In this document: piece after piece, positions 1 through 64,000 of the stretch | Layout of the letters: each line of letters starts with the position of its first letter | Position numbering within the stretch: position 1 is the stretch's first letter | Virus record (IMG/VR): IMGVR_UViG_3300024239_000354 | Source of the DNA: an uncultured virus (IMG/VR IMGVR_UViG_3300024239_000354) | Lineage: Duplodnaviria > Heunggongvirae > Uroviricota > Caudoviricetes | Direction: 5' to 3' (one strand) | Length of the DNA stretch: 64,000 nt | Position numbers and translations under genes: made by a program | The notes under the pieces: generated by a model | The model's database searches: none | Told to the model about the DNA's origin: nothing | The model's input: only the letters and a program-made list of their open reading frames with translations

Positions 1-55
1 ACCATCGTTGATTCGCTGGCGGTGTAAATGATAAAGGGGAGCCACTGGCTCCCCT

Positions 56-238
56 TTATCCCGGATACACATCTCGGAGTTCGATTTCCCGCACACCGGA
101 GGTATCTTTGATGCGCAAATGTTGGTATCCCAACCGACTCGCACACATCAGTACAATGTCGCGGTACGGCAAAGGATGGGGGAAAACTACCCACCCATGA
201 ACATCTTTGTACCACGCTTCGATATGAATATCAGTCAT
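56..238 (-). CDS. small hypothetical protein
   Basis: 60-aa ORF with a TAAATA motif upstream and a hairpin terminator (33-58) at its end. Confidence 0.55.
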   Translation of the reverse strand: MTDIHIEAWYKDVHGWVVFPHPLPYRDIVLMCASRLGYQHLRIKDTSGVREIELRDVYPG

Positions 239-405
239 GGGTCACCCCTTACTTATTTACTTATGGTACAAATAGACTATTTAAATGCCAATTACTCTTT
301 AGGGTTGGATACATCCCTCATCCGTATACAACAACCTTAAAAATTGCCGTTCGTTTGGATCAATGGGAGAATACCCAAACTACTCTGGACTAGGGTGAAA
401 ACTCG

Positions 406-666
406 ATGACATTTTCTGACAAGCCCGTAGGTATCACGGCAACTCCGTATTTGGTGCTTATTGACGGACAACCGCATCCACGTCGTTGCATACAGGTTGA
501 AGATGCAGTTGACTTGTTGATTGAAACTGCAACTTCACTTGCGACCGCGACATATGCCGTCAAGTATGGTATAGAGTGTATTGAATTTACGCTCGCAGAA
601 ATTCGCGATAGTGTAAAATCACATCTTGTGCAAAAAGTCGCATCATTGAAGAAGGATAACATCTAA
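406..666 (+). CDS. hypothetical protein
   Basis: 86-aa ORF, first of a tightly packed + strand run. Confidence 0.6.
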   Translation: MTFSDKPVGITATPYLVLIDGQPHPRRCIQVEDAVDLLIETATSLATATYAVKYGIECIEFTLAEIRDSVKSHLVQKVASLKKDNI

Positions 667-667
667 T

Positions 668-1261
668 ATGCTGTGGGAACTTATCGCCGTTGGCGGTTTC
701 CTGTTCTGGGGCGTCATTGCCCTGGCGTTTGCCGCCATCATCGCCGCGCTCGAATATGAGAACGGTAAAGCTGCCACTGTGGTCGCCGTCATATTCGCCC
801 TTGCTATGACGCTATTCAGTGATTTCAAGCCCATCGAGTGGCTAACACTGAATTGGAAGTCGCTGATCTGGTATGCGGCTGCCTACGTTGGTATTGGCAT
901 CCTATGGGGTGTTATCAAGTGGCGGTTCTACGTCATGAATCGCGTGGATCGTTATGACGATCTTAAGGCGAAATTCCTTGATGACAACAACATCAAGGAG
1001 AAGAACATTCCGGATGAATATAAGAAGCAGTGGGCAGCCCACTGCCGCAATGAATTCGGATATGGCTTCCGCATTCCGATGCAGGTTTCCCACTACAAGT
1101 CCACCATCATCATGTGGATGTCCTATTGGCCCTTTAGCGGCTTCTGGACCCTGCTGAACGATCCGGTAAAGCGCATTTTCCGCTTCTGCTACCGCCACAT
1201 GGCGGGTGGTCTTCAGAAGATTTCCGACCATGCGTTTGCGGACGCCAAGGCGGATTTCTAA
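668..1261 (+). CDS. membrane protein, hypothetical
   Basis: 197 aa with several hydrophobic segments; AAGGA SD upstream. Confidence 0.8.
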   Translation: MLWELIAVGGFLFWGVIALAFAAIIAALEYENGKAATVVAVIFALAMTLFSDFKPIEWLTLNWKSLIWYAAAYVGIGILWGVIKWRFYVMNRVDRYDDLKAKFLDDNNIKEKNIPDEYKKQWAAHCRNEFGYGFRIPMQVSHYKSTIIMWMSYWPFSGFWTLLNDPVKRIFRFCYRHMAGGLQKISDHAFADAKADF

Positions 1262-1440
1262 TGGCAACGCCCTTGAATGAAAAGCCACATCATACCCGTT
1301 GTCCAAAATGCGGGCATGTCTGATCAGTCAAGGTCGAGCTATCGGAGTTCAACCGCATTGTGATGAGTGCGGCTGGGACTCGTCAGGATAATGAAGTCCA
1401 CCGCGTCATTGAGGCACTGGTGGAAATTCCGAAAGGGTAA
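1261..1440 (+). pseudogene. small CxxC protein interrupted by an in-frame TGA (pseudogene or readthrough)
   Basis: Translates MATPLNEKPHHTRCPKCGHV*SVKVELSEFNRIVMSAAGTRQDNEVHRVIEALVEIPKG; the ATG overlaps the upstream TAA. Confidence 0.5.
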
Positions 1441-1467
1441 ATAGCCGGGATAACCGGCTAGGAACCT

Positions 1468-1755
1468 ATGAACTCGCTTGAGAAACTACAGAAGTTGCTA
1501 CGTGAGGGGCGTCGCTATACGGACATAAAGTCCTCGGACTATGCACCGTATAGCGACGCCTACCGCATTACACATCGGTTGTGGATCAAGCAGCTAAACG
1601 CAGCCCTGGCGGAAGCTGGGGCTACGGACTTGTTTCTGGATAAGCTCAAAACCGTGATGGAAATGCCCCTTCAAAACCATGAGCGTCCGAAACATGATTG
1701 GGAATGGCGGTTATTATGCCACGCCCTTGATTGGGTTCTTATGGAATTTTATTGA
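1468..1755 (+). CDS. hypothetical protein
   Basis: 95-aa ORF with AGGA SD; its stop overlaps the rnhA start (TGATG). Confidence 0.7.
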   Translation: MNSLEKLQKLLREGRRYTDIKSSDYAPYSDAYRITHRLWIKQLNAALAEAGATDLFLDKLKTVMEMPLQNHERPKHDWEWRLLCHALDWVLMEFY

Positions 1756-2192
1756 TGCCAAAATTAACCATCTATACCGATGGCGCGTGCCTCGGAAACC
1801 CCGGACCCGGTGGTTGGGGAGTTGTAATCCAGAATGAAGCTGGATCGGTGGAACTGTCGGGGAACCACCACGATACCACCAATAATCGCATGGAAGTCCT
1901 CGCGGTTATTAAAGCCCTAGAAGCCGTTCCGGGGGATAGCTACGATCTGACCATTTACTCAGATAGCCAGTACATGATCAAAGGCATCACAGAGTGGATT
2001 AAAGGCTGGAAAAAGCGCCAATGGAAAACCGCCGACAATAAGCCGGTCAAGAATTACGATTTGTGGCTAACCCTAGATGGACTTGCCAGTCTTCACAAAA
2101 TTACATGGAAATGGGTCAAAGGGCACAACGGCAACCCCGGTAACGAACGCGCTGATCAACTGGCTAGTGCCGCCGCCAAGCGGGCTGCTTAA
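1755..2192 (+). CDS. rnhA: ribonuclease HI
   Basis: IYTDGACLGNPGPGGWG, TTNNRME, DSQY and WVKGHNGNPGNERAD motifs. Confidence 0.97.
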   Translation: MPKLTIYTDGACLGNPGPGGWGVVIQNEAGSVELSGNHHDTTNNRMEVLAVIKALEAVPGDSYDLTIYSDSQYMIKGITEWIKGWKKRQWKTADNKPVKNYDLWLTLDGLASLHKITWKWVKGHNGNPGNERADQLASAAAKRAA

Positions 2193-2773
2193 TCAGTAAA
2201 TTTACGAGGGTCTGGAACTTCTCGCCCCTCTGCATCAAACCATCCATGGATGGTGACTTGAGAACGGTCGATCTTTCCCTTGTAACAAACACCACCACCA
2301 TAGAGCAGGCTATCTGCCAAAGTATCACTGATGTCTTTCGCGCGATCTTCAGCGCCCCACTGGCGTTTGTTCCGCAATTGATCGGCATCAACCTTGCATT
2401 TACTGATCGGCACTATAACCGAATAAACCACGTAAGGGGCTTTCCCTGGATACGCCATCCGGGCAAACCCAACCGCACGCTGCGGATCATATGTCAGGTA
2501 AACATTCCCGTGCCCGCTCTGAAGTGATTTAGCGGTGCGCGAGCTTGTTGGCTTAAGCCCCTGTGACATGATGTCGTGTTCAGTAGACGTGCCGTGGTAG
2601 AGCTTCAAATAGTTACGCTTGTTTCGGAACAACCAAAGATGAAATTCCCGTTTCTCTTCCGGTGTCAGATTCCCACGATTGGCCTTTAACTCAAGGTCAA
2701 AGAGGCGGCGCGTTTTCTGTGGATCAAAGTCGAACGGCTCAAAGGGCGACCCTTCGATTTCAAACAGTCTCAT
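2189..2773 (-). CDS. putative virion-packaged ADP-ribosyltransferase-fold protein
   Basis: MRLFEIE N-terminus; LYHGTS...GLKP...VYLT...A..FA pattern typical of ART-like phage domains. Confidence 0.6.
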   Translation of the reverse strand: MRLFEIEGSPFEPFDFDPQKTRRLFDLELKANRGNLTPEEKREFHLWLFRNKRNYLKLYHGTSTEHDIMSQGLKPTSSRTAKSLQSGHGNVYLTYDPQRAVGFARMAYPGKAPYVVYSVIVPISKCKVDADQLRNKRQWGAEDRAKDISDTLADSLLYGGGVCYKGKIDRSQVTIHGWFDAEGREVPDPRKFTD

Positions 2774-2982
2774 TTTCTACTCCGTATATGCAATTTCTCT
2801 TTTTGGCAGTCCACTTATAATTAGGACGATGCCCCATATGCCGGTCACGACTGTGGGTGGTTGGCTTGATGGCTTGATCCTGCATAATGGATGCGGCTTT
2901 GCGTACATCAGTACCATGAGGCGTCCTCAGTTACGATACGTTCAAGCAGGGTAATGTAGTGGCGAATTTCATCAGTAGACAT
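2760..2982 (-). pseudogene. frameshifted remnant of an ART-like late gene
   Basis: TAAATA promoter, then MSTDEIRHYITLLERIVTEDA; another frame continues HGTDVRKAASIMQDQAIKP... Confidence 0.45.
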
Positions 2983-3041
2983 AATCCTATTTATGGCGCC
3001 GATCCAGTCTGTGTGATATAGCTTACACAGAGGAAAATTAG

Positions 3042-3194
3042 ATGAAGACTTCACAATATCTTGGGATTTGCGGGTTGCTTTGGTTGAACGCTGGCACCCA
3101 ATTATTTGGTACGCAGTTGGCTGTTACGTATACCGGCATGGCAGTTTTGTGCATGCTTGGTTCAATTTATTATGGAATTCTAAAACGGGACTAA
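3042..3194 (+). CDS. small membrane protein
   Basis: 50-aa hydrophobic ORF (MKTSQYLGICGLLWL...) with GAGG SD. Confidence 0.55.
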   Translation: MKTSQYLGICGLLWLNAGTQLFGTQLAVTYTGMAVLCMLGSIYYGILKRD

Positions 3195-3196
3195 AA

Positions 3197-4471
3197 ATGC
3201 TTGATATTAAACTCTTTCGGGAAAATCCCGAAATCATCCGCACCGCTATGCAGAACCGTGGGGCAACCAAGCTTGCCGATTTGGTATCGAGCATTCATAC
3301 CGAAGAATTTCAGCTTCGTTTGCACCAGTCTCGTATTGAAACCAACCAAGCAAAACTCAATGCATTGTCGCGCGAAATCGGCTTAAAGAAAAAAGCCGGG
3401 GAACCTGCCGACGATTTAATGAATGAAGCCACACAACTTAACGCCATTATCAGTCAAGACACTGCTTCTCTTATTGAAGCGGGTGACAATACCTTGCATT
3501 TGAAACTGGCGCAGTTCCCCAATATCCCGGACGCGGATGTGCCGGTGGGTGACGAAAGCGCCAATCAAGCAGTGGATTCCTGGGGCACCCCAGGGTATCT
3601 ATATGGCAAAGACACCCCAAGTTGTCTGATTCCCAGTAAAAACCCAAAACCTCATTGGGAAATCCGTGGGTTCGACTTCGAGACGGCAACCAAAATGTCG
3701 GGGCGCCGCTTCACCATCCTTCGTGACGACATTGCCCGGCTCGAACGCGCCATCACCAACTTCATGGTCGATGTTCAGACCAAAGAACACGGCTATGAAC
3801 TGGTGTCGGTGCCATATCTGGTGAATTCGAACGCGCTGTTCGGGACCGGACAGCTTCCGAAGTTCGAAGATGACCTGTTCAAAACCACCGATGGTCGTTA
3901 CCTGATCCCGACTGCTGAAGTGTCACTCACCAATATGGTAGCGGACAGCATCCTCCATCTGGATACGCTGCCGATGAAAGTTTGTGCGGTGACCCCATGC
4001 TTCCGAGCCGAAGCGGGGGCGGCAGGACGTGATGAAAGGGGCATGATTCGCCAACATCAATTTAACAAACTCGAACTGGTCAAGGTCGTCCACCCAGACC
4101 ATTCGGACGCCGAACTTCAGAGCATGGTCGAAGACGCGCGCCAAATTCTGGTCAAACTGGGCATCCCACATCGTGTTGTGCTACTCAGCACGGGCGATAT
4201 GGGGTTCAGCGCCGCCAAGACCTATGACATCGAAGTGTGGCTACCGGGTCAGAACGCCTACCGTGAAATCTCGTCCTGCTCCAATTGCCGCGATTTCCAA
4301 GCTCGTCGCATGCAGGCACGTTTCAAGGACGAGAACAAGAAGAACCGTCTGGTTCATACCTTGAATGGATCGGGGCTGGCAGTGGGTCGGACTCTGATTG
4401 CCGTCGTGGAGAATTTCCAGCGCGAGGACGGCAGCATTGCTATCCCGGATGCGCTCGAACCGTACATGTGA
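3197..4471 (+). CDS. serS: seryl-tRNA synthetase
   Basis: MLDIKLFRENPE start, coiled-coil arm, GTGQLPKF, LIPTAEV, FRAEAG, EISSCSNC and TLNGSGLAVGR motifs. Confidence 0.97.
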   Translation: MLDIKLFRENPEIIRTAMQNRGATKLADLVSSIHTEEFQLRLHQSRIETNQAKLNALSREIGLKKKAGEPADDLMNEATQLNAIISQDTASLIEAGDNTLHLKLAQFPNIPDADVPVGDESANQAVDSWGTPGYLYGKDTPSCLIPSKNPKPHWEIRGFDFETATKMSGRRFTILRDDIARLERAITNFMVDVQTKEHGYELVSVPYLVNSNALFGTGQLPKFEDDLFKTTDGRYLIPTAEVSLTNMVADSILHLDTLPMKVCAVTPCFRAEAGAAGRDERGMIRQHQFNKLELVKVVHPDHSDAELQSMVEDARQILVKLGIPHRVVLLSTGDMGFSAAKTYDIEVWLPGQNAYREISSCSNCRDFQARRMQARFKDENKKNRLVHTLNGSGLAVGRTLIAVVENFQREDGSIAIPDALEPYM

Positions 4472-4477
4472 GGAACC

Positions 4478-4639
4478 ATGGAATTCGATTACAACAACCC
4501 CGAAACCTGGGGTCACTGCGAAATAATCATGTACTTGGCGGGGTTGAAAGGGCGTCCCAGCATGCGTGGGGATGAAGCCATCATCGAACGCGCGATCAAA
4601 TTGCTTTCAGATGCAGCGCCCGGCAGTGAGGAAGATTAG
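4478..4639 (+). CDS. small hypothetical protein
   Basis: 53-aa ORF with GAGG SD between serS and a terminator. Confidence 0.5.
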   Translation: MEFDYNNPETWGHCEIIMYLAGLKGRPSMRGDEAIIERAIKLLSDAAPGSEED

Positions 4640-4680
4640 GTTTTCGTGCTGCATGGTTGGTAGGTTTTCGTGATGTAAAG

Positions 4681-4712
4681 AGCCGCAAGGGCAACCTTGC
4701 GGCTCTCTTTAT
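4681..4712 (+). terminator. intrinsic terminator
   Basis: AGCCGCAAGG-GCAA-CCTTGCGGCT hairpin followed by a T-rich tail. Confidence 0.8.
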
Positions 4713-4802
4713 TTAACAGTGGGTGATGTCAAAATTATGCCGCAAGGCTTTTTGGGATAGCAAATTCGCCTAAATAACTCAAGGCTCAGCAAAGGATGCG
4801 TT

Positions 4803-7800
4803 ATGGCGACGAATCGATACATCGTAGTGTTGAAAAAAGGGACTGATCGGGCGTCTTTCATTAAGGAACTGACCCAACAAAACATTAATATCCCCTACGT
4901 TTTTGTTGCGCGTCCCCTGGATTTCGTAGCCCAGATGGACGAGAACAAAGCAGCAACACTACGCCAAGATTCAAGGGTTTTTACCGTAAGTATAGACGAA
5001 GAAATATACCCATCTGCAATACAGCCTATTGCGCCAGTTGGACAACAATCAAATTGGGGACTGGATCGCATCGACCAACGAAGTCTCCCGTTAAACAACA
5101 AATTTTCATACAGCCGAACCGGACGTGATGTTGACCTATACATCATCGACACTGGCATTCGATACACTCATTCAGAATTTCAAGGACGTGCCAGAATACT
5201 CCCAGGGTTCGATCCTTTTGGTGATAACGGAATTGACGACTGGAAAACTAACGGACATGGAACGACCGTTGCATCGGTTGCGGGCGGACGTACTTGCGGT
5301 GTCGCAAAAAATGTAAACATTTTTTCGGTTAAAGTGTTCAAGCAGTCCAGTGGATACGCATCCACTTTTATCGATGCCTGTGCAGCAGTAAAACAACACC
5401 ATCTTTCAAAGGGTAATACCAATCCTTCGGTAGTCAACATGTCGTTGAGTTTCAGTGGACGATTGGAAAGCATTAACAATGCGGTTCGTGACCTTATCGA
5501 GAATGGTATCATAGTCGTCAATTCCGCCGGTAATAATAATCAAGATGCATCAAATTATAGTCCACAATCCACTGAACTTGACTTCCGTGCTATTGTTAAG
5601 ATTAATGCAGCGGATATCGGTAATACTATCGAATTCTTCGTTGGAAGTGATCCAAACTCATCAAGCGCAATCAAATTAAATACCGTCCCTGTACCATTCA
5701 CCGGTAATATTGTATCATTAGTTGAAAATATTTGTTACAATATCAACCAACTTTCATCAACAAAACACATCAGTAATGATGGATTGGTAAGTCAGGGGTT
5801 TCATGCATATGCCCCGAGCAGCCCCGTTGGCCGTCAACTGGGGCTAACGGATGATTGTTTTCTGATTACCACGTCTCTAACCCAACAATGGGCAGATCGT
5901 GATGCGGCAATCACATGGAAATTTAATGGTACTTTCAACACACCGTCTGCTAATGCGTCGGCGAACGTAATCAAGGATCATCGCGACGTTAAACTGATTG
6001 TAGTTGGTGCAGTTGATGAAACTGATACTCGTGCATGGTTTACCAATACCAGTACCGAAACACCAAACATAGCTGATGGTAATGATCTATCCAATTACGG
6101 GTCGGTTGTGGATTTATTTGCCCCCGGTACCAGCATCTATGGCGCCCAACGCACAGGGGATACCCAGTATATCTTCCAAAGCGGCACCAGTTTCTCGGCA
6201 CCACTAACTTCGGGTGTTATTTGCCTTCACCTCGAAGGGCGTGAGAAAAACACCATCAAAGTTAAGGAAATCCATGATTGGCTTATTGAAGTCAGCACCA
6301 AGGGAGTCTTGAAAAATATCCCAGAGACGCGAACTGTCACCGAGGCTCAATATGCACCGGAAAAAATTGGCACTTACACGCTGGTTGAAGAAACTACCGG
6401 GATAGTGAAGTGGAAGAAAAGCACTGTCAATTGGAGTTTCATTGACCGTGAAATTACCAACAGCAACATTACCAATTATCATGAAGTAGGATCAACCATT
6501 CGACCCCTTTGGGACTCTATTTTTACCGACATTATCGATCCAGATCAGCGTAAACAATTGATTGAGGCACAGATTCGCCAAGCATTTTCTTTCTGGTCGG
6601 AATACGCTCAGATTGATTTCGTAAAGGTGGATGATGATGGACGTGCGCCTGATCAATCGACAATTGATATTCGTTTCGGCGTTGAAGATATCGTTGACAC
6701 CAACGGTGACGTTTTGGCTCATGGGTTCTACCCATACACCTCGACCAATGGTCTAACTGGTGATGTACATTTCGATATAGATAATACCGCGCAATTCAAA
6801 TGGAACCATGGTTACTCGTTGACCAATGGGGAAATTGTCCAGGGAATCGGCACGCCGCTCGCCAATGGATTACTGTTCCTTGTCACTGCCATTCATGAAA
6901 TTGGACACGCTATCGGTATTGGGCACACGTATAGTGTTCTTCCGGAAAATCCGACCAGCCGTGGTTTGAACGTGATGGAGCCTGATCTTCGATTTTCAAT
7001 CACAGCATACTTACGCAAACATAGCCTGGGCGACGGCGATATTTCCGCAGCCCAAAAACTCTATGGACGCCGCTATATGGGTACGGTATCCCGTACCATC
7101 GGTGGCACCCCGAATCGGTTGCTCTACAGTCATTACACAAACATGACGTTAGAATGGGTCACCCTTGGTGATTTGGGTACGATCATTGAAATGACGCCTT
7201 TCCAGACCACTATTGAAGCGCATTCGACCAATGAAGCCGGTGATGCTCTGACTGTTTGGTATTCGTCGTCCGATCTACCATCCTGGCTTCAATTGAATGC
7301 CACCACCGGTATTGTTTCTGGTATGACTCCGGAAGTAACCGACGATGTTCAATATGATTTCACCGTCACGGCGACCGATGGTCAAAACACGATCAGCCGC
7401 ATTTTCACGGTAAACGTTCGTCACCGCAACACACCACCAAAATGGCTAGAGCCGTACCAGCCGGAACGCACCTTCACCGTATTCGAGAAAACCACCATCG
7501 ACCCGTACACGGTTTCGGTTATTGACGAAGATGGCGACACCATCGTGATGACCCGCCATCCCGTAGATTGGCCAGAATGGCTCACCTTCATCTTCAATGG
7601 TGAAGATTTGTCCTATTCCAACCCAGCAAAACCACGCGCCCGCCGGTTCTTCGGTACGGTGACTGGCACTACACCCGACCTTCCCCGTAGTGAAGATCAA
7701 CGACGGTATAAAGCGGTTATCCGCGCCCATGACGGTATTGAATATACCGACCGAACTGTGTTCTTTACAGTTCTTCAAGAACCCAATGTTCCGCCGGTAT

Positions 7801-9467
7801 GGGTTACCCCCGCAGGTTCCCTTGGGGAAATATTGGAGCAAGGCGATTTTGATTTTGCTCTTCAGGCAACTGACAGTAACGGTGACCGCATTTTCTATCT
7901 GATCGAAGATGAAGAAAACGCACCACTTCCTCCTGGCTTGAATTTGAACACGACCACCGGGCACATCATCGGACGCCCGGAGCCAGTTGATCATGATCGA
8001 ACATACACGTTTACGATATCCGCCTATGATGGGTTTGTAAAAATTCCGCGTGATTTTTCATTAACAGTTAAAAATGTTGAATTCGATGCGGTGCCACATT
8101 GGAAAACCCCGACCGGCTTGGTCGGAAGTATTCTCAGCGGTGGTTCAGCATACTTCGTTATCGAAGCCGAAGACCCGTTGGGTCGTCCCATCACGTTCAG
8201 TGAATTCACAGGCGGTGGGGTGTCTCGCCTTCCTGCTGGGCTAACCATCCATGCGAACGGCGCTATCACGGGACAAGCAACTCCGGTTGGTTCAAACACC
8301 AAATATACATTCACGATAGAAGCACGCCCACAAAATGGCACTTATCCCATTCGTCGTGACTTCTCGATCATGGTACTATCCACTGCATCTAAAGATACTC
8401 TTACGTGGATCACCACAGCCGGTAATATCGGAGAGGTCGGGGAAGAAAGTCCATCCACAATGTATTGTGAAGCAAAAATCGAAAGCTCGTATAGCGGTAA
8501 TACTGATATCAAATATATGATTGGAAATGCAGAAATTATACCAGCAATTGGCAATCAACCCTCACATTTTCTCCCGGCTGGTTTAACACTAACCGTTCAT
8601 CAGAATAAAGCACTGATTGTCGGGTGTCCTAACCTGATTAATGGCGATCAAACTATTAACTTTACGCTACAAGCATTTGTTGGACCCGCGTCAAACCCAT
8701 CTGGTATTTCAGCAGTTCGGGAGTTTAATCTAACGGTTAAGGAAATATACCCAGACGAATACATTGATGTGTCATTGCCCCTTATGGGTGCAAACCGTCA
8801 TGATTGGATTAGCTGGAATACATCCAGTCTAATTGCAGATGATCTTTTGTACCGCCCAACTGATGCTAATTTTGGTCGTATGATAGAACCGAACATGTAT
8901 TTGATCGGCGGGCTTCGATTGATTGATGTGGGCAACCCAATTGGTGAATTTACCAAGAAAATTGGTATTCACCATCGTGCAATTAAACTATTCATGGGGG
9001 ACTTGAACCTCGTGAAAGTAATGAATCAGAAACGTGATAAAGTATTATATGAAGTGATTTATATACCATTAGTAGACAACGGTGCTGGTCATGACTTCGC
9101 AACCCCATATACCCATTTCCAAACAACCGGTATTGAAGAGGTCACGCCTGCATCCATCAACAATATGCGTCAAGAGCTTCGTGATAACATTGGTTTCATT
9201 CGTGAAAATGGCGAAAATTTTCCACCGTGGATGACTGTACAACGTACTGTGAATGGCAAGGTCGTCTTTGGGTATCAACCGGCTATGGTTGTCGCTTACG
9301 TGCGCCCTGGACAGGGTGAACGGGCGTTGAAAGTTATCCGCTCCAAAGCACTCGATACCGCCTTCGTTGGGCGTCAAATCGACCTAGACCGGTATTTACT
9401 CACAGTGGTGAAGAATGGGGGGAAAGCAAATCGTACTACCAAGTACGTCACGTTCCCGACGAAATGA
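4803..9467 (+). CDS. large multidomain virion-type protein: S8 subtilisin-like protease + M10 metalloprotease + Ig-like repeats
   Basis: IIDTG / GHGT / SGTSFSAP triad; HEIGHAIGIGH zinc motif with a downstream VM turn; repeated P.W.TP.G.LG and LP.GL.L...TG.I.G Ig-like units; TAAATA at 4771. Confidence 0.85.
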   Translation: MATNRYIVVLKKGTDRASFIKELTQQNINIPYVFVARPLDFVAQMDENKAATLRQDSRVFTVSIDEEIYPSAIQPIAPVGQQSNWGLDRIDQRSLPLNNKFSYSRTGRDVDLYIIDTGIRYTHSEFQGRARILPGFDPFGDNGIDDWKTNGHGTTVASVAGGRTCGVAKNVNIFSVKVFKQSSGYASTFIDACAAVKQHHLSKGNTNPSVVNMSLSFSGRLESINNAVRDLIENGIIVVNSAGNNNQDASNYSPQSTELDFRAIVKINAADIGNTIEFFVGSDPNSSSAIKLNTVPVPFTGNIVSLVENICYNINQLSSTKHISNDGLVSQGFHAYAPSSPVGRQLGLTDDCFLITTSLTQQWADRDAAITWKFNGTFNTPSANASANVIKDHRDVKLIVVGAVDETDTRAWFTNTSTETPNIADGNDLSNYGSVVDLFAPGTSIYGAQRTGDTQYIFQSGTSFSAPLTSGVICLHLEGREKNTIKVKEIHDWLIEVSTKGVLKNIPETRTVTEAQYAPEKIGTYTLVEETTGIVKWKKSTVNWSFIDREITNSNITNYHEVGSTIRPLWDSIFTDIIDPDQRKQLIEAQIRQAFSFWSEYAQIDFVKVDDDGRAPDQSTIDIRFGVEDIVDTNGDVLAHGFYPYTSTNGLTGDVHFDIDNTAQFKWNHGYSLTNGEIVQGIGTPLANGLLFLVTAIHEIGHAIGIGHTYSVLPENPTSRGLNVMEPDLRFSITAYLRKHSLGDGDISAAQKLYGRRYMGTVSRTIGGTPNRLLYSHYTNMTLEWVTLGDLGTIIEMTPFQTTIEAHSTNEAGDALTVWYSSSDLPSWLQLNATTGIVSGMTPEVTDDVQYDFTVTATDGQNTISRIFTVNVRHRNTPPKWLEPYQPERTFTVFEKTTIDPYTVSVIDEDGDTIVMTRHPVDWPEWLTFIFNGEDLSYSNPAKPRARRFFGTVTGTTPDLPRSEDQRRYKAVIRAHDGIEYTDRTVFFTVLQEPNVPPVWVTPAGSLGEILEQGDFDFALQATDSNGDRIFYLIEDEENAPLPPGLNLNTTTGHIIGRPEPVDHDRTYTFTISAYDGFVKIPRDFSLTVKNVEFDAVPHWKTPTGLVGSILSGGSAYFVIEAEDPLGRPITFSEFTGGGVSRLPAGLTIHANGAITGQATPVGSNTKYTFTIEARPQNGTYPIRRDFSIMVLSTASKDTLTWITTAGNIGEVGEESPSTMYCEAKIESSYSGNTDIKYMIGNAEIIPAIGNQPSHFLPAGLTLTVHQNKALIVGCPNLINGDQTINFTLQAFVGPASNPSGISAVREFNLTVKEIYPDEYIDVSLPLMGANRHDWISWNTSSLIADDLLYRPTDANFGRMIEPNMYLIGGLRLIDVGNPIGEFTKKIGIHHRAIKLFMGDLNLVKVMNQKRDKVLYEVIYIPLVDNGAGHDFATPYTHFQTTGIEEVTPASINNMRQELRDNIGFIRENGENFPPWMTVQRTVNGKVVFGYQPAMVVAYVRPGQGERALKVIRSKALDTAFVGRQIDLDRYLLTVVKNGGKANRTTKYVTFPTK

Positions 9468-9499
9468 AAAAGCCCCGGTCCATGGACCGGGGCTTTTTA
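9467..9499. terminator. bidirectional intrinsic terminator
   Basis: AAAAAGCCCCGGTC-CATG-GACCGGGGCTTTTT between convergent genes. Confidence 0.85.
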
Positions 9500-9500
9500 T

Positions 9501-10742
9501 TCACCACTCAAGAGCTTTCATAATGAAGTCCGATAGTTTTGCATTGTACGGACTTCCGCCCGCCAGCGCGCGAACATTGACTTCCTCGGCAGCAACTTCT
9601 TTCTCGCCCACCACGAGGATGAACGGAACCTTGCGTTCGGAGTGCTTTCTGATTTTCGCTCCAATTTTCTCGGCGCTCAGATCACATTCCACCCGGAACG
9701 AACTACCGAGGCACTTCGCCACTGCTTGGGCGTAGACATCAGCCTTTTCGCTAATAGTACAGACAACCGCCTGAACTGGTGCCAGCCACGGCGGAAGACG
9801 ACCCTCGGTGCTTTCCAGCAGCACGCCGATCCACCGTTCCATCGACCCCAGAACGGCATGATGGATCATCACCACCTGATCATGCTGATGCTCTTCCCGA
9901 GCAGAATGGTAGATAGCACCATCCTCATGCTGATAGGATAGCCCGAAACGCACAGGAAGCACAAAATCAAGCTGGAAGGTACCGCACTGCCAATCACGCC
10001 CAAGGGCATCCACCAGGGTGAATTCCAGTTTGGGTCCATAGAAAGCACCTTCGCCGGGGCTGATCTCAAATCCCAGCCCCATGACGTTACACGCCTCGGC
10101 AAGCATGGCTTCGGCGGCATCCCATACTTCATCCGACCCAGCACGCTTTATCGGGCGGGTAGAGAGCTTTACCTTGACATCGTTGTAGCCAAACTTCGAG
10201 TACACCTCGCGCAGCATTTCGATGTAGTTCTTCGCCTCGCCCAGGATATGTTCCTTGCGACAGAAAATATGGGCGTCATCCTGTGTGAATTCACGCAGAC
10301 GCATGATTCCGCTCAACGAACCAGAGGTTTCGTTACGATGGACTTCACCGAACTCGAACAACCGCATGGGCAATTCGCGATAGCTGCGGCGAACATGCCC
10401 GAAAATCTGGATGTGGGCGGGGCACGACATCGGCTTCAGGCAGTATTCCGGGTCCATAACTACGAAATCTTGGTTCTGCGGGTCGGGAGAGATGTCGCCG
10501 GTTACGAAGATACCTTCTCGGAACTTTTCCCAATGTCCACTGGTTTCCCAAAGCGAACGGCTGAGAATCGACGGGGTATGGATTTCCATATACCCATGCG
10601 CTTCATGTTGCTGGCGCATATAGTTCTCGATGGTCTTGTAGAGACGCCAACCCATAGGGTGCCAAAAAATCAGTCCGGGGTTATCGTCTTGCAAATGCAG
10701 AAGGTCCATGTCCTTCGCATGGGACCGGTGATCATTGTTCAT
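9501..10742 (-). CDS. thrS: threonyl-tRNA synthetase lacking the N-terminal TGS/editing domains
   Basis: Begins at the DHR catalytic-core boundary; LWETSGHW, LKPMSCP, FTQDDAHIF, GEGAFYGPK, WQCGTFQLD and IHHAVLGSMER motifs plus the anticodon-binding domain; AAGGAG SD. Confidence 0.95.
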   Translation of the reverse strand: MNNDHRSHAKDMDLLHLQDDNPGLIFWHPMGWRLYKTIENYMRQQHEAHGYMEIHTPSILSRSLWETSGHWEKFREGIFVTGDISPDPQNQDFVVMDPEYCLKPMSCPAHIQIFGHVRRSYRELPMRLFEFGEVHRNETSGSLSGIMRLREFTQDDAHIFCRKEHILGEAKNYIEMLREVYSKFGYNDVKVKLSTRPIKRAGSDEVWDAAEAMLAEACNVMGLGFEISPGEGAFYGPKLEFTLVDALGRDWQCGTFQLDFVLPVRFGLSYQHEDGAIYHSAREEHQHDQVVMIHHAVLGSMERWIGVLLESTEGRLPPWLAPVQAVVCTISEKADVYAQAVAKCLGSSFRVECDLSAEKIGAKIRKHSERKVPFILVVGEKEVAAEEVNVRALAGGSPYNAKLSDFIMKALEW

Positions 10743-10808
10743 GAAAAATAGCTCCTTTCGTCCCGCCGCTATGGGACCGGTACAAGGAGCCACGACGACG
10801 GTGAACTG

Positions 10809-10907
10809 TCAAATTTCAGTTGTGGTCGTGGTAGTGGTCGCAACAACGCAGCTATCGCCGGAAGCGGCGACGGTGATGGTGCTAAGAGCGTTGATGACCT
10901 GTTTCAT
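10809..10907 (-). CDS. threonine-rich leader peptide (attenuator uORF) of thrS
   Basis: MKQVINALSTITVAASGDSCVVATTTTTTTEI*, with seven consecutive Thr codons, followed by a hairpin covering the thrS SD. Confidence 0.85.
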   Translation of the reverse strand: MKQVINALSTITVAASGDSCVVATTTTTTTEI

Positions 10908-10912
10908 GGAAC

Positions 10913-10920
10913 TATTTATA
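10913..10920 (-). promoter_or_regulatory. T4-like late promoter TATAAATA
   Basis: Exact TATAAATA 5 nt upstream of the leader-peptide ATG. Confidence 0.7.
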
Positions 10921-10938
10921 CGCCGCCATCAGCCGTTG

Positions 10939-11085
10939 TCAACCAACCTTGAAACCGGGTGGGAATTTGGTACCCGCATCCGTCTGGCAGCGAAACACCT
11001 TGGTGTTGGCGTCGAACAACGCAACGGAGAAATTGGTACCCGTCATCTTGGCACCGGTAAAGGTATAACCCTTCATTTCCGCCAT
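10939..11085 (-). CDS. small hypothetical protein
   Basis: 48-aa ORF MAEMKGYTF... with a strong GGAGG SD. Confidence 0.6.
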   Translation of the reverse strand: MAEMKGYTFTGAKMTGTNFSVALFDANTKVFRCQTDAGTKFPPGFKVG

Positions 11086-11158
11086 GACTATTCCTCCGAT
11101 TAAGATTTCAACTATAGCGGACCAAACAAATATTGTCATTGAAGGGATAAATATAGCC

Positions 11159-11890
11159 ATGAGACTTATGCAAATCCACGAAGCCCGCAACACGCTTACC
11201 CGTAAGGATGCAATGTTGGTGTTGCGCGAAATTGAAACCGGACGAGGCGGGGTTGCCGAGCTTGCCAGGAAGAAACCATTCATCAGCCAACAAGCACAGG
11301 CATGGCTTTCACAGCATCACGGCACAACGCTCAAACTCTTTCGTGCGGTTGCGGTCACTGATAAATCGGAACTTCAGTCGGAAACCGTCGTCTCCACCAC
11401 CACGAATTGGGAAATCGCCTTCCATATGGCGAAGGACTTTCCGGTGATCTTCGGTCAAAAAGAATTCATCACCAACCGTCCACACCTTTTGCGGTATGAT
11501 GTTCCAATTAATCGTGTATTGGCTTATGTCCCATTACTAGTAGATCAATGCATGGAATTACTAGGGGATGTCGGTGATCAAAAAATCACCAGTAGCCGTT
11601 CATACGACCGCATCCCAGTGTCTCACATTATTCAAACCGGAAAAACCGAAGAAGAAGTGATTGTGAATGTATCTGGAATAACCCCACGAATAATCTCATT
11701 TGAGCAAAACACAAACGGACGCCGCTGGATGCAAGTATTTCAGCACGTTGTGGATGGGGATTATAAATCCGGTTCGAATTTTGAGAAATACTATCGAGAC
11801 AACTTCATAAATTGGCGCCCAAATAGTTGGGACGATGCTCGCAAAGAACATGATGATTTCGCTAAACAAGTTAAAGCGTTTATGCGCTAA
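11159..11890 (+). CDS. late protein, possible ART-fold
   Basis: ATAAATA 5 nt before MRLMQIHEARN; LFRAV...STTT...EEEVIV resembles the R-S-E ART pattern. Confidence 0.6.
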   Translation: MRLMQIHEARNTLTRKDAMLVLREIETGRGGVAELARKKPFISQQAQAWLSQHHGTTLKLFRAVAVTDKSELQSETVVSTTTNWEIAFHMAKDFPVIFGQKEFITNRPHLLRYDVPINRVLAYVPLLVDQCMELLGDVGDQKITSSRSYDRIPVSHIIQTGKTEEEVIVNVSGITPRIISFEQNTNGRRWMQVFQHVVDGDYKSGSNFEKYYRDNFINWRPNSWDDARKEHDDFAKQVKAFMR

Positions 11891-11905
11891 ATATTTGACC
11901 GGGGC

Positions 11906-11934
11906 TTGACTTTCATACCCCAGAATGGTATTCT
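11906..11934 (+). promoter_or_regulatory. sigma70-type promoter
   Basis: TTGACT-17 nt-TATTCT. Confidence 0.6.
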
Positions 11935-11960
11935 ATATTTGTTGATAAGGAGTTCCCCAC

Positions 11961-12128
11961 ATGACCAGCACTCGCGAAAAGATCGCCAAGCTTTCCGCTC
12001 AGTGGCAGAAGCGTGTTGCGCAGAACCCGAAGCTTGCTGAATTGAGCCTCGAAGAAAAGCCGGTTATTGAAGGTACCGTGCGCCCGATCAACGAAGCTGA
12101 AGTTCGTACCAATAATAAGGTGGATTGA
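11961..12128 (+). CDS. small hypothetical protein
   Basis: 55-aa ORF MTSTREKIAKL... with TAAGGAG SD; its stop overlaps the next ATG. Confidence 0.65.
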   Translation: MTSTREKIAKLSAQWQKRVAQNPKLAELSLEEKPVIEGTVRPINEAEVRTNNKVD

Positions 12129-13384
12129 TGCGTTGGTGTGAACTTTACGAACAACTAATTTTCAATATTCCGGATCATCAAGGTACACGCCGTATTTTTA
12201 TGACATCGGCGTTCCAGAAAGACTACAGTCACTTCAAAAAATATTCCGGTGCCAACGTCCCGAAGATTCTTCGGGACTTTCTGCTATTCAAGCAAACGAC
12301 CGGGATCAAACCAATTGGTCCTAAAGACGCTCCGATGGGACATGGGATTGCAGCATGGCACTGTCATCTAGTCCATGGCAAAGTGATCGTTCTCTATGCG
12401 GTAGACGATACCCATATTGAACTTTATCGAATTCTCGAACATGCGGACTACGATAGCCCAAAGCAAACCATGGCGCTGAAGAAGTATGTTGCGCATCTCC
12501 ATCCATCGGATTTTGTCGAGTACATACTTCCACCTGAATTTTCCTCAAAAACGATCACTTTCTCTCCGGAAATTTTCTCTGAAATTGAGGAAATGATCTA
12601 CACACTCACACAGAACACCGAAGATCGGGAAATTCTTACACAGTTCGCGACCTCTGGGTCAGGGCTGTTGTATGATGTTATTCTCGAAATGATTGGTGCC
12701 CGGTCCCAAGACACCGTTGAGCAATTCCTAACCGCATGGAAGCGCAAATACGGACACCCAATCACGGAGTTCGCCGCACAGGCATTACGAACCACCAACC
12801 TAGTTGCTGCCGAAAGTTTTCATATTATTAAGCGTCGTCCGTTATTGTTAGAACGCGCATTTGACATCATGACAACCCCGCAGTTCAAACAATGGTTCTC
12901 TGGATCAAAAGTAGTCGATAAAACCGGAAAACCGCTCTTATGCTTTCACGGGTCGGCTGGGGTTGATGATCCATCTCGTGATACTAATAATGAGCAACCC
13001 ATCCAGAAATTTCATCCATGGACTCATTTTGGAACAGTTTCAGCGGCAAATGCTCGTATTTTGGATCAATTGGAAGATGAAGATTTTCAAAATATTGAAA
13101 ACCGTTTCCATATCTACCCGGTCTTCCTATCAATCAAGCGCCCGGTCGTTGTTGACGACTTTGACACATCACTTCTTGACGGGAATTTTGAACTGTTGAT
13201 GTCACTTCACGAACGAGGATATATTACTCGAAGTGAAATGGATCACGTAAACCCCTATAAGATCATCTTGCAGCACGGGGATGGATTGGTCTACGAGAAC
13301 GAGTTTGAGGACGCCGGATCAACGTCCTGGGTAATATCACGATCAGATCAGGTTTGGTCTATGTTTGGGGATAATCCAAACTGA
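12128..13384 (+). CDS. RelE/YafQ-like domain fused to a polyvalent-protein ART-like domain
   Basis: N-terminal TSAFQKDY...WHCHL...VLY; C-terminal TPQFKQWFSGSKVVDKTGKPLLCFHGS...HFG...YPVFLSIKRP...DGLVYEN. Confidence 0.6.
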   Translation: MRWCELYEQLIFNIPDHQGTRRIFMTSAFQKDYSHFKKYSGANVPKILRDFLLFKQTTGIKPIGPKDAPMGHGIAAWHCHLVHGKVIVLYAVDDTHIELYRILEHADYDSPKQTMALKKYVAHLHPSDFVEYILPPEFSSKTITFSPEIFSEIEEMIYTLTQNTEDREILTQFATSGSGLLYDVILEMIGARSQDTVEQFLTAWKRKYGHPITEFAAQALRTTNLVAAESFHIIKRRPLLLERAFDIMTTPQFKQWFSGSKVVDKTGKPLLCFHGSAGVDDPSRDTNNEQPIQKFHPWTHFGTVSAANARILDQLEDEDFQNIENRFHIYPVFLSIKRPVVVDDFDTSLLDGNFELLMSLHERGYITRSEMDHVNPYKIILQHGDGLVYENEFEDAGSTSWVISRSDQVWSMFGDNPN

Positions 13385-13411
13385 AAGGGCGCCTCTTGGC
13401 GCCCTTTCATT
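13383..13411. terminator. bidirectional terminator
   Basis: GAAAGGGCGCC-TCTT-GGCGCCCTTTC. Confidence 0.8.
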
Positions 13412-13855
13412 TTACAGCTTCCTAGTCAGTCCAAACATTTCCTTCTGTTCAACCGTCAGGTCCAACCCCTTAAGCTTCGCCAGCGCATCGGCACGAACAG
13501 CGGCACGGCGCTCGGCTTCCTTTCGTACCTGCCATTCCGCGTCTAGCAACTCACGCAGACGGTGCAGATCGTAGGGTTTGGTAGAATCCAGTCGAACTTC
13601 CGCCGTATCGTCGTACAAGCGGTCGCCATCTTCCTGCTCCGCATCATAAACGGTGCGCATTCCCTTGAGAGTTAGTACACCATCCACATCCACGACCTTG
13701 AAATTGAACCCCGGACGGTTCCCGCCCAGTTGCTCGACTTCCGCCAGAACCGCAAGCATGTTGACTGGCAACGCCGCCACATAAGCGGCAACCTGCTCTT
13801 CCTGTTCACGGGCTTCGCGAGCCTTGCGCTCGGCAGCAGTTTCACGCTTAGCCAT
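13412..13855 (-). CDS. hypothetical protein
   Basis: MAKRETAAE... with GGAG SD; TTGACA...TATATT promoter upstream. Confidence 0.75.
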   Translation of the reverse strand: MAKRETAAERKAREAREQEEQVAAYVAALPVNMLAVLAEVEQLGGNRPGFNFKVVDVDGVLTLKGMRTVYDAEQEDGDRLYDDTAEVRLDSTKPYDLHRLRELLDAEWQVRKEAERRAAVRADALAKLKGLDLTVEQKEMFGLTRKL

Positions 13856-13946
13856 GACAATAATCTCCGTCTCTCGAACAAGACAGAATATATCATTCAA
13901 ACTACAAGTTGTCAAGTCGGGATGAAAGAAGTTTGTAGCAAATTTC

Positions 13947-14879
13947 TTACACCACCATCGACAACGAGTCGGTGATTTCTTCAGCAAGGTCACGTTCAGT
14001 ATCGTCAGACACAAGGAACGACTTATAAAGCGCCTTACCGACTTCCGGGAGCAAGCGCAAATCTTTACTCGACGGTTCGTCTGAGTTGGCAATACGCAAT
14101 GCCAATGACGCCAATTCATCGCACAATTTATGCACGACAGAATCCTGATCCAATTTGGCAGCAACCAGATGACAACCTTTGTGGATGCGATCCATCGCCA
14201 CCTTCAAATCCACTTCGGCTTCAGTCTGGATGGCACGAACAATGTCCATGAATTCGAAAGCATGCGTGCTAATCTTGGCACGCACGAGGTTCTTGGACAT
14301 GGCACGAACCACCGCATCATATTCCGGTTCGGACATCCCGGACATCTTCGCGGCAACTGGGTTGGGCACATCGAGGAATTGCGGTTGGTTACCGTCCCGG
14401 TTCGACTGGCGACGGTCAGGACCGATATATTCGGTGGTCACGACGAATTGTTTGCGGGTGGTATAGAAATTCGCAATCCGCTTGGTAAGCGTTGCCATAG
14501 CCACCGGAGTAATCACGATATCGTCCACACCGCAATTGATAACTTGCTGGATATGCGCCGGTTCGGTATTGGCGCACAGCGCCACGATGATGAAGAACGG
14601 ATTCTTACCGATATTGGCATGACGAATTTCACGGACAATGTTCAGATTCTCACGAATGTCGCCATCCATTTCACACAGGATAACGTCCACCTTGCCTTCC
14701 TGAATGTCGGGGAGAACACCACTCAGATATTGCGAGCAAACCGGTTCGGCAAAACCTTGGTCAAGCAAGCTACTCGCAATCAACCGACGAAGTTCACGGT
14801 TGTTGTGGCTAATGCCAACGCTGATATTCTTCAGCGCGGAATTGGTCTGCTTGGCAGTCCACGAAATGAAGGCATTCAT
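13947..14879 (-). CDS. response-regulator receiver-like protein
   Basis: REC-like N-half (DVILCE, GVDDIVITP) followed by YIGPDRR; TTGACA...TAAAAC promoter upstream. Confidence 0.75.
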   Translation of the reverse strand: MNAFISWTAKQTNSALKNISVGISHNNRELRRLIASSLLDQGFAEPVCSQYLSGVLPDIQEGKVDVILCEMDGDIRENLNIVREIRHANIGKNPFFIIVALCANTEPAHIQQVINCGVDDIVITPVAMATLTKRIANFYTTRKQFVVTTEYIGPDRRQSNRDGNQPQFLDVPNPVAAKMSGMSEPEYDAVVRAMSKNLVRAKISTHAFEFMDIVRAIQTEAEVDLKVAMDRIHKGCHLVAAKLDQDSVVHKLCDELASLALRIANSDEPSSKDLRLLPEVGKALYKSFLVSDDTERDLAEEITDSLSMVV

Positions 14880-14989
14880 GACACTCACCGTATGAAATAC
14901 AATACAGTTTTACCAAGATAATCCTAAGTTGTCAAGTGGCGGCCAGTAAAATTTTCTAAAAAGTTAACACCCATTATTTCGAAACATCT

Positions 14990-15480
14990 ACGTCGATAAA
15001 TCCTTCGTCGGGACTCGTTAAAATTTTATAGACTCCGACCCATGACTCGTTCTAGTTATGTTCTCACTGGTGTGATAGCCAGCCAAAAGGGTACAAAGTT
15101 TTAACGCCTATTGCCGGGACGAACGACCGGGGGTATGAGTGCGCACCCTTCGCACGACTGGAAAATCGCGAAAGCGGTGCCTGCCAGGATAAAGTAAAGT
15201 TGGTTAAAGATGGCGCTCCGTGAAGTATCACGACGCTAACCTACCCTTTCGTTATCGTTTACAGCGATTGGGTAGCCCCGGTGACAGACTTTTGTCTGGA
15301 AGATTGGGGATGTAGCTAGGTTACGGTCACCCTACCTAGTGCGCTTGTTAATCCCAAGCATATCCCCGTAAACGAGGCTCCGAGAAACCTCAGTGAATGA
15401 ACGTTTTTTTGAAGTCACTTCTCCTTACGCATGACCCCTTGTGTCCGTGCGTAGGGGGAAGATGACTCTTCCTTTCCTAG
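14990..15480 (+). ncRNA. candidate large structured ncRNA (strand inferred)
   Basis: ~490 nt with no credible ORF and densely packed hairpins (CGC-GAAA-GCG, CTACCC...GGGTAG, CAGAC-TTTT-GTCTG, GGGGATG...TATCCCC, CCTTACGCA...TGCGTAGGG). Confidence 0.55.
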
Positions 15481-15540
15481 TGAATAAACAAGCTAAAATT
15501 GTTTAATTATATTAAGTCATTTCGCTAAATACCTCTGTCA

Positions 15541-16053
15541 ATGAGGATTTTAGAAATGCGCGTATCAGAAATTCTTACCGAAAACGACAACGCCTTAAGT
15601 CTTGATACCCATATGGAGGGAATCAAGAATGAAATCATCGCTATTCTGGCGAAAATGCGTGAGAAGAAGCACTTCTCTAATTCTGATTTCGTAGCTCTTA
15701 CCCAAAACGTGATGAGTTTGATTGAGCGATTACGTAAAGTCGTAGACACCCAACCTCACGAAACGGGCGATTACGACAAAATGAGTCGCTTCCTTCAGTC
15801 CAAACTTGAACTTGCCCGCGACAATCAGCCTCTTGACTATAAGGTGATCGCTGACGTGTTGCGTCGATTGTACACAAAGGTGGTGCGGTATTTCGAGCGG
15901 AAAGGCGACCTTTCCAAAACACCAGCCAATAATCGTGACGCTAGGAACAAAATCCAGCAGTTGGCGATGCTTATCCACGACGAAACTGAAGAACCTGATG
16001 TTGAACGCATGAGCGGGATCATTGCTCGACATACCGCAGTAATCAAGGACTAA
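15541..16053 (+). CDS. late protein, hypothetical
   Basis: CTAAATA upstream; MRVSEILTEN motif (alternative start 15556). Confidence 0.75.
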   Translation: MRILEMRVSEILTENDNALSLDTHMEGIKNEIIAILAKMREKKHFSNSDFVALTQNVMSLIERLRKVVDTQPHETGDYDKMSRFLQSKLELARDNQPLDYKVIADVLRRLYTKVVRYFERKGDLSKTPANNRDARNKIQQLAMLIHDETEEPDVERMSGIIARHTAVIKD

Positions 16054-16055
16054 TC

Positions 16056-16799
16056 ATGCGTATACATGAGATCATGGAAGACGTATGGCATGGTAGCCCG
16101 CATAAGTTTGACCAGTTTACCTTGAGCCGTGTCGGTCACGGTGAAGGAAACCAGATGTTCGGATGGGGACTGTATTTCGCGTCCAAACGCGATGTGGCTG
16201 AGTTTTACCAGAAGAACGTGAAGAATGCGTGGGAAGGAAAGCCTCGGCGGTATTTCCTCGGGCAGGAATTGGAACCGGGCACACCTGAGTATCAGGCAGC
16301 ATCGTTGCTTGATACTGTGACCTTAGCGGGTTTAAAGAAGGAAGTGCGTGGGTGGATCAACGATGCCAAACCGGGCGAAGACCTTGAACGCTACGAGAAG
16401 ATCGCGGTATTCCTTGACCGGGCACAATCCAAGAAAGACTTCATGAAGAAGCCCCCTCGGCAATACCTGTATTCGGTCGAAATTCCCGACAGCGATTATC
16501 TGTTGTGGGATGTGGAGTTGGGCAAACAGCCGCCTCGGGTGAAAGCTGCCCTGAACAAGATGTTGACGACTACGCCGACCATGGTGGAGAACCCGGAAAT
16601 CTTGACCGGCGAACAGTTCTACGAGGTGTTGACGAAACGATTGGGCGACCAGCGCAGTGCGTCCCTGGCTCTGTTGTCTGCTGGGGTGTTGGGTATCAAG
16701 TACCTTGATGGTGGAAGCCGGGATCGGGGCAAGGGTAGCTTCAACTATGTCGTCTTTGATGACGCCCAGGTGAACATCAAGGGGATTGAGTCCAAATGA
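16056..16799 (+). CDS. polyvalent-protein-type ART-like late protein
   Basis: MRIHEIMED; WHGSPHKFDQF...GHGEGNQMFGWGLYFA...GIKYLDG...NYVVFDD. Confidence 0.75.
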   Translation: MRIHEIMEDVWHGSPHKFDQFTLSRVGHGEGNQMFGWGLYFASKRDVAEFYQKNVKNAWEGKPRRYFLGQELEPGTPEYQAASLLDTVTLAGLKKEVRGWINDAKPGEDLERYEKIAVFLDRAQSKKDFMKKPPRQYLYSVEIPDSDYLLWDVELGKQPPRVKAALNKMLTTTPTMVENPEILTGEQFYEVLTKRLGDQRSASLALLSAGVLGIKYLDGGSRDRGKGSFNYVVFDDAQVNIKGIESK

Positions 16800-16823
16800 A
16801 ACTGTCAAGGGTTCCCGCCAGAA

Positions 16824-17477
16824 GTGCCGAAGACCGTCAAAGGCATCCTGGCGATGAAAGACCCGACTGATCAAGTCATGTCGCGTCAATCGACGGTCAT
16901 GTACCACGGCACGTCGAAGAAACGGTGGCAGATCATTCAGCGCCAGGGTCTTCGACCCGGTAACACATCCGACCTGTACAACGACCTGATTCCTGGGTAT
17001 TCGGAGTTCAACATCTACGTCTGTACGACCGCCAAGAATGCTGATTTCTATGGGAAGCGTCAGGCGAAGAAAGACCGGGATGATGCATATGTCATCCTAC
17101 AGGTTCAGATACCCGATCCAGTCAAGCTACGCCCCGATGACCGGTTCAGCCACGGTCAAACCAATCCAATGATTCGTAGCGGTCGCGAATTGGGAGAATT
17201 CGCCTACAAGGGTTCGATTCTGCCCCAGCAGATTAAGCTTTTTAAGGAAGTGAAATACCCCGGCGATCATGCACCCTTCATCAAGGGTGATCGGGTCACC
17301 GGGATTGCTCTCGGTAATCGTGGGAAGATTGGTACTGTCACGACGGTGCGCGGTGATTTGGCAGAAATCACCCTTGATGATGGTATACGGTACCATCATC
17401 AAGAGGCAGACCGCTGGCGCGTTACCGAACCAGCGGACCTTGGTGCCCCAAATCAGATGAAAGTTGCGGCTGAATAG
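16824..17477 (+). CDS. ART-fold protein with a C-terminal KOW/SH3-like region; start uncertain
   Basis: MYHGTS...IQRQGLRP...IYV...A.FYG; in frame with the upstream gene across a single TGA. Confidence 0.6.
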   Translation: MPKTVKGILAMKDPTDQVMSRQSTVMYHGTSKKRWQIIQRQGLRPGNTSDLYNDLIPGYSEFNIYVCTTAKNADFYGKRQAKKDRDDAYVILQVQIPDPVKLRPDDRFSHGQTNPMIRSGRELGEFAYKGSILPQQIKLFKEVKYPGDHAPFIKGDRVTGIALGNRGKIGTVTTVRGDLAEITLDDGIRYHHQEADRWRVTEPADLGAPNQMKVAAE

Positions 17478-17499
17478 CTACCGGTTGTTGTCGAACGCG

Positions 17500-18636
17500 C
17501 TATTTTGCTTGAGCAAATATGAGATTCATACGTTCTTCCGAAGGCTGACCCATCTTGACACCGCCCGGCAGTTTCACGTTGTGGAAGGTCAGCGGGTGGC
17601 GGACGAAGTGCTTGCCATGGACGGAGGTACTGAATACCGCTTGAAGCTTGGCGTCAAATTCCGAACCGTCGTTGAAGGTCAGGCGCAGAGTGCTTTGCAG
17701 ACCACCCATAGAGATCGCGTCGTTGATGATCACTATATCCTTGAAGTTATTCTTGGCATCGATGATGCTGACGATCTTCTTGGCGTTCTTGGAGACAAAC
17801 GCATCACGGATTTCGTCAGCGTCCTTGACCGCCATGGCACGCAGTTTGTCTTCGGCATCCGCCGACACCACCGGGGTGTTGATTTCGTTGGTCCCGTATT
17901 TTTTTACGGGTTCTTTATCGATGGCTTCGTACAGCACCCGCATGGCACCCTGGTCGTAAATGCGCATGCGTTCGATGTAGCAGAAATTGCGGATCGTCAG
18001 GGCGGTACCTTCAGCAGCGTCTTTCGATGCAGCATCCAGATACGCGGTCAGGGTTTTCTTGAAGCGGTCGAGGTATTGCTTCACCAGGGCATCGTAATGC
18101 TTACTGGTGATGTCTTTCAGAATGCCGATGACCTGTTCTCCCGCTTTGGTGCTGGCACGGGGCGGCTGATACTTGGGTTCGCGCTCGCTTTCCGGTTTGA
18201 TCTCGCGCTTGACGACCTTATCCTTCAGGTCAAGGATCAGTTGAGCCAGCGGCTCGATTTCGTCCAGTACACGGATCATCGCATCGACGGCTTCGCCCTT
18301 GGCACGGCTTTTGGCGATTTTTTTGCGGAAGGAACTGATGGTGTGCGGCTGCGGGTACATTAAGTCCCAAGACAGCGTTTGCACGTCCTGAGGCTGCTTG
18401 TCGATGTTGCCATGATAGAAGTACGGTTCATTCACCGCATGCTTCCAGGCAGCTTCCATGGCGCGGGAAATTTCCTGCTTGGCGTCCTGATATACTGGGT
18501 TGGCAATCTTGCCAGCAGTTTTACCGGCTTCCAGCGCAGTAACCGCTTGGATGAACATGGGAAGGCGCTTGGTCGATAGGGACGCGCGAACGGTCGGAAA
18601 CCGATCATCCTTGTTTTCGACTTCGCAAATCCGCAT
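17500..18636 (-). CDS. late protein, hypothetical
   Basis: 378 aa, MRICEVEN start, GGGAGG SD, ATAAATA upstream. Confidence 0.8.
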   Translation of the reverse strand: MRICEVENKDDRFPTVRASLSTKRLPMFIQAVTALEAGKTAGKIANPVYQDAKQEISRAMEAAWKHAVNEPYFYHGNIDKQPQDVQTLSWDLMYPQPHTISSFRKKIAKSRAKGEAVDAMIRVLDEIEPLAQLILDLKDKVVKREIKPESEREPKYQPPRASTKAGEQVIGILKDITSKHYDALVKQYLDRFKKTLTAYLDAASKDAAEGTALTIRNFCYIERMRIYDQGAMRVLYEAIDKEPVKKYGTNEINTPVVSADAEDKLRAMAVKDADEIRDAFVSKNAKKIVSIIDAKNNFKDIVIINDAISMGGLQSTLRLTFNDGSEFDAKLQAVFSTSVHGKHFVRHPLTFHNVKLPGGVKMGQPSEERMNLIFAQAK

Positions 18637-18797
18637 GATTGCCTCCCGAATTCTTTGAGTATAGCGACCATATTTATGGTTGTCAACCTACCCCGGCCAA
18701 GTTGGGCGAAGTATCCAAAACGGAATATCCATTTTTTCGGCATTTGGACACATTTTTTTGTTGACCCCGTAAATAGGTACGTGCGATAAGGCACATC

Positions 18798-18918
18798 GAA
18801 GCCGGAACTAGGCGGTCGTTACAGGATAGCTCAACGGTAGAGCATCGCATTGATAAAGCGAGTGTGGGAGTTTCGATACTCTCTCCAAAAAACAACGACA
18901 GTCATCCTCACCGGCTTC
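18798..18918 (+). ncRNA. Y RNA (YrlA)-like RNA: a tRNA-like module closed by a long stem
   Basis: GAAGCCGG/CCGGCTTC and GTCGTT/AACGAC stems enclose TAGCTCAACGGTAGAGC (D arm), an anticodon-like arm and GGGAG-TTTCGATA-CTCTC (T arm); lies upstream of a Ro60-like gene. Confidence 0.65.
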
Positions 18919-18959
18919 ACAAACTTTCGTTTTTACCTTTTTACCTTTTTCAACCTCAA

Positions 18960-19352
18960 CCCGAGTGGGAAACATGCTGCAATATATGCAGAACATATCC
19001 GCTGAACGGCGGATTCCCGATCACCGGGGTGGGGTGCCCAATGGCAACCAAGTGGTTTCATGGGCAAATGGACGCCCTGCTCTTAAAGCGGGCTGTTCGG
19101 AACTTTAACGTCAGTTCAGTATCCAGTGTGAACTCCTAGCTGACCCTCACCGAACAATTTCATTGCCCGTCCTCGCCTATCCAGGCTTGGCGCTTTCGTG
19201 CGTTTTTGGCTTGGCTAGAACGAGTTAGAACATTTTTAGTCTTGTTACTTTGTGCTAGGCGTGTAATTTTCCACGCTACAAATAAAGCCTGGAACGGCAC
19301 AGACGGTTCGGCATTCGATGTAGTCAGAGATTCGTCTGTCATCCTCACCGGG
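18960..19352 (+). ncRNA. array of structured RNA units with a shared GG(C)AAC...CCTC(A/G)CC motif
   Basis: Motif repeated at ~19043/19171, 19099/19145 and 19291/19343, each closed by complementary stems. Confidence 0.55.
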
Positions 19353-19376
19353 ACATTTAGAAAAGGGGTATGTGTA

Positions 19377-21023
19377 ATGGCAAAAAACAGTGCATTGCCG
19401 ATGGTGAACGAGCAGGCTCTTATTGCAGAGCCGAAGTTCGAGCTTCAGGTACGTGATCCCCGCGCCCTGTCGGTTGCGCTTGGTCGCTTTCTTGACATCA
19501 CCGCGACCGTTACCGGTCGCGCGACTGCCTACAATTCGAAGGCAGAACAGGAAGCTGCTGAGATCGAAGCGCACAACAAGCTCTTCATCTACGACCGTAC
19601 CCTGTATGGCGCCCTGTTGACTTTGCCGGGCGTGACCGACCGTGCGAAGCAGATGGGTCTTCTGCGCTTGCTGAAGGACCGTACCAACGGTAATTCCTTC
19701 CGCCTGTCCGAAGACACCGTGACCAGCATCGAAGACAAAGTTCTCGGTACCCTGGTCGAGGATGTGACTGTTCCGCGCATGATGAAGGCATTCGTCATGC
19801 TGCGCGACGAAAAGATCAACAACGCGCGCACTCGCCGCGTGGCTCTCCGTGCCCTGTTGAAGAACAAGGGTCTGGAAATCCGCGTCGTGCGTTACCGCGA
19901 GAAGTTCGGTGACGTTCTGCGTCACATCTTCGGTCACAAGAAGGCGAGCGTGCTTCGTGCCATCTTGGAGCGTCCGCGCGTGTCGTGGGAGCGTCATGAG
20001 ACTAAGTTCGTCAAGGAACAGCTTGGTCGCTATGCCCGTTTCACCGATGACACTACTCTTCAGGTGTGTGTTGCTTACGCTCTGGGTTCGGACTCCATGT
20101 TCGTCCAGACCAACGAAAGTACCAAGCTGATCAAGGCAGTGTTTGAGGCGCGTCGTGATCTGAAGCTCGGTAAGGACTTACCGCTTGAAGTGCTGGAAGG
20201 TATCCGCTCCCAGTACCACAAGTCGGTAAAGCGTGCCGAAGTGCTGGAAATGGCTTCTAAGTCCAAGGCTGGTATGACTGATACCCAGCGTATGCAGGTT
20301 CAGGCGTCGGCTCAGAAGGCGGGCGTTACCAACATTGATTTCGATGCAACCAAGCAGGATGCGGTGAAGTTGTACATCTACGCTTTCGAGCGTGGTTTGA
20401 CGGAGGATATCATCCGTGCCTTGGATGAAAAGGCGGCACTGGCTGCGGCTATGCTTCCGACCAAGGTGGATAAGGTGGGCATCCTTGTGGATGACTCCGA
20501 GTCCAATACGGGCGATGAAACGCAGAAACTTCGTCCGATGGCGGTTGCCCTGGCTACTCGCGACGTTCTCGCCAAAACTGGTGAGGAAGCCGTGATCAAG
20601 TATACGAGCGGCAAGGAGCAGGGTCGTCTTGTCCGTCCGTCCGGTGATTCGTCGCTGGCGGAAGGTCTGGTTGAAGTGCTGCTGGGCGAACCGGATGTGG
20701 TCTACGTGATCTCGGACGGTTACGAAAACGCACCGGCTGGTCGCTTCGCGGAGACTGTGATGCGTGTCCGTGATCTGGGTATCACCACCCCGATCATCCA
20801 GATTTCGCCGGTCGCCGCTGCCGAGGTTAAGGATGCGGGTCTGCGCCAGTTGACCGATGAGGTCAAGACTGTGCCGGTTTCTAACCCGACTGCGATGGCA
20901 TCTTCGATGCTGCGCACCCTGGTCGAAGTCGATCCGGTCAAGGCGGTTTCCGTTCTGATGAAGATTGCCTTCGAAAAGAAGGCGCTCGGCAATATTGCCG
21001 AGGTGAAGAAGTTGGAGGGTTAA
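19377..21023 (+). CDS. Ro60/TROVE-like helical protein with a C-terminal vWA domain
   Basis: 548 aa; helical basic N-region; ILVDDSES (DxSxS-like MIDAS) and VYVISDGYEN vWA motifs. Confidence 0.65.
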   Translation: MAKNSALPMVNEQALIAEPKFELQVRDPRALSVALGRFLDITATVTGRATAYNSKAEQEAAEIEAHNKLFIYDRTLYGALLTLPGVTDRAKQMGLLRLLKDRTNGNSFRLSEDTVTSIEDKVLGTLVEDVTVPRMMKAFVMLRDEKINNARTRRVALRALLKNKGLEIRVVRYREKFGDVLRHIFGHKKASVLRAILERPRVSWERHETKFVKEQLGRYARFTDDTTLQVCVAYALGSDSMFVQTNESTKLIKAVFEARRDLKLGKDLPLEVLEGIRSQYHKSVKRAEVLEMASKSKAGMTDTQRMQVQASAQKAGVTNIDFDATKQDAVKLYIYAFERGLTEDIIRALDEKAALAAAMLPTKVDKVGILVDDSESNTGDETQKLRPMAVALATRDVLAKTGEEAVIKYTSGKEQGRLVRPSGDSSLAEGLVEVLLGEPDVVYVISDGYENAPAGRFAETVMRVRDLGITTPIIQISPVAAAEVKDAGLRQLTDEVKTVPVSNPTAMASSMLRTLVEVDPVKAVSVLMKIAFEKKALGNIAEVKKLEG

Positions 21024-21027
21024 GAAG

Positions 21028-22035
21028 ATGACCAACGTGAACATTGCAAGCTTGCTGCGCGGCTGTGAAGTTGGTCGTATGCAGACTGTCGGTGTTATGC
21101 AGGTTATCCCGCTGATCTCCGATCTTCAGGACGACCGTTTCGTGTCCACTGACGCGGGGCGCGTGGGTACTCAGACCTATGGTCACATGGTGTTTGAGAA
21201 CGAGAGCGACAAGACCATGCTGGTCCCTGCGAACGCCGCTTTCATCGTGAAGCAGTCGGCGCAGGACCACGCCATGTGGGGTGCCGGTCTGGTCAAGGGG
21301 AAGTCCACTGGGAATTTCCGTAAGACCATGTGCATCCAGGGCAGCCAGCCGAATGCTATCCGCATGGACAAGCACAAGCTGGCGATCCTACCGCTCTCAC
21401 TGCGTGAGAAGGCTATCGGTAAGCGCCATGGCGATCACTTCGGTAAGCTGTGGGAAGACATCGCGAAATTTTCGGCGGAAGCGGGTAGCTCGCCCACCAG
21501 CAACCTCGTGGATTTCATGAACCGTTTCCAGAAGGAACTTGATCAGTTCGTGGCTGAATTCGAGGTTCTACCGAATCAGGTCGGTGCTATCGTGCTGATC
21601 GGTGGTAAGGTCATGGGCGTCGAACGTACCCCGTCCACTGCTTACTTCAAGTCGGTGTGGCAGGCGTTGATTCGCGAGTGCTACGGCTCCGAGGCGATCC
21701 GTCAGGTGAAACTTGGATGGGTAAAGACCCCGCGTACCACCCAGGTGCGTGCGGCTGGTTCGCTGATCGATCTGCGTGAGGCGCTGAAGGAAGCTCGTGA
21801 GAAGGACGAGGAAGTTGCCAAGGGTAAGGTCCGTGGTCTTCTCGAAGACCCGTTCTCAACCTCGAACGAAAGCTCGCTGGGTACCTTCCTCCACATCACC
21901 GTGGAGAACTCGCAGTTCGTTGGTCAGATTGTCAAGGAAGGGGAGCGTGTCCATTACGCATCCTTGGTTACCAAGGCGGCGTGGGCATCGGATACCAACA
22001 CCGTCTGGCGAGAAGCCAAGCGGTTCTCCCTCTAA
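21028..22035 (+). CDS. ARPP-1/DUF6569-like protein
   Basis: MQVIPL, AQDHAM, CIQGSQ and QFVAEFE...QVGAIVLI motifs recalled from this family; cotranscribed with the vWA gene. Confidence 0.5.
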   Translation: MTNVNIASLLRGCEVGRMQTVGVMQVIPLISDLQDDRFVSTDAGRVGTQTYGHMVFENESDKTMLVPANAAFIVKQSAQDHAMWGAGLVKGKSTGNFRKTMCIQGSQPNAIRMDKHKLAILPLSLREKAIGKRHGDHFGKLWEDIAKFSAEAGSSPTSNLVDFMNRFQKELDQFVAEFEVLPNQVGAIVLIGGKVMGVERTPSTAYFKSVWQALIRECYGSEAIRQVKLGWVKTPRTTQVRAAGSLIDLREALKEAREKDEEVAKGKVRGLLEDPFSTSNESSLGTFLHITVENSQFVGQIVKEGERVHYASLVTKAAWASDTNTVWREAKRFSL

Positions 22036-22037
22036 AC

Positions 22038-22066
22038 GAAAAGGGCGCCCGAAGGCGCCCTTTTCT
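22038..22066 (+). terminator. intrinsic terminator
   Basis: AAAAGGGCGCC-CGAA-GGCGCCCTTTT. Confidence 0.85.
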
Positions 22067-22232
22067 GTTTGTCAGACTGCTACAGCACCAAGTCCGATAA
22101 TCGCTTGGATATCCTCTTGCGATGCCGTTGACGGGGGTGGCGAACCGTCCATTAATGTCGGGAATGGCTTCGTAGATCGTCTTGAAGAGTGGATGGACCC
22201 AACCGCGTGGTAATTTGTGGCTCATGATAACC

Positions 22233-23012
22233 TCAATTGGCGAAAAAATGAACAAGAGCGTCCACTATAGCCCCTTGATCGCAATTGTACATGGCTGATG
22301 TAGAGAACTGGTTGTATTCCACAACCTTGTTTCCAGCCGGGGTGCGCCCGATGTCAACCACGTAGACAACCGCCGGGTTCCATATTGCAGCAACTTCGGC
22401 TGCGGTTGCCATCATGTTGTCGGGAACCGGTAGCGGATTATTCACATCATAGGTGGACCCGGTGATGGGTTTGCCGTTGACCACCACAATGCGGAATTCA
22501 TCTTTCACCTCAATGACAGGGGCAACGATGATTTCCGTCTGATGATCGAGCGGTATCCACTTTCCGAACTTCCGGTAATGGGCGGCATCTAGCATATCCC
22601 CGAGCGGCACCACAACCCCGGTAAACCGCTTGAGGTCGCCATGTGGTTTTACGAAAACTGATCCATATTGTTCCCGATCATGTATGAATTGATCGTAGGT
22701 TATGATGTGGTATTCATGATTGAGGCAATATTCTCCAATCGCTTTTGCGTAGACCGATAACTTGAAATTTTCATGATGGGTGAAGCCACCGGGGTTGGGA
22801 TTCAACTCGCGTTCGACGTAGTTGACGAACCCATGGCTGCCTCGAACCAGCGTCGGACCCGTTGCCGTTATCCCGGTAAGATCGACCTCTTTGGGGATGA
22901 TCGAATCACGCAGTGCGTGGACGATATGTCCACGTTTCAACGCTTCGTCAATAAAGGGAGTTTGGGCGCCACGCACCCTATCAACGTGCTTGTCGATTAT
23001 CCACGTCAGCAT
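22233..23012 (-). CDS. ATP-grasp (DUF4343/R2K-like) protein
   Basis: VFVKP..DLKRFTG, EFRIVVVNGK, YVVDIG and VVEYN motifs. Confidence 0.75.
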   Translation of the reverse strand: MLTWIIDKHVDRVRGAQTPFIDEALKRGHIVHALRDSIIPKEVDLTGITATGPTLVRGSHGFVNYVERELNPNPGGFTHHENFKLSVYAKAIGEYCLNHEYHIITYDQFIHDREQYGSVFVKPHGDLKRFTGVVVPLGDMLDAAHYRKFGKWIPLDHQTEIIVAPVIEVKDEFRIVVVNGKPITGSTYDVNNPLPVPDNMMATAAEVAAIWNPAVVYVVDIGRTPAGNKVVEYNQFSTSAMYNCDQGAIVDALVHFFAN

Positions 23013-23160
23013 TTTTCTTCTTGTCCCGTCCAAACATCTGTTCATAGTTCGTCCACCGGACATAGACATGACCACACACCGGGCATTCCACCGGACCCGC
23101 GTGTTCAATCCATTCCTGTCCGCACTTGATACAGTGGTATTCAGCGCCGTATTGACCCAT
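22981..23160 (-). CDS. small zinc-ribbon protein
   Basis: 59 aa with CIKCG...CPVCG. Confidence 0.65.
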   Translation of the reverse strand: MGQYGAEYHCIKCGQEWIEHAGPVECPVCGHVYVRWTNYEQMFGRDKKKNADVDNRQAR

Positions 23161-23162
23161 GT

Positions 23163-24047
23163 TTAAGCCTGGGTCATGAATTGGATAAGTTTAGCACGTT
23201 GGTCGGGGAGGTGGAAAATATATGAATGGGCTGGTTGGTACTGCCCCGGTTTTACCGTGTCTACGACGACCCGATCCATTTGCATGACAGTACGATTGAT
23301 CCATTTCCAGGCTTTTTGAACTGCCGTCTTTTGTCCCTGAATACCTATGCCGTCCCGTTCGTGGGTGGTACGTACCCACCCAGCATCGAAGGCAATACGA
23401 TAAGCTTTATAGTGATTACCGTTGTTGAAGAATTGTTTGGCAAATTCCGGATGTCCTTGTGGTGGGACATGATGAACCTTACCTTCTGGGGTCACCCATG
23501 CACCATAGGTGTTGATATCTATTGCCTCTTCGTTGAGAGATTCTGAGAAGAACGAGGAAATAGCCGATCCGATTCGTCCAGATTGCAAAAATACTTTTTC
23601 CCGCTTTCCGGTCAGGTCGTATGTTTTGCGACCTGTATTTGTATAATGTTCGATGACGATGCCAACGGGTTGTATACCTTGGTTACGAAGGTACTCTTGG
23701 TATTGAAGAATTGCCTTCCAGATGGCTTTTAAATCACATCCTTCTGCCACGATCATGGGTGGTTCTATACCAACACGAACCCAGCCATTTTGCCCAGCTT
23801 CACGGATAACTTCATCATCGTAAGCTGGCGGGGCAGTCATGCCTTCGTTTTCTAGGCGATGAATATACCCGCCAAGATTAAAATTGAATATTTCTGGATT
23901 GTGAACGACGAACGTGGTGTGATGTTCACCAGACGGTAACCGGACAAACTGCTTCGAAGATGGATTGATCCAGCACCCGAATTTTAGCTTCAAGTCATAA
24001 AAAGTATCAAAATTACCAACATCTTCAAAGAGTTCGAATAAGTGCAT
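23163..24047 (-). CDS. late protein with two tandem related domains
   Basis: ATAAATA 5 nt before MHLFELFED; duplicated G.W(I/V).P...H...GWVR unit separated by SESLNEEA. Confidence 0.75.
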   Translation of the reverse strand: MHLFELFEDVGNFDTFYDLKLKFGCWINPSSKQFVRLPSGEHHTTFVVHNPEIFNFNLGGYIHRLENEGMTAPPAYDDEVIREAGQNGWVRVGIEPPMIVAEGCDLKAIWKAILQYQEYLRNQGIQPVGIVIEHYTNTGRKTYDLTGKREKVFLQSGRIGSAISSFFSESLNEEAIDINTYGAWVTPEGKVHHVPPQGHPEFAKQFFNNGNHYKAYRIAFDAGWVRTTHERDGIGIQGQKTAVQKAWKWINRTVMQMDRVVVDTVKPGQYQPAHSYIFHLPDQRAKLIQFMTQA

Positions 24048-24055
24048 GGTATTAT

Positions 24056-24736
24056 TTATCTCCAATGATCTTTAATCCAGGGAGCATGACGCCATCGCCC
24101 AGATGGTGCATTCATTACATCACCCGGATTTGGGAGACCATGAAAAACCACGATTTTAGCGCCTTCCGGAAGTATTGCAGGTTGATCCAAGGAACCTTTA
24201 GCATTGCAACTAACTTTATATGATATAACCCAATCCGTCGGCCATGTAGTACATTCTGGAATGCGCTCAGTAATCCAATCTTGATCACCATGAAGTCGCT
24301 TCATGATGGCTTTCTTGTCCGTCTGGAAGTCGTTCCAAATATCTGGGTGGGAACCGATGTCGAGTCGGAATACCGAACTGTTCCAGACCCGGTGAGCATA
24401 GGACCAATCGCGGATGATGGCGAATTCACCGGGGCGATGGGTGAAAAGCCCGTCGATGTTCCCGGTGATCACTACGTCGAGGTCAAGAAACAGTGTTGGT
24501 CCACCGATATTGTGGAGCCGTTTCTTAAACAGCATCAGCTTGAACCACCAGCCGGTCAATCCGTCTTCATCGGGGATGGGAAGGCATTCGATGTCGGGAT
24601 TGATTCCAGTAGGGTCGTCGGTCAGACAGATGAAACGATGCTTGATTGTTAGATTGCGCTTTACCATCGAGTGAAGACGGTTCACATAGTCGCTTGAGTA
24701 TTTGGTGCCCCATTTGAGGCAAACGACGTTGGTCAT
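24056..24736 (-). CDS. GT-A fold glycosyltransferase
   Basis: VVCLKWGTKY, WWFKL, FLDLDVVI (DxD), NSSV, GDQDWI and VFHG.PNP. Confidence 0.85.
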   Translation of the reverse strand: MTNVVCLKWGTKYSSDYVNRLHSMVKRNLTIKHRFICLTDDPTGINPDIECLPIPDEDGLTGWWFKLMLFKKRLHNIGGPTLFLDLDVVITGNIDGLFTHRPGEFAIIRDWSYAHRVWNSSVFRLDIGSHPDIWNDFQTDKKAIMKRLHGDQDWITERIPECTTWPTDWVISYKVSCNAKGSLDQPAILPEGAKIVVFHGLPNPGDVMNAPSGRWRHAPWIKDHWR

Positions 24737-25845
24737 ATGTTTCTCAGCGAATAAATGGTGGTTGCTCGTATTGATTTTTCTATTTCTGAGGTGATTTCGG
24801 CATCTGTGACTTTATCGACGGTGGTACGCCATTGTCCAAGTTGCTTACCGTCCCAAAGAACAAAACATCGATGAGTTTCACGACCACCCCCACGAGTGGC
24901 AGTGCCGTTAATACGTTTTCCACCTTCGTATTCGAAACCCACGTACCCATGCTTCTGACACAGAGCAATGAATTTCTTTTGTATCGCGATATTGTAGAAC
25001 AGCGAGGTACCGTAATTGGTTCCGTTCCGCAATTCATCGAACGATGGATTTTCTCCCTTCCCACCGATCTCCATATCAGACCATGAGTACAAGGTACCAT
25101 TCTTCTTGAAATTATCCACATACTGGTCAAACGAGAGGAAATTTGAGTAATCTTTGTCGCGCATATCCATGATGCGGTCAGGGTTGGTCGGTTTATCCGA
25201 CGTTCCCTCGATAAACACTTGTCTGACTATGGCGAGCATTTCATCAGATAGCGGTTTTTCCGCATGTATGGTGCGGTTGATAAAAGATACCGGTATGTCG
25301 AACGTGGTCACGTAGCCGTCGCGATCTGCTTTCACGAAAACGTAGTTACCCTTGACATCATTAACAATACGCATATTGGGGCGTCGTTGCCGATACAGTT
25401 TCTTTGCCTTGGCGAGATAGCTTTGAAGGGTCTTGGTGAGTTCCGCCCGGTATCCCTGGCGGTATCTATTTTCCGTTTCGTCGCGGGTGGTACCGCGATA
25501 CGCCGGGTCCGCATGGAGTTTTTCCCGCCAAACTCCATTGATCTCCGACATTTTGTCGTACCATCCCAACTCATTATCGATTAGATGTTTGAGATAGCCA
25601 ACCGTCAACTCGCGATCAGACTGAAAGTTGTATTCGCGACCCCTGCTGTCACGCCCATTACCGAAGATTACATGTTCTGACGATTTCAGTGTGTAATCTG
25701 TGGCAATGGTATGGTTATCGGTCAAATAGATACCCAAACCGAATAATGCGCGATCATCGGTACGATCAAGGTCAAAGTCGATGATCTTGGATGAATCGCC
25801 GCGAAAAAGTTTGATGGTGGGTTCGGATACTTCGAATATTTTCAT
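24733..25845 (-). CDS. ART-like late protein
   Basis: TATAAATA upstream; MKIFEVSE; LFRGDS...FGLGIYLTD...A.DY...GYVGFEY.GG. Confidence 0.7.
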   Translation of the reverse strand: MKIFEVSEPTIKLFRGDSSKIIDFDLDRTDDRALFGLGIYLTDNHTIATDYTLKSSEHVIFGNGRDSRGREYNFQSDRELTVGYLKHLIDNELGWYDKMSEINGVWREKLHADPAYRGTTRDETENRYRQGYRAELTKTLQSYLAKAKKLYRQRRPNMRIVNDVKGNYVFVKADRDGYVTTFDIPVSFINRTIHAEKPLSDEMLAIVRQVFIEGTSDKPTNPDRIMDMRDKDYSNFLSFDQYVDNFKKNGTLYSWSDMEIGGKGENPSFDELRNGTNYGTSLFYNIAIQKKFIALCQKHGYVGFEYEGGKRINGTATRGGGRETHRCFVLWDGKQLGQWRTTVDKVTDAEITSEIEKSIRATTIYSLRNI

Positions 25846-25908
25846 GGGTACTCGTATTAAATATGAGTGGTAGTCCATCATATTTATACGGGATACCTAT
25901 CGGTGAAT

Positions 25909-26298
25909 TTAAAGCCGATCCATATGTACATCAGAACAACCAGATATATTAAGCCCGTAGTTCTTCCAAATGATCTTTTTCGGTTTATCTTTGTAGTAAT
26001 TTGGAATTTGCTCTAAGGTGATTTCTTTCCAGTCGGGAAAGCGTTCCTCGAAGTCAGCAACAATTGCCGGTACTGTGAAATTGTATTTCTGTGCGATCAT
26101 GATCCGGCTGCCACCATAGCGCGGAGTGATGATCCCATCCTTGGCCGTCAAAACGACTGGGTTCCGAAAGCCATTGCGCAGGATGTGCCACTCCAACTGA
26201 GCGAACCATTCGGCTTTTTCTTCCAATTCATGCGGTGGTGGTTTAATCACGTTGTCGATCAAATGTGAATGAAGTTTCACGTATCTTATTTTGTACAT
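25909..26298 (-). CDS. ParB/Srx-like domain protein
   Basis: GFRNPVVL...GGSRI..A motif; paralog of the adjacent gene. Confidence 0.6.
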   Translation of the reverse strand: MYKIRYVKLHSHLIDNVIKPPPHELEEKAEWFAQLEWHILRNGFRNPVVLTAKDGIITPRYGGSRIMIAQKYNFTVPAIVADFEERFPDWKEITLEQIPNYYKDKPKKIIWKNYGLNISGCSDVHMDRL

Positions 26299-26816
26299 TG
26301 CGACACCTGGGGACGACAGTTTACGGTGACGTTCGGGCGCTGATTTAGATGGATTTGGGGAAGACTGCGGATGTGAACACCATGATCGTTGACGATAATT
26401 TCATCTGGTGTATCCGTATAACATTTCATAATATCCGGTATTGAAAATAACTCTTTTTCATGAGAAAACCGTTCGGTCCAGTCAGAAATAATACATGGTA
26501 TTGAAAGACCGAGGCGTTGGGCAACCCATAGGCGGCTACCGCCATTACGGTCACATACGATGATTTTCTGTAGGTCGTTGCGTAGTTCAGATGGGATGCG
26601 GTTGACTTTGATATTTGGGCAACCCTGGTACCCAGACGTTACCAAAATTGGATTGCGTAGCCCAGTACGCTTGACCGATTCTTCAAGTTTGATATAGAAA
26701 CCATTCTCAGCGTTGAGAGTATCGATGTACTGCTGGGTCTTTGGACCACAGTAATTATAGATCAAATTCGGGTCGAGGACAGCAAAATGGATGCTGAACG
26801 GGTAGTTGCAATACAT
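26286..26816 (-). CDS. ParB/Srx-like domain protein
   Basis: GLRNPILV...GGSRL.VAQ.LG..IPCII; ATAAATA 5 nt upstream. Confidence 0.6.
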   Translation of the reverse strand: MYCNYPFSIHFAVLDPNLIYNYCGPKTQQYIDTLNAENGFYIKLEESVKRTGLRNPILVTSGYQGCPNIKVNRIPSELRNDLQKIIVCDRNGGSRLWVAQRLGLSIPCIISDWTERFSHEKELFSIPDIMKCYTDTPDEIIVNDHGVHIRSLPQIHLNQRPNVTVNCRPQVSQCTK

Positions 26817-26875
26817 GCTTCTATTTATGGCAAGAAAAGTTGCTTTTTATGCGGACATGATGGTATCCACGTCTC

Positions 26876-27076
26876 ATGTCACGTATGAGCGATAACCTTC
26901 CTGTCGGTGAATGTGCCACCAACTCCCTGAATGGGCGGTGTGGGTAGGATTGCCCAGTTTTCCTTGATGGCGACTGCCCGATAGAAGATGAGATCAGAGA
27001 AACCCCGGATGAACCGACCCCCGATCCAGAACCGGATTACCTCGGGATCATCCGCGATATTGTGGGGAACCTATGA
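26876..27076 (+). pseudogene. small Cys-rich gene with an in-frame TAG (amber-readthrough candidate or pseudogene)
   Basis: ...ECATNSLNGRCG*DCPVFLDGDCPIEDE...GNL; TAG at 26945-26947; the final TGA overlaps the next ATG. Confidence 0.55.
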
Positions 27077-27459
27077 GTATCCGAATCCAGTTGAAGCGCG
27101 GTTACGAGCAGAACATCAAGCCGAATTTCTCCCTGATTGCAGGGGAAATGGCATTTGTGCTGGATCGGGGAGAACTTCGTATTGGGACCGGAGACGGCGG
27201 GTTTGTTCGTTTGCTTGGAGATAAGGTCAGCCGCCCCTATGGGATTAGGAACGGTAATTTCGTCCCAGAACCGGTTGAACGGGGATGGTTTGGTATCCGC
27301 CTCGCTCGACCCATGCGTTTCGCAATGCTTGATACCGCAGGCGATACCCCATCGCTTGAGGAAGCATTTCCAGGGCGCCCTATCATCAACGCCCCTGATG
27401 GTATTTTGTACCTTGGAAACGGCACAGAGATATTCGAATTCAAGGGGCAGTCCTATTAG
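27073..27459 (+). CDS. Mtd/hyaluronidase N-terminal-like tail-fibre attachment domain protein
   Basis: RIQLKRG...L.AGE.AF..D..ELRIGTG motif with a second LYLGNG copy. Confidence 0.65.
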   Translation: MSIRIQLKRGYEQNIKPNFSLIAGEMAFVLDRGELRIGTGDGGFVRLLGDKVSRPYGIRNGNFVPEPVERGWFGIRLARPMRFAMLDTAGDTPSLEEAFPGRPIINAPDGILYLGNGTEIFEFKGQSY

Positions 27460-27478
27460 GCACGCATAAATACAGCTT

Positions 27479-27985
27479 ATGCGGTACTACCAGTTATTCG
27501 AGCAAATCATTGCAGATATTCCAGTTGGTCGTTTGGGTACGTCGGTGCCTATAATGTCCAATCCATCACCCAATGATCTACGGCGAATACTCAATCAACA
27601 ATACCCGGCAGCCCGTTTCTTTCTGTTTCGCAACGGCGACCTATATCTATGGGACGGCGGGAAACTAATACATGGCGACGTTTTCAACGCACTTAAATTA
27701 GACCGTGATGACATTATTGCCGGTGGTACCATTGAAGAATTGAAAGAGACCAAAGAAAAATTTTTAGCCAGGAAAGCCCGCGCCGAGAAATATGGCGACA
27801 CTGAAATCTGGATTCCTGATGATATGGCTTATTTTGATGCCGATTACATCGTTGGATTTGCCGACTTTTATCCAGAATCAAAAGAGCAAGTCTTCAGTCA
27901 TCCCGCATTTCTTAGGATGATCCGTGGAGTGAATGTTACCACTATTGGTGGGAAATATCGCTCGCCCTGTGAACCAGGGAAGTAG
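27479..27985 (+). CDS. late protein, hypothetical
   Basis: ATAAATA 6 nt before MRYYQLFEQ. Confidence 0.7.
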   Translation: MRYYQLFEQIIADIPVGRLGTSVPIMSNPSPNDLRRILNQQYPAARFFLFRNGDLYLWDGGKLIHGDVFNALKLDRDDIIAGGTIEELKETKEKFLARKARAEKYGDTEIWIPDDMAYFDADYIVGFADFYPESKEQVFSHPAFLRMIRGVNVTTIGGKYRSPCEPGK

Positions 27986-27986
27986 T

Positions 27987-28397
27987 TCAGCCAGATGTTT
28001 TGAACGTGGCGTTGTCAAACCTGATCAATGCGGTGATGGTTGTGTCAATTGTCAGTTCGGTTAGCTCACTGTATTCGACGTTTGTGATCCAACACCCTTC
28101 AAGTAAGAATTGGTCGGTTTCGAGTGTGAATTTGTAATCAGATGATGTGGAGAACGTGTCTGCTTCGAAATGCATCATCTGTTTCATAAGTTGATGACCG
28201 ACCAGCCGTGTTACCGAATCATTGTACGCCTTGGTTTTGAAGATTACGGTGATCGGCGCCCACCTATTCTTACCGTAAAAAATCGCCCCGGTAATAGGGT
28301 CTACATTAGGTTCGATGTGCGGGTTGTCAGTGAGGTCGTAATGGATGCAGGGGTCTAGATCAACCTCATGTACATTTCCAAAATTGACCAGCCGCAT
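27987..28397 (-). CDS. divergent tail-tube (gp19-like) paralog
   Basis: GK..W.PITV, VTRLVG.QL.KQ, DYKFT, LEGCWITNVEY and IRFDNA. Confidence 0.65.
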   Translation of the reverse strand: MRLVNFGNVHEVDLDPCIHYDLTDNPHIEPNVDPITGAIFYGKNRWAPITVIFKTKAYNDSVTRLVGHQLMKQMMHFEADTFSTSSDYKFTLETDQFLLEGCWITNVEYSELTELTIDTTITALIRFDNATFKTSG

Positions 28398-28918
28398 TAC
28401 GCCACCTCAATGTCGTGGCAGCGACCGACAAAGTGATGCACAACCGCCGCTGATACGCCGTAATCGTAGTCAACGTGATGCTCGATAATCTCGATGCGGT
28501 TTCCCAGGATCGTATGAAGGACTGCTTCGTTGCCGCCGTCCATCCCTTCTAGGCGTATCCATTCCAGACCGCCCCGGCAGATGTCGAGGAAGGTCGCCAT
28601 ACGGGCGCATACGTTGTGCCGGATGCCAAATTCAACTCGGTTCTGTGCCATGTTGAAACGGCAATAGACCGTATCCGTGGTCAAATCAAGGTTTTGTTCG
28701 TATAGGGGGCGCCCAAGGTCAATCGGGTTTGCCGGGGTACTGTAAATAACCCGGAACCGGTGGGTCAGGGCGGGCATAAGGATACCGCTCCTATGCCCGT
28801 CACCAATCGGCACGCCGAACTTAGAAAGGGATCGGGTGGTGTTTTCAATGGTTAAACTATCATCGACCGTAAGTCCGATCTGTGACAATTCTTCGGTAAT
28901 AGTGGTTTTCTCAGACAT
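28397..28918 (-). CDS. divergent tail-tube (gp19-like) paralog
   Basis: SLSKFGVP...GILMP.L.HRFRV and DGGN motifs. Confidence 0.55.
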   Translation of the reverse strand: MSEKTTITEELSQIGLTVDDSLTIENTTRSLSKFGVPIGDGHRSGILMPALTHRFRVIYSTPANPIDLGRPLYEQNLDLTTDTVYCRFNMAQNRVEFGIRHNVCARMATFLDICRGGLEWIRLEGMDGGNEAVLHTILGNRIEIIEHHVDYDYGVSAAVVHHFVGRCHDIEVA

Positions 28919-28989
28919 AATAGCCTCGCATAACTCGTTATACGAGTATTTACGCGGCTATTATGTACCGATTTAATTCGCTGGATGGT

Positions 28990-29448
28990 TTATAGGCGAA
29001 AAACGTCAAACAAGATTTTTTTGTTAGCGCGGGAAATTGAGCCAGTTTCCAGCCATGCTCTGTAAATCATTGCAGTGGATTGAAAAATACCGATGGCAAA
29101 GGGAAGATCAACCATGTCGGTTTCTCCTATCGCTATTGATGTCGTAACAGTTTGAATGGCGATATCAGATTCATTTTTCACTGCGACTGGATCAGGGAGA
29201 GAATGCACTGCTTGTTGATCTTGGTTTTCTAGAATGTGCATTCTCAAATAAAATTCATTGCCGTCATCCGATTTGTGATAATAGGCATCGAGACAATTGT
29301 CGTATTCGGCGGTGGTGGTGACTTGGGTGCCATTGTGAAAAACCGTGAACGAACCTGGGTAACAACCGGGCGACAGGTCAACTTGTGTCAACTTATCTTC
29401 AAGGACAACCAGCACGGCATTGTAATTTTTTGTTTCATCTAGCTTCAT
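28990..29448 (-). CDS. hypothetical protein
   Basis: 152-aa ORF with GGGAG SD. Confidence 0.65.
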   Translation of the reverse strand: MKLDETKNYNAVLVVLEDKLTQVDLSPGCYPGSFTVFHNGTQVTTTAEYDNCLDAYYHKSDDGNEFYLRMHILENQDQQAVHSLPDPVAVKNESDIAIQTVTTSIAIGETDMVDLPFAIGIFQSTAMIYRAWLETGSISRANKKILFDVFRL

Positions 29449-29449
29449 T

Positions 29450-29692
29450 TCAAGACTCCCAATGTTGGACACGACTGTAACCAATGAAACCAATGATGAT
29501 GGCACCAAGTACGGTATTCCCAATTAGGTCTGGGATTGTACCATATTCTGAAAATATTCCATTGGAGGCACCCAGGGCAACTGCAATTAGGGTGACAACA
29601 AAGCCAATGATCGCCCCTTGGAAGATATCTTTACGGACATACCGCCATTTGGGGGAGTTTTTGTCAAATAGTGGAATATGAGGGAGTAACAT
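29450..29692 (-). CDS. small membrane protein
   Basis: Two hydrophobic segments. Confidence 0.65.
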   Translation of the reverse strand: MLLPHIPLFDKNSPKWRYVRKDIFQGAIIGFVVTLIAVALGASNGIFSEYGTIPDLIGNTVLGAIIIGFIGYSRVQHWES

Positions 29693-29845
29693 AGCAGCCC
29701 CTTCAGCAATCCTTGGTCAAATCCGGAGCGACCGCCCGCACTTTCTCAATGGCGTCTTGAAATTCTTGCTGTTCGTATACCATAGGGCCAAATTGACCGA
29801 ATAACGTCCATGAGTTGTTCAGGGGAGAAATCTTCAGGCATCGGA

Positions 29846-30052
29846 TCAAACCTTCAAGTTCACGAATTCCCGGTCAAGTTTTTCGCGCGCCGTCAGCGGA
29901 CGTGTGGTGGTGTCGTGTTTCGCCATCCACTCATTGACTGCTTTGACGTTGCGCGACTCATGGATACCTTCTTCTTTCCATTCCGCCAGGAGGCGAGCCG
30001 CTTCCGCCATGGCTTGGCGGGTGGTCATGAGGCTTTTGAAGAAACGGATCAT
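29846..30052 (-). CDS. small hypothetical protein
   Basis: MIRFFKSL..., coupled to the upstream stop. Confidence 0.55.
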   Translation of the reverse strand: MIRFFKSLMTTRQAMAEAARLLAEWKEEGIHESRNVKAVNEWMAKHDTTTRPLTAREKLDREFVNLKV

Positions 30053-30579
30053 CACTTTCCCTTTTTGATCTTGCCGTTTTTCCCGAGGGTCCACCGGTAG
30101 CCGCTGAAATAGTTGAAGTAGGATGTCGGTTTCTTGTAGACGCTCCATGTGCGAATGAACGCCATGGCGTCACTGCGCCGATAGAACCAAAGGTTTAAAC
30201 CAATCATACCCCGTATCCGATACGAGGGGTTGCCCATTGCCCAGCCCCATTGATCTTCTTTTAAATCCGCCGGGGATTTGGGCGGCTTGATATTCTCATG
30301 AAGCCACGCGAGAACTTCGGGCTTCAACGTCGGACATTCCGCCACGAATTCTTTCGGGGGATAATCCTTACCCCGCGCCTTATAACGCTCATATTTTTCA
30401 GTATCAATCTGATCAATCACATCGATCAAGGCGATCCAATCGGGGTTAATTCCATGCTTCCCAACGTCTTCCGAGTCATTGATGTATTTCTCGATGGAAA
30501 CCATGTGCCTGGAAACGTACATATCGTCGTTCCAATGGCAATGGGTGCAGTACATGTGGTTGCTGTGATAGTGCATCAA
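30052..30579 (-). CDS. hypothetical phage protein
   Basis: 175 aa; WL.EN...W...F....DA..F..W pattern shared with other small ORFs here. Confidence 0.7.
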   Translation of the reverse strand: MMHYHSNHMYCTHCHWNDDMYVSRHMVSIEKYINDSEDVGKHGINPDWIALIDVIDQIDTEKYERYKARGKDYPPKEFVAECPTLKPEVLAWLHENIKPPKSPADLKEDQWGWAMGNPSYRIRGMIGLNLWFYRRSDAMAFIRTWSVYKKPTSYFNYFSGYRWTLGKNGKIKKGK

Positions 30580-30729
30580 GCCCTCGGGGAAGTCAGGGAC
30601 GAATTATCCCCGGAAACGAATCAGCCTAACAGCCGTATCGAATTCACAATACACGATCAGCACGCACGAATAGCGCCAATGGCGCGGCTGCTATGGACAT
30701 TTTATACGAAAAATATAGAAATATGAGAG

Positions 30730-30804
30730 TGGTGGGTCGTGAGGGATTCGAACCCCCGACACCCTGGATGTAAACCAGATGCGCTACCGCTGCGCCAACG
30801 ACCC
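30730..30804 (-). tRNA. tRNA-Val(UAC)
   Basis: GGGTCGTTGGCGCAGCGGTAGCGCATCTGGTTTACATCCAGGGTGTCGGGGGTTCGAATCCCTCACGACCCACCA; full cloverleaf with CCA. Confidence 0.95.
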
Positions 30805-30812
30805 ATTTCTCA

Positions 30813-31088
30813 CTATAAGGACAATTCTACGATATTGCCTTGCAAGTCCCTGGTATTTATGTATTCAGCAAGCGATGTTTGCCGAATCTTGGCACCTTTC
30901 GGTGCCCTCACCATTTCCTTGCCACATATTTCGCACACTACGTGGGTGCTGTCAAGTTCCGCAACATGCTTGTGTGGGCACATTCGTTGAATGCGCTGGA
31001 TGTGCGTTTCACGTGGCCAATCCCACTTATTCTTGTCAATCTTATCGATTGTCTTACGCAGATCGATCAATTTTTCTAGGAGGTCCAT
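30813..31088 (-). CDS. small Cys/His zinc-binding protein
   Basis: CPH...CEICG. Confidence 0.65.
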   Translation of the reverse strand: MDLLEKLIDLRKTIDKIDKNKWDWPRETHIQRIQRMCPHKHVAELDSTHVVCEICGKEMVRAPKGAKIRQTSLAEYINTRDLQGNIVELSL

Positions 31089-31314
31089 TGAAATCCCTAC
31101 TATGTAAAATTGGTTTCTCGCATGCCGCGAGCATCATATTTAGTTTGGATCGAAAATCATCCACCGAGAAACCGAAAAGGTTTATTGGATCGACAACCAG
31201 TGATCTTGGATTGCCGTGCGGGTCGCAATAGACCTCATGTACCTGAAGGTATTCCGTGGCGGACCCGTCAGGTTCGGTGTGGGTATGCTTTACGAGGCGG
31301 TAATCTTTAATCAT
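31054..31314 (-). CDS. hypothetical protein
   Basis: YRLV...VHEVY.D..G.P...M.AA..KPIL pattern. Confidence 0.65.
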   Translation of the reverse strand: MIKDYRLVKHTHTEPDGSATEYLQVHEVYCDPHGNPRSLVVDPINLFGFSVDDFRSKLNMMLAACEKPILHSRDFNGPPRKIDRSA

Positions 31315-31408
31315 GCCGCCATCGTAGGGGTGCCTGATTGGTAGGTCAATTTATTTGGGGATGGGCAGCCTAAATAAGCATCGAGGTTCGTCGTGGAGAA
31401 GATGGTTA

Positions 31409-31969
31409 ATGGACGATATCCGCCGCTACATACAGATAGTCACCGAATCTGCCTCTGGACCGGTGAAGCTCTATCATTTGACCGACAAGCCAAAATTCAA
31501 GCTCAATCCGAATTACGCCCCTGAAGACAACTCCATTGCGATTGTGCCCCGAGCGGGGCACAAAGGTATCTACCTCACGCCCAACGTTGAACCATGGGTG
31601 AACGGTCATGGATACTGGCGCCCGTTTGTAGCGGAGATATACGCCGATCCAGCGGCACTGGAACATGACCGGATTGGGCGTTGGGGCGGCGAAGTGTTCA
31701 TCCCAGCAGACCAGTTCGATAAGCTAAAAATCCAACGAATCATTCCGTTGGATGCCTATGCGCGTGAATGTTTTGGAACGCATGGTTGGATCGAACAAGC
31801 CCTTGGTGTCGAGTTCGACACCGGGAAAGAGATCACAGCTAAACCATGGGAATACCCGTTCCGAGGCTACACCTACGATAACGACGTGCGGAACATGTCG
31901 CCTGAAGAAGTGAAGCGGCTTAAACAGCATTTCAGGGTTGGGCTGAAACTTCGATTGAAGTACCAGTGA
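31409..31969 (+). CDS. ART-like late protein
   Basis: TAAATA upstream; MDDIRRYIQIVTESA leader; LYHLT...GIYLT...GEVFIP. Confidence 0.7.
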   Translation: MDDIRRYIQIVTESASGPVKLYHLTDKPKFKLNPNYAPEDNSIAIVPRAGHKGIYLTPNVEPWVNGHGYWRPFVAEIYADPAALEHDRIGRWGGEVFIPADQFDKLKIQRIIPLDAYARECFGTHGWIEQALGVEFDTGKEITAKPWEYPFRGYTYDNDVRNMSPEEVKRLKQHFRVGLKLRLKYQ

Positions 31970-31972
31970 CCA

Positions 31973-32539
31973 TTAGCCTTCGACTACCACGAACGGTTTT
32001 TTGCGCCAGCCTTCGATCCGAAGCTTGGTACCGGTTTCTACGTTTTGGAACAGGTTTCGGCGGTTGGTGGAGTCGGGAATGCGAACGAACTCGGTGCCCT
32101 GCTGTCCATCCGGGAGTGTCATTGGGGTATGAAACCGAATTTTCACACCATCCTGCACCCCTAGCGAATTGGCTCGCTTAGCGGCGTTCTGTAGGCACCG
32201 CTGACGCCAATTCGTAGCGTTGATCCATGGGATTGTCCCACGACTGTACAGTACATCAACCGGGGTAAGTTGGTTTAGAATGCGACGGGGGCAATCCGTC
32301 CATTTGGGTCCGATTGTTTCCGGGAACAAATCGAAACCAATTTCATCGAATTCTTCATTTCGACCGAGGATTTGCATGAACGCCACACATCCATGAAGGC
32401 GTCCGGGTTTGCCCATGCAAATATACGCTTCATTGTTACCGTGCATAGCAACGTCAATCACGGTGCGCCCGATAACTCGGCGGAAAAATTCGAGGTTCGA
32501 TTCTCCGAAACCTCGTGGTGTTTTGAGGCATTCTAACAT
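31973..32539 (-). CDS. hypothetical protein (DUF6927-like)
   Basis: E.IGP...DCP.RILNQLTP...NWRQRC pattern. Confidence 0.6.
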   Translation of the reverse strand: MLECLKTPRGFGESNLEFFRRVIGRTVIDVAMHGNNEAYICMGKPGRLHGCVAFMQILGRNEEFDEIGFDLFPETIGPKWTDCPRRILNQLTPVDVLYSRGTIPWINATNWRQRCLQNAAKRANSLGVQDGVKIRFHTPMTLPDGQQGTEFVRIPDSTNRRNLFQNVETGTKLRIEGWRKKPFVVVEG

Positions 32540-32642
32540 CGTTCTGACGTTTCTTGTTGCTCCGATATTACTATGTGGGATTGTGAGGCATCTGTCAAGT
32601 GTAAATAGTTACATATTTCACACATCACACTCATAAGGAGTA

Positions 32643-32942
32643 ATGCACATGTCCAATCTGATTTCATGGAAACGTGGGATGGAATTGTACGTTCAAAAAG
32701 AAGTTTTGAAATACCGCGTCCCGGATTGTAAACCTGAAATTGTTAACCTTCTTGCTCGCAATTTTAAAGGCGTGTGGGCGTATCGTTGGGATAATGGGGC
32801 ACTTGAAGTGTTGGTCGAAGACGAACCGGACATCATGTTTTTCAAACGGCTTTTTGTGAAGGATCGTCTGTATCGCCGCGATGTTCCACAAGCCAAGAAG
32901 AACGCACGTACCGCCGCATCAATGATTGCAAAGAGGATATAA
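32643..32942 (+). CDS. hypothetical protein
   Basis: TAAGGAG SD; terminator at 32944-32972. Confidence 0.7.
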   Translation: MHMSNLISWKRGMELYVQKEVLKYRVPDCKPEIVNLLARNFKGVWAYRWDNGALEVLVEDEPDIMFFKRLFVKDRLYRRDVPQAKKNARTAASMIAKRI

Positions 32943-32971
32943 GAAAAGCCCGCCGAATTGGCGGGCTTTTC

Positions 32972-33559
32972 TCAAGAAAGGGTTGTTGTCAGCAACCAGT
33001 AGAAAATGGCGACATAGGTCATACTGTGGACTAGCTGGTCAAACATGAGCGCGATGAAAAAATTATTACTGAAAATGCGTAGGCAGATCGGTGCCTTGGT
33101 GTTCGGATCGACCTCAATTTCCGACCAATGGAACTTCTTAGTCGTCACTACCTTTGCCCAGTCACACAAGTAGTGAATGATGAAATCGAACAGAGAGCAT
33201 GCAATCACCATATCAAGGGTGACTTCTACATCGAACCCCCAACTCCATAGCATAACTGCTGCACCGGTCAGCGCACCATGGATACCAGCATGAATGATCC
33301 CGCCTGGATGTCCAAACCGACCTTTGTTGAGGTATTGATAGGCAGTCTGAAGCGGACCATCCGCAATAAAATGTTTGATCATAAGGTATGCCATTGGCGT
33401 CACCAACGGCAGAACCACATCAGACCCAAACATTTGGTGTGCTGCCATAATACCGCCGACCCACACGGCAAGTACGCCCAAAATAACACCCCAAGCAGTT
33501 TTGCCGAAGGTTTCCGACAGATGCCGCAGGTCGATGGTATGAATGGGTTGGTTGGGCAT
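32972..33559 (-). CDS. DUF3307-like membrane protein
   Basis: KHFIAD..LQ...K, HAGIH, HYLCDWAK and DQLVH motifs. Confidence 0.75.
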   Translation of the reverse strand: MPNQPIHTIDLRHLSETFGKTAWGVILGVLAVWVGGIMAAHQMFGSDVVLPLVTPMAYLMIKHFIADGPLQTAYQYLNKGRFGHPGGIIHAGIHGALTGAAVMLWSWGFDVEVTLDMVIACSLFDFIIHYLCDWAKVVTTKKFHWSEIEVDPNTKAPICLRIFSNNFFIALMFDQLVHSMTYVAIFYWLLTTTLS

Positions 33560-33625
33560 GATGTGTCCTCGCATGCATGTACTAAACAGCATAAATATCA
33601 AAACAAGTTTTGGCAAGGTGTTGAT

Positions 33626-34063
33626 TTGAAAATTCTAGAAATCTATGCTGGACGCGACGTGCAAAAATTGAAATGGGCTGTTGGAAAGCAGATCAAACAT
33701 GCCACTGTGTATTCGCGCCATGATCAACAAAATAACGAGAATGAAGTTGTTTGGGTGGAGATTGATCGTCTTTTTGACGCCCTTGCCTCGGAATACCGCG
33801 ACAAGAATGATCCGGCGGTTGCTGATGGGGTTTCCCGTGCATTGGAGCATTGGGAGGATGGTGGTTGGATGGACCCTGCCCAGGTCGGTGTTTTTGATGA
33901 TCAGGTACACTTTGTGGAAGGGCGTAACCGCTTGATAGCTGCCCGCCGACAAGGGGCATTGTTTGCCCCGGTAATCGTCCCCGAGGATCAGCTTGGGAAA
34001 TTTAAGGAGCTTCTGGGGGCTGGTACCGTAACAAAGAACCAGCCTTTAACTGAGAAGCCTTAG
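33626..34063 (+). CDS. ParB/Srx-like late protein
   Basis: ATAAATA at 33591; TTG start (M)KILEIY; EGRNRL.AA...G. Confidence 0.6.
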   Translation: MKILEIYAGRDVQKLKWAVGKQIKHATVYSRHDQQNNENEVVWVEIDRLFDALASEYRDKNDPAVADGVSRALEHWEDGGWMDPAQVGVFDDQVHFVEGRNRLIAARRQGALFAPVIVPEDQLGKFKELLGAGTVTKNQPLTEKP

Positions 34064-34817
34064 GATCGACGCCGGTCCAAATTATGAATGAAAGCCGTGC
34101 CTGCTCATAGAGCATGTCCAGACCTGATATGGTACGCAGTCCGCGTTTCTGAGCGGTATGAATAAGGGGAGTTGGGTTGGGGTGGTACACAACATCCCCA
34201 ACAACGCTATCCGGGTGTATGGCGCTTAAATCAACCGAGAGCGGTGGGTACCCAGACATACCAAGACTGGTTGCGTTGATTAGAACAAGTGAACCGGTCG
34301 GGTGATAATTCAACGCAACCGCAGTTCCGTTAATTTCTGCTGCAAGGGCGGACGCAGCTTCAAATGAACGATTTGCTATTTGCACAGAATAGCCGTGATC
34401 ATAAAGTGCAAAGGCTATTGCACGAGCAGCACCACCGGCACCAAACATTACCGCTTTGTTGTGCCCCAGTTCTTTTAACAGATTGTGATAGGCAAGGTAA
34501 TCGGTGTTGTGTCCGATAGTTTTACCCTTTTGTATCACCACCGTATTGACTGCTCCAATTCTGGCGGCGGTGGGTGATAACTCATCAAGGAATGGAATGA
34601 TTTGTTCCTTGTGAGGAATGGTGACATTGAAACCTGTGAAGCGATCACGAATGAACCCGCGTACCGCCGCCCCGAGGTTTGGTGGGGTTATCTCAAACCG
34701 GCTGTAGCTACCGCAAATTTGGGTAGCGTTGAAGAATTCAGTATGGATATCCGGTGAGCGAGATTGCATCACCGGATATCCAATAATCCCAAATTTCAAC
34801 GAACGACTGGTAGCCAC
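34002..34817 (-). CDS. aroE: shikimate dehydrogenase
   Basis: GYPV..SRSP.IH, GFNVTIPHK, GAVNT, GHNTD, GAGGAARA, NATSLGM, DVVY.P and GLDML.EQA. Confidence 0.95.
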   Translation of the reverse strand: MATSRSLKFGIIGYPVMQSRSPDIHTEFFNATQICGSYSRFEITPPNLGAAVRGFIRDRFTGFNVTIPHKEQIIPFLDELSPTAARIGAVNTVVIQKGKTIGHNTDYLAYHNLLKELGHNKAVMFGAGGAARAIAFALYDHGYSVQIANRSFEAASALAAEINGTAVALNYHPTGSLVLINATSLGMSGYPPLSVDLSAIHPDSVVGDVVYHPNPTPLIHTAQKRGLRTISGLDMLYEQARLSFIIWTGVDPKASQLKAGSLLRYQPPEAP

Positions 34818-35158
34818 GGAAGTTTTTCCCCGCCGCCATTGATATAGTCGCGCAATTCACGCAAAAATTTCTCGGTCGATGGGAGCAAGTGGCAATAAAT
34901 CTCGGTCGGGTTGATGTGCTGGTCGAACATCATTTTGACGACCGGGGTGACCCACGATGCCAATTCCTCGGTGCGCACTTGATCCCTGAACTCAAAAAGT
35001 GCCTCTTGGAACTCTTTCCGCTTACTTTCGTCCATATGGTCGAGACTGATCGCCAGCAATCGCAGAAGGATTTCTGTCTTGAGCCGGGATTCATTCGCAA
35101 CGCGGTCGCGGACTCCCTTGACATCCTCAACCACGCGGTCGCTGATCACCATGACCAT
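34796..35158 (-). CDS. hypothetical protein
   Basis: 120-aa ORF in a minus-strand operon. Confidence 0.65.
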   Translation of the reverse strand: MVMVISDRVVEDVKGVRDRVANESRLKTEILLRLLAISLDHMDESKRKEFQEALFEFRDQVRTEELASWVTPVVKMMFDQHINPTEIYCHLLPSTEKFLRELRDYINGGGEKLPWLPVVR

Positions 35159-35161
35159 GGA

Positions 35162-35509
35162 TCACCCGATCATTTTGCGGGCGGTAATTAGCACGCCCTC
35201 TTCGTTTTCGGTGATGATGTAATCATCAGGCGATTGGCGCACCATGGCGCTGCCATTGAGGGTTGGTTCCCCTTTGTTACCGAACATCGTTGATGGGCTA
35301 TGGAATAACCCTACCTCGGTATTGAAGGTGGTTGTTCCCCCATCACGAGCGCGTTGTACGCGGCTGGTGATCTGCACTTCGGTCATTGGTACATTTTCTG
35401 AACCAATGAACATGCGGAAACTCTCGTAAGTGAAATGTTCGGCGTCGGCACTCACGTAGACGAGGGTTCCATCGGGGTGTCGGAACAGATATTCAGGGCA
35501 TCTGTTCAT
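35162..35509 (-). CDS. hypothetical protein
   Basis: MNRCPEYL..., ATGA-coupled. Confidence 0.65.
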   Translation of the reverse strand: MNRCPEYLFRHPDGTLVYVSADAEHFTYESFRMFIGSENVPMTEVQITSRVQRARDGGTTTFNTEVGLFHSPSTMFGNKGEPTLNGSAMVRQSPDDYIITENEEGVLITARKMIG

Positions 35510-35931
35510 GGCTTTTGCACCATCGGGGGCTGCTTTCGAAGATCGGACACGTCCTTGGTCACGTCTTTTACGGCAGCGGCCAGCGCCAAGATTTTGTTCG
35601 CCAATTCCTCGTCCACGCTGGGGGTAAACTGACGGCACATTTCGTTCTCGGTGCTGTTGTTCCAGCCCTTAACGGCGCAACGCGCGGCGACGGGATTTGT
35701 GCCGCCCTTGATCAAGTTCTCGATTGCAGTATTGGCAGCCATGTCCCGTTCGGCTTCCTTGATACGCAAGGCATGCTTGCGTTCATCTTCTTTTTCACCA
35801 TAGGGCATGTTTTTGATCTGGCACCCGGAAATCGAGAGGATCAACACCGAAACGACAATGGCGAGAGCATTGACCACGTATTTCGTGATCTTCACCTCGC
35901 TCGATTCCGTCACCTGTTCTTTGGCAGCCAT
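35506..35931 (-). CDS. membrane-anchored hypothetical protein
   Basis: Hydrophobic segment ending ISGC; AGGA SD. Confidence 0.65.
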   Translation of the reverse strand: MAAKEQVTESSEVKITKYVVNALAIVVSVLILSISGCQIKNMPYGEKEDERKHALRIKEAERDMAANTAIENLIKGGTNPVAARCAVKGWNNSTENEMCRQFTPSVDEELANKILALAAAVKDVTKDVSDLRKQPPMVQKP

Positions 35932-36015
35932 TTTCCTACCTACATGATTCGATACTACCTGACAAATGGTATATCCCATTGCCAAGTAATGAGCAAGCAA
36001 ATGTGGAGGGCGGGG

Positions 36016-36035
36016 CGTGAATACAGATCGTGGTT
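36016..36035. repeat. 20-bp perfect inverted repeat, partner at 42314-42333
   Basis: CGTGAATACAGATCGTGGTT versus AACCACGATCTGTATTCACG. Confidence 0.95.
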
Positions 36036-36576
36036 TTGGGGCGTATCACGGGTCTTGGGGCGCATCCTTCATAACCCTTGTGCTGGAGTCCCGGAGGTCT
36101 TTACCATTCCAGCGGCGATACGCTTTCGCATTTGCAAGGCTAGATCACCACACAGCCGTAACCAGCGGCTTACCCTGTTCCCCGTTGTCGAACTGGGCTT
36201 TACCCGCACCCGCCGCCTATAGCTCGTCAGCGCATCGGCAAGATGTGTTCCCTGAGGTCATGGGAGGTATTTTGCGACGGTCGATAACCACGAGGGCAGC
36301 CCGTCGAAAATGAGCGGGGGACCGTTGATCGCGCAACCACCAAGGCGTGGTGATCTAGTATTGTAAATGGGGCGGGCTGGGACTAGCTCTCATTATCCCT
36401 GCCCATTAGCATCAGTGTTATCGCACCGAGAGCAAGCGCCAGGGTACAAGTGGAGTTGCCCTGGTGCTGCATAGCAGCCAATTAATCCACTATCAGCCAG
36501 CTTGCCTGACAGCACCGTGTCCAGTCCTCTAGAGGTGGGTCGATCAACCCGACCAAACACAGGATCGACTTGCAGA

Positions 36577-36653
36577 TGATGTGGGACAGGATTTGAACCT
36601 GCGATCTCCCGATGCCGGGCGCGCTGTCCGATACTCTACGCCACGCCACATCA
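36577..36653 (-). ncRNA. tRNA-like RNA with a shrunken anticodon loop and no CCA
   Basis: TGATGTGG/CCACATCA acceptor, GCAGG-TTCAAAT-CCTGT T arm, CCCG-GCAT-CGGG arm. Confidence 0.6.
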
Positions 36654-37186
36654 CCATTCTGGAAAGGATTGGGTGACCCGTGAGAGGGGCTGGTCAAGTC
36701 ACCCGATGTCTTCATCAAGACCCTTAGCTTTACCCTAGCCGTCGTTCCATCGTGCCGACGTTCAAACCACGTTCCGGTACAGCCTCTCCCGAGCCGTCCG
36801 CGTGTCGCATAGACTGTCTATGGTGTTTCAACCACTGATTAGCTTTGGTAGATGTGATCGGGTCGCACTCGGACGTTTCCCCAGCCCACGGAGGCTGCAT
36901 CTGTCTACTCTTCCCGAAGGAAGCCATCGGATCACAGTTGCTACTTCTGCCAGTCACATGCCCTTCCCCTAGCTCCTTGCGGTCACCAGGGTACCCTTTA
37001 CCGACAACCGCTTTCGTAGCGTTCGTCGTTGACTTCGAAGCCGAAATCCTTGGCAGTGGTGGCGCCTACCCGCTCACCTACAGCTTCGCACGTCCTTCCG
37101 TGCCGCCACATACAGCCACCTTCCCCGAAGGGAAGTATCCTCTGCCTAATAAGGCGTCAGTGACCGGGCATCAGTCGCGCAGCAAT

Positions 37187-37265
37187 TGGTTCGGGGGTTG
37201 GGATTTGAACCCAAAGGCTCTGCAACCTGAATGCAGCGCGTCTACCGCTTCCGCCACTACCCCGA
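37187..37265 (-). tRNA. atypical tRNA with CAG anticodon (Leu-type), no long variable arm, bulged acceptor
   Basis: CTGCA-TTCAGGT-TGCAG arm, TTGGG-TTCAAAT-CCCAA, ends in ACCA. Confidence 0.6.
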
Positions 37266-37304
37266 AGGTTTTGAGTTCAACCATTTTGGGAACTCGGAAT
37301 TTTA

Positions 37305-37381
37305 ACCCAAGACCGGACTTCCACCGGTACCTCCGGGCTTCCCGCCCGGCGCTCTCCATTCCCTGAAATGGTTGCCGACTC
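37305..37381 (-). ncRNA. tRNA-like RNA
   Basis: CCGGG-CGGGAAG-CCCGG arm followed by an ACCGG-TGGAAGT-CCGGT T-like arm. Confidence 0.4.
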
Positions 37382-37844
37382 TTACAGGGATGTGCGTTCG
37401 GCTTTGAGCTACATGGGATTCGAAATGGCATTTATCAGGATGGGCAGGGTTCGATACCTGCTTGCAGGGGGAACTTTTTTAACATGCCAATATTGGTTAG
37501 GGTCTGACCTGACCGGTCCCTACTTGGTCCCCATAATCCGCGCTTCAAACCTATGGTCTAGCTCTGGCACTGGAATTACTGCTCTGTGCAATTCAGCGCG
37601 TGTCCTTCCACGCTACCATCCAGATAAATGTCATTATTGGGAAGTTTTACCTCATTTCCGCAAGGGATACGCAATCGTCGGTCAGTGCAGCCATGCGTAT
37701 CTACGAGTCCCTGACCGCTCAGATACTCGCACTTTCATTTGGTCTATCATCGGCTGTTGCAATTGGGGCTACCCATTACTGGGTGTGAGCCAAAGTCATA
37801 TCCGACAACGTTAAGGCAATCGACCTTGAACTTCCCGAAAGGCG

Positions 37845-37902
37845 TGCCTGACCATCGCTTGCGCTAGGTTTCGACTGGTGCCAACAGTCATCATCAGAGG
37901 CA
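37845..37902 (-). ncRNA. hammerhead ribozyme
   Basis: UGCCU-CUGAUGA-U-GACUG(UUGGCAC)CAGUC-GAAA-CC...GG-UC-AGGCA; predicted cleavage after GUC at 37850. Confidence 0.8.
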
Positions 37903-37909
37903 ATTAAAA

Positions 37910-37996
37910 GGGACGGGCGGGATTCGAACCCGCGAAGGCTTTCGCCAGGAGTACCGCGCGCAGTCTCCCCGCTTAGATCACTTGCATACGCATCCC
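37910..37996 (-). ncRNA. class II tRNA-like RNA with a remodelled anticodon arm and no CCA
   Basis: GGGATG/CGTCCC acceptor, GGC-GAAA-GCC variable arm, GCGGG-TTCGAAT-CCCGC. Confidence 0.6.
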
Positions 37997-38237
37997 ATGG
38001 ATGGCGGTGGAGAACATAGGCGCCTATGTTCTCCACCTTCATGTTTAGCCACCTATCCTTCGTCCCAAGTCGAAGGGTACCCGTGGGCTATCGGGGTACT
38101 TTGTTCCACCGTCGCACTTGGGGCTGGCGACGGAATTATGCAAGGCAGGTTATCATCCATTTTGCTACGCGCTATGTAAAACTCCCCACGTGATGACGGT
38201 GGATTGTTTTTGCACGTATGTGATGCTTATTCCTTCA

Positions 38238-38308
38238 TGCCTTGGTGAGACTCGAACTCACAACCTCCCATCCGCGACGGGTGTTCTATCCAGTTGAACT
38301 ACAAGACA
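38238..38308 (-). ncRNA. tRNA-Arg-like body with a 5-nt anticodon loop and no CCA
   Basis: GTAGTTCAACTGGATAGAAC D arm; CCCGT-CGCGG-ATGGG; GTGAG-TTCGAGT-CTCAC. Confidence 0.6.
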
Positions 38309-38329
38309 TTACGGAACCTTACAAATTGG

Positions 38330-38634
38330 TGGCGGAAGGGATGGGATTCGAACCCATGGTGGGTTTGCACCCACGGCGGTTTTCCTTACACACTTCGGCT
38401 TTCGCCGCCCCAGTATGGGTTTGTGGTCTGGACTTTCTCTTCACCATGGCGGCTTTTGCCGCTTTAGATGCCTGCCGTCAAGTCTCTACACCTTCCTGAT
38501 CACTCAGGCTTGGCTCGGGATTGCCATGTCTTGCAACGAAGGTTTCCCCGAATTTGACAGGTTCTACTCCAAGGGTTTCCCCAAGGGCACTCGATAATCA
38601 AGACCGCTACCTTAAACCACTCGGTCACCCTTCC
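38330..38634 (-). tRNA. tRNA-Ser(UGA) interrupted by a group I intron
   Basis: Exons 38600-38634 and 38330-38384 join to give GCGGT-CTTGAAA-ACCGC, long variable arm, G73, CCA. Confidence 0.9.
38385..38599 (-). mobile_element. compact group I intron (215 nt, no ORF)
   Basis: TCAAATTCGGGGAAACC, GGCAATCCCGAGCCAAGC, AAGGTGTAGAGACT and AAAGTCCA core elements; U.G pair in P1; terminal G. Confidence 0.9.
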
Positions 38635-39668
38635 GTACTTCAGAATTCTTCACATCGTCAGAAGCCGGGATTTGGCTCACCACCCGGAACCCGTCGCTAT
38701 CGCGCCGCTCTTTTGCCATTAGGTTGAGGTACAACCGACGATGTTTTGGGATTATCGTATCCCTTCCGCGTCGAGCCTTGTCACGGACGCCATGCTATCC
38801 TCGTTGCCGTATTGGATTTCGCACTGTCATCCACGACAAACGACATTGAGCTTAGGTCTGAGTGCTACCTGCTGCTCGGTTATGGGAAGGCGGCGGGCTT
38901 TGCACCCCGCATTTTGGCTATTCAAGAACCGTGTCTTTCTTGCGACTGTCTAGTGCCCCAGCGCAGCCGTTAGACGACCCTTCCCGTGATCCTGTCATGT
39001 TCGCGACCATGACAAGGATGGCTATGTACCAAGTGCCAGAGGTTGCGCCGCGCCCGGTTCCACCGTGGTGGGAGGGTGGCACTTGGTACAACTGGATGAA
39101 CCCGACCCCAACATCAACGCGATGGGAGATCACATAAAGGCAGCTAGAAGCCGGGTTCAATTTTGTGGGAGCAGCCAAAACGGCGCTCAACCGAAAAGAC
39201 ATTCAGAGGATCAGGGTGGGTGCGAAACCACTTACCGGTGTTAGATGCCGGTGTACGAAAGCTTACGTACCTCCAATCCTCTACAGCCCCCTCTACTTGA
39301 ATGACTGGTCCTGGCGGTTCCGATGCGCTTCGGTACCGTTACTCCCAATCATTTTCCACGTTTCCAATCTCGGTCCATCAGGTTGTTCAAGGGTTCCCGA
39401 AGGTGCGCTCCCTTGTTCTTCCCTTCACTCAGAGGAGTCTAACGTGGCAGGCGTAGTTATCGGCTGTATTTCGAGTGTTGCCTACCTACACTCAGGGTGA
39501 AATCAAAATCATGGTACAGGGGTGCGTTTCCCCGGCGCAGCTTGGCACAATGACCACTAGCCCCCGTGGTGCCGCGTCGGACTATGATGATGGTGGGAGC
39601 AGCCATTGAAGGCGCTCAACCGATGATGGTTTTTGAACTGTGATAAGTAGCAAAATCCACCCGTTAAT

Positions 39669-39744
39669 TGGTGCTCCCACCCAGACTCGAACTGGGGACA
39701 TAGGCATTTAGAGTACCCTCTTCTACCAACTGAAGTATGGGAGC
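39669..39744 (-). tRNA. amber suppressor tRNA (anticodon CUA)
   Basis: GCTCCCATACTTCAGTTGGTAGAAGAGGGTACTCTAAATGCCTATGTCCCCAGTTCGAGTCTGGGTGGGAGCACCA; 76-nt cloverleaf, loop CTCTAAA. Confidence 0.9.
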
Positions 39745-40030
39745 TTGGTTCCCGCAGCATATCCGAAAACATGGGGTCATGCCGGTTTCCCTGACCCTTT
39801 CGCCCATCCTGTGTCAACCGCCGCCGAAGCAGCGATCACCCATTCTCCACCCCTTGCGAGGCTTCACTGTTTGGACAGCGATGAACTCCAACCACGCCTT
39901 CCTGCTTTCACAGCGAGCCAGCAATGGTGTCAATTTTGATTGGATACCTCTGTCACGGCTTTTTGACATCCGTCCACCGTGCCCTTCTCTTGAAGGGTTG
40001 TCCGCACCATACGATGTGTGGTGGATAAAT

Positions 40031-40133
40031 TGGTGACTGTGGGTCGTACTGCGCATCAATGGGTTGTCGCCATCCATTCAACCGACGTTGAATGCCCACC
40101 AGCAAGGCTACCAGCACCTTTTCTCCCACAGTC
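40031..40133 (-). ncRNA. CCA-ended structured RNA, non-tRNA core
   Basis: GACTGTGGG/CCCACAGTC stem followed by ACCA. Confidence 0.5.
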
Positions 40134-40172
40134 TTCGCCCCTTCCGGCTTTACCGCTTTCTTGAGGGCAATT

Positions 40173-40256
40173 TGGTGGAGGTTGTGGGTTGCATAACTTC
40201 CCACCCCGTCGTTGGCATACGCCCTACGCCGTCCGCTTCATGCTACGAAAACCCCC
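40173..40256 (-). ncRNA. Ala-acceptor mini RNA resembling an isolated tmRNA tRNA-like domain
   Basis: GGGGGTT/AACCTCC-A-CCA with G3.U70; GTGGG/CCCAC T-like stem; no anticodon arm. Confidence 0.5.
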
Positions 40257-40966
40257 AAAATGAGTAGCACCAGTTTTCGTCTGTTTTGCGCTGGGGTTTT
40301 TGGTCGATACCCCACTCTTGTTTTGTGTTCTATAACCTTATGTGGGGCGACGGGGTTTTACCGTGCCTTGTGGCGTTCCACGGCTCTTACCGTTTAACCG
40401 TCCATTCCAGCAATCGTGCGCACTCATGCTGTTCAAGTCGGTCAACGTCCTACTCGTTTCACAGGGAGCGACCCTGTTAATCCTTTCGGTCTAAGCTACG
40501 CCCCGCATAAGGTTACAGAGATAACGGTAGGCTGCTCAGCTATTGGCATACTACCGTTAATTATCGACGGTCACTGTTTCGCTCGCATCATGTGCGATGG
40601 ACTTTCACCATTTTGCCGTCGATGGGTCGTAATATGATGGTTCTGACTGCCTCTCTTTTTGGGCGGTGGGCATGCATCACCTTGGCAGTCCGTTTTCTTG
40701 CTACGTTTTCGAACCATAGAAGCCTTCCACTTCCGCGCGGCATCGTCATTACGGCGACCCGTTGTGCCGTACTCGCGCATCGTCATAGCCGCCCGCCTAA
40801 GCCGTTGGCTCGGATTTGCTTTCTGGATTGGATTGTGTTCATCGTTCTAACCGATGCCAACTGGACCTTCCGATTTAAACCAGCCAGCGAGCAGTGTGTC
40901 GCCACTTAGTTCCAGTGCCCGTGCATGATCCGGGTGGGTTTCACAGCCCCCTCAACACAAACTTAT

Positions 40967-41149
40967 TGGTTTCCAGCATCAGAGTTGAACTGATCCTTAC
41001 CCTCGATCACTACCCCATCCCTGAACAAACTGTGCGTCAGTTTTACGCGCAGAAACGGATCATGATGTCATCGGGGCGTGCTTTCCTCGGTGGATATACG
41101 CACGATCCACCTCATTGGAAATTACTACCTGTCTACACTACTGCTGGAT
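40967..41149 (-). ncRNA. enlarged tRNA-like RNA with a pseudoknot
   Basis: TCCAGC/GCTGGA acceptor, ATCAG-TTCAACT-CTGAT T arm, ACCA end; loop CGTGC can pair with downstream GCACG. Confidence 0.5.
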
Positions 41150-41428
41150 TACGGCGGGGATGATCCCCAAAACTTTCTAGACAACCCGGTGGTATGACCA
41201 CTATTTGTCCTTATCGGGGGCAGTGAGGAACACTCACCGCAGAAAACACTAACCTCTAAGTGGTTATTTGGACAGTCCAGGCTTGATTTTTGTGCCTTAC
41301 GAGTCGAACGTAAGTGCCCTAACACAAAACACCCTTCCGGTTTGCAACCCAGTTGGGATTGAGGCGCCTCTACCTGCCACGACTGCTAAGCCATGACGCC
41401 TGAACTGACCAAATAACCGAAGAAAGTA

Positions 41429-41533
41429 TGCAGGGGTGGACTTTCACCACACCACGCGCACTGCGCGTTGCTCTCCCCGTGGATAAGACGGGTCTGGCTC
41501 TTGGTATCCCGCGCCATATTAAGCTACCCTGCA
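41429..41533 (-). ncRNA. tRNA-like RNA with expanded D and variable arms
   Basis: TGCAGGG/CCCTGCA acceptor; CCCGT-CTTATCC-ACGGG; GTGG-TGAAAGT-CCAC. Confidence 0.5.
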
Positions 41534-42414
41534 ATTCCGTTTGCCCGGTGGATGGGGATTTGGACCCCACTTTCTCCCTTTCGGGTGCGTTACCTATTCG
41601 CCTCTCACTAGCAGATGTTGTTAGTGGCACGGTATTAAGCCGTATCCGCCGCTATCTGTGTACATCAGCCATCTGCATCAAGGTTCCCTGGTCCAGCCTA
41701 ACTGGTTGACAAGGGTCTGTCGGACAAATTGATTGGTGATCATCACCAAATTAAGATCGGCAACCCAAAGGCGTGGTGTTGAACCAGCAGATTGTCGGGG
41801 GTTTCCCGGCAATCCCTCCATTGCATTAGGTCTTTCGGATGACACATCCGAAGCAGCACCTTCGCTGCTCTGGTCGCAGATGCGACCATTTCAAAACTCG
41901 TTATGTTCAAGGATCGGCAACCTACGTAGAGGATTCGAACCTCTGCTACCCACCGTTTGGGTGAGTGTGCCACCGCAGCACTTACGAAGGTCTTTCGGAT
42001 GGTACCCTCCGAAGCAGCGCCATTTACTGCTCGGATCATGCTCGTGTATCCGTCGATACAAAAACCCGATCCTTGAAGATAACGAGTTGCTTGTTATTTG
42101 CGGGCAGGCGACTACTCTTCTCTGAGCTACCAGACCAAAAGGACCGGGCATAGGTTCCGTCCAAAGACGTGTCTATACGACCTTTCGCCTGCCTGCAAAT
42201 AACAAGCGTGTTGGTTGGGTGCCGCCACAGTTTGTATGCCAATGGTATGGCTTCTATGGCTCGAACGGAATGTCCGTCCGGTTGGTGCCGTTGTTGGTAC
42301 CAACTGGCACCCCAACCACGATCTGTATTCACGATGTCAATCAGACCGTTGATCTGACCGGGGCTGGTTTCCCAACCCGAAGAGCGTAGCGGTTCTCACC
42401 GCTGTGGAGCTTAG

Positions 42415-42443
42415 AATATAACACGCTGCGATTGCGGTGTCAA
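42415..42443 (-). promoter_or_regulatory. sigma70 promoter P2 of the ncRNA operon
   Basis: TTGACA-17 nt-TATATT. Confidence 0.85.
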
Positions 42444-42499
42444 CCCCTTGCTCCGTTGCCACTGTATCGTTTTGCGACATCAGCGGCGTCGATGAGTGG

Positions 42500-42528
42500 A
42501 CTATACAAGCCAGAAGTGGGTCTGTCAA
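42500..42528 (-). promoter_or_regulatory. sigma70 promoter P1 of the ncRNA operon
   Basis: TTGACA-17 nt-TATAGT. Confidence 0.85.
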
Positions 42529-42565
42529 CAGGGGTACGAAAATTTTTTATCCGCTAAATAACCCT

Positions 42566-42979
42566 ATGCGCTACAGCGAAATCCTAGATGAAGATTTGCG
42601 TACCCGAGAATTTGATTGGCCTGCCTGGGCACGCAATCGTCGGCGTAACTACGTTTTGGTTGATATTGATCCGGTAGCCTATGTCGAAGCCTTTGACAAA
42701 TACCAACCGGACATGGCAGTTCGATTTGATTATTATCACGACCATGAGAACGACTATCACCACCGTAAGGTGGATCGGTTGGTTCAATGGTTAGAAACAA
42801 ATCCCACGGTTCCCGTGGAAACCCCTGATGTAGGGCTGGATGACCGGGGGAACCCATATACGACTGACGGACGCCATCGACTGTATTGGTTTGCGAAGAA
42901 TGGAATACGGCGGATGAAGGTGATGGTGCCGCGCAATCAAGCTAAGAAGATTGCGCAGCTATTCCCACCACAAGAATGA
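42566..42979 (+). CDS. ParB/Srx-like late protein
   Basis: CTAAATA 5 nt before MRYSEILDED; TDGRHRL motif. Confidence 0.7.
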   Translation: MRYSEILDEDLRTREFDWPAWARNRRRNYVLVDIDPVAYVEAFDKYQPDMAVRFDYYHDHENDYHHRKVDRLVQWLETNPTVPVETPDVGLDDRGNPYTTDGRHRLYWFAKNGIRRMKVMVPRNQAKKIAQLFPPQE

Positions 42980-42980
42980 T

Positions 42981-43199
42981 CTATTCGATCATGTAGAGCC
43001 GCTTAATACCATCCATGCACTCACCGGGGCGGCTAGATGAAATGCATTTCGTTGCCATGTCGATGAATTGCTCCTTAGACACCGTAATTTTTTGCGGGGG
43101 TTCGTGTGTGGCAACGTAGATCACAAACCCGATCAGGGATGTTGCCACGCCTGCCAGTGCCGCCATCCGTATTGGACCTAACCGACGAAATATTTCCAT
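42981..43199 (-). CDS. small membrane protein
   Basis: MEIFRRLG... with one TM segment; GAGG SD. Confidence 0.6.
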   Translation of the reverse strand: MEIFRRLGPIRMAALAGVATSLIGFVIYVATHEPPQKITVSKEQFIDMATKCISSSRPGECMDGIKRLYMIE

Positions 43200-43200
43200 T

Positions 43201-44139
43201 CTATCGATCCTCGAACAGATTGGACACTGACATTTCGTGATTGATTCGATTGATCGCTTCCGCCAGTAACGGGGCGACCGTGATCTGTCGAATTTTCGCG
43301 CAACCATTCACTACATCAGTTGCTTTAATCGAGTCAGTAATTACCATTTCTGACAGAACTGAAGAACCAATGCGCTCAACCGCAGTACCAGACAGCACAC
43401 CATGGGTGATGTAGGCGGAAACTGAACGGGCACCCTTTTCAAGCAGTGCAGAGGCAGCATTGCACAGGGTACCAGCGGTGTCTACGATGTCGTCAATGAT
43501 CACGCAGTCTGCACCTTCGACGGTTCCGATCACGTTCATGACTTCACTGATGTTGGCTTTCTCGCGGCGTTTGTCGATGATCGCCAATTCCGCGTTATTG
43601 ATACGTTTCGCCAAATCGCGGGCACGCACCACACCACCCACATCTGGTGATACCACTACGGTATCACCCCGGAATTTTTCACGGATGTCACGGGCGAACA
43701 GTGGTGCTGCAAACAGGTTATCCACCGGAATGTTGAAAAAACCTTGAATTTGCATAGCGTGCAAGTCGAGAGTCAAAACACGGTGTGCGCCAGCGGTGGT
43801 GATAAGATCGGCAACCAATTTTGCGGAAATTGGGGTGCGGGGACCGGGTTTGCGATCCTGCCGGGCATACCCGTAATAGGGAATCACCGCCGTAATGCGT
43901 TTGGCGGATGACCGCTTCAATGCATCTATGGTGATTAATAGTTCCATAAGGTGTTCATTGCACGGGTGTGACGTGGATTGAACCACGAACACTTCGTTGC
44001 CACGGACATTCTCATTAATCTCAACGCGGATTTCCCCATCGGAGAACCGTTTGATCTCTGAATCTACGATGGGTATATCGAGATAATTGCCGATTGCCTT
44101 TGCTAGAGGCAGGTTACTGTTACATGAAAGAACCTTCAT
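43201..44139 (-). CDS. prs: ribose-phosphate pyrophosphokinase
   Basis: [34 protein letters not shown] and [10 protein letters not shown]. Confidence 0.98.
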
Positions 44140-44175
44140 TTTGCACCCCAATGGAAAGGCATATTGCCTTATATT

Positions 44176-44769
44176 TCAAATTCTGTTTCGCCAGTGATAG
44201 ATTAGGCGATTGATCTGGCGGACTACGTGGGCTTTATTCCATCCCGAATGGATGATGATGTCCGCCAAGCGATTGCGTTTTTGTGTGGAAAGTTGTCGGC
44301 TCTCGAAAAATTTGAAATTGTCCAGTGTCATACCAGGGCGCGAAAGGACGCGCTGCTGCTGGATGTTGCGCGGGGCAGTTACGGAGAGCGTAAAATCACA
44401 AATGGTTTCCCAGCCCATTTCAAATAGTAACGGTACGTCGAGAACTACGATGGGGGTATGCCGGGCACGATGGCGACCAAGGAAGCGGTTGCGTTCCACA
44501 ACGAGCGGTTGGTTGAAGATATCGGCGAGGATGTCCAGAACCTTTGGGTCTTTCTGAGCCATATCCCGAAGGACCGGGCGCAAAACTCGGTTGTCGTTGG
44601 ATATAGCTTCCGGGAACCGATCACGGATGGTTGTGATCACGGATGGACATTTCATTAAGTAATGAACGGTGGCATCTGCATCAAATACCGGGATGGATTT
44701 TCTCCGTAACATTTTGGTTACTGTCGATTTCCCACACCCAATTCCGCCAGTGAGTCCGATCACTTTCAT
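44176..44769 (-). CDS. coaE: dephospho-CoA kinase
   Basis: IGLTGGIGCGKST, DAD and DVPLLFE. Confidence 0.95.
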   Translation of the reverse strand: MKVIGLTGGIGCGKSTVTKMLRRKSIPVFDADATVHYLMKCPSVITTIRDRFPEAISNDNRVLRPVLRDMAQKDPKVLDILADIFNQPLVVERNRFLGRHRARHTPIVVLDVPLLFEMGWETICDFTLSVTAPRNIQQQRVLSRPGMTLDNFKFFESRQLSTQKRNRLADIIIHSGWNKAHVVRQINRLIYHWRNRI

Positions 44770-45065
44770 CGTCTGCGCTTCCTACTCCGTTCGGAACTAT
44801 CCTTGTGGGAAACATAGAAGTGTGGGGGTTTTGTTTTAACCCATTCCACGAATTTCTGCATTTCCTCGTTTTCAAGGATACGTTCCGGTGTGTGATAGTA
44901 TCTCAGAAGTTCGCGCTCTGTAAAGACTGCATGTATTTTATTATGGCAGAGACGATGAAGGAGTGCCGTGTCCTTGCCTTTGAAGGTCTTCGGCTTCCAA
45001 TGATGTTCGTTTGTGGTGTCCGCTGGCATTGGACGACCGCAAATCGGGCAGACCGAATCAGTCAT
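44766..45065 (-). CDS. small HNH endonuclease-family protein
   Basis: CPICGR...EHHWKP...LHRLCHNKIH. Confidence 0.85.
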   Translation of the reverse strand: MTDSVCPICGRPMPADTTNEHHWKPKTFKGKDTALLHRLCHNKIHAVFTERELLRYYHTPERILENEEMQKFVEWVKTKPPHFYVSHKDSSERSRKRRR

Positions 45066-45339
45066 TGACACTTTTCAGGTACCGCGTTACCGCCTGAATA
45101 CGAGCAAGGGCAACGTTTTTCCAGCACCGTTTTTCATCCATCCCAACTTTACTGGGAAGAATAACGCCAGACCCAAGGAGTTTATTGTTTGCCGTCTTGC
45201 GGACGGGATCATTCAGTGCGGATAAGGCGCCTTGAAGATTGGTGATGATTTCCTCGAACCGCGCTTTTTCAATGAAAGGTTCATCTTTAATCGTGTCACG
45301 GATCGAAATTAGAGAATCAATGGCGTTTCCAATGGTCAT
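45058..45339 (-). CDS. hypothetical protein
   Basis: 93-aa ORF, ATGA-coupled. Confidence 0.65.
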   Translation of the reverse strand: MTIGNAIDSLISIRDTIKDEPFIEKARFEEIITNLQGALSALNDPVRKTANNKLLGSGVILPSKVGMDEKRCWKNVALARIQAVTRYLKSVND

Positions 45340-45647
45340 TTCATTACCTTCACATTCAAGGGGTACTTCTGGTTTCGCGCCAAACTCATCGTCTCGGTAG
45401 CCTTTGTTTCGGCAATTTCAAACGGATAGGTACCAGCAACCCCGTTACCTTTCTCATGGATGCGCAGCATTAACGTCGAAGCAGTGTCTTCGGAATGTCC
45501 GAAAATGTGCATTAGGACATGAACGACGAATTCCATCGGAGTGTAGTCATCGTTGAATACGACAACCTTGAACAAGTCCGGTGTAGGAATCTTGATCTTC
45601 GTTTTGGTGTTCGCTTTTTGCGATGGGCTTAGCTGTGTTCCGGGCAT
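45336..45647 (-). CDS. clpS: Clp protease adaptor ClpS
   Basis: NDDYTPMEFVV, ML.IHEKG, EIAETK and YPL. Confidence 0.95.
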   Translation of the reverse strand: MPGTQLSPSQKANTKTKIKIPTPDLFKVVVFNDDYTPMEFVVHVLMHIFGHSEDTASTLMLRIHEKGNGVAGTYPFEIAETKATETMSLARNQKYPLNVKVMK

Positions 45648-45648
45648 T

Positions 45649-46263
45649 TTATTTGGTCTGTGTGTCGTGAACGATTTGGGTAGCGCCACCAAACAATACG
45701 TCAATAACACTCCTGCACCGCTCATCTAACGGACCTGTGAGGTGGATGATGTTGTCCAGCTTGTGAAGCCGCGTAAACGTTATCAGCATGTGGTCGTCAA
45801 GTTGGTTGATGTCATCCTGGGTTTGGTACCGAGTACCGTCTTTCAGGATATTCTTATTGGCCTTGTAAGTTTCTTCCTTATCGAGCAGGAAGATGAAGTC
45901 ATAACGACGCAAATAAAGGTCATCAAGCAGGTGTTTGTACATATCAGCAAGCACAAGGCGCTGCCGAGCGTCATTGTTGTCTGCATAAAGACATGCGTAG
46001 AAGTACGGCGTCAGGGTGCCTGAATCGGTGATGATATAATCTACCGCATCAGGTACCGAATCTTCGATTCGACGCTGGTTTTCTAGGGTGCGGTATTGTT
46101 CCCATATATTCTTCATGGGACCATGGAGATTTATATCAGTACGAATCCATTCTGTAATGAGTTCGGCATTGATATGGCGCTTTTTCAGTGCCGATGTCAC
46201 ATCCAGTGTTAGGGTGGACTTACCGGAACCTGCCGGTCCAATGAAAGCGATTCGTTTAGTCAT
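45649..46263 (-). CDS. NadR/Ttd14-like P-loop ATPase/kinase
   Basis: RIAFIGPAGSGKST, ITEW.R, IITDS and YDFIFLL. Confidence 0.8.
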   Translation of the reverse strand: MTKRIAFIGPAGSGKSTLTLDVTSALKKRHINAELITEWIRTDINLHGPMKNIWEQYRTLENQRRIEDSVPDAVDYIITDSGTLTPYFYACLYADNNDARQRLVLADMYKHLLDDLYLRRYDFIFLLDKEETYKANKNILKDGTRYQTQDDINQLDDHMLITFTRLHKLDNIIHLTGPLDERCRSVIDVLFGGATQIVHDTQTK

Positions 46264-46388
46264 GTGCAAGCCCCTTTGCTTGGGCTTTGTATAACATCAC
46301 TGTAAAATACGGCTCAATAAACTTCTGGACAAAAAGAAAAGGGGTTGGTGAAAGACCAACCCCTTTCTATGGCTACACAAGTAAGGGA

Positions 46389-46916
46389 TTACTTGAGTTT
46401 CTTCGGCTCTTTAGCCGTAATATCGGCTTCGATGACTTGGCCAGCCGCAGTAATCCCGATTTTCTTGGGCTTGCGCTCTTCGGGAACATTCCGGAACAAG
46501 TCAATTTCAAGAATGCCATTGACCATACGGGCACCAGATACTTCGATGTACTCTGCTAATTGAAAGGTGCGCGTGAAATTACGCGAAGCAATACCCTTGT
46601 GGATGAATGTCCGTTCGGTGGTATCGGCTTGTTGCTTACCTTCGACGGTCAGCTTACGATCATGTTCGGTGATCTCGATGTCGGATTCTGAGAACCCGGC
46701 AACCGCAATCGAAATGCGGTACTGGTCTTCGCCCAACTTCTCGATGTTGTAGGGCGGATACCCGTGTGGGTCCATTACGGTTCCGGTGTCTTCAAATAGA
46801 CGGAACAACGGCTCGTAACCGATAGCGGCATTCACCAAGCGGTTCAGGGTCTTATCGAGATTGGTGGTGTTGAGAGTAAGGGTGTGCGGTAACGCACGGG
46901 CGTTGTAATTAGTCAT
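46389..46916 (-). CDS. small heat-shock protein (IbpA/Hsp20)
   Basis: YPPYNIEK, IAVAGF, HKGIASRNF.RTFQL and NGIL.IDL. Confidence 0.95.
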   Translation of the reverse strand: MTNYNARALPHTLTLNTTNLDKTLNRLVNAAIGYEPLFRLFEDTGTVMDPHGYPPYNIEKLGEDQYRISIAVAGFSESDIEITEHDRKLTVEGKQQADTTERTFIHKGIASRNFTRTFQLAEYIEVSGARMVNGILEIDLFRNVPEERKPKKIGITAAGQVIEADITAKEPKKLK

Positions 46917-46995
46917 AGTACCTCCTTCAAAAGCAAGGTCGTTGTAGTTGGCCCCTCGCGGGCACCAGATCAGGAACCTCTCATGAGCATTCCTG
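46917..46995 (-). promoter_or_regulatory. ROSE-like RNA thermometer 5-prime UTR
   Basis: Three hairpins; the last, ACCUU(G)CUU-UUG-AAGGAGGU, pairs UUGCU with the SD; TATAAATA at 47000-47007. Confidence 0.65.
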
Positions 46996-47100
46996 AACCT
47001 ATTTATACTTCGTCCGCCGAGATAAAACCAAATTTAATTTCGTTCCCAACGACGTAAATACTTCTCAGTTATTGATAAATGCATCAGGAATAGTGCATAA

Positions 47101-48384
47101 ATGGATTTTGTAACAAAAGCTGTAATCATTCATAAAGGCTTATATGACTATTCCTTGGTGGAATATACGAATTCATACACTAAAGTAAAAATTATTTGTA
47201 AAGAGCATGGAGTATTTGAACAACGCCCGGATTCGCATTTGAGTGGTAATGGATGCAAGCAGTGTTCTGCTGAAAAACGGCGAAGTAGTAATGGTGATTT
47301 TATTACTAAAGCTATTGCAGTACATGGCTGTTTATATGATTACTCATTGGTTGAGTACAAAAGTGTCCATAACAAGGTAACAATTATTTGTCGGGAGCAT
47401 GGAGAATTTGAACAATTTCCAAATAATCATTTGAGAGGATGTGGATGTCCCAAATGTAGAATAAAAACATCTGACCAATTCATTAATGAAGCGATTGCTA
47501 TTCATAACGGCTTATATGATTATTCGTTGGTAGACTATCGGAGAAGTGATGAAGGGGTATTAATTATTTGTAAACTACATGGACCATTTCGGCAAGAACC
47601 TAATAATCATTTGCGAGGCTATGGATGTCCCAAATGCGCTGTAGACAGGAAACGATTTACTCAATTTGAATTTGTTAATGAATGCACAAATATCTATGGC
47701 ACAAAGTATGATTATTCAGCCGTCGATTATGTTAATTCTCAGACAAAAATTAAAATAGGGTGTCACACTCATGGGGTATTTGAAGTAACTCCGAATAATT
47801 TTTTACGTGGTTATGAATGCCAGTTCTGTAAAAACAAAGACAAAAAGAAAGGGAGACGAATATCGTTATCAGAGTTTATTGAAGACTGTAGGTTGGTACA
47901 TCAAGGAAAATATGACTATAGTTTGATAACGAAATACACCAATAAGTCAGACAAACTGGATATTATTTGTCCAACACATGGCGTCTTTACACAAACTGCG
48001 TATATTCATAAAAGTGGTAAAGGGTGCCCGCGTTGTGTCCACCGTATATCAAAACCAGAAACCAAATGGTTAGATATGCTTGGGGTGGATATTCACCATC
48101 GAAACAAATATGTTCTTCTACCTGATGGAAAACGTTATCAGGTAGACGCCTACAATTCAGTGACTAATACCGTCTATGAATTTTTAGGAGACTATTGGCA
48201 CGGCAACCCAAGCGTATTCCCACCAACACAAATGAATAAAAATGCGAAACGCACACATGGCGAGTTGTACGCCCGCACAATGAGGAAAATGAACCTGATT
48301 GCTCAGGAGTACAACCTGATATACATATGGGAGCAGGATTGGAAAAAGATGCTCGCAGAAACGACCCGACGCATCTCAAGCTGA
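47101..48384 (+). CDS. homing-endonuclease-like protein: repeated zinc-binding units plus a Vsr-like nuclease domain
   Basis: Five repeats of YDYS.V.Y...KV.I.C..HG.F...P..HL.G.GC..C; C-terminal VDAY...YEFLGDYWHG...IWE; AT-rich. Confidence 0.8.
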   Translation: MDFVTKAVIIHKGLYDYSLVEYTNSYTKVKIICKEHGVFEQRPDSHLSGNGCKQCSAEKRRSSNGDFITKAIAVHGCLYDYSLVEYKSVHNKVTIICREHGEFEQFPNNHLRGCGCPKCRIKTSDQFINEAIAIHNGLYDYSLVDYRRSDEGVLIICKLHGPFRQEPNNHLRGYGCPKCAVDRKRFTQFEFVNECTNIYGTKYDYSAVDYVNSQTKIKIGCHTHGVFEVTPNNFLRGYECQFCKNKDKKKGRRISLSEFIEDCRLVHQGKYDYSLITKYTNKSDKLDIICPTHGVFTQTAYIHKSGKGCPRCVHRISKPETKWLDMLGVDIHHRNKYVLLPDGKRYQVDAYNSVTNTVYEFLGDYWHGNPSVFPPTQMNKNAKRTHGELYARTMRKMNLIAQEYNLIYIWEQDWKKMLAETTRRISS

Positions 48385-48402
48385 TCTACGAGCGCCGCTA
48401 AC

Positions 48403-48729
48403 TTACTCAAATCGGCGTCTAGCAGTTTCCATGTCCCCTTCGTATTGGAAGATTACTTCCAGTACGTGGGGGAAGCTGCCTGCCACCAAGAAACATCCGG
48501 TGCAGTTGGTCGCGAGCCATGCCACGATCTGATCTTGCTCACCTCGCAATTTAGCGTGATTGACCAAGTAAGTGTCACCATTCCGATGATCCCAGCCTGG
48601 AAACCCTTGCTGGAATAATTTCCAGAACTGATCATGGGTCAATGCCTTTTGAAGTGGTACAACAATACCGCCGGTCGGAACTACTTCAAATTCTGGTTCT
48701 TGGTATACTGGATTGAGATTACATTCCAT
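48403..48729 (-). CDS. hypothetical phage protein
   Basis: WLATNCTG...F..EGD pattern; GGAG SD. Confidence 0.6.
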   Translation of the reverse strand: MECNLNPVYQEPEFEVVPTGGIVVPLQKALTHDQFWKLFQQGFPGWDHRNGDTYLVNHAKLRGEQDQIVAWLATNCTGCFLVAGSFPHVLEVIFQYEGDMETARRRFE

Positions 48730-49002
48730 CAGTCGCATCTCCGGTGTTGTGAGCACAAAAAAAGAGCTACCGATACCGGTAGCTCTTGAGAAATGGGGAT
48801 GATTCGCCCTCAACGGCAGACCCATGCCGAATTTGTGTGGTTTTGCGTTGAGGCGTGCCCCGCATAATGCCCTTTTGTCTAGCTCAAGTAATTATTTGGT
48901 TTTAATGAACCATTAAAACCAAAGTTAATGTAACGATCCGCCTGTGTTTTGGCAAATTTATTGATTACCACTGGGACTATACATTTGCGTATGACGAATA
49001 AA

Positions 49003-49037
49003 AATGAGGGGTCGGACTTTCATCCGACCCCTCATTG
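49003..49037. terminator. intrinsic terminator hairpin
   Basis: AATGAGGGGTCGGA-CTTTCA-TCCGACCCCTCATT with a T run on the minus strand. Confidence 0.75.
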
Positions 49038-49105
49038 CGGGCTTTGGTACTATGGATGGAACTTCCGGGACCAACAAGAGTACATTCACCCGCAACTTGA
49101 TCTGC

Positions 49106-49903
49106 TCAGTTCCAGAAGCTCGCGCCCTTGGAGAACGAAGCAGCAGACTGAGACGACCGCACTGCGCTTTGTGAGAACATGCGCATGACTTTGCGGACTT
49201 CGCTGGCGGTGGCGCCAGAGGTCATGATCCAGTCCTTCGGGATGCCCATTTCCTGGGCAATTTGCTCGTAAGCGACACCGCCATAGGTTTTGATGCCGTA
49301 GAAGGCGACGATGTGCTTCTCGGCGTTGATCATGTCATTGACGACCTTCGCCACGTCAGCGGCACGGGCACGGCTGGCATTGTCGTCGCCATCGGTGATG
49401 ATCAGGTTGATCGAACGAGCCGCGACGCCCTGCTTGCTGAATTCCGCCACCTTGGCGATGGAGGTGCCCAGCATGACCAAGGATTGGTCGTACAGCGGGG
49501 TGCTGCCGCCGTTGGCTTGGTAGTTGCCGCGATCCAGCTTGGTGGCGCTCTTGACGCCCACAAACGGGAACAGCGTGCGCTTGCTGTACAGGTAGCTGGT
49601 GGACGCCAGGATGGAACTCGCCTGCTTGGAGTCCGACAGGGCGTCCAAGGTTAGGTTGTGACCTTCGATGATGGCATCCACCGCCTGGGACACCGAGCCG
49701 GTGTCATCGATCAGCAGGTTCATCAGGATCACGTCGTCGGCGGCGCCTACGTCATCGACACTGATGCCGAGCGCGGTCTGCATTTGGGCGTTGATATTCA
49801 CGCCAGTCAGGATGTTCAGGCTGGCGGTGGTCAGATCGCCATCGTCAGCCGCATTGCCCAGAAGGGCGTTGATGTTCTGTGAAGACATTGTTTTTTGCTC
49901 CAT
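49106..49903 (-). CDS. vWA-domain protein (TerY-like)
   Basis: LLIDDTGSV, STPLYD and IITDGDDNAS. Confidence 0.85.
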   Translation of the reverse strand: MEQKTMSSQNINALLGNAADDGDLTTASLNILTGVNINAQMQTALGISVDDVGAADDVILMNLLIDDTGSVSQAVDAIIEGHNLTLDALSDSKQASSILASTSYLYSKRTLFPFVGVKSATKLDRGNYQANGGSTPLYDQSLVMLGTSIAKVAEFSKQGVAARSINLIITDGDDNASRARAADVAKVVNDMINAEKHIVAFYGIKTYGGVAYEQIAQEMGIPKDWIMTSGATASEVRKVMRMFSQSAVRSSQSAASFSKGASFWN

Positions 49904-49943
49904 ACTCGATCTCTTGGGGGCGGGGTTTCCCCCGCCGCTCCGC

Positions 49944-50987
49944 TTAGAGATCGATGCCCTTCCAGTTGCGCATGTCGTCGGTGGACTTGACCAGCTTCAT
50001 GCCCGCCGCCTCGTACCGTTGGAAAGCGGCTTCGGCATTCGGGGTGAAGTCAGCGATGAAACCGCCCTGACCATTCGGCACCGTCACTGCCGACATGCAA
50101 TCGGTCAGCACGTAGACCTTCTCGGCAAGCGAGGGGTCTTTCGCCAGAATATCGGTCAGCAGATCATCGACCGAGGACATGACGCAGTGGGAGGCAGCCT
50201 GCCCGGCGACCACCACGTAGTCGTTGTTCAGCAGGGTTTCGATCAGACGGGTGTTCTTCTGATCCAGCGCCTTGCCGTCCCAGCGGGTCAGCACCTCGGC
50301 ACCGAACACCGAATAACACTCGGTCCAGGCGTTCTGTCCCTTGAAGGCGATCTCGCGCTGATCGCCACGTACCAGGGCGTGGAACGCCGTGGCTTCATCG
50401 ATCACGCCCGCCAAGGCATAACCGGCGCTGCCAGCGAGGCAGTGGAAGGGCCACAGGTACAGGGTGTACTTGCCCGCCTTCTTCAGTTCCTCGGCGTAGA
50501 ACTTCGCTTGATTGCGCGCCCAGGTGTAGTTGCCACCGGCACAGGCAGCCGCCGCAACCGGCGAGACGACGTACTTACCCGAGGCGATGTCGTCCACCGA
50601 GATTTCGGTGAAGGGCGGGACGGGGTTGCCGTCAGCATCGTTCCAGAACGTCGAGAAGAAAATCTGGAACGGGAAGTGGGTGTCCATGGTGAGGACAGTG
50701 TGGGTGATCAGACCCACGTTCTTGTACAGGAATTCCGCGATGCGCACGTTGTCATCGATGGCGCCGGTACCCGAGCGACCACCCACGTACAGGGTGCCCT
50801 TCGGAAAGCAGAAATCCTTTTGAAGGTCGATGCCCAGGAACGCCACCTTCTTGCGGGCATCCTTGATGCTGGTGAAGTTGCTCGACTTGGCAAGGGCGGT
50901 AGCTGCCGCCAACAACTTACCGAAGTCGGGAGCGTAGTTGAAATCGGCGGCGTTGCCAGCCGAAAAGAAATTCGGAATTGCGTTCAT
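49944..50987 (-). CDS. isochorismatase/nicotinamidase-like cysteine hydrolase
   Basis: IDLQKDFC, TMDTH, LWPFHC, FKG and AGQAASHCV. Confidence 0.85.
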   Translation of the reverse strand: MNAIPNFFSAGNAADFNYAPDFGKLLAAATALAKSSNFTSIKDARKKVAFLGIDLQKDFCFPKGTLYVGGRSGTGAIDDNVRIAEFLYKNVGLITHTVLTMDTHFPFQIFFSTFWNDADGNPVPPFTEISVDDIASGKYVVSPVAAAACAGGNYTWARNQAKFYAEELKKAGKYTLYLWPFHCLAGSAGYALAGVIDEATAFHALVRGDQREIAFKGQNAWTECYSVFGAEVLTRWDGKALDQKNTRLIETLLNNDYVVVAGQAASHCVMSSVDDLLTDILAKDPSLAEKVYVLTDCMSAVTVPNGQGGFIADFTPNAEAAFQRYEAAGMKLVKSTDDMRNWKGIDL

Positions 50988-51070
50988 CTTCGTTTTTCTC
51001 CTTCCTTCCTTCCGTGGTTTGGGGACGACCTAACGCGGTGTTGGTAATCCCCGATGACCGGAAAGTAAGG

Positions 51071-52987
51071 TCATGCGAGTTTGAGCCTTGTAACTTCGTG
51101 GCGGTTTACCACGAAGATTCCACTTACATGCCCCTGGTCATATGCCGGGAACAAATGATCACCCGCTTTCACGAACGGTTCCGTGTCAGGAAATTCTTTC
51201 GTCACGGCGGGTACACCATTACTTAGCTCGACCCGGACAATACCATCATCCGTCGATGCCATCAAGAAATTTTTCACAACTTTTCCGGAATTGTCGCGAA
51301 TCGCTACCGCACACTTTCCGCGCAAAGTGCCCAGCCACGTTCCATCGCCATCTTCAGTTTCGTCCTGCCCGATCAGTTTACCGCTATCGGACACCACGAA
51401 GACCTTGTTGATGGTGCGACCACCGGTCTGCGCTTTCACGAAAAACCAGCAAAGGTCGTCCGAGAAAGCACAATCCGCGTCGATGATCTGACCCTGGATC
51501 GGGGGCAGGTTCACCGTATTGTTCAGCACACCGTTGATCGTGGGAAACACGAAGGCGCCATAGAAGTCGCCCGCACGGTAGTAACCGAAACCGAACTTTT
51601 CACCCGTCCAGAACTGGGTCTGTCCTTTCAGGACATCACCGACTTTTTCCGGGTAGCCGAGGCGGCTATCGCGCATCAGCACGCCATCCTCGATCCACAG
51701 ACGGGTGTTGCCCGTGCCGCCGATCACCGGGGTATTCCCCAGACGGTCCACCGACTTGCGTTCCGGCGGGTTGCTCGGGTCCAAGGTGATCATGTTCGCG
51801 CCGCGTCCAATGATGGTGCGGTCGCCATTGATGCGGTACCGCATGCCGTTCTCGGGCGTACCACCGGTCACCGACATATCCCCATCACGGCGGAAATCGG
51901 CGCCATCGTGGTACAACCAGCGCAGCTTGCCGTTCTGAACCGACGCATAGAGGATCGTGCCGGTGGTTTTGAACACCGTCGTGGCAGTAACAGTACCCCG
52001 AATGCGGACAGTCTGGACGACTTTACCAATTCCTTTCTGACCACATGCCGGGCAGATGGTTTTAGCATGGACCAAACCACAATCCTTGCACGTGATCCAT
52101 TCCAGTTGTTCGAGAAGAAGGCGTGGGAATTCGCCGCGCTGATCTTTCTCAAAGACCTGAACGAAGTAATGCAGCAGATCATCCGGCAGCGTATCCAACC
52201 GGTTCGCCGGTTTCGGATATTGGACTTCCGGGTGGAAGACTGTAATCCGATTCAGCGGACGCCGATCATTGCCCATTTTCTTGGTTTTGTCGGCGGGTTT
52301 GTACACACCACCATAGGGACCAACGAAGAGAAGTGACTGAAACAGCATCACGTTGTACGCATACCAGTCCGAAAGGCTATTATGCGGCTTCACCAACATC
52401 ATTTTGTCGGGAGCGCACAACACCGGGTCCACGAATTTTGCCGTGAACACATGGCACTGGTAGGGACCGAACTGCATGGAATCGGCGTCGATGAAGAACG
52501 CATCGGTGCCGACGACCATTACGTTGAGATCGTTGAAGTCACCGATCACCACACCGGACTTGTGGATACCGGAAATGGTGGTGTGCATGTTCAAGAAAAT
52601 CTTGTTGATGTTCGGCTGGGGAACGTTCTGCCGGAATTGGCGTTCGCCATAACGCAGCAGCACTTCACCCTTCGCCAGGAAGTCCATGACGTAGCCGACA
52701 ATCGGACCCTTGGGGTCCAAGACCAGCGGATGACCTTTGGAATTGGGCGCGACGACGTTCAGCGGAAGGTTCTGCGGGAACGCCGGAAGCTTCAGTTGAT
52801 GCTCCGCAATGCGGGCAATCGCAGCGTCCTTTTCCGGTTGGGTCAAGAGATCGGGGTGATGCGGACCCTTGAATACTTTGGCAACGGTGCCGTTACCCAA
52901 GTCATAAACGTCCGCCTCACCACCTTTACCAATGGCATTGGTCGGGTCCAATTTCAGCTTCTTGCCGCCAATGACGACCGTAGCCAT
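51071..52987 (-). CDS. Ser/Thr protein kinase-like protein with a C-terminal beta-rich region
   Basis: IGKGGEADVY, VAKVF, VIGDFNDLNV, IDADS and CKDCG...CPACG. Confidence 0.85.
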   Translation of the reverse strand: MATVVIGGKKLKLDPTNAIGKGGEADVYDLGNGTVAKVFKGPHHPDLLTQPEKDAAIARIAEHQLKLPAFPQNLPLNVVAPNSKGHPLVLDPKGPIVGYVMDFLAKGEVLLRYGERQFRQNVPQPNINKIFLNMHTTISGIHKSGVVIGDFNDLNVMVVGTDAFFIDADSMQFGPYQCHVFTAKFVDPVLCAPDKMMLVKPHNSLSDWYAYNVMLFQSLLFVGPYGGVYKPADKTKKMGNDRRPLNRITVFHPEVQYPKPANRLDTLPDDLLHYFVQVFEKDQRGEFPRLLLEQLEWITCKDCGLVHAKTICPACGQKGIGKVVQTVRIRGTVTATTVFKTTGTILYASVQNGKLRWLYHDGADFRRDGDMSVTGGTPENGMRYRINGDRTIIGRGANMITLDPSNPPERKSVDRLGNTPVIGGTGNTRLWIEDGVLMRDSRLGYPEKVGDVLKGQTQFWTGEKFGFGYYRAGDFYGAFVFPTINGVLNNTVNLPPIQGQIIDADCAFSDDLCWFFVKAQTGGRTINKVFVVSDSGKLIGQDETEDGDGTWLGTLRGKCAVAIRDNSGKVVKNFLMASTDDGIVRVELSNGVPAVTKEFPDTEPFVKAGDHLFPAYDQGHVSGIFVVNRHEVTRLKLA

Positions 52988-53050
52988 TTGCAAGTTCCCC
53001 TTGTGTTGCATCTACTACACCGATGCAATAGCTGTGAGTTACGAAGAGTA

Positions 53051-53476
53051 TCAGGCAGACTCAGGGTTGTCAACCCGTAGAAAGTCAGAATCCTTCAGTA
53101 ATTGTAGACGCTTTACTATTGGGTCTGCTTCACGTTTGGTCGTCGGACCCAACCCAAGCATGGTGACGGTGCCGGGGTCAATGCAGGTACGCCCGGCATC
53201 CTGAACCATGTAATAGGGAATGCCGAGTTCTTCCGCTTTGGTAATAGCCTTCTCGATCACTTCGAGATTCTTTGCCCGGAGCGCGACCTTCCCTTGCCCA
53301 TCATGGTTCACATACGTTTCGGCGCGAACCGGGTCGGTTTTGAAGCATTTGTACCATGCGTTGAGAATGGCATGCCCGGCTTGACCCAACGCCTTGCTCA
53401 GCGTCATGCCAGGAATATCCGTGCGAACCAGCATGTACATGCGCGGTTCGTCATCCACATTGAAATCGGTAGCCAT
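53051..53476 (-). CDS. peptidyl-tRNA hydrolase type 2 (Pth2)
   Basis: MYMLVRTD, KALGQAGHA, KVALR and VQDAGRT...GTVT.LGLGP. Confidence 0.9.
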   Translation of the reverse strand: MATDFNVDDEPRMYMLVRTDIPGMTLSKALGQAGHAILNAWYKCFKTDPVRAETYVNHDGQGKVALRAKNLEVIEKAITKAEELGIPYYMVQDAGRTCIDPGTVTMLGLGPTTKREADPIVKRLQLLKDSDFLRVDNPESA

Positions 53477-53477
53477 T

Positions 53478-53765
53478 TTAAACCTTCGTCTTTCTCCACG
53501 CCTCGAAGGCGTCGGCGTCAATCTCTAACGCAAAGAACACATCGCAGTCCAGGCATTCATTCTCGTCTTCATGACCGACGAAATTGAATTCCCACCGACC
53601 CTTGCAGTTCTCGTTGAGCCATGCGCCATATTCGGTTTCATTCAAGTCCCAGGCAGCGGTGACGGTATCGCGCCCATTACGACGGATGCCTTTCTAGCAC
53701 GGCGGGATTTTGGGGAGCCGAACGGTTCGGGACCACCAGACGCAGCCGATAATTGCCATACCCAT
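53478..53765 (-). pseudogene. gene with an in-frame TAG (amber-readthrough candidate or pseudogene)
   Basis: MGMAIIGCVWWSRTVRLPKIPPC*KGIRR...AWLNENCKGRWEF...DADAFEAWRKTKV; TAG at 53694-53696; fills the gap between the PP2C and Pth2 genes. Confidence 0.6.
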
Positions 53766-53767
53766 GT

Positions 53768-54709
53768 TTAGGGCATCCGACGACAAGAAATCAGCGTCGA
53801 ATCGTCATGCAATATGCCATGCTTCTTGACGATGGCGACGTTATCGCGGTCGATCCGGTACTTGCTTTCGTTCAGTAAGTTCAGGCGCCGTTGAGCTTTC
53901 GGACTCACCCGCAGAATCTCGCCATTCTCGCCCTTCGCCAGCATCATGTTTTCGTGCCAGAACTGCGCCAGGGAGCCGACCGTATCACCACCGGCAGCCT
54001 TCAATTCGGCTTTCTCGATGATATCGGTGCAGCCATCGGTACCGACCAACAGGCTCTCCACCTCGGCGGTCGGAATGCTCTTCTGCACGGTGAAGCGCAG
54101 AAGGTCCGGGTTCGTGGTGTCGAGCGCAGTGCCGGTGAGCGCGTAGGTCATGTAGACCGGGCGATTACCTTCCATCGGCGGAATAACCGTCACTTCGCCA
54201 TTGAGGGCGAATACGCCGTCACCCAGCGAGAAAATGTGGGTCATTTCCGGCGTCATCACGAACCCGACCACCGTAAACAGCAGGCAGTCCGATATCAACG
54301 CCTTCATTTCGTCGCTCGGACCCATGGCACCCACAAGTTCATTGATGTAGTGCAGGGTCGCCGTGCGTGCCCATTCCAGATGCTCGGTGAATGGGATGGT
54401 TTCTGTCCGGGTGGGGATGTCCACCTCGTTACGCCATTCAACGAACGTTTTCTCACGCACCGGGACTTGGCGCGTCTGAACCTGATGCAGGGCGTAGAAT
54501 AGTTTGTTCGCGATGATCCGCGAACCCAGCCGCGAGCCGAGTTCCGAGTGCCCGCCTGACCCACACCCATCGCTTACGATACCGACGATGCACGTGTCAT
54601 CGAAGCGCAGCGAGTAGGCGTCTTGGTTGTTATGAAACCCCGGCTGATCCGGTTTGATATGCTCGGTACCCGCGATGGACGCGGGGGCAAATCGAAACTG
54701 GTTCAACAT
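53768..54709 (-). CDS. PP2C-family protein phosphatase
   Basis: GTEH, NNQDA, VSDGCGSG, LGDG, GTDG and DDST. Confidence 0.88.
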   Translation of the reverse strand: MLNQFRFAPASIAGTEHIKPDQPGFHNNQDAYSLRFDDTCIVGIVSDGCGSGGHSELGSRLGSRIIANKLFYALHQVQTRQVPVREKTFVEWRNEVDIPTRTETIPFTEHLEWARTATLHYINELVGAMGPSDEMKALISDCLLFTVVGFVMTPEMTHIFSLGDGVFALNGEVTVIPPMEGNRPVYMTYALTGTALDTTNPDLLRFTVQKSIPTAEVESLLVGTDGCTDIIEKAELKAAGGDTVGSLAQFWHENMMLAKGENGEILRVSPKAQRRLNLLNESKYRIDRDNVAIVKKHGILHDDSTLISCRRMP

Positions 54710-54836
54710 GATCGGGCTTCCTGTGATGCTTCGATGGGATGCTACCTTAAGCAGCATTTTAAAAAGTATTAGATAAATATCCCAGGGTTGTCAAGCCTCC
54801 TGAATGTAAATTTAGGGCGGGAAACAGGAGAATAAT

Positions 54837-56642
54837 ATGTCGGACGTGAAAAAGTTTGGTCAATCGGGCGTCGGGTCGGACGTTCAGTTTGGCAAAAAAG
54901 GTCCGCGCCTTATTGCGGACACCGGGACAATCAAAGTTACGGGTTCGGATGGAACCACTTTGACCACGGTGCAGGGTGCTGATGGTGTGTCGCCTAATGA
55001 TTTTGTCACTGTACAACAAATATCCAGTGGAAGTGTGGTTGACGGTGCTGCGATTCCACTAGGTAACCCTACTGATGGTTCTTTGACTGATGGTGCGATT
55101 ACACTTTCGAATACCATCAAGGTAACTGATGCAATTGATCGAATGAATGAAGTTCTTGGACTTTTAATTCCTGCCGCCCCGCCAACGTGGCCAAATGGTT
55201 CGGCGTTTACTGTGACCGGGGCACAAAGTTTTGAAGTAGCATCTGGTACCCTGACTGACAATACGGGTGCGGGTGTTCCAACTTCAGGTAATACCGTCAG
55301 TGTTGTTTATAATGCATCAGTATCCACAAGTGTCGTCGGTGGTTCGGGTGCTGCTGGGGCGGGTCCGGGTACCAGCGGTACAATGGCTGCGTTGTTGAAC
55401 GGAACTGCGATTGGTTCCCGCACTCTGACTGTTGGTAGTGATAATGGTACCTACGGTAAACTGGTTCTCAGCGGTAATGTTGATTATCCGTCTGACAAAC
55501 CCGGTTTCTGGGAAGTAATTCAGGCGCAAATTTCCGGTGCGACTGCCCTTTCTGGCTATAATAAAGTCCAAATTACGCACACTGACGCTCAGAATACTGC
55601 TGAAGTGTTCTTCTTATACGATAATGTGTTGTCTGGTAATGCGTCGGTAGCCTCGCCGTCTGTTACCGTTGGTACCGGTTCCACTGCGATGTCCTCGGGT
55701 ATTCCACACTATGTGAATGGTGCAACCGTCAATGTTTCTGGTACAGCAAACAACCTTGCTGGTCTGTCCTATCGCAAGACCGCGTTGCTGTCGGTTGATG
55801 GTATTGCGGAAGGTACTGACTACGTGGCGATAGCGTCACAGACCGACTACAATGCCGGTCAGGTCAGCATTCCAAACCCATTGCCTCAGGGTGCTACCGG
55901 TGTTGCATTCTCCAACGCAGCCCTAACCCTTGCTGATACCCACTCGTTGGGTCACGCACGTGTTCGCGCTCGTAATCCGAATGGCGGTAGCTTTGTGGAT
56001 ATTTCTTCCCCGAAGATTCTCGTTATGGGTACCGCTTCGACTTCTCGGATAGACGAAGACAACATTCTCGTGAACGGAGAACTGGGGTCATCCCCGGTCA
56101 GTGCCAATGCTGCTCGCATTGTGATGATTGATGGTGATACTCCGAATGCGACTTTCACTGGCACTACCACCGACTGGAATGCTTCTGCTATTGATGCCCA
56201 TGATGCTGTTGTGGTCGGCGGTGTCCTGAAGCATGACACGACAAATTACAGCACTGGTTATCTACCGAGTGGACCTGACTATTCGTCTAAGAATGCCAAC
56301 CAGTACATCACGTTCATGTTCCGGCGTACTCCGGTGTCGAAATTTGATATCAGCATCACTGGTACTATTGCTGGTTGCTGGGTCAAACTTCCGGGCGTGA
56401 CCAACGCGACGTACACCGCGAATAATGAATGGCGTAATCTGAACTTGGCTTATGGCAACGGTTATGGTTGCGCTCTCGGCGCAGTTATCCCGGTGGGTAC
56501 TGCGATTTCCAGTGGTCGCTACACCTGTACGTTCGGACTTGATAGCTCGGCAAACTCCACTAACAACATCGTGTTGGTACGGTTGAAGCTGACTACTGGT
56601 CAGAAAGTTACCGCTTTGTCGTTCCGTGGCGCGTCTAACTAA
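54837..56642 (+). CDS. putative virion structural protein
   Basis: 601 aa, G/S/T-rich beta-type sequence; ATAAATA at 54772; AGGAG SD. Confidence 0.7.
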   Translation: MSDVKKFGQSGVGSDVQFGKKGPRLIADTGTIKVTGSDGTTLTTVQGADGVSPNDFVTVQQISSGSVVDGAAIPLGNPTDGSLTDGAITLSNTIKVTDAIDRMNEVLGLLIPAAPPTWPNGSAFTVTGAQSFEVASGTLTDNTGAGVPTSGNTVSVVYNASVSTSVVGGSGAAGAGPGTSGTMAALLNGTAIGSRTLTVGSDNGTYGKLVLSGNVDYPSDKPGFWEVIQAQISGATALSGYNKVQITHTDAQNTAEVFFLYDNVLSGNASVASPSVTVGTGSTAMSSGIPHYVNGATVNVSGTANNLAGLSYRKTALLSVDGIAEGTDYVAIASQTDYNAGQVSIPNPLPQGATGVAFSNAALTLADTHSLGHARVRARNPNGGSFVDISSPKILVMGTASTSRIDEDNILVNGELGSSPVSANAARIVMIDGDTPNATFTGTTTDWNASAIDAHDAVVVGGVLKHDTTNYSTGYLPSGPDYSSKNANQYITFMFRRTPVSKFDISITGTIAGCWVKLPGVTNATYTANNEWRNLNLAYGNGYGCALGAVIPVGTAISSGRYTCTFGLDSSANSTNNIVLVRLKLTTGQKVTALSFRGASN

Positions 56643-56653
56643 GGAGAAAGTCA

Positions 56654-57709
56654 ATGGCTATTACTGATACACAAAAAGTTGACTTTCTCTGGAAGAAAAT
56701 CGGTTTTGGTGTCACCAAAACCGATACTGCCACTGCAAAGTCGGGCACTAATGAAAAATATGCGAGTGCTGTGCCGACCTATGCTCATGATATTTGGGCA
56801 CAGGCATCGAGCATTCCCACGACCCCGCCAGCTTCCTCAACTAGTGTAGTGGAAGTTCGTACCGGTGCTAGTGCGGTGACTGCCACCCACGATGCCACTT
56901 CAACTGCGGGGCGTACATGGGTAACTGGGATTAATGATTGGATTCCGGATACTTTCGGTGCAACTCCAAATCAATATGCGGTAAAGGTATGGGTTACTTC
57001 GGTCGGTGGTACTCGTTTGTACCCAGACGGTTCCGGATCAGATGATCAATGGTATTTTGATTACGTGTCGGGTATCCTACACTTTATTGGTCCAAATCTT
57101 CCAACCGGTATCAATGCATCATCGATAATTAAGATCGAAGGGTATACCTACAAAGGCAACAAGGGACTTGTTGGTGCTGGTGCAGGGTCTTCAACCAAGT
57201 TCTTTGCTGATATTTCCGCACGTGATGTAGATACCGCCGTCGTTGCGGGTGATCTTGCTCTAGTAGCGGATAATGGTGATGGGGAATACGCGGTTTATAT
57301 TGCCAATGCAGATGGACCAACGAACAATTGGACATTGATTTCAACCAAGGACTCGTCCGAAACTGACGCTAAGACGCTAACAGCAACAGTCGATGTCAAC
57401 AGTGCAAGTCCACTTACTCTAGGAAACATTAGTGGGACTAAGCGCCCGGTGTCGGTCGTCGTAGAAGTGATTACCCCATTCACTGCGATTGGTGGTACTG
57501 CATCGTCTGCCGTTCTTGCCATTGGTGATGCGGTTTCTGTAGATCGGTTAATGAGTGGTACTGAAAATGATCTTACTGAAGTGGGATCGTATATGGTAGT
57601 TCCGACCTATGTATATCCGTCCAGTACCACGGACACTGATTTACTGGCAACTTTAACGGTGGGTGATGCTATCTCCGGGTTGGCAACTTTAACGGTAACG
57701 TTTGCTTAA
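56654..57709 (+). CDS. putative virion structural protein
   Basis: MAITDTQKVDFLWKK start, WYFDY.SGIL.F; terminator at 57711-57737. Confidence 0.7.
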   Translation: MAITDTQKVDFLWKKIGFGVTKTDTATAKSGTNEKYASAVPTYAHDIWAQASSIPTTPPASSTSVVEVRTGASAVTATHDATSTAGRTWVTGINDWIPDTFGATPNQYAVKVWVTSVGGTRLYPDGSGSDDQWYFDYVSGILHFIGPNLPTGINASSIIKIEGYTYKGNKGLVGAGAGSSTKFFADISARDVDTAVVAGDLALVADNGDGEYAVYIANADGPTNNWTLISTKDSSETDAKTLTATVDVNSASPLTLGNISGTKRPVSVVVEVITPFTAIGGTASSAVLAIGDAVSVDRLMSGTENDLTEVGSYMVVPTYVYPSSTTDTDLLATLTVGDAISGLATLTVTFA

Positions 57710-57736
57710 TAAGAAAGGGGGCAATTGCCCCCTTTC

Positions 57737-58078
57737 TTATACTTGCCCGGCGAGGTTTAATGCTGCTAATGCGATGGCGTGTTCGAGAGTCATTCCGAGG
57801 GAGTAATCCTTCCCCACCCCATCTTTGGTAAACGCGCATCGAAACCGCGTTTCACCATCTTTAATCACAGAACTATAATTGCAGAAAAAACCTTTGTGTT
57901 GGAGAAATTCTACCAACATATGGGCATGTTCCATTCGTGTGGAATAATGCGGAAGTAAACCGGGACGCTTGGACCGAGGACTGACGACTTTATATTCGCC
58001 ATCATTGTTATCCATAATGATCATGACCTTAATGATTCGTTTTCCAATTTCAAGGTCAAGCTCTCTGCCCGGCTGCAT
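57737..58078 (-). CDS. phage ABA-sandwich (BC1872-like) protein
   Basis: GRELD..I...LPHYST...A...VE...AIALAAL. Confidence 0.65.
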   Translation of the reverse strand: MQPGRELDLEIGKRIIKVMIIMDNNDGEYKVVSPRSKRPGLLPHYSTRMEHAHMLVEFLQHKGFFCNYSSVIKDGETRFRCAFTKDGVGKDYSLGMTLEHAIALAALNLAGQV

Positions 58079-58080
58079 GA

Positions 58081-58308
58081 TTACCACTGCTCGATGGTTT
58101 CTGCCTTGCGGCGCCAACGACGAACGGCTTCTGCCTTCTTACGGCGACGAATTTCAGACGGTTTCTCGTATTCCATACGGCGACGAACTTCGCGTAGGAT
58201 ACCTTCATTGGCCATCTTCTTTTTAAGAATTTTCAGAGCCTTCTCGACATTACCGTCACGCACATCAACGGTCAGACCCTTACCAAACGGCGGCTTCTCG
58301 TAGGACAT
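58081..58308 (-). CDS. rpsU: ribosomal protein bS21
   Basis: [18 protein letters not shown]...EG...YEKPSE.RRRK. Confidence 0.93.
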
Positions 58309-58313
58309 CTATA

Positions 58314-58562
58314 TTACTCACTTTTACTAGTTTTAATGGTTGGTGTTCTTGGTTTGTTCTCTTGCGGAGTTTTCCGCTTACGAGCCGGGGGTTCGTCCTC
58401 ACCAGACACCGCAAGCAGTCTCTCCAAATCACGGATCGTGGATGATTGAGATTCAACAGTATCAACCAACTCATTAATCCGAGCTTCCATTTTAACCATT
58501 AACGACAACATGCCGTCAACTTTTTTCTTTAAGTAAATCACTTCATTCGGATGGACTTCCAT
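58314..58562 (-). CDS. coiled-coil hypothetical protein
   Basis: GGAGG SD; CTAAATA upstream. Confidence 0.65.
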   Translation of the reverse strand: MEVHPNEVIYLKKKVDGMLSLMVKMEARINELVDTVESQSSTIRDLERLLAVSGEDEPPARKRKTPQENKPRTPTIKTSKSE

Positions 58563-58646
58563 AGTTCCTCCAAAGTTTAAATCCGGTGTTTTCTATTTAG
58601 CAAAAAGAAAACCGGGCTTTCGCCCGGTTCTTTAACTTGTAGACTA

Positions 58647-59366
58647 TTAAGTCATACTGCGACCTTTATCGACAGTGCCATTGTAAATGCGTGCGAGCAT
58701 TTTTTCGGCATAGGCGCGATCAGCGAGTTTCTTATTGGTGAAACGGCTATCGTTTTTGTGAACCTTGTAGATCACGTATTTATCCACAAGCGGTAGCACG
58801 ACCGGCGGTTCTTCCATGTCCTCCGTGGGCATTTCCGCTTCGGACATAGACCAGTAGATATGGTGATCTTGGATTAGGAAATCGCTGTCCCAGGTGATAT
58901 CGTGTTCATCAAGGAATTTGAAGCGTTCCTTACAAACAAGATTGCGACCTTTCGCCCACCATTGCTCGAACACCGGAACATCGACCGCAGTTTTGCTTTC
59001 GATCTCAACCAGTTTTCCATCCACGTCCCGCTTGTACGTGAAGTAGCGTTCGATGTCGGTTGGGTTGCTGGACACGCGCAGGCGGGCCCCATCATTCGGA
59101 AGAAGAATGGTATGTCCGTTTTTGGGCGTAGTGGGTACGAGAGAAATGAGTCGCGCGAAATCTTCCTCGCTAATCGGCAATTCAAATGAGTGCCCATCCT
59201 TGTGATATGTGAACACTGGCACCCCGTTGTCGAGCCGTATTCCGGCTTCGCCACCGATATAGGCTTGTTGGATAGCGTGGCGTTCGCCAAACTTGGCAGC
59301 GGCATCCCGAATTTCCGTCGCGCGGCGGTTATCAAGGATGTATTTTATTTCATTTTCAATCCCCAC
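58647..59366 (-). CDS. CYTH-domain protein
   Basis: IENEIKY (ExExK), IQQAY, RLRV, EIE, KER and EAE motifs. Confidence 0.75.
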   Translation of the reverse strand: MGIENEIKYILDNRRATEIRDAAAKFGERHAIQQAYIGGEAGIRLDNGVPVFTYHKDGHSFELPISEEDFARLISLVPTTPKNGHTILLPNDGARLRVSSNPTDIERYFTYKRDVDGKLVEIESKTAVDVPVFEQWWAKGRNLVCKERFKFLDEHDITWDSDFLIQDHHIYWSMSEAEMPTEDMEEPPVVLPLVDKYVIYKVHKNDSRFTNKKLADRAYAEKMLARIYNGTVDKGRSMT

Positions 59367-59376
59367 CGTATCCCCC

Positions 59377-59895
59377 TCACTTTTTTGCGGCTTTGATTAC
59401 CGCAAGCATATCGCGCCCCGCGAGGGTGATCGACTGTTCAAAAATGATTTCCATACCGATCTGACTGATCAGACTTTCTATCACTTCACGACCATTTTGA
59501 GCGTGGGTTACTTCACGACCACGGAATTTTACCTTGATCTTGACCTTATCGCCATCCTCAAGGAATTCCTTGGTTTTGCGTGCCTTGATGGAAATATCGT
59601 TATCATCAGTCACAGGGCGAAGTTGGATTTCGCGAACGTGAACCTCATTAGCACGAGCTTTTTGACGTTCGGCGCGTTCACGCTTTTCCTTTTCAAATTT
59701 GTACTTCCCGTGGTCGAGTATCTTGCAGACCGGGGTATCCCCATCCGCGATCAAGACCAAATCCAGACCAAGATTACGGGCGCGATCTAATGCCTCCCGT
59801 CGAGAAATGATTTCGCTACCATTGTCGCTGACAACACGAACTTGTTGGGCGCGAATGGCGTCGTTGATCATATCTCCGTGTACTTCTCGTTTCAT
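59377..59895 (-). CDS. infC: translation initiation factor IF3
   Basis: INDAIRA.QVRVV, GLDLVLI, PVCKILD.GKYKFE and FL..GDKVK..V.FRGRE. Confidence 0.95.
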   Translation of the reverse strand: MKREVHGDMINDAIRAQQVRVVSDNGSEIISRREALDRARNLGLDLVLIADGDTPVCKILDHGKYKFEKEKRERAERQKARANEVHVREIQLRPVTDDNDISIKARKTKEFLEDGDKVKIKVKFRGREVTHAQNGREVIESLISQIGMEIIFEQSITLAGRDMLAVIKAAKK

Positions 59896-60088
59896 GTTAT
59901 CCTTTCTGAAGGCGTCCTGACTAAGTTTCAATGTGGACATTTGTTGATCCCGGTCTTGATTGAATTTTGAAATGGGAAACCACGAGAGTAATACCCTCGT
60001 GGCTGTATGGTACTATTAGATAGTATGCATGTTTTCCCATGGTCGTTCGACCAAACTCTACGGGGCGTTGAAGCGGTAGTCAACAAGA

Positions 60089-61357
60089 TTACGCCGGTTC
60101 GCTCTGCTCGGTTTGTTCGGTCATAAAAACCTTCAACGGTTCTGCTTCACCACGTACCACTTCCCCACTAATCACAACCTTGCTGATACCCTGATCATGA
60201 TAGTCGGGGAGGTGATATTGAACCGGTAAAAGGCATCCTTCCATCACGCTGCGTAGACCACGAGCGCCGGTTTTGCGGGTTTTGCAAGTCTTTGCAACTT
60301 CGGTGAGGGCATTTTCTGTAAATTCCAGACCAACCTTTTCGAGACTGAACATCTTGCTAAACTGTTTTACCAGAGCGTTCTTCGGTTCGGTCAAAATTTG
60401 GACAAGCTGTTCTTCGGATAGATCGTTCACATGAGTGTGAACCGGGAACCGACCGATGAATTCCGGTATCATACCGAACTTGATGAGGTCGCTTGGTTCC
60501 AGGCGGCGCAGAAGATTCGCGGTGTCTTCGTCGGTGCGTTCCTTTGAGTGCTTCACCGTGGCGTTGAAGCCAATGCTGCCTTTGGGTGAAATGCGTTTGT
60601 TGACGATTTCATCCAACCCGACAAACGCACCTGATGCAATGAACAGGATGTTGCGGGTATCGACGGTGAGAAATTCCTGCTGCGGGTGCTTACGACCCCC
60701 CTGCGGTGGAACACGGCACACGGTGCCTTCGACCATCTTCAATAGCGCCTGCTGCACACCCTCGCCCGACACATCGCGGGTGATCGACGGGCTGTCGGAC
60801 TTGCGGCTAATTTTGTCGATTTCATCAATGAAGATGATGCCGCGCTGGGCTTTCTCGACGTTGTATTCGGCGTTCTGTAGCAGCTTTGCGATGATGCTCT
60901 CAACGTCATCACCCACATACCCGGCTTCGGTCAACGTGGTGGCGTCGGCCATAGCGAACGGCACATCCAGCATCCGAGCAATGGATTGCGCCAACAGCGT
61001 CTTACCGCAGCCGGTCGGTCCAACCAGAAGAATATTGGATTTTTCGATCTCCACATCATCGATGACGGGGTTCTGTAGGCGTTTATAGTGGTTATGAACT
61101 GCTACCGACATCACCATCTTCGCGTAATCCTGCCCAATCACATACTGGTCAAGGAATTCGTGAATTTGGCGCGGGGTAGGGGTTTGGTTATCCTTTGTGA
61201 GGATGGGTTTTTCCTCTTCTGCAATAATACCGTGGCACAATTCAATGCATTCATCGCAAATATAAACGTTTGGACCTGCAATCAGTTTTTTGACTTGATC
61301 CTGACGCTTAGAGCAGAACGAGCATTCCAGTGACTTATCGTCTTTCTTATCGACCAT
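60089..61357 (-). CDS. clpX: ClpX ATPase
   Basis: CSFC...CDEC zinc finger, [34 protein letters not shown] and IGF loop. Confidence 0.98.
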
Positions 61358-61391
61358 TTATACCATCCTCTGAAGAGAGCATCTTCTATAT

Positions 61392-61829
61392 TTAGTTTTC
61401 ATACAAGGCACAGAAGTGGTTGGATAGTGTATCTAAGCTATCATACGGTATGATCCCGTGGAGTGTCAGTATTGCGTCAATCTCTGGTGTGATGCAATTA
61501 CCAATTACTATTGGTTTTTTCTTACCTTCAATCGCTGCCCCGAGCGCAACCAGATCAAACGGGGCAGCATTATCTAGGTGAATGATTACATAATTGACGC
61601 ATTGAAGGTGATGCCATGTCCAATGGAAATGATCCACAGAAATCGTTTCTTCCTCAATAGTGAAGAAAGAAAGATTTTTGCTGCGCCATTCATCATGCGC
61701 GATAGTGGTGAGATCATGTTTCCATTGATTTCCACAACCAAGAAGGAGAAAACTAATTTCATCCTTCTTGGGGAGCCACAGGCTAGGGTATGTTACAAGG
61801 GTGAACGTTGTTTTACGTGATTCAATCAT
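61392..61829 (-). CDS. hypothetical protein
   Basis: 145-aa ORF in the operon. Confidence 0.65.
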   Translation of the reverse strand: MIESRKTTFTLVTYPSLWLPKKDEISFLLLGCGNQWKHDLTTIAHDEWRSKNLSFFTIEEETISVDHFHWTWHHLQCVNYVIIHLDNAAPFDLVALGAAIEGKKKPIVIGNCITPEIDAILTLHGIIPYDSLDTLSNHFCALYEN

Positions 61830-63384
61830 GCTCTACATGCTCATTGCCCGTAACAAAAGGCTGTTTCTTGGCTGGGCGAACGGTACGTGGGTCAAGCCAA
61901 CCGGTACCAGCGACGGTTTTCTGCTTATTCATGTCAAGAGCTATCAAAACCTTTTCCAACTCACGTAACACCGGGAACGGAACTTCATCGCGGAGTTCCG
62001 CTTTTAGATCATCAACCACATTAGGATTGCGTTTGATGATCTGGACGATGTTTTCGGTAACTGCATCCTCGATATACATATCATCATGATCATCGATAAT
62101 CACATGATCGGTAGTACCCATTTCGTTCGCAATCACCATCGACCCTACCGCAGTTTCCATTGGGTTGTCGATTTCTTTTTCAATGTCCTCGATATCCGGT
62201 TCTGCCGTTACTTCTGGTTGTGGAATATTTATATGTGGTACCCCTGTAATTACCGGTATCTCAAGGTGTTCGAGTGGGTCGCAAAATTCTTCAATGACAT
62301 CTTCCAACACGGGTTCCAACACGGGGCGCCCCGCTACTTCTATTTCTGGTTCTATATCCGGGGTATGATGAACCACGTTTAGTTCCGGTTCCGGCTCATG
62401 ATGAATAACCGGAGCTTGCATTATTTGTGGTGCTGCTTGGAATTGAACCACAACGGGTGTAGGCGCTTGAACTGGCGCAGGGGCGGGTGTTTGGTCAGCA
62501 TGAATGATATGTTCTGCTTCTGCCTGTTTTAGAGCAATTTCCGCCCGAAGTTCTAACCGCTCCCGCTCCCGCTCATCTTCCCACTGTTGTTCTTCCTGCC
62601 GTTTCCGGGTGGCTTCTTCCGCCTCAATTTTCATGCGTTCGGCGTTTTCTTCTTTGCGTTGAAGATGGCGTTCGTATGCGAACGTTGTGGCGATGACCAA
62701 CCACACCGCGAATGGGTCAAACGGAATCATCAGCATAATAATGAAAATGTTAACCGCTGAACTGGTGTCCATATTAAACATGTTTGCGGCATACGTCACC
62801 GGTCCCATTTTTGCAGAAACCGCAGCGACCGATTGGTGCTTGGCAAGTTTTGCTTTTTCTATTTCTTCGATTTGACCAAAAGCTACACGGATTGTGCTTT
62901 CCACTTCAGCGCGCTCTTTCCGCTGGCGGTCACGAATAGCTGATGCATTGGTAAGTTTGTCAGTACCGATCATCCCGTTAACCATGTCGTCCATCTGTTT
63001 GAGGCGCGCTTGGTTACGGCTGATGTTCTGTTGCTGAAGTTCTTTTTGCTGGTCAAGTAGCCGTATTTCGGCTTCTACCGCTTCGAGTGGGGTGTTCTGG
63101 TTGTGATGGGCGGCAGAGATGAAACCATAAATGCCCATCATGGTGATGAGCATGACTGATCCCACGAAAAAAACGCCAGTATACTTGAGATACCTCGGGG
63201 CAACCCCCCAGTAATAATGAAGGAAACCGGTGGCGATAAGTTTTGAAGTTTCAAGAACCGCGCCGAATACCATGATTGGTATGGCCGCAGCAGCCGCGAA
63301 TTCCGCCAGACCTACTACGGAGAAAAAGCCTGCTACGCCTGCCAATGCCAGTGCGGCTAATCCTAAAAGAATGACTGTTATCAT
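61822..63384 (-). CDS. membrane protein with a coiled coil and an acidic/proline-rich tail
   Basis: FSV.GL, LE.SKL, ITMMGIYGF.S.AH, K.GP..Y and FDP.AV.L TM motifs. Confidence 0.75.
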   Translation of the reverse strand: MITVILLGLAALALAGVAGFFSVVGLAEFAAAAAIPIMVFGAVLETSKLIATGFLHYYWGVAPRYLKYTGVFFVGSVMLITMMGIYGFISAAHHNQNTPLEAVEAEIRLLDQQKELQQQNISRNQARLKQMDDMVNGMIGTDKLTNASAIRDRQRKERAEVESTIRVAFGQIEEIEKAKLAKHQSVAAVSAKMGPVTYAANMFNMDTSSAVNIFIIMLMIPFDPFAVWLVIATTFAYERHLQRKEENAERMKIEAEEATRKRQEEQQWEDERERERLELRAEIALKQAEAEHIIHADQTPAPAPVQAPTPVVVQFQAAPQIMQAPVIHHEPEPELNVVHHTPDIEPEIEVAGRPVLEPVLEDVIEEFCDPLEHLEIPVITGVPHINIPQPEVTAEPDIEDIEKEIDNPMETAVGSMVIANEMGTTDHVIIDDHDDMYIEDAVTENIVQIIKRNPNVVDDLKAELRDEVPFPVLRELEKVLIALDMNKQKTVAGTGWLDPRTVRPAKKQPFVTGNEHVEHD

Positions 63385-63520
63385 CGTGTTACCTCAAGTT
63401 TGTCCAAAGTTTTGTGCCTGTGTGTGCCCTTTTTCGAGCCATAGACACGTATTTATCCCTTTGGACAGGCAGGAACGTACCACGCACTCTCCTATAAACT
63501 CAATTTTGTAAAGGAACAGA

Positions 63521-64000
63521 TTAGAAACCCCACCATGAAGTAATGTATTTCCGCCAGACGCGGGACTTCAGACCATAGTAATCGACTCCGGTGATTGCTA
63601 CGTCATGGTGGGTGGCAAGAGCATCTGCGAAATTTGAATTGACAAAATCGGCTTCGGTTAGTGCCTCGCGGACGGTTTCATATGCAACCGGGTCTTCCGT
63701 AGTCAATGTGGCTAGGTCAACCCTTGTATTCGCCCCAATCCCTTTTACAAGGTCATGGTACTTTTTGCTCCATGTGTATCGGAACCCGTTCATCGGGAAG
63801 ACAATGTATAGCATTCCGTCATCTACCACGCGGTGAGGGTCAGAATTACAGATGATGGACTCGTGGAAATTTGCGTGAACGCCCGCTTCATGCCCCGCAT
63901 TGATCAACAGTTCATTCGCGGCGCTCGTTATGGGAAGATCGATTTTGCGAGGAATACGCGCCCTGAAGAGTGGGTGTTCGGTTTCACGGCATCCACGATA
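63521..64000 (-). CDS. hypothetical protein, 5-prime end probably outside the window
   Basis: ORF of at least 128 aa (track start 63907) that appears open toward the edge. Confidence 0.55.
   Translation of the reverse strand, partial: YRGCRETEHPLFRARIPRKIDLPITSAANELLINAGHEAGVHANFHESIICNSDPHRVVDDGMLYIVFPMNGFRYTWSKKYHDLVKGIGANTRVDLATLTTEDPVAYETVREALTEADFVNSNFADALATHHDVAITGVDYYGLKSRVWRKYITSWWGF

Follow-up and report, generated by a model that had tools for sequence, protein, structure and literature searches.

Leader-peptide attenuation is the mechanism that governs the thr operon of E. coli through thrL and the pheST operon through pheM. The thrL leader, whose ORF carries Ile codons in addition to its Thr codons, regulates the threonine biosynthesis genes by means of 1:2, 2:3 and 3:4 pairings, a U-run and sensing of the position of the ribosome. 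At ermC and cat, a ribosome stalled in the leader ORF causes four RNA segments to re-pair and frees the Shine-Dalgarno sequence (SD) downstream; there the stalling is drug-induced and does not arise from a lack of charged tRNA. The thrS gene is also tuned to the state of tRNA-Thr and ThrRS by an operator that mimics the anticodon loop of tRNA-Thr (NGU) in E. coli, and by T-boxes in Firmicutes.

Table 2 of PMC5821084 lists pheM as the ‘pheST operon leader peptide’. According to PMC8079986, a leaderless thrL ahead of thrS was proposed as a threonine-dependent attenuator in S. lividans, in which leaders ahead of alaS, trpS and leuS were also proposed from RNA-seq, and PMC2965389 describes the exchange of T-boxes and leader peptides at hisS. 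Among the listings and abstracts returned by full-text literature searches, no report was found of a leader-peptide attenuator acting on a phage-encoded synthetase.

Here we examine a thrS gene in a stretch of viral DNA of 64 kb, the whole of which is referred to as the window, and argue that this phage-borne gene is probably controlled by a ribosome-mediated attenuator that senses charged tRNA-Thr. This type of control is known from pheM-pheST and from thrL-thrS of Streptomyces; its carriage by a phage is new as far as the literature text covered here extends, and a textbook form of bacterial control is thus met in a virus. Like E. coli thrL, the locus combines an ORF with Thr codons, 1:2, 2:3 and 3:4 pairings, a U-run and a predicted dependence on ribosome position. 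However, it precedes thrS instead of biosynthesis genes, shows no sequence or structure match to thrL, and has the thrS SD within its 3:4 hairpin. With pheM-pheST it shares a cognate-codon leader peptide ahead of an aminoacyl-tRNA synthetase, but pheM-pheST is cellular and concerns another amino acid, whereas the window has a phage-borne, editing-less enzyme and a leader without SD. The thrL of S. lividans is chromosomal and has only two Thr codons and no clear terminator, as opposed to the run of seven and the U-run-bearing hairpin in the window. The proposed freeing of an SD is shared with ermC and cat. The hairpin loops of the window, AUAGCGGC and AAAUUUGA, do not contain the NGU of the tRNA-mimic operator, and a search of window positions 9300-12000 against Rfam gave no Thr_leader, T-box or other relevant match up to E = 10 (the first two families are RF00506 and RF00230, respectively). 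Judged from the sequence, the traits that characterise the window appear to be carriage by a phage, the lack of an editing domain in the enzyme, the lack of an SD before the leader, and a single terminator-like hairpin that masks the thrS SD as well.

Results and discussion

A short-form thrS gene in a putative huge-phage genome

The gene under study and the hairpin that follows it were located as follows:

10742-9501, minus strand: thrS, 413 aa (PF00587 and PF03129; TIGR00418)
9488-9471, minus strand: terminator-like hairpin and T-run, 13 nt after the thrS stop (terminator scan)

Against TIGR00418, for which the cutoff is 383.65, the thrS product scored 443 bits in a match confined to profile positions 170-559 of 565, and it consists of the class II catalytic core and the anticodon-binding domain. 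It aligned to residues 242-616 of 1qf6_A and starts where truncated crystal constructs begin (1evk; residue 242 of 1qf6), so the TGS and editing domains are absent. Residues C107, H158 and H294, which correspond to the zinc ligands of ThrRS, do not vary among 17 short homologues; in the alignment with 6l2p_A they fall on its CP.H, DDAHIFC and H.A.LGS motifs. The closest database proteins were short forms at 54-58% identity (P0003-P0005 at 58%), and Pseudomonadota ThrRS were about 50% identical.

The window plausibly originates from a huge phage, on the basis of strong PHROG family matches, five tRNA genes (one with anticodon CTA), infC (IF-3), two aminoacyl-tRNA synthetase genes and the 869,618-bp contig on which the ThrRS lies. 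One relative of this enzyme, 58% identical, is found on a contig of 853,705 bp. Two matches to structural genes were obtained within the window, both of them weak. The second synthetase gene is a full serS (3197-4471); no cognate leader was found ahead of it, the upstream 50-codon ORF being hydrophobic and not Ser-rich.

A leader ORF with seven consecutive threonine codons

Upstream of thrS, the following elements were identified:

11139-11111, minus strand: sigma-70-like promoter ATGACA-17-TATAGT before a small upstream ORF, 10 of 12 matches
11085-10939, minus strand: 48-codon ORF, preceded at a distance of 5 nt by a GGAGG SD and ending in a TGA that shares bases with the TTGACA hexamer
10942-10913, minus strand: promoter-like TTGACA (10942-10937), 16-nt spacer and TATAAA(TA) (10920-10913, TATAAATA), read directly
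10907-10809, minus strand: leader ORF, 32 codons and TGA, without SD (sequence and ORF list)
10838-10818, minus strand: seven consecutive Thr codons, ACC ACT ACC ACG ACC ACA ACT, leader codons 24-30

The leader peptide translated from this ORF is MKQVINALSTITVAASGDSCVVATTTTTTTEI. Its TGA lies at 10811-10809, the distance from the end of the ORF to the thrS ATG is 66 nt, and the leader, the pairings described below and thrS are all on the minus strand. The original prediction had been of a 32-aa ORF ending in seven Thr codons; the ORF and the run are both there, but with GAA ATT TGA after it the run stops a little short of the ORF end. A short ORF with a cluster of cognate codons is thus placed ahead of thrS, as in a leader attenuator. 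No other run of at least five Thr was found in the six frames of the window, and the AC dinucleotide frequency gives an expectation of about 3.7e-4 seven-Thr runs per window. The third positions of the codons (C, T, C, G, C, A, T) vary, which shows that the run is not a slipped triplet repeat. With three ACC, two ACT, one ACG and one ACA, the codon mix mirrors the usage in the 21 long ORFs of the window (ACC 310, ACT 156, ACG 115, ACA 88) and therefore reveals no rare-codon bias; as all four Thr codons are used, each isoacceptor would be sampled. Homologues of the leader peptide and of the 48-aa upstream product were sought among thrS loci, and none was found at E < 0.1. An ORF on the plus strand (10735-11103) that reads the run as Val7 gave no PHROG match and was discarded as spurious.

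The leader ATG (10907) follows TATAAA by some 7-8 nt and is not preceded by an SD, so its translation would have to be leaderless. A transcript started at TTGACA-N16-TATAAA would be leaderless or nearly so, and initiation on the leader would then be of the leaderless kind. The consensus promoter scan, in which the sixth base of the -10 hexamer has to be T, does not list this site. The TATAAATA element that had been noted ahead of the ORF was recovered at its place. Its reading as a T4-like late promoter motif was rejected: four sites occur in the window against 1.19 expected, four of 100 shuffles reach that number, and the placement of the other three sites before genes is inconsistent. A longer transcript from the promoter-like site at 11139-11111, which would also carry the leader, is possible from the sequence; one such site was found against a mean of 1.8 in shuffles, which makes it weak when taken alone. 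On that transcript, the leader ATG would rely on re-initiation after the 48-codon ORF. The product of the latter matched nothing in Pfam or PHROG and has a pentapeptide-repeat-like appearance, which we mention as a lead only.

Alternative pairings between the leader and thrS

Folding of the RNA between the Thr codons and the thrS start gave a set of alternative pairings:

10830-10817, minus strand: region 1, CACGAC (10830-10825) and AACUG (10821-10817), 5' strand of 1:2, within the Thr codons
10808-10791, minus strand: region 2, the 18-nt spacer CAGUUCACCGUCGUCGUG, which pairs with region 1 or region 3
10804-10761, minus strand: antiterminator or anti-sequestor 2:3, in which 10804-10786 pairs with 10778-10761 and the SD is left free
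10790-10751, minus strand: 3:4 hairpin, outer GCUCCUU (10790-10784)/AAGGAGC (10757-10751) and inner GUCCC/GGGAC (folding)
10750-10744, minus strand: U-rich run UAUUUUU, directly after the 3:4 hairpin and ending 1 nt before the thrS ATG
10781-10771 and 10729-10719, minus strand: copies 1 and 2 of the 11-mer ACCGGTCCCAT, in the 5' arm of 3:4 and in thrS codons 5-8, respectively (repeat search)

The predicted hairpin of GCTCCTT/AAGGAGC and GTCCC/GGGAC that buries the thrS SD and is followed by a T-run was confirmed. The SD, AAGGAG (10757-10752), is the sole one for the ATG at 10742 and lies in the 3' arm of 3:4; after the hairpin come TATTTTTC and the ATG. The energy of 3:4 is -18.0 kcal/mol alone and -22.6 kcal/mol when it is extended by GUG...UAU. 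The hairpin was not called by a simple terminator scan, its interrupted stem falling outside the rules of the scan, and the U-run is interrupted as well. Since the 9 nt between the hairpin and the thrS ATG leave no room for a promoter, thrS must be transcribed through 3:4, which argues for a conditional and not a constitutive element.

In the 1:2 hairpin (-11.4 kcal/mol alone), CACGAC pairs with GUCGUG (10796-10791) and AACUG with CAGUU (10808-10804), and the leader stop codon is placed in the loop. In 2:3, CCGUCGU (10801-10795) pairs with GCGGCGG (10769-10763), GUGG with CCAU and CC with GG; at -20.1 kcal/mol this is the best fold when the SD arm is kept single-stranded, and GACGAAAGGAGCUAUUUUU is free. 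The pairings 1:2, 2:3 and 3:4 form a mutually exclusive set, in which 2:3 excludes 3:4. The original prediction had named two competing pairings, CCACGAC/GTCGTGG and CGCCGCT/AGCGGCG. Both exist, but the segment of the second folds locally and it is CCGUCGU/GCGGCGG that competes instead. A repeat within the thrS coding sequence had been claimed too, and corresponds to the second copy of the 11-mer.

Chance does not account for the fit of region 2 to both of its partners: among 2000 shuffles of the 18-nt spacer, 17 reached the energy of 1:2 and 95 that of 2:3, while none reached both. The minimum free energy (MFE) fold of the free leader, which contains the 1:2 and 3:4 hairpins, is at -62.2 kcal/mol (z = -2.66; two of 200 shuffles were as good).

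Effect of ribosome position on the folds

Ribosomes were represented by a 28-nt footprint that extends from the first P-site base by 12 nt to the 5' side and by 15 nt to the 3' side. With the A site on any of the seven Thr codons, region 1 lies under the footprint and region 2 stays accessible; with a ribosome at the leader stop codon, the 5' part of region 2 is covered. In folds of the whole leader, the probability of the SD-burying stem was 0.81-1.0 without ribosome, dropped to 0.27-0.33 with the A site on codons 24-26, and came to 0.61-0.69 on codon 27 and at least 0.76 at later positions. The pairing 2:3 is exclusive with 3:4, and by the footprints its formation would depend on ribosome position, as in an antiterminator.

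Equilibrium folds of nascent RNA did not discriminate the states. For the RNA 3' of the stalled ribosome, MFE folding continues to favour the closed hairpin by 3 kcal/mol (-25.6 versus -22.6 kcal/mol). Nascent RNA that stops short of the SD arm has 2:3 as its MFE structure whether or not a ribosome is present, and even when a ribosome sits at the stop codon a shifted, shorter 2:3 persists on account of the (CGU)3-like composition of region 2. Folding of the alternative states, which had been put forward as a check, hence bore out the exclusive pairings and the opening of the stem but not a clear separation at equilibrium, and it follows that the switch would have to be kinetic, with 1:2 forming first, as in the trp attenuator.

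Threonine-rich leaders before other thrS genes

A scan of viral contigs kept 80 thrS loci, 24 of them short-form, and a further scan led to 33 distinct short-form upstream regions, seven of which come from giant-virus MAGs. Loci with less than 250 nt upstream, without an in-frame ATG or with an identical upstream sequence were left out of the 33. An upstream region was considered Thr-rich when some stretch of nine codons held at least six Thr, with the following outcome:

Short-form viral thrS upstream regions: 3 of 33 Thr-rich (L044, L049, L064)
Segments of 250 nt taken at random from the same loci: 4 of 4000 Thr-rich
Long-form thrS upstream regions: 2 of 117 Thr-rich
Proteobacterial thrS upstream regions: 0 of 72 Thr-rich

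The suggestion that Thr-rich ORFs be sought upstream of short thrS homologues was thus productive, Thr-rich leaders preceding short thrS genes in two other huge-phage lineages (L064, and L044 together with L049); the remaining 30 of the 33 regions lack such a leader. A cruder control, counting at least four identical residues in small upstream ORFs of 141 regions, gave three loci for Thr, two for Ile and two for Ser, which is a weak enrichment.

On the 437-kb contig of L064, TTGACT-17-TAAAAT and an SD accompany the leader ORF MHIVKNTTTTTTTQIEAGLVRYCR at 2331-2405. The terminator, 47 nt before thrS, is AACCCAGC-UAAAU-GCUGGGUUUUUUU, or AACCCAGC-UAAAU-GCUGGGUU followed by U5 (2428-2453). Its CCCAGCU pairs with AGCUGGG in the leader ORF (2378-2384) to form an antiterminator, which is melted by a ribosome at codons 16-25 but not by a stall at Thr codons 7-11. 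A search for relatives of L064 returned that locus alone.

L044 and L049 have ThrRS that are 94% identical and lie on contigs of 40 kb and 436 kb. Their leader is a 62-codon ORF ending in ...ITTETTTTTASA or ...ITTETSTTTAKD; the ribosome-binding site of thrS, with UGUUUC...GUGGUG, is the pairing partner of its Thr codons (CACCACAGAAACA). Compensatory changes (GCCAGCGC/GCGUUGGC versus GCCAAGG/CCUUGGC) preserve an inner hairpin, and the leader folds have z values of -5.9 and -3.1. At L058 (455 kb), a strong SD and a 13-bp hairpin accompany a 6-codon ORF, MTRTTS, which is no more than suggestive of a comparable leader. Leaders are also present at two long-form loci of bacteria, MTPRTSTTTFTSTEV at L141 and MTPRTTTTPTRV at L122, and a clear terminator comes after each of them. 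As the leader designs differ among lineages, their recurrence looks convergent. At the Rfam gathering score, no match was obtained in L141, L122, L064, L044 or L049.

Relatives of the window leader itself were sought in three scans, and none was found in the single-protein scan of viral contigs, in the metagenome scan (80 loci at up to 52% identity, nearly all long-form) or in the genome-contig scan (80 loci at 48-53%, all long-form and of the proteobacterial type); covariation is consequently not available for it. One apparent short form in the metagenome scan, L104, looks like a frame-shifted long form.

Proposed mechanism and alternative explanations

In the attenuator that we propose, the 32-codon leader would be translated, either leaderless from TTGACA-N16-TATAAA or from an upstream transcript. 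When Thr-tRNA(Thr) is plentiful, the ribosome would reach the TGA and leave, with region 2 covered by the ribosome or taken by region 1. The 3:4 hairpin would then form, transcription would stop at UAUUUUU, and in any read-through RNA 3:4 would bury the thrS SD. With charged tRNA-Thr in short supply, the ribosome would stall on a Thr codon and cover region 1 but not region 2; region 2 would pair with region 3, 3:4 would not form, transcription would go on and AAGGAG would be free. We infer translation of the leader, termination at the U-run and a response to threonine.

It is rather unlikely that the control is translational only, in the manner of ermC and cat, the hairpin masking the SD and a stalled ribosome opening it; this would be a variant nested within the attenuator and not exclusive with it. 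The location of the SD within the 3' arm of 3:4 agrees with such a scheme, as do the short, interrupted U-run, the failure of the terminator scan to list the hairpin and the direct pairing of the Thr codons with the thrS ribosome-binding site in L044 and L049. However, UAUUUUU directly follows a stable hairpin (-18 to -22.6 kcal/mol), and L064 as well as the bacterial L141 and L122 have leaders with clear intrinsic terminators. We give a lower probability to the ORF being untranslated, in which case the hairpin would block the SD constitutively or by way of a protein or RNA (ThrRS or a factor binding the 11-mer) and the Thr codons would be a mere RNA strand. A strand that acts as RNA only would have no use for seven ACN triplets that differ in their third bases, the hairpin loops hold no NGU anticodon-like triplet, and other phage thrS genes have Thr runs in quite different structures. 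Moreover, self-repression by E. coli ThrRS needs the N-terminal part of the protein, and the phage enzyme is without it. What speaks for an untranslated ORF is the leader ATG without SD, the 11-nt repeat, which is otherwise unexplained, and the repression by E. coli ThrRS of its own mRNA as stated in PMC2965389.

That the ORF arose by chance, the hairpin being the terminator of the upstream 48-codon gene and thrS being expressed by leak-through only, appears very improbable. A hairpin and U-run downstream of a small SD-bearing ORF would be in keeping with it, but a seven-Thr run that is so rarely expected in a window sits exactly before thrS, region 2 fits both of its neighbours (0 of 2000 shuffles), and Thr-rich leaders recur in other phages. 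Least credible of all is that recoding or read-through of the leader TGA extends ThrRS at its N terminus. The leader ORF and thrS do share a frame, 165 nt apart, and a suppressor-like tRNA (anticodon CTA) is present in the window; this tRNA, however, reads TAG and not TGA, homologues start at the DHR motif, and a strong SD precedes the ATG at 10742. TGA ends 10 of the 21 long ORFs of the window, by which its recoding or read-through was ruled out. For the attenuator, the original idea of a Thr-codon leader that senses charged tRNA-Thr by stalling gained from the exclusive pairings, the match between the codons and thrS and the leaders of L064 and L044/L049, and the points on which it fared less well are the leader ATG without SD, the poor separation of the states in equilibrium folds and the failure to find close relatives that could show covariation.

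Threonine content of the enzymes and a possible role

Threonine residues were counted in the ThrRS of several short-form loci:

L064: 0 of 386 residues, Thr-rich leader
L044: 4 of 398 residues, Thr-rich leader
L049: 5 of 398 residues, Thr-rich leader
L058: 1 of 393 residues, MTRTTS mini-ORF
L008: 1 of 386 residues, after a tRNA-Thr gene
L051: 18 of 405 residues, without leader

Neighbouring ORFs in these loci contain 3.8-6.7% Thr. The coincidence of Thr-rich leaders and Thr-free or Thr-poor enzymes (L064, L058, L044/L049) points to selection for function during a shortage of threonine-tRNA. The ThrRS of the window has 11 Thr in 413 residues (2.7%) against 7.3% in the 21 long ORFs; depletion was rejected as support here, since this value is ordinary for the family (mean 3.2%; 35 of 119 homologues as low or lower).

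A leader that reads the charging of tRNA-Thr would tell when the phage wants ThrRS, namely when charged tRNA-Thr is short, and this bears on why huge phages carry aminoacyl-tRNA synthetases. A shared logic with different RNA designs is seen in three huge-phage lineages, that of the window included. We tentatively suggest that huge phages may hold an ‘emergency charging’ module of at least three independent origins, made of an editing-less, Thr-poor or Thr-free ThrRS that could be built in a shortage of threonine-tRNA and of a leader, sampling all four Thr codons, that would switch it on. Its purpose might be to sustain phage translation while infection, starvation or host defence collapses the charging of Thr-tRNA, and the enzyme may, as first put forward, be a backup late in infection against host attack on tRNA; in the module of the window, termination and SD masking would be joined in one hairpin behind a leaderless leader ORF. 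With regard to other samples, the pieces from X5 and X6 were small and lay outside the leader, and in the contigs of two further samples (X3 and X4) the leader was unchanged.

Additional pairings and an upstream ORF at the window leader

The leader of the window thrS carries several repeated or complementary elements besides its seven consecutive Thr codons and the hairpin that holds the thrS SD. An exact 11-nt direct repeat, ACCGGTCCCAT on the minus strand, occurs at 10771-10781, within the 5' arm of the hairpin, and at 10719-10729, within thrS codons 5-8, with a spacing of 52 nt. Region 2, the spacer between the leader ORF and the hairpin, is nearly duplicated inside the leader ORF (10865-10876 versus 10793-10804; minus strand, UCACCGUCGCCG against UCACCGUCGUCG). 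The upstream near-duplicate contains CGCCGCT, to which the hairpin loop is perfectly complementary, and it could act as a second, ribosome-independent competitor. The surroundings of the leader ATG (10902-10912) are also complementary to those of the thrS ATG (10737-10747), and this pairing forms the closing helix of the minimum-energy fold of the free leader. The leader and thrS start codons could be paired together in a transcript from the upstream promoter.

One further ORF was located just 5' of the leader:

10939-11085, minus strand: 48-codon ORF with a strong SD

A language-model comparison gave pentapeptide-repeat proteins as its look-alikes, at a score of 0.96 and with 161 features in common; this is taken as a lead only.

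Comparison with other thrS loci

Two bacterial loci showed Thr leaders upstream of long-form thrS:

L141, 1596-1715: leader region, MTPRTSTTTFTSTEV
L122, 1652-1765: leader region, MTPRTTTTPTRV

The two leaders are related to each other and each is followed by a strong intrinsic terminator. The loci have a GC content of 60-65%, and an Rfam search of both returned no match.

Among the viral short-form loci, two carry a tRNA gene adjoining thrS:

L243 (LR756504.1, a 636-kb uncultured phage), 1423-1497: tRNA-Thr(GGU) gene
L008, 2423-2497: tRNA-Thr(GGU) gene

In both, the last base of this gene immediately precedes the ATG of a short-form thrS whose product is nearly Thr-free, with a single Thr among 386 aa, and a tRNA-Thr(UGU) lies downstream of thrS. 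Because the tRNA gene runs up to the ATG, the SD-like GAAGG falls within the tRNA acceptor stem. This abutment may represent an alternative means of coupling thrS to its tRNA. Thr was similarly scarce in the huge-phage ThrRS of L064, a locus with a Thr-rich leader (2501-3661; none of 386 residues), and of L058 (2501-3682; 1 of 393), while adjacent ORFs at these loci contain 4.4-5.7% Thr.

Other genes in the window

3043-3195, plus strand: 50-codon hydrophobic ORF, directly 5' of serS
3043-4471, plus strand: region of full-length serS, ATG at 3197 (TIGR00414, 472 bits)
39669-39744, minus strand: tRNA with anticodon CTA, named tRNA-Pyl by ARAGORN
43201-44151: PRPP synthase
46389-46916: Hsp20
59377-59940, minus strand: infC (IF-3) homologue (TIGR00168, 156 bits)
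60089-61357: ClpX-like ATPase

A Ser-rich leader was sought upstream of the window serS and none was found. The CTA tRNA is one of five tRNA genes in the window and is a possible amber suppressor; TAG is the stop codon of 1 of the 21 long ORFs.

Follow-up and report, generated by a model that had tools for sequence, protein, structure and literature searches.

The tRNA region of phage T4 includes two stable RNAs of unknown function, and phage tRNA clusters of this kind yield a polycistronic transcript from which host RNases release tRNAs together with non-tRNA stable RNAs. Group I introns occur in the anticodon loops of bacterial and phage tRNAs. tRNA-like structures serve as punctuation or as mimics, for example in mitochondrial tRNA punctuation, mascRNA and bacterial YrlA, and in 6S RNA, Y RNAs and tRNA acceptor stems paired ends protect the molecule or help it to fold. 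The G segment of Mu and the C segment of P1 are invertible pieces of phage DNA. For ribosomal RNA (rrn) operons, PMC10250234 gives 27 bp for the 23S leader-trailer helix, a need for more than 17 bp in the case of 16S, and 18-19 nt for the gap between boxA and boxC in enterobacteria. Intervening sequences of 23S rRNA are described in PMC4990558 and PMC8708148 as stem-loops that RNase III removes without re-ligation.

The window, the 64-kb stretch of DNA from a very large phage that was analysed as a whole, contains an ORF-free gap of 6.6 kb (35934-42565, the block). A gene on the minus strand has its ATG on one side of this gap, at 35933, and an ORF on the plus strand has its ATG on the other, at 42566. 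The longest stop-free frame in the block has 179 aa in the standard code, recoding of any single stop opens no gene-sized frame, and 0 of the 79 stop-free frames of at least 50 aa has a Pfam match at E<=0.01. The median period-3 signal is 0.79 in 20 windows inside the block versus 4.27 in 188 windows beyond it (Mann-Whitney p=1e-10). By periodicity, Pfam and recoding, protein-coding signal is absent across the region; the block is truly non-coding, and the original prediction was right that it holds no credible coding sequence. Genes for SerRS, another class II aaRS, IF3, S21 and PTH2 give the block a genome context of translation takeover.

The oriented features of the block favour the minus strand or are confined to it. 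RNA read from that strand has 28.7% G, 25.7% A, 25.0% C and 20.6% U, compared with 27.5-29% A and 23-25% G in three gene blocks read in the sense direction. The T-loop word GTTCRANYC occurs 23 times in the whole window (10.8 +/- 3.3 expected), and 10 of the 12 copies in the block are on the minus strand. Tetraloop hairpins in the block number 12 GNRA and 5 UNCG on the minus strand and 7 and 1 on the plus strand; 200 shuffles gave 4.4 +/- 2.0 GNRA hairpins. An Rfam scan placed tRNAs and Intron_gpI above threshold and found no rRNA of any kind in the block. Because there is no rRNA, the block is not an rrn operon, and an rrn operon proper was rejected. We tentatively read it, at a little below even chances, as a polycistronic stable-RNA operon that would be cut at double-stranded stems and tRNA-like punctuation, with an outer helix as leader-trailer stalk.

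Leader and terminal helix

Two promoters face the block from its minus-strand start. P1 (42500..42528; TTGACA-17-TATAGT) and P2 (42415..42443; TTGACA-17-TATATT, with TG before the -10) each match the sigma-70 consensus at 11/12, in agreement with the earlier claim of two near-consensus tandem sigma70 promoters. A sigma-70 scan of all 64 kb gave 11 sites of at least 10/12. Four of them, at 42528, 42443, 18686 and 13915, reach 11/12; the minus strand carries all four, and P1/P2 is the sole tandem pair among them. A tract of A/T (42539..42550, minus strand; about -57 to -46 relative to P1) resembles an UP element by eye and stands where rrn P1 promoters carry theirs. Inside the block, no minus-strand promoter scores above 9/12, and the one terminator-like site on this strand is weak. 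Together, the promoters and the oriented features bear out the predicted minus-strand, strongly promoted block.

P2 lies 85 nt downstream of P1, a spacing of about 110 nt in the rrnH operon of E. coli, and as in rrn operons it is directly followed by a hairpin and a single-stranded stretch with GCTCTT. The hairpin, AGCGGT-GAGA-ACCGCT (42388..42403, minus strand), has a GNRA loop and is boxB-like by position only; it contains the GCGGT-GAGA-ACCGC hairpin noted earlier. The boxA-like stretch CGCTCTT (42380..42386, minus strand), unpaired in the local fold, separates it from a second GNRA hairpin, GGGTTGG-GAAA-CCAGCCC (42361..42378, minus strand), found by a hairpin scan. The segment first proposed as boxA, TGATTGACATCGTGAAT (42343-42327), overlaps the 5' arm of the terminal repeat; it was rejected because it belongs to the helix arm, and CGCTCTT at 42386-42380 is the better candidate. 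This stretch and TGCTCTTTAACAA in the rrnH leader of E. coli have GCTCTT in common; the match to the E. coli element is limited to these six letters, which counts against the operon reading. GCTCTT occurs once on the block's minus strand and 28 times over the two strands of the window, and from 28 matches per 128 kb the chance of one in a 75-nt leader is about 1.6%. Promoters, hairpin, single-stranded stretch and helix arm stand in rrn order, and the leader resembles an rrn leader; the rrn-like layout of the original prediction agrees in its order of elements with PMC10250234 and with the E. coli rrnH leader. The distance from the boxA-like stretch to the helix arm, however, is 46 nt, not 18-19 nt, which argues against the operon reading, and no second boxA was found inside the block.

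The inverted-repeat search placed the leader (5') arm of a terminal helix at 42307..42333 and the trailer (3') arm at 36016..36042, both read on the minus strand; as in rrn operons, the leader arm could thus form 20-27 bp with the trailer arm. As had been claimed, the repeat has a perfect stretch of 20 nt (36016-36035 / 42314-42333); it extends to 27 nt at 89% (36016-36042 / 42307-42333), with a duplex energy of -46.5 kcal/mol. It is non-random: when the window was shuffled 30 times, perfect inverted repeats reached no more than 14-17 nt, shorter in all 30 cases than the terminal repeat, and at up to 3 mismatches the 20-mer occurs in only these two places in the window (0.01 expected). From the trailer arm it is 83 nt to the next start codon on the minus strand, and no terminator lies in this interval. 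In a variant strain the trailer arm is kept with the loss of one base, its 323-nt inner flank (36045-36367) is replaced by 15 nt that join 36044 to 36368, and its outer flank is changed. Two observations on this helix speak against the operon reading: the lost base has no compensating change in the other arm, and the pairing would span 6.3 kb, about twice the span of 23S rRNA.

tRNA genes, tRNA-like folds and stem-closed modules

ARAGORN found four tRNA genes, all on the minus strand and, as in rrn operons, inside a long untranslated transcript, here a predicted one. The first has the anticodon CUA of an amber suppressor (39669..39744; CCA encoded; Rfam tRNA 60.7 bits) and has its closest matches in tRNA-Lys genes of phages (75-78% identity). 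It is accompanied by tRNA-Arg(GCG) (38236..38309; Rfam 47 bits) and tRNA-Leu(CAG) (37187..37265; CCA encoded; Rfam 40.4 bits). The fourth, tRNA-Ser(UGA) (38330..38634; CCA encoded; ARAGORN with introns), is split in its anticodon loop by a group I intron of 215 nt (38383-38597; Rfam Intron_gpI 56.7 bits, gathering score 50). Its position is that of the known bacterial and phage introns, huge phages carry related introns, among them the tRNA-Leu(UAA) intron of LR756501, and metagenome contigs that join 38382 to 38598 represent the intron-less form. The predicted tRNA payload is therefore present, with the amendment that one tRNA carries a group I intron. Such introns account for these 215 nt of the block only; two other stretches that have short core-like words in common were not supported as introns.

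Together, the tRNA genes and the intron make up about 8% of the block, which otherwise contains five tRNA-like folds that stay below threshold, a hairpin motif in three copies and five stem-closed modules. The expectation of tRNAs and unknown structured RNAs thus holds for the tRNAs and for much unassigned, locally well-folding sequence, with the correction that identified tRNA genes take up only this small share. Like T4-type clusters, the block is proposed to give tRNAs and other stable RNAs from one transcript through host RNases; unlike them, it is several times larger, has this small tRNA content, and contains nested long stems within a bracketing helix. CcrBL9 (28 tRNAs) and the huge phage LR756501 have dense tRNA arrays with no such stems.

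One of the tRNA-like folds (37909..38066, minus strand; relaxed ARAGORN, 37909-37996) combines a T arm, GCGGG-TTCGAAT-CCCGC, with an acceptor-like stem of 6-7 bp; a perfect 14-bp hairpin at 38006-38037 precedes this tRNA-like end, and its Rfam score as a tmRNA 3' fragment, 17.7 bits, is far below the gathering score. A minus-strand 'Gly-CCC' (36577..36652; relaxed ARAGORN) reaches 26.7 bits as an Rfam tRNA against a gathering score of 29. A cloverleaf at 41919-41991 has the loop CCAAACG and is called 'Phe-AAA' by ARAGORN; it scores 20.6 bits against Rfam tRNA-Sec (gathering score 47). Cloverleaf or acceptor/T-arm folds with unusable anticodon loops in a longer predicted transcript recall tRNA-like punctuation and mimics, and one of them lies, as in YrlA, inside a long end-paired stem; unlike mascRNA and YrlA, the block has no Rfam match to a tRNA-like family, and Pfam found no Ro/Rsr-type protein in the window. 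The motif search for NNGG-TGRAAGT-CCNN gave minus-strand hairpins at 41438..41448, 40599-40609 and 37315-37325. These are the only three matches of GGTGRAAGTCC in the window, 3/3 on the minus strand in the block (0.07 expected), and their stems differ (GTGG/CCAC, ATGG/CCAT and CCGG/CCGG).

The single-helix layout first proposed retains its bracketing helix and needs the correction that nested stems of 21-26 bp close five inner modules, all given here on the minus strand. M1 (42089..42207) has a 23-bp stem (96%) around 73 nt and a fold z of -8.3; M2 (41895..42088), with a 23-bp stem (96%) around 148 nt, holds the 41919-41991 cloverleaf, and the two folded together reach z = -9.96. M3 (41262..41418; inverted-repeat search) encloses 105 nt and a T-arm-like minihelix in a 26-bp stem (85%; z -6.2 minus, -4.3 plus); its stem base (GTTATTTG...CAAATAAC) is similar to that of M1. 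M4 (40329..40519) has a 21-bp stem (90%) around 149 nt (z -5.3 minus, -3.8 plus) and M5 (36129..36369) a 23-bp stem (87%) around 195 nt (z -2.5 minus, -4.3 plus). When the 25 longest of the window's 111 inverted repeats were ranked, all 7 repeats among them of at least 21 nt and at least 85% complementarity lay in the block. Like the 23S intervening sequences described above, the modules are discrete inserts of 100-250 nt with long closing stems, variable among strains, in what would be a stable-RNA precursor; unlike those, they are not inside rRNA, and their excision is a proposal.

Origin and processing of the block

The stems do not discriminate RNA from DNA function. They are almost pure Watson-Crick, with 4 G-U pairs over 10 stems in the minus and 6 in the plus reading, and in M1, M2 and M5 the plus strand folds as well as the minus strand or better; without a strand-specific G-U signal, a DNA-level role is therefore served equally well. 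One could assume that the block is a fast-evolving scrapyard of RNA genes, a tRNA island with decayed tRNAs, intron remnants and hairpin-bounded insertions, in which stems and terminal repeat are footprints of recent DNA-level insertion or duplication-inversion and most non-tRNA RNA has no function of its own. We consider this unlikely. The near-perfect stems look like young repeats, and the five tRNA-like folds (Rfam 20.6-26.7 bits) like degraded tRNAs. The strains of one study differ by whole modules, as a comparison of contigs revealed: M5 and 36045-36128 are missing from a co-occurring strain, a variant has 4 nt in place of 39031-39105, and a 313-nt joint that goes back from 39471 to 39159 suggests a duplication. 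Local folding is not above background, the mean z of arbitrary 150-nt minus-strand windows being -0.73 inside the block (43 windows) versus -0.87 in flanking coding sequence (33); that arbitrary block windows fold no better than their flanks also argues against the operon reading. No homologues were found in any collection searched, and the relative CcrBL9 packs its tRNAs densely without such filler. However, the terminal repeat has its arms no more than 75 nt from the start and right at the end of the 6.6-kb block and was kept while its flanks changed; strong tandem promoters feed the block; the hairpin motif recurs three times on one strand with different stems; and the modules, unlike a spreading element, share sequence neither among themselves nor with other parts of the window, except 45 nt and the stem bases. 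Pieces of the block also recur in another habitat at 90-100% identity. For the operon reading, contigs from RNA libraries of a different study and habitat match parts of the block with 0-16 differences each (7 in X5, 6 in X6); they may be DNA carry-over rather than transcripts.

An alternative explanation, which we regard as improbable, keeps the same RNAs and leaves the end-pairing stems uncut, as shields of modules and array against exonucleases or as aids to folding. The 5' and 3' ends of each module are indeed paired, and PMC10250234 describes the 16S leader-trailer helix as needed independently of RNase III; against this, 21-27 near-perfect base pairs are a textbook RNase III substrate according to PMC6582327. 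The present data fit stability and cleavage of the stems alike. Least probable is a DNA-level switch or cassette, with the 20-27-bp inverted repeats as recombination sites (inversion of 36043-42306 would put antisense behind P1/P2) or as termini of a mobile RNA-gene cassette: the repeat has 20 perfect base pairs, none of them G-U, the payload lies inside it with promoters and leader outside, module content varies among strains, and Mu G and P1 C likewise have 20-30-bp inverted repeats around a segment of a few kb downstream of a fixed promoter, but their payload is tail-fibre genes, not RNA genes, the window ORFs include no invertase or other recombinase, integrase, resolvase or transposase family (Pfam; PHROGs for 27 ORFs), the arms lack flanking direct repeats (TGATTGACAT on one side, CCCCGCCCTC on the other), no further arm copy occurs in the window or IMG/VR, and the phage collection matched the whole block in tRNA and intron only. 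Inversion at the repeats, which the original prediction had itself raised, has likewise left no strand-changing joint at the arms in four contig sets, X3 and X4 DNA contigs being collinear across both arms, and contigs can hide rare forms.

For the polycistronic stable-RNA operon, we infer from the sequence its transcription in one piece, all of the cleavages, antitermination and the roles of the non-tRNA RNAs. Host sigma-70 RNA polymerase would start at P1/P2 and make about 6.4 kb of untranslated RNA, probably reading on into the downstream genes. The leader hairpin and the single-stranded stretch CGCUCUU that follows it may attract antitermination factors of the NusB/NusE type, which would shield so long an untranslated RNA from Rho and keep the leader close to the polymerase until the trailer has been made. 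The primary transcript would contain the Leu-CAG, Arg-GCG, amber suppressor and Ser-UGA tRNAs, the last of which would first have to lose its intron by splicing, besides about five non-decoding tRNA-like folds and several folded modules. RNase P and RNase Z would cut at the tRNAs and the tRNA-like punctuation, and an RNase III-type double-strand-specific nuclease at the near-perfect helices of 21-27 bp. The outermost helix, pairing leader with trailer and bracketing the whole array, would sever it from the downstream mRNA in the manner of pre-rRNA leader-trailer stalks. By analogy with these operons, the phage may have copied rrn architecture, as originally predicted, and may use it to mass-produce and process its own stable RNAs.

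The gene-free gap, its promoters and its leader

The gap without genes extends from 35934 to 42565, slightly wider than originally predicted, and is bordered by the start of a minus-strand gene at 35933 and the start of a plus-strand ORF at 42566. The claim that it contains no credible CDS is borne out by frame length, Pfam, periodicity and composition. The longest stop-free frame has 179 amino acids, read-through of any single stop codon opens no gene-sized frame in the gap, and none of the 79 stop-free frames of at least 50 amino acids matches Pfam (E≤0.01). The median period-3 signal is 0.79 within the gap (20 windows) and 4.27 outside it (188 windows; p=1e-10). A protein-coding signal across the region, which the original prediction had named as evidence against itself, is seen neither with Pfam nor in period-3. 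The minus-strand RNA of the gap (G 28.7, A 25.7, C 25.0 and U 20.6%) differs in composition from three gene blocks of this phage read on their sense strands. Reassignment of a stop codon is rejected as an explanation: no reassignment opens frames, and TAG terminates nine of the 65 ORFs in the window.

The divergent plus-strand neighbour (42566-42979) contains a DGRHR-type stretch; it has no Pfam match, and a search of 5.8 billion proteins retrieved no homologue besides itself. Housekeeping-type genes (shikimate dehydrogenase, PRPP synthetase, dephospho-CoA kinase) flank the block at 33278-35933 and 43201-44769, and a homing-endonuclease-like gene, assigned to PHROG endonuclease/HNH families and carrying DUF4379/DUF723 repeats, is located 4.5 kb from the block (47101-48384, plus strand). 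The window comes from a very large phage; one of the encoded proteins (601 aa) has about 40% identity with tail proteins from Caulobacter and Brevundimonas phages of 280-320 kb. A translation and proteostasis set comprises SerRS (3068-4471), a second class II aaRS with an HGTP anticodon domain (9501-10793), PTH2 (53051-53521), S21 (58081-58308), IF3 (59377-59940), ClpX (60089-61357) and ClpS (45336-45725), and Hsp20 is also encoded in the window. The phage thus has SerRS in addition to an intron-bearing tRNA-Ser.

Sigma-70 sites that agree with the consensus at 11 of 12 positions occur only four times in 64 kb, all on the minus strand. Two of these, P1 (42528-42500) and P2 (42443-42415), are the sole tandem pair and correspond to the tandem near-consensus promoters of the original prediction; this pair, the strongest in the window, feeds the block. 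The other two, of the same form as this pair (TTGACA-17-TATAnT), are at 18658-18686 and 13887-13915; a plus-strand tRNA is found at 18820-18891. By eye, an A/T tract is present at -57 to -46 of P1, which we take to be the position of the UP element in rRNA operon (rrn) P1 promoters.

On the minus strand, P2 is directly followed by the hairpin AGCGGT-GAGA-ACCGCT (42403-42388), a boxA-like candidate, CGCTCTT (42386-42380), that is single-stranded in the local fold, and a second GNRA hairpin recognized from sequence and local fold (42378-42361). The 5' arm of the terminal helix starts 46 nt after CGCTCTT. In the rrnH leader of E. coli, which we retrieved for comparison, two promoters separated by about 110 nt precede a hairpin region, which is followed by TGCTCTTTAACAA and by a stretch containing GTGTGGG; the last two are presumably boxA and boxC. 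The phage CGCTCTT has GCTCTT in common with TGCTCTTTAACAA. The gap contains this word once on its minus strand, and the two strands of the window (128 kb) contain it 28 times; a chance match in the 75-nt leader therefore has a probability of about 1.6%. Leaders of rrn operons carry boxB, boxA and boxC in this order just after P2, and boxA is the key one of these; the current model has it tether the leader to polymerase, which lets boxC pair with the trailer on its emergence (PMC10250234). After its second promoter, the phage leader thus shows this order as well (hairpin, boxA-like element, helix arm) and shares GCTCTT, whereas its spacing from the boxA-like element to the arm is 46 nt instead of 18-19 nt (PMC10250234). 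By analogy, the leader is possibly an antitermination site. The boxA candidate of the original prediction, TGATTGACATCGTGAAT, overlaps the helix arm and is weaker than CGCTCTT.

tRNA genes, long stems and the terminal repeat

All identified genes of the gap are on the minus strand: three tRNAs and a split tRNA-Ser, which, intron included, occupy about 8% of it. The three intron-less tRNA genes score 60.7, 47 and 40.4 bits (Rfam threshold 29 bits). They are an amber suppressor with anticodon CUA and an encoded CCA (39669-39744, 60.7 bits), tRNA-Leu(CAG), and tRNA-Arg(GCG) (38236-38309), whose anticodon is unusual for bacteria. CCA is encoded in three neighbours of tRNA-Arg(GCG) and absent from this tRNA itself. 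The suppressor is closest to phage tRNA-Lys genes (75-78% identity). No TAG-interrupted genes were seen in the window, and TAG closes nine of 65 ORFs despite the presence of this tRNA, which may be used elsewhere in the genome or against host defence. A 32-nt element (TCGGTTGAGCGCC, 5-6 nt, GGCTGCTCCCAC) occurs twice on the minus strand, 428 nt apart (39592-39623 and 39165-39194), and the first of the two copies shows complementarity (21 nt, 81%) to the suppressor's 3' end.

The tRNA-Ser(UGA) gene (38330-38634), called by ARAGORN, is split in the anticodon loop; the group I intron responsible has 215 nt and scores 56.7 bits against an Rfam threshold of 50. Metagenome contigs from other organisms contain the intron-less junction, joining 38382 to 38598, and therefore confirm the exon borders. 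Additional group I introns at about 40600-40900 and 41430-41530 are unsupported: both candidates have short words in common with the tRNA-Ser intron, Rfam gave no match at E≤10, and the supposed P7 strand, inspected by hand, makes its own local 7-bp hairpin.

Five tRNA-like folds (36577-36652, 37909-37996, 41289-41382, 41426-41514 and 41919-41991) are detected only with relaxed thresholds. All are below the Rfam threshold (one with 26.7 bits, one with 20.6 bits as tRNA-Sec, the other three without a match), and their anticodon loops are unusable or odd. The T-loop word GTTCRANYC is found 23 times in the window, versus 10.8 ± 3.3 expected, with ten of these on the minus strand of the gap. The motif GGTGRAAGTCC has three copies (0.07 expected), only in the gap and only on its minus strand; every copy forms a hairpin with a seven-base loop, and the stems differ between copies. 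Searching IMG/VR for GGAGAGC-N18-28-GGTGRAAGTCC returned 37 stretches, close to a rough chance estimate and mostly duplicates inside other sequence, and none had the two-hairpin arrangement.

Rfam searches, at the gathering score for the whole window and at E≤1 for 35500-43000, recovered the three intron-less tRNAs and the group I intron, a check that the original prediction had proposed. They returned no rRNA, tmRNA, RNase P RNA, riboswitch or known large phage-associated RNA in the gap; over the block, GOLLD, ROOL and the like, tmRNA and Y-like RNAs gave no match at E≤1. A tmRNA 3' fragment of 18 nt reaches 17.7 bits versus a threshold of 47, and ARAGORN finds no tmRNA. An RNase P RNA, proposed by eye from GGTGAAAGTCC and a second stretch, is rejected: it has no Rfam match at E≤10 and no blastn match to E. 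coli genomes, and its best local alignment to pieces of E. coli rnpB scores 32, versus 30-38 in ten shuffles.

Among the 25 longest of the window's 111 inverted repeats, seven have at least 21 nt and at least 85% complementarity, and all seven lie in the gap. Five of them close discrete minus-strand modules of 119-241 nt: M1 (42089-42207), M2 (41895-42088), which holds a tRNA-like cloverleaf, M3 (41262-41418), which holds a minihelix resembling an acceptor/T-arm, M4 (40329-40519) and M5 (36129-36369). The sixth is a perfect 14-bp hairpin (38006-38037) and the seventh is the terminal helix. M1 and M2 adjoin without a spacer and have a joint fold z of -9.96; the other modules have z-scores from -2.5 to -6.2. 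A GTTAT...ATAAC theme is common to the stem bases of M1, M2 and M3. Otherwise the modules have no sequence kinship, with a single direct similarity of 45 nt. This similarity (82%, 41828-41870 versus 41988-42032, minus strand) is the only internal direct one in the block, and each copy consists of two small hairpins followed by CCGAAAGACC, one inside M2 and one just after it.

The strand comparison is mixed: plus-strand folds are equally stable in three of the five modules, and ten stems are almost pure Watson-Crick, with four G-U pairs in the minus reading versus six in the plus reading. In sliding 150-nt windows, arbitrary parts of the block fold no better than the coding flanks. Tetraloops number 17 on the minus strand versus eight on the plus strand. 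That the stems act as RNA is suggested by context, namely the orientation of everything else, these tetraloop counts and the position of the arms.

The terminal inverted repeat connects a leader arm (42307-42333) with a trailer arm (36016-36042). Its 20 perfect base pairs, as originally predicted, extend to 27 nt at 89% (-46.5 kcal/mol) and exceed the best repeats in all 30 shuffles (14-17 nt); no third copy exists in the window with up to three mismatches allowed. Pairing of leader and trailer over about two helical turns is what an RNase III stalk calls for. In rrn operons, 16S requires a leader-trailer helix of more than 17 bp and the 23S helix has 27 bp (PMC10250234).

Strain variation and readings of the block

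The feature is real and unusual, and the original prediction describes it correctly. Our preferred reading, which we advance tentatively, is that the block is a polycistronic operon of stable RNAs, cut at tRNA or tRNA-like sites and at long stems, with the outer helix as its leader-trailer stalk. Established knowledge suggests that antitermination at the leader would let the 6.4-kb untranslated transcript escape Rho. The stalk would also sever the RNA cargo from the downstream mRNA; neither a terminator nor a promoter is present between the trailer arm and the next gene.

A more far-reaching version, possible and in our view doubtful, makes the block a look-alike of an rrn operon without rRNA. 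Here the tandem promoters and a leader recruiting Nus factors would keep a 6.3-kb untranslated transcript alive and its 5' end in place up to the emergence of the trailer. A giant stalk-and-loop would then form, from which RNase III and RNase P/Z would free tRNAs, tRNA mimics and new structured RNAs that might help the phage to take over translation.

The block may instead be a product of fast turnover, an accumulation of decayed tRNA genes and hairpin-bounded insertions. We consider this unlikely, and variation between strains bears on it in both directions. DNA of the window is also present in subsurface and soil metagenome runs of one study, two DNA runs of which contain a second strain. 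In this strain 36045-36367 (M5 and 84 nt more) is replaced by 15 nt and 39031-39105 by 4 nt, and a 313-nt joint that goes back (39471/39159) falls between the two copies of the 32-nt element; the outer flank has six substitutions in 35951-35989 and a further one at 36011, and lacks 3 nt at 36007. Such module-level differences fit rapid turnover, as does the lack of homologues. Blastn of the block against 50,697 phage records returned tRNA and intron matches only, megablast of 30000-50000 gave no match, and exact 20-21-mers of a helix arm, a module and the leader were found in neither IMG/VR nor the species genomes. The neighbouring proteins retrieved nothing usable from IMG/VR (PRPP synthetase: three loci at 23-28% identity), and a metagenome scan with PRPP synthetase, a poorly suited query, gave 80 bacterial loci of at most 68% identity, none with any part of the block. 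However, the promoters, the repeated strand-specific motif and the placement and retention of the terminal arms argue against this reading. In the second strain, the 27-nt trailer arm is precisely what lies between the replacement on its inner side and the alterations on its outer side; it is retained except for one base (36018), whose loss would reduce the helix to 17 bp, a bulge and 2 bp. The leader arm is identical in both strains; the lost base is therefore uncompensated. The indels at 39031-39105 and 41728-41743 are not clean hairpin-tip changes and therefore lend the predicted folds no support.

Pieces 90-100% identical to parts of the block are present in wastewater and subsurface runs. 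Contigs on the block also occur in two small RNA libraries (X5 and X6) of another study and habitat, with 0-16 differences each (37639-37837, 38097-38305, 38693-39002, 39286-39458, 40319-40495, 40639-40818 and 41500-41803), which cover ten (X5) and nine (X6) of 30 bins. Close relatives of these stretches are therefore present elsewhere and found in RNA preparations, which does not in itself prove transcription. We set aside the uncovered parts and contig ends as a sign of discrete RNAs, as several ends fall in palindromes, where assemblies break.

It is quite unlikely that the stems stabilise the RNA and are not cleaved. An inversion switch or mobile cassette at the DNA level, to which the perfect repeat and the promoter outside it would be suited, is quite unlikely as well, given that no recombinase family is found among the window ORFs scanned (64 kb of genome), there is no target duplication or direct repeat flanking the arms (which also speaks against a MITE or transposase-less cassette, as does the lack of further copies in the window or IMG/VR), the DNA contigs of metagenome runs X3 and X4 are collinear over both arms, and no strand-changing joint at the arms, and thus no inverted form of the kind that the original prediction had named against itself, is reported in the contigs of four runs, although contigs can miss rare forms.

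Known systems and the meaning of the block

The block is not an rrn operon, because it contains no rRNA: no rRNA family (16S, 23S or 5S) has an Rfam match in the whole window or in 35500-43000. It resembles the control and processing region of rrn in layout, and in this respect the analogy appears reasonable. In form, the modules are similar to rRNA intervening sequences.

Phage tRNA clusters are known, and that of T4 includes accessory stable RNAs. Compared with this type of cluster, the block extends the size, has a small share of real tRNAs and contains nested stems. In CcrBL9, a related phage, 28 tRNAs are arranged in dense arrays. In the huge phage LR756501, a tRNA-Leu(UAA) in the tRNA island has a group I intron related to the one in the block. 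The ORF-free gaps of that island measure up to 2.6 kb but have no nearby stems (within a few hundred bases) of at least 21 nt at 85% or more. One stretch of this 735-kb uncultured phage (9513-12142, 2.6 kb without frames of at least 120 aa) holds only the tRNA-Leu(UAA) with its 205-nt intron, leaving about 2.3 kb unexplained. Literature searches, limited in coverage, returned no phage tRNA arrays with boxA, leader-trailer helices or non-coding RNA operons, and we know of no precedent for an RNA-only block of 6.6 kb with a tRNA-gene content, intron included, of about 8%.

What sets the block apart is the combination of nested end-paired modules inside one bracketing helix with the strongest promoter pair of the window. 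Should a DNA-level or turnover reading prove correct, the block is a curiosity of how phage genomes turn over. If the block is an operon of stable RNAs, then phages can borrow the transcription and processing logic of host rRNA for an RNA cargo of their own; the block would also offer several new structured RNAs and tRNA mimics for study, and a natural test of the distance between leader and trailer that still allows them to pair.

Follow-up and report, generated by a model that had tools for sequence, protein, structure and literature searches.

Near-perfect inverted repeats enclose discrete units of an ORF-free, tRNA-bearing array in a huge phage: putative RNA closing helices that may be cut by RNase III

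The window analysed here is a 64-kb stretch of DNA from a huge phage, in which an ORF-free array of about 6.3 kb is split into stem-enclosed units and shares its region with minus-strand tRNAs (Table 1). Translation with code 11, with TAG=Q or with code 4 gave no long ORF in the array, and 36.0–42.4 kb held no ORF of at least 120 aa with any family match. Next to tRNAs and tRNA look-alikes, the array contains a tRNA interrupted by a group I intron, and the minus strand carries every tRNA and tRNA look-alike. Two sigma-70-like promoter matches facing into the array, each with 11 of 12 consensus positions and a spacer of 17 nt, come after the terminator-like hairpin; these consensus matches support the view that the array is promoter-driven.

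Table 1. Features of the array and its borders, in the order of the minus strand.
Feature	Position	Strand	Stalk arms and match	Basis
Terminator-like hairpin, after the upstream PRPP synthetase gene	42802..42820	-		pattern match only
Two tandem sigma-70-like promoters, facing into the array	42415..42528 (42528-42500 and 42443-42415)	-		consensus match only
Master helix, 5' arm	42314..42333	-		perfect 20-nt complement of 36016-36035
M10: 11-bp closing stem, three hairpins inside; first unit of the array	42213..42317	-		fold; absent from the initial annotation
M9: 23-bp stalk around 73 nt	42089..42207	-	42089-42111/42185-42207, 22/23	inverted repeat
M8: 23-bp stalk, inside three hairpins and a tRNA look-alike	41895..42088	-	41895-41917/42066-42088, 22/23	inverted repeat
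tRNA look-alike inside M8, odd anticodon loop	41920..41990	-		own tRNA model
Unit B: lacks a long stalk; tandem paralog of the M8 cargo	41740..41900	-		alignment
M7: 26-nt arms around 105 nt	41262..41418	-	41262-41287/41393-41418, 22/26 (19/21 over the span in the initial annotation)	inverted repeat
M6: 21-nt arms around 149 nt	40329..40519	-	40329-40349/40499-40519, 19/21	inverted repeat
tRNA, anticodon CUA (amber-reading)	39669..39744	-		ARAGORN; Rfam 60.7 bits
M4: perfect 14-bp stem around 38 nt	39025..39090	-	39025-39038/39077-39090, 14/14	inverted repeat
Class II tRNA gene with a 215-nt group I intron at 38385-38599	38330..38634	-		Rfam and ARAGORN intron mode
tRNA called Arg(gcg), short anticodon loop	38236..38309	-		ARAGORN; 55.7 bits
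Perfect hairpin, 19-nt arms, 4-nt loop	38001..38042			inverted-repeat scan and self-comparison
Class II tRNA-like element, only the T arm scores	37910..37996	-		T-arm match, 19.1 bits
M2: 20-nt arms around 172 nt	37424..37635	-	37424-37443/37616-37635, 18/20; missed by the initial annotation	inverted-repeat scan
tRNA-Leu(CAG)	37187..37265	-		ARAGORN and Rfam, 40.4 bits
tRNA look-alike, stunted anticodon arm	36579..36650	-		own model, 30.4 bits
M1: 23-nt arms around 195 nt; last unit of the array	36129..36369	-	36129-36151/36347-36369, 20/23	inverted repeat
Master helix, 3' arm	36016..36035	-		self-comparison and duplex folding

The six near-perfect inverted repeats of the initial annotation were all recovered at the same positions and with the same match counts. 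When the whole window was scanned, all seven inverted repeats with arms of at least 18 nt and loops of up to 260 nt fell in 36.1–42.2 kb. The 6.4-kb stretch contained seven repeats with arms of at least 18 nt, against a mean of 0.04 and a maximum of 1 in 200 dinucleotide shuffles, and 12 with arms of at least 14 nt, against a mean of 1.32 and a maximum of 5. With loops restricted to 30–260 nt, six repeats with arms of at least 18 nt were found in the 6.4 kb, none in the other 57.6 kb, including the remaining intergenic DNA of the window, and none in 60 shuffles. The set of stalks is far above chance, a stronger observation than was first noted.

Seven stalks have arms of 20–26 nt with 85–100% complementarity and one further stalk is of 14 bp; they lie side by side or nested and never cross. 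Their pairing is almost purely Watson-Crick, with duplex free energies from −20 to −50 kcal/mol. The 13 non-Watson-Crick positions would form G-U pairs on the plus strand in five cases, on the minus strand in two and on neither strand in six, so that the stalks carry no RNA-strand signal from G-U pairs; four of seven duplexes are more stable as the plus strand. The description of the stalks as different in sequence holds for most of them. The arms of M7 and M9 are weakly alike, aligning over 21 columns with 17 identities and a score of 19 that was reached by 1 of 300 shuffles (28 pairs tested), and a short GTTAT/ATAAC motif is present in four of seven stalks. When the stretch and the full 64 kb were each compared with themselves, every module and arm occurred only once.

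The claim that closing helices surround discrete units is borne out, as the stalk-closed units measure 66–241 nt. Whole modules folded with z scores of −8.15 (M9), −7.43 (M8), −6.37 (M7) and −5.70 (M6), and their interiors with −0.87, −3.05, −0.01 and −1.01, respectively; the z score was −1.56 for the interior of M2 and −1.40 for the fold of M1. Five of seven interiors (M1, M4, M6, M7 and M9) folded no better than shuffles (z from +1.58 to −1.01), and in 150-nt windows the stretch showed no added stability over flanking coding DNA (mean z −0.83 vs −0.75). The fold of 42208–42410, containing M10, had a z score of −6.56, with none of 200 shuffles equally stable. M10, M9 and M8 are consecutive, with spacers of 5 nt and 0 nt. 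The M8 cargo and unit B share a mean column identity of 76%, and in 8 of 31 consensus pairs both bases have changed with pairing intact, suggesting, from two sequences only, RNA-level conservation on the minus strand.

Only one of seven modules, M8, resembles a tRNA: the element at 41920..41990 gave a full-length match to our own tRNA model (34.3 bits, E 6e-8) and was called 'Phe(aaa)' by ARAGORN, while Rfam returned only tRNA-Sec at 20.6 bits, below threshold. The other six modules reached at best 6.8 bits (E 1.2) with our model, filters off, and matched no Rfam family. The RF00005 tRNA model gave no match at its gathering score inside any module, and in a search of the stretch with Rfam 15 (4227 models) only tRNA and one group I intron (RF00028, 56.7 bits) reached threshold, with nothing else credible at E up to 10. 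The exon junction of the split tRNA yields the anticodon UGA, and the DNA runs hold intron-less homologues in which exactly 215 nt are skipped. For the element at 37910..37996 the Rfam match was limited to the 3' end of the tmRNA model (17.7 bits), and the look-alike at 36579..36650 scored 26.7 bits in Rfam, under the cut-off of 29. The initial annotation had each stalk releasing a distinct small RNA; this is doubtful, given the five interiors that fold like shuffles and given that M8 is the only module with a recognisable RNA.

The array as a whole is bracketed by a perfect 20-nt pair (36016–36035/42314–42333), whose arms lie 6278 nt apart and enclose all stalks. It is the sole distant perfect inverted repeat of at least 20 nt in a self-comparison of the window (E 0.003), and it coincides with the exact borders of the ORF-free stretch. 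As minus-strand RNA this master duplex is predicted to comprise about 27 bp with one 2-nt bulge, at −50 kcal/mol, against −17.7 kcal/mol for a competing local hairpin. The 3' arm is retained in a co-occurring strain, with a 1-nt deletion at 36018.

Strain variation was followed in two DNA runs (X3 and X4) and two RNA libraries, as contigs, which drop rare forms. Both DNA runs contain strains lacking M4 (joint 39030->39106, skipping 75 nt) and M1 (joint 36044->36368, skipping 323 nt), so that these two modules behave as dispensable cassettes. The edges of the M4 indel carry an imperfect 7-nt direct repeat; within 10 nt of the other six stalks no direct repeat was seen. Seven joints were listed over the four runs, all skips except for one go-back, which came from the DNA runs and represents a tandem-duplication variant. 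RNA libraries from a second study contain pieces of the array at 97–100% identity; in their contigs an RNA source is indistinguishable from a DNA source. No relatives were found with which to follow covariation in the stalks.

Our preferred reading, which we hold tentatively, is that the stalks are RNA closing helices which insulate the modules of one long transcript and which RNase III probably cleaves, following the pattern of rRNA operons. Host polymerase would start at the two strong promoters near 42.5 kb, and one minus-strand transcript would cross the roughly 6.3 kb of tRNAs, look-alikes, intron-bearing tRNA and other RNA before entering the downstream genes. Pairing of the sequence just before a unit with that just after it would form a stalk, allowing the unit to fold independently with its two ends juxtaposed, and the master helix would close the whole array likewise. 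The minimum substrate size of RNase III is close to the stalk lengths of 20–26 bp. Because the helices are of this length and nearly uninterrupted Watson-Crick duplexes, cleavage by the double-strand-specific host RNase III would be the most likely fate of the stalks; it would free the units and separate the array from the mRNA that follows, as happens in rRNA operons and in the early transcript of phage T7, with RNase P cutting the tRNA-like elements. The proposal of an RNase III-like processing signal is partly supported, by helix length and pairing, by the tRNA-bearing, apparently promoter-driven setting and by the master helix, and is weakened by the missing strand signal in G-U pairs. Co-transcription of the array, cleavage by RNase III and any function of the cargo are what we infer from this arrangement.

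The same geometry would arise if the helices form in RNA and stay uncut, either as clamps against misfolding in a 6-kb transcript or as closers of optional peripheral domains in a few very large structured RNAs, like the variable domains of large ornate RNAs. M1 and M4 are optional between strains with their neighbours undisturbed, as expansion domains would be, and the spacers between M10, M9 and M8 would allow stacking. However, the closing helices of known structured RNAs tend to be shorter and to accommodate G-U pairs, unlike the long, almost purely Watson-Crick stalks; no GOLLD, ROOL or other large RNA was matched in Rfam at E up to 10, and most interiors lack detectable structure, which makes uncut helices rather unlikely. 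We regard as similarly unlikely that the repeats are features of the DNA, namely small insertions with terminal inverted repeats or template-switch quasi-palindromes tolerated only in this non-coding stretch, with RNA pairing as a side effect. Such an origin agrees with near-perfect arms without RNA-strand bias, with mostly unstructured interiors, with the presence or absence of M1 and M4 in co-occurring strains and with the direct repeat at the M4 edges, readable as a target duplication or a slippage deletion site; moreover, Correia elements of Neisseria are DNA elements that can also be RNase III targets once transcribed (PMC2649163). Against it, modules and arms are single-copy in the 64 kb, whereas miniature transposable elements are copies with shared ends, and M4 is the only stalk with visible flanking direct repeats. 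A Pfam scan of 68 ORFs of the window showed no transposase or recombinase, the master pair marks the exact limits of the transcription unit, and intergenic DNA elsewhere in the window lacks such repeats. As a class, miniature inverted-repeat transposable elements, including the Correia type, fit poorly, since several copies with the same terminal repeats were not seen in the 64 kb and arm similarity, weak in degree, is limited to M7 and M9.

Invertible DNA switches flipped by a recombinase typically have arm and segment sizes in a range that includes arms of 14–26 nt and segments of 66–241 nt, as found here. That the modules are such switches is nevertheless very improbable: none of the seven joints changes strand in the four runs (contigs, which drop rare forms), the Pfam scan of the 68 ORFs contains no recombinase, and no convincing promoter was found inside any module. 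Since each stalk pair differs in sequence, one recombinase could not serve all modules. The initial annotation had also raised circularisation; in such a scheme each module, its ends juxtaposed, would be excised and ligated into a circular RNA. Geometry alone fits this suggestion, as a stalk brings the ends together, but contigs of the two RNA libraries contained no back-splice or go-back joint, and the 68 ORFs include no RNA ligase (RtcB or Rnl), the only related match being Tpt1/KptA at E 0.0074, below the Pfam cut-off. In addition, RNase III leaves staggered ends on opposite strands and not a ligatable nick. We therefore consider circularisation extremely improbable.

Among known systems, a retron msr/msd with a1/a2 inverted repeats was rejected, as no adjacent reverse transcriptase turned up among the ORFs scanned; the one RT-related match of the window falls on the RNase H gene at 1731–2192. 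In the bacterial Y RNA-like YrlA, a long stem made from the two RNA ends bears a multi-hairpin domain, and a Ro60 (TROVE) gene is expected on the same strand no more than about 4 kb away (PMC4201824). M9 can be drawn in the YrlA order, stalk first, then a hairpin, a closed acceptor-like stem and a D-arm-like hairpin; its T arm is not tRNA-like. Neither half of the stretch matched Y RNA or YrlA in Rfam at E up to 10, no TROVE/Ro60 match was obtained among the 68 ORFs, and the short YrlA motif, occurring nine times on this strand of the stretch, is uninformative. Correia repeat enclosed elements are units of about 100–150 bp between inverted repeats, whose transcripts fold into hairpins that RNase III binds or cuts and whose presence varies between strains (PMC2649163). 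They form a multi-copy family with one shared repeat, whereas the array units are single-copy, have arms of their own and all lie in one operon.

Phage T4 RNAC and RNAD, described as stable non-tRNA RNAs of the tRNA gene cluster whose function is still unknown, resemble the array units in being encoded and made beside phage tRNAs (PMC9697503). No sequence or Rfam relation to them was found, and T4 has two small RNAs, whereas the array extends over 6.3 kb with ten or so units. The early transcript of phage T7 carries RNase III sites, but these are simple hairpins with internal loops and not clamps around cargo. In the tRNA clusters of the distantly related Caulobacter jumbo phages CcrBL9, CcrSC and RB23, we found a tRNA-Thr enclosed by a 20–22-nt inverted repeat. 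As in the array, leader and trailer pair into a helix that closes off a unit of tRNA size. Unlike in the array, this unit is a true tRNA whose acceptor stem is prolonged by the helix, and two such repeats occur in 16 kb, against six in 6.4 kb here. In three sequence types of Bertelyvirus, the 22-nt repeat of CcrBL9 varies less than the sequence around it, which favours our preferred reading; against it, neither of the two changes seen is compensatory.

The processing stalks of 16S and 23S rRNA span kilobases, with flanks that pair and are cut by RNase III. As in these operons, the flanks of units in a long transcript would pair here into helices of at least about 20 bp, nested or serial within one operon, and the master helix spans kilobases like the 16S and 23S stalks. 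The units of rRNA operons are the rRNAs themselves, whereas the phage units of 66–241 nt have no assigned role and their cleavage is putative. If the RNase III reading is true, the array would be a phage operon of tRNAs and non-coding RNAs whose stalk-closed units are released by cleavage.

A repeat search of positions 35000–43500, followed by an arm-by-arm check, reproduced the coordinates and match counts of all six inverted-repeat pairs in the initial annotation. Our own scan (8-nt exact seed, ungapped extension, mismatches ≤15%, loop ≤260 nt) detected 52 inverted repeats with arms of at least 14 nt in the 64-kb window, and all seven of those with arms of at least 18 nt fell within 36.1–42.2 kb. 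The 6.4-kb stretch contained seven repeats with arms of at least 18 nt versus a mean of 0.04 (maximum 1) in 200 dinucleotide-preserving shuffles, and 12 with arms of at least 14 nt versus a mean of 1.32 (maximum 5). When only loops of 30–260 nt were counted, there were six in the stretch, none in the other 57.6 kb, and none in 60 shuffles. These results confirmed the excess of long inverted repeats in the array.

Each repeat can form a helix, or stalk, that closes one module. Two modules, M2 and M10, had been missed in the initial annotation. Self-comparison of the 64 kb also showed a master pair around the whole array. The arms of this pair lie where the ORF-free stretch begins and ends, and the self-comparison gave no other distant perfect inverted repeat of at least 20 nt. 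The master duplex, folded as minus-strand RNA, was predicted to extend to approximately 27 bp with one bulge (−50 kcal/mol vs −17.7 kcal/mol for the rival local hairpin). M8 directly adjoins M9 (spacer 0 nt) and M10 lies 5 nt beyond; the stalks are therefore serial and nested, with zero crossings. The arms of M7 and M9 were similar (17 of 21 aligned columns; one of 300 shuffles was as good, 28 pairs tested) despite their unrelated cargos, which hints that one stalk may be reusable as a scaffold. A GTTAT/ATAAC motif was present in four of the seven stalks. Integron attC sites were considered and rejected, as the short GTT and AAC cores stood in the wrong order when compared by eye with the consensus.

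Features of the array and its borders. Whole modules (200 shuffles each) and interiors (100 shuffles each) were folded as minus-strand RNA; the number of shuffles as stable as the module is in parentheses.
Feature	Position	Strand	Whole-module z	Interior z	Remarks
Master pair	36016–36035/42314–42333				perfect 20 nt; arms 6278 nt apart; E 0.003
M1	36129–36369		−1.40 (20/200)	+1.58	
M2	37424–37635			−1.56	arms 37424–37443/37616–37635; 18/20 pairs; 172 nt enclosed
M4	39025–39090		−2.06 (8/200)	+1.41	
M6	40329–40519		−5.70 (0/200)	−1.01	
M7	41262–41418		−6.37 (0/200)	−0.01	arms 41262–41287/41393–41418
M8	41895–42088		−7.43 (0/200)	−3.05	
M9	42089–42207		−8.15 (0/200)	−0.87	arms 42089–42111/42185–42207
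M10	42213–42317		−6.56 (0/200; fold of 42208–42410)		11-bp stem around three hairpins
tRNA, anticodon CUA	39669–39744	−			amber-reading; well-formed; Rfam 60.7 bits
Class II tRNA with group I intron	38330–38634 (intron 38385–38599)	−			intron 215 nt; Rfam 56.7 bits
Look-alike inside M8	41920–41990	−			full-length tRNA match; 34.3 bits, E 6e-8
Other non-standard anticodon arms	38236–38309, 36579–36650, 37910–37996	−			
Sigma-70-type promoter matches	42528–42500, 42443–42415	− (into stretch)			11/12 consensus positions each
Terminator-like hairpin	behind PRPP synthetase gene, ahead of promoter matches				pattern match

The window belongs to a huge phage, in which a protein of 601 aa (54837–56642) matched phrog_8578 (E 5e-125) and was approximately 40% identical to the tail proteins of jumbo phages from Caulobacter and Brevundimonas. 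Genes nearby encode translation and proteostasis proteins, namely seryl-tRNA synthetase, a second class II synthetase, IF3, peptidyl-tRNA hydrolase (PTH2), ClpX, ClpS, and Hsp20, a load that is unusual for a phage (positions 1–64000), as well as the metabolic enzymes PRPP synthetase, dephospho-CoA kinase, and shikimate dehydrogenase. The window also encodes a 1554-aa protein with subtilase, matrixin, and Ig-like domains.

No credible ORF was found in 36.0–42.4 kb under code 11, TAG=Q, or code 4. The CUA tRNA had raised the idea of hidden coding under another genetic code, and this was rejected: reading TAG as sense opened no long ORF within the stretch, and neither TAG=Q nor code 4 gave a convincing long ORF in 35.9–42.5 kb. 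The two longest plus-strand code-11 ORFs (36845–37366 and 37368–37814) had no Pfam match, and tblastn against 50,697 phage records also gave none; one of the two overlaps a tRNA gene. All RNA genes of the stretch lie on the minus strand, and the next gene on that strand starts near 35931; strain differences at 35668–35707 are spaced by three bases, which confirms its frame. Thus, with no credible ORF, minus-strand RNA genes, inward promoter matches, and a same-strand gene following, the stretch resembles a single early transcription unit on the minus strand that runs on into protein genes.

The stretch holds three clear tRNAs, one with anticodon CUA, as well as two look-alikes of full tRNA length and a single T arm on its own. 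The group I intron interrupts a class II tRNA after U34; since the joined exons have anticodon UGA, G as the discriminator base, and a CCA end that is encoded, the split gene reads as tRNA-Ser. The usual host of such introns is tRNA-Leu(UAA). The DNA runs also contained intron-less homologues belonging to other organisms, in which exactly these 215 nt were absent. Four of the tRNAs and look-alikes had non-standard anticodon arms, in which the loop was short or of 5 nt, position 33 was C, or the stem was stunted; they may represent non-decoding mimics or nuclease-evading variants.

On the minus strand, whole modules were far more stable than shuffles, and this stability came almost wholly from the stalks. 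The initial annotation had proposed that each module yields a distinct small RNA; this is doubtful for five of the seven modules, the interiors of which folded no better than shuffles. Folds of 150-nt windows did not separate the stretch (mean z −0.83) from flanking coding DNA (−0.75). A tRNA covariance model built from 36 phage tRNAs and run with filters off found a full-length match only inside M8, and the other six modules scored at most 6.8 bits. The M8 look-alike and the three hairpins ahead of it have a tandem paralog at 41740–41900, which lacks a long stalk. Eight of 31 consensus pairs were kept by two-sided changes between these two sequences, and this comparison of a single pair provides the sole RNA-level conservation seen within a module. 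Apart from the tRNAs and the intron, the stretch had no Rfam match even at E 10. Hairpins with GNRA/UNCG tetraloops numbered 13 on the minus strand (shuffle mean 7.1; 7 of 300 shuffles reached 13) and 8 on the plus strand (mean 5.6), a signal that is weak because flanking coding DNA gives 3–11. By eye, a unit of approximately 430 nt seemed to be duplicated at 39159–39471/39592–39625, with about 30 nt from near 39165 occurring again at 39592. A weak tRNA-like copy (39207–39279; 8.5 bits, not significant) holds the position that the CUA tRNA has in the second unit.

Four DNA runs from one study contained the stretch, and four small RNA libraries from another contained about a tenth of its words. 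We compared contigs of two DNA runs (X3, X4) and two RNA libraries (X5, X6). A co-occurring form lacked 36045–36367, i.e. M1 and 85 nt, and carried 15 other letters instead; its depth in X3 was 61 vs 22 for the reference-like contig. It was approximately 7% divergent to the left of this joint and almost the same to the right. One co-occurring strain differed in 77 of 1045 letters (~7%) at 35000–36044 vs 0–2 letters per contig over 36368–43500, a recombination boundary that falls sharply at the last module, M1. A second form lacked 39031–39105 (M4), at the edges of which the reference carries an imperfect 7-nt direct repeat, and a third had 39159–39471 in tandem (joint 39471→39159). Loss of single units between strains points to swappable cassettes. 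The DNA runs differed at no more than one position over 40173–43500, which holds the four best stalks. The SNPs listed lay mostly at unpaired positions of the predicted folds, and among them were no double compensatory changes and none inside a stalk arm.

The RNA-library contigs were 97–100% identical to parts of the array, with one matching M6 at approximately 90%, and left M1, M8, and M9 without cover; the runs were picked for holding the stretch, so this cover proves neither transcription nor processing, and molecule type, strand, and ends are not readable from contigs. Two of about 20 contig ends (37639 and 40495) lay within 4 nt of a stalk edge, and the chance estimate is ~0.8. The inter-module stretches 37639–37837, 38693–39002, 40639–40819, and 41500–41803 (minus strand) recurred as contigs of ~160–310 nt with 97–100% identity. 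They matched no Rfam family, the fold of 38660–39024 had a z of −2.41, and these stretches are candidates for additional stable RNAs in the array.

The best-supported explanation, which we hold tentatively and with somewhat less than even confidence, takes the stalks to be RNA helices within one long transcript and, because they are long and near-perfect, likely RNase III substrates. In rRNA operons, long helices of the transcript are cut by RNase III in this way. The stalks would clamp each unit, and the master helix the entire array. The processing proposed in the initial annotation is a plausible idea. The same helices could also serve as clamps that are left uncut, to which we give a low probability.

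It is also possible, at a similarly low probability, that the repeats arose at the DNA level, by insertion or template switching, and are tolerated only in this stretch. Among the 13 non-Watson–Crick positions of the seven stalks, five would be G-U on the plus strand, two on the minus strand, and six on neither, an ambiguous result, and duplex energies favoured plus in four stalks and minus in two, with one equal. Since neither measure favours one strand, the stalks carry no signature of selection on a single RNA strand and are simply very good complements. The seven joints listed from the contigs of both DNA runs and both RNA libraries included no back-splice or strand-changing joint. Invertons are unlikely, and so are circular RNAs; the circularisation suggested in the initial annotation found no support. 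Explanations other than these, taken together, have a slim chance.

No close relatives were found in viral, genome, or metagenome contigs or by blastn in phages and plasmids: the best protein identity in the viral contig scans was 28%, the best genome-contig match was 69% (to PRPP synthetase), the best metagenome-contig match was 68%, and the blastn matches were confined to the intron and a tRNA. Long inverted repeats with 30–260-nt loops showed mild enrichment in the tRNA clusters of two distant relatives (CcrBL9, two in 16 kb vs a shuffle mean of 0.13; SCTP-2, two in 18 kb and three in 20 kb vs ~0.5 each). One CcrBL9 repeat surrounds a true tRNA-Thr and was conserved above its flanks in three Bertelyvirus sequence types, with two changes seen, neither compensatory. 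In the tRNA region of Salicola phage SCTP-2 (record 315097–315249), a 23-nt inverted repeat surrounds 107 nt with no tRNA match inside, and this unit is a possible counterpart of the array modules.

The presence of extra stable RNAs in phage tRNA clusters is long established; T4 RNAC and RNAD are examples, described as having a still unknown role (PMC9697503). The present array is an extreme and unusually legible case, with approximately ten units in 6.3 kb, each with a boundary helix, and all within one master helix behind strong promoter matches. Should the helices be processing sites, they would provide a ready-made map of unit boundaries for the discovery of new phage RNAs and would aid in testing how a phage uses host RNase III and RNase P to mature a multi-RNA precursor. 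Swappable cassettes bear on how phages assemble repertoires of tRNAs and decoys against host defences. A bolder proposal, to which we assign a low probability, is a 6.3-kb RNA operon resembling an rRNA operon, in which the master helix and about ten RNase III-type helices, serial or nested, would parcel an early transcript into new stable RNAs and tRNA mimics, exchangeable cassettes for translation takeover or protection, e.g. as decoys against tRNA-targeting host defences.

Our search of open-access papers and preprints did not turn up any phage tRNA operon described as having a nested array of this kind closed by a master stalk. Among the closest known systems, YrlA has a similar stem-plus-tRNA-like layout (PMC4201824); the YrlA motif was not specific, with nine matches on the minus strand of the stretch, and the array modules were not recognized as members of that family. 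Correia elements are DNA repeats that turn into RNase III hairpins (PMC2649163). For the setting, the closest known case is T4 RNAC and RNAD, and for the mechanism it is the RNase III stalks of rRNA operons and T7.
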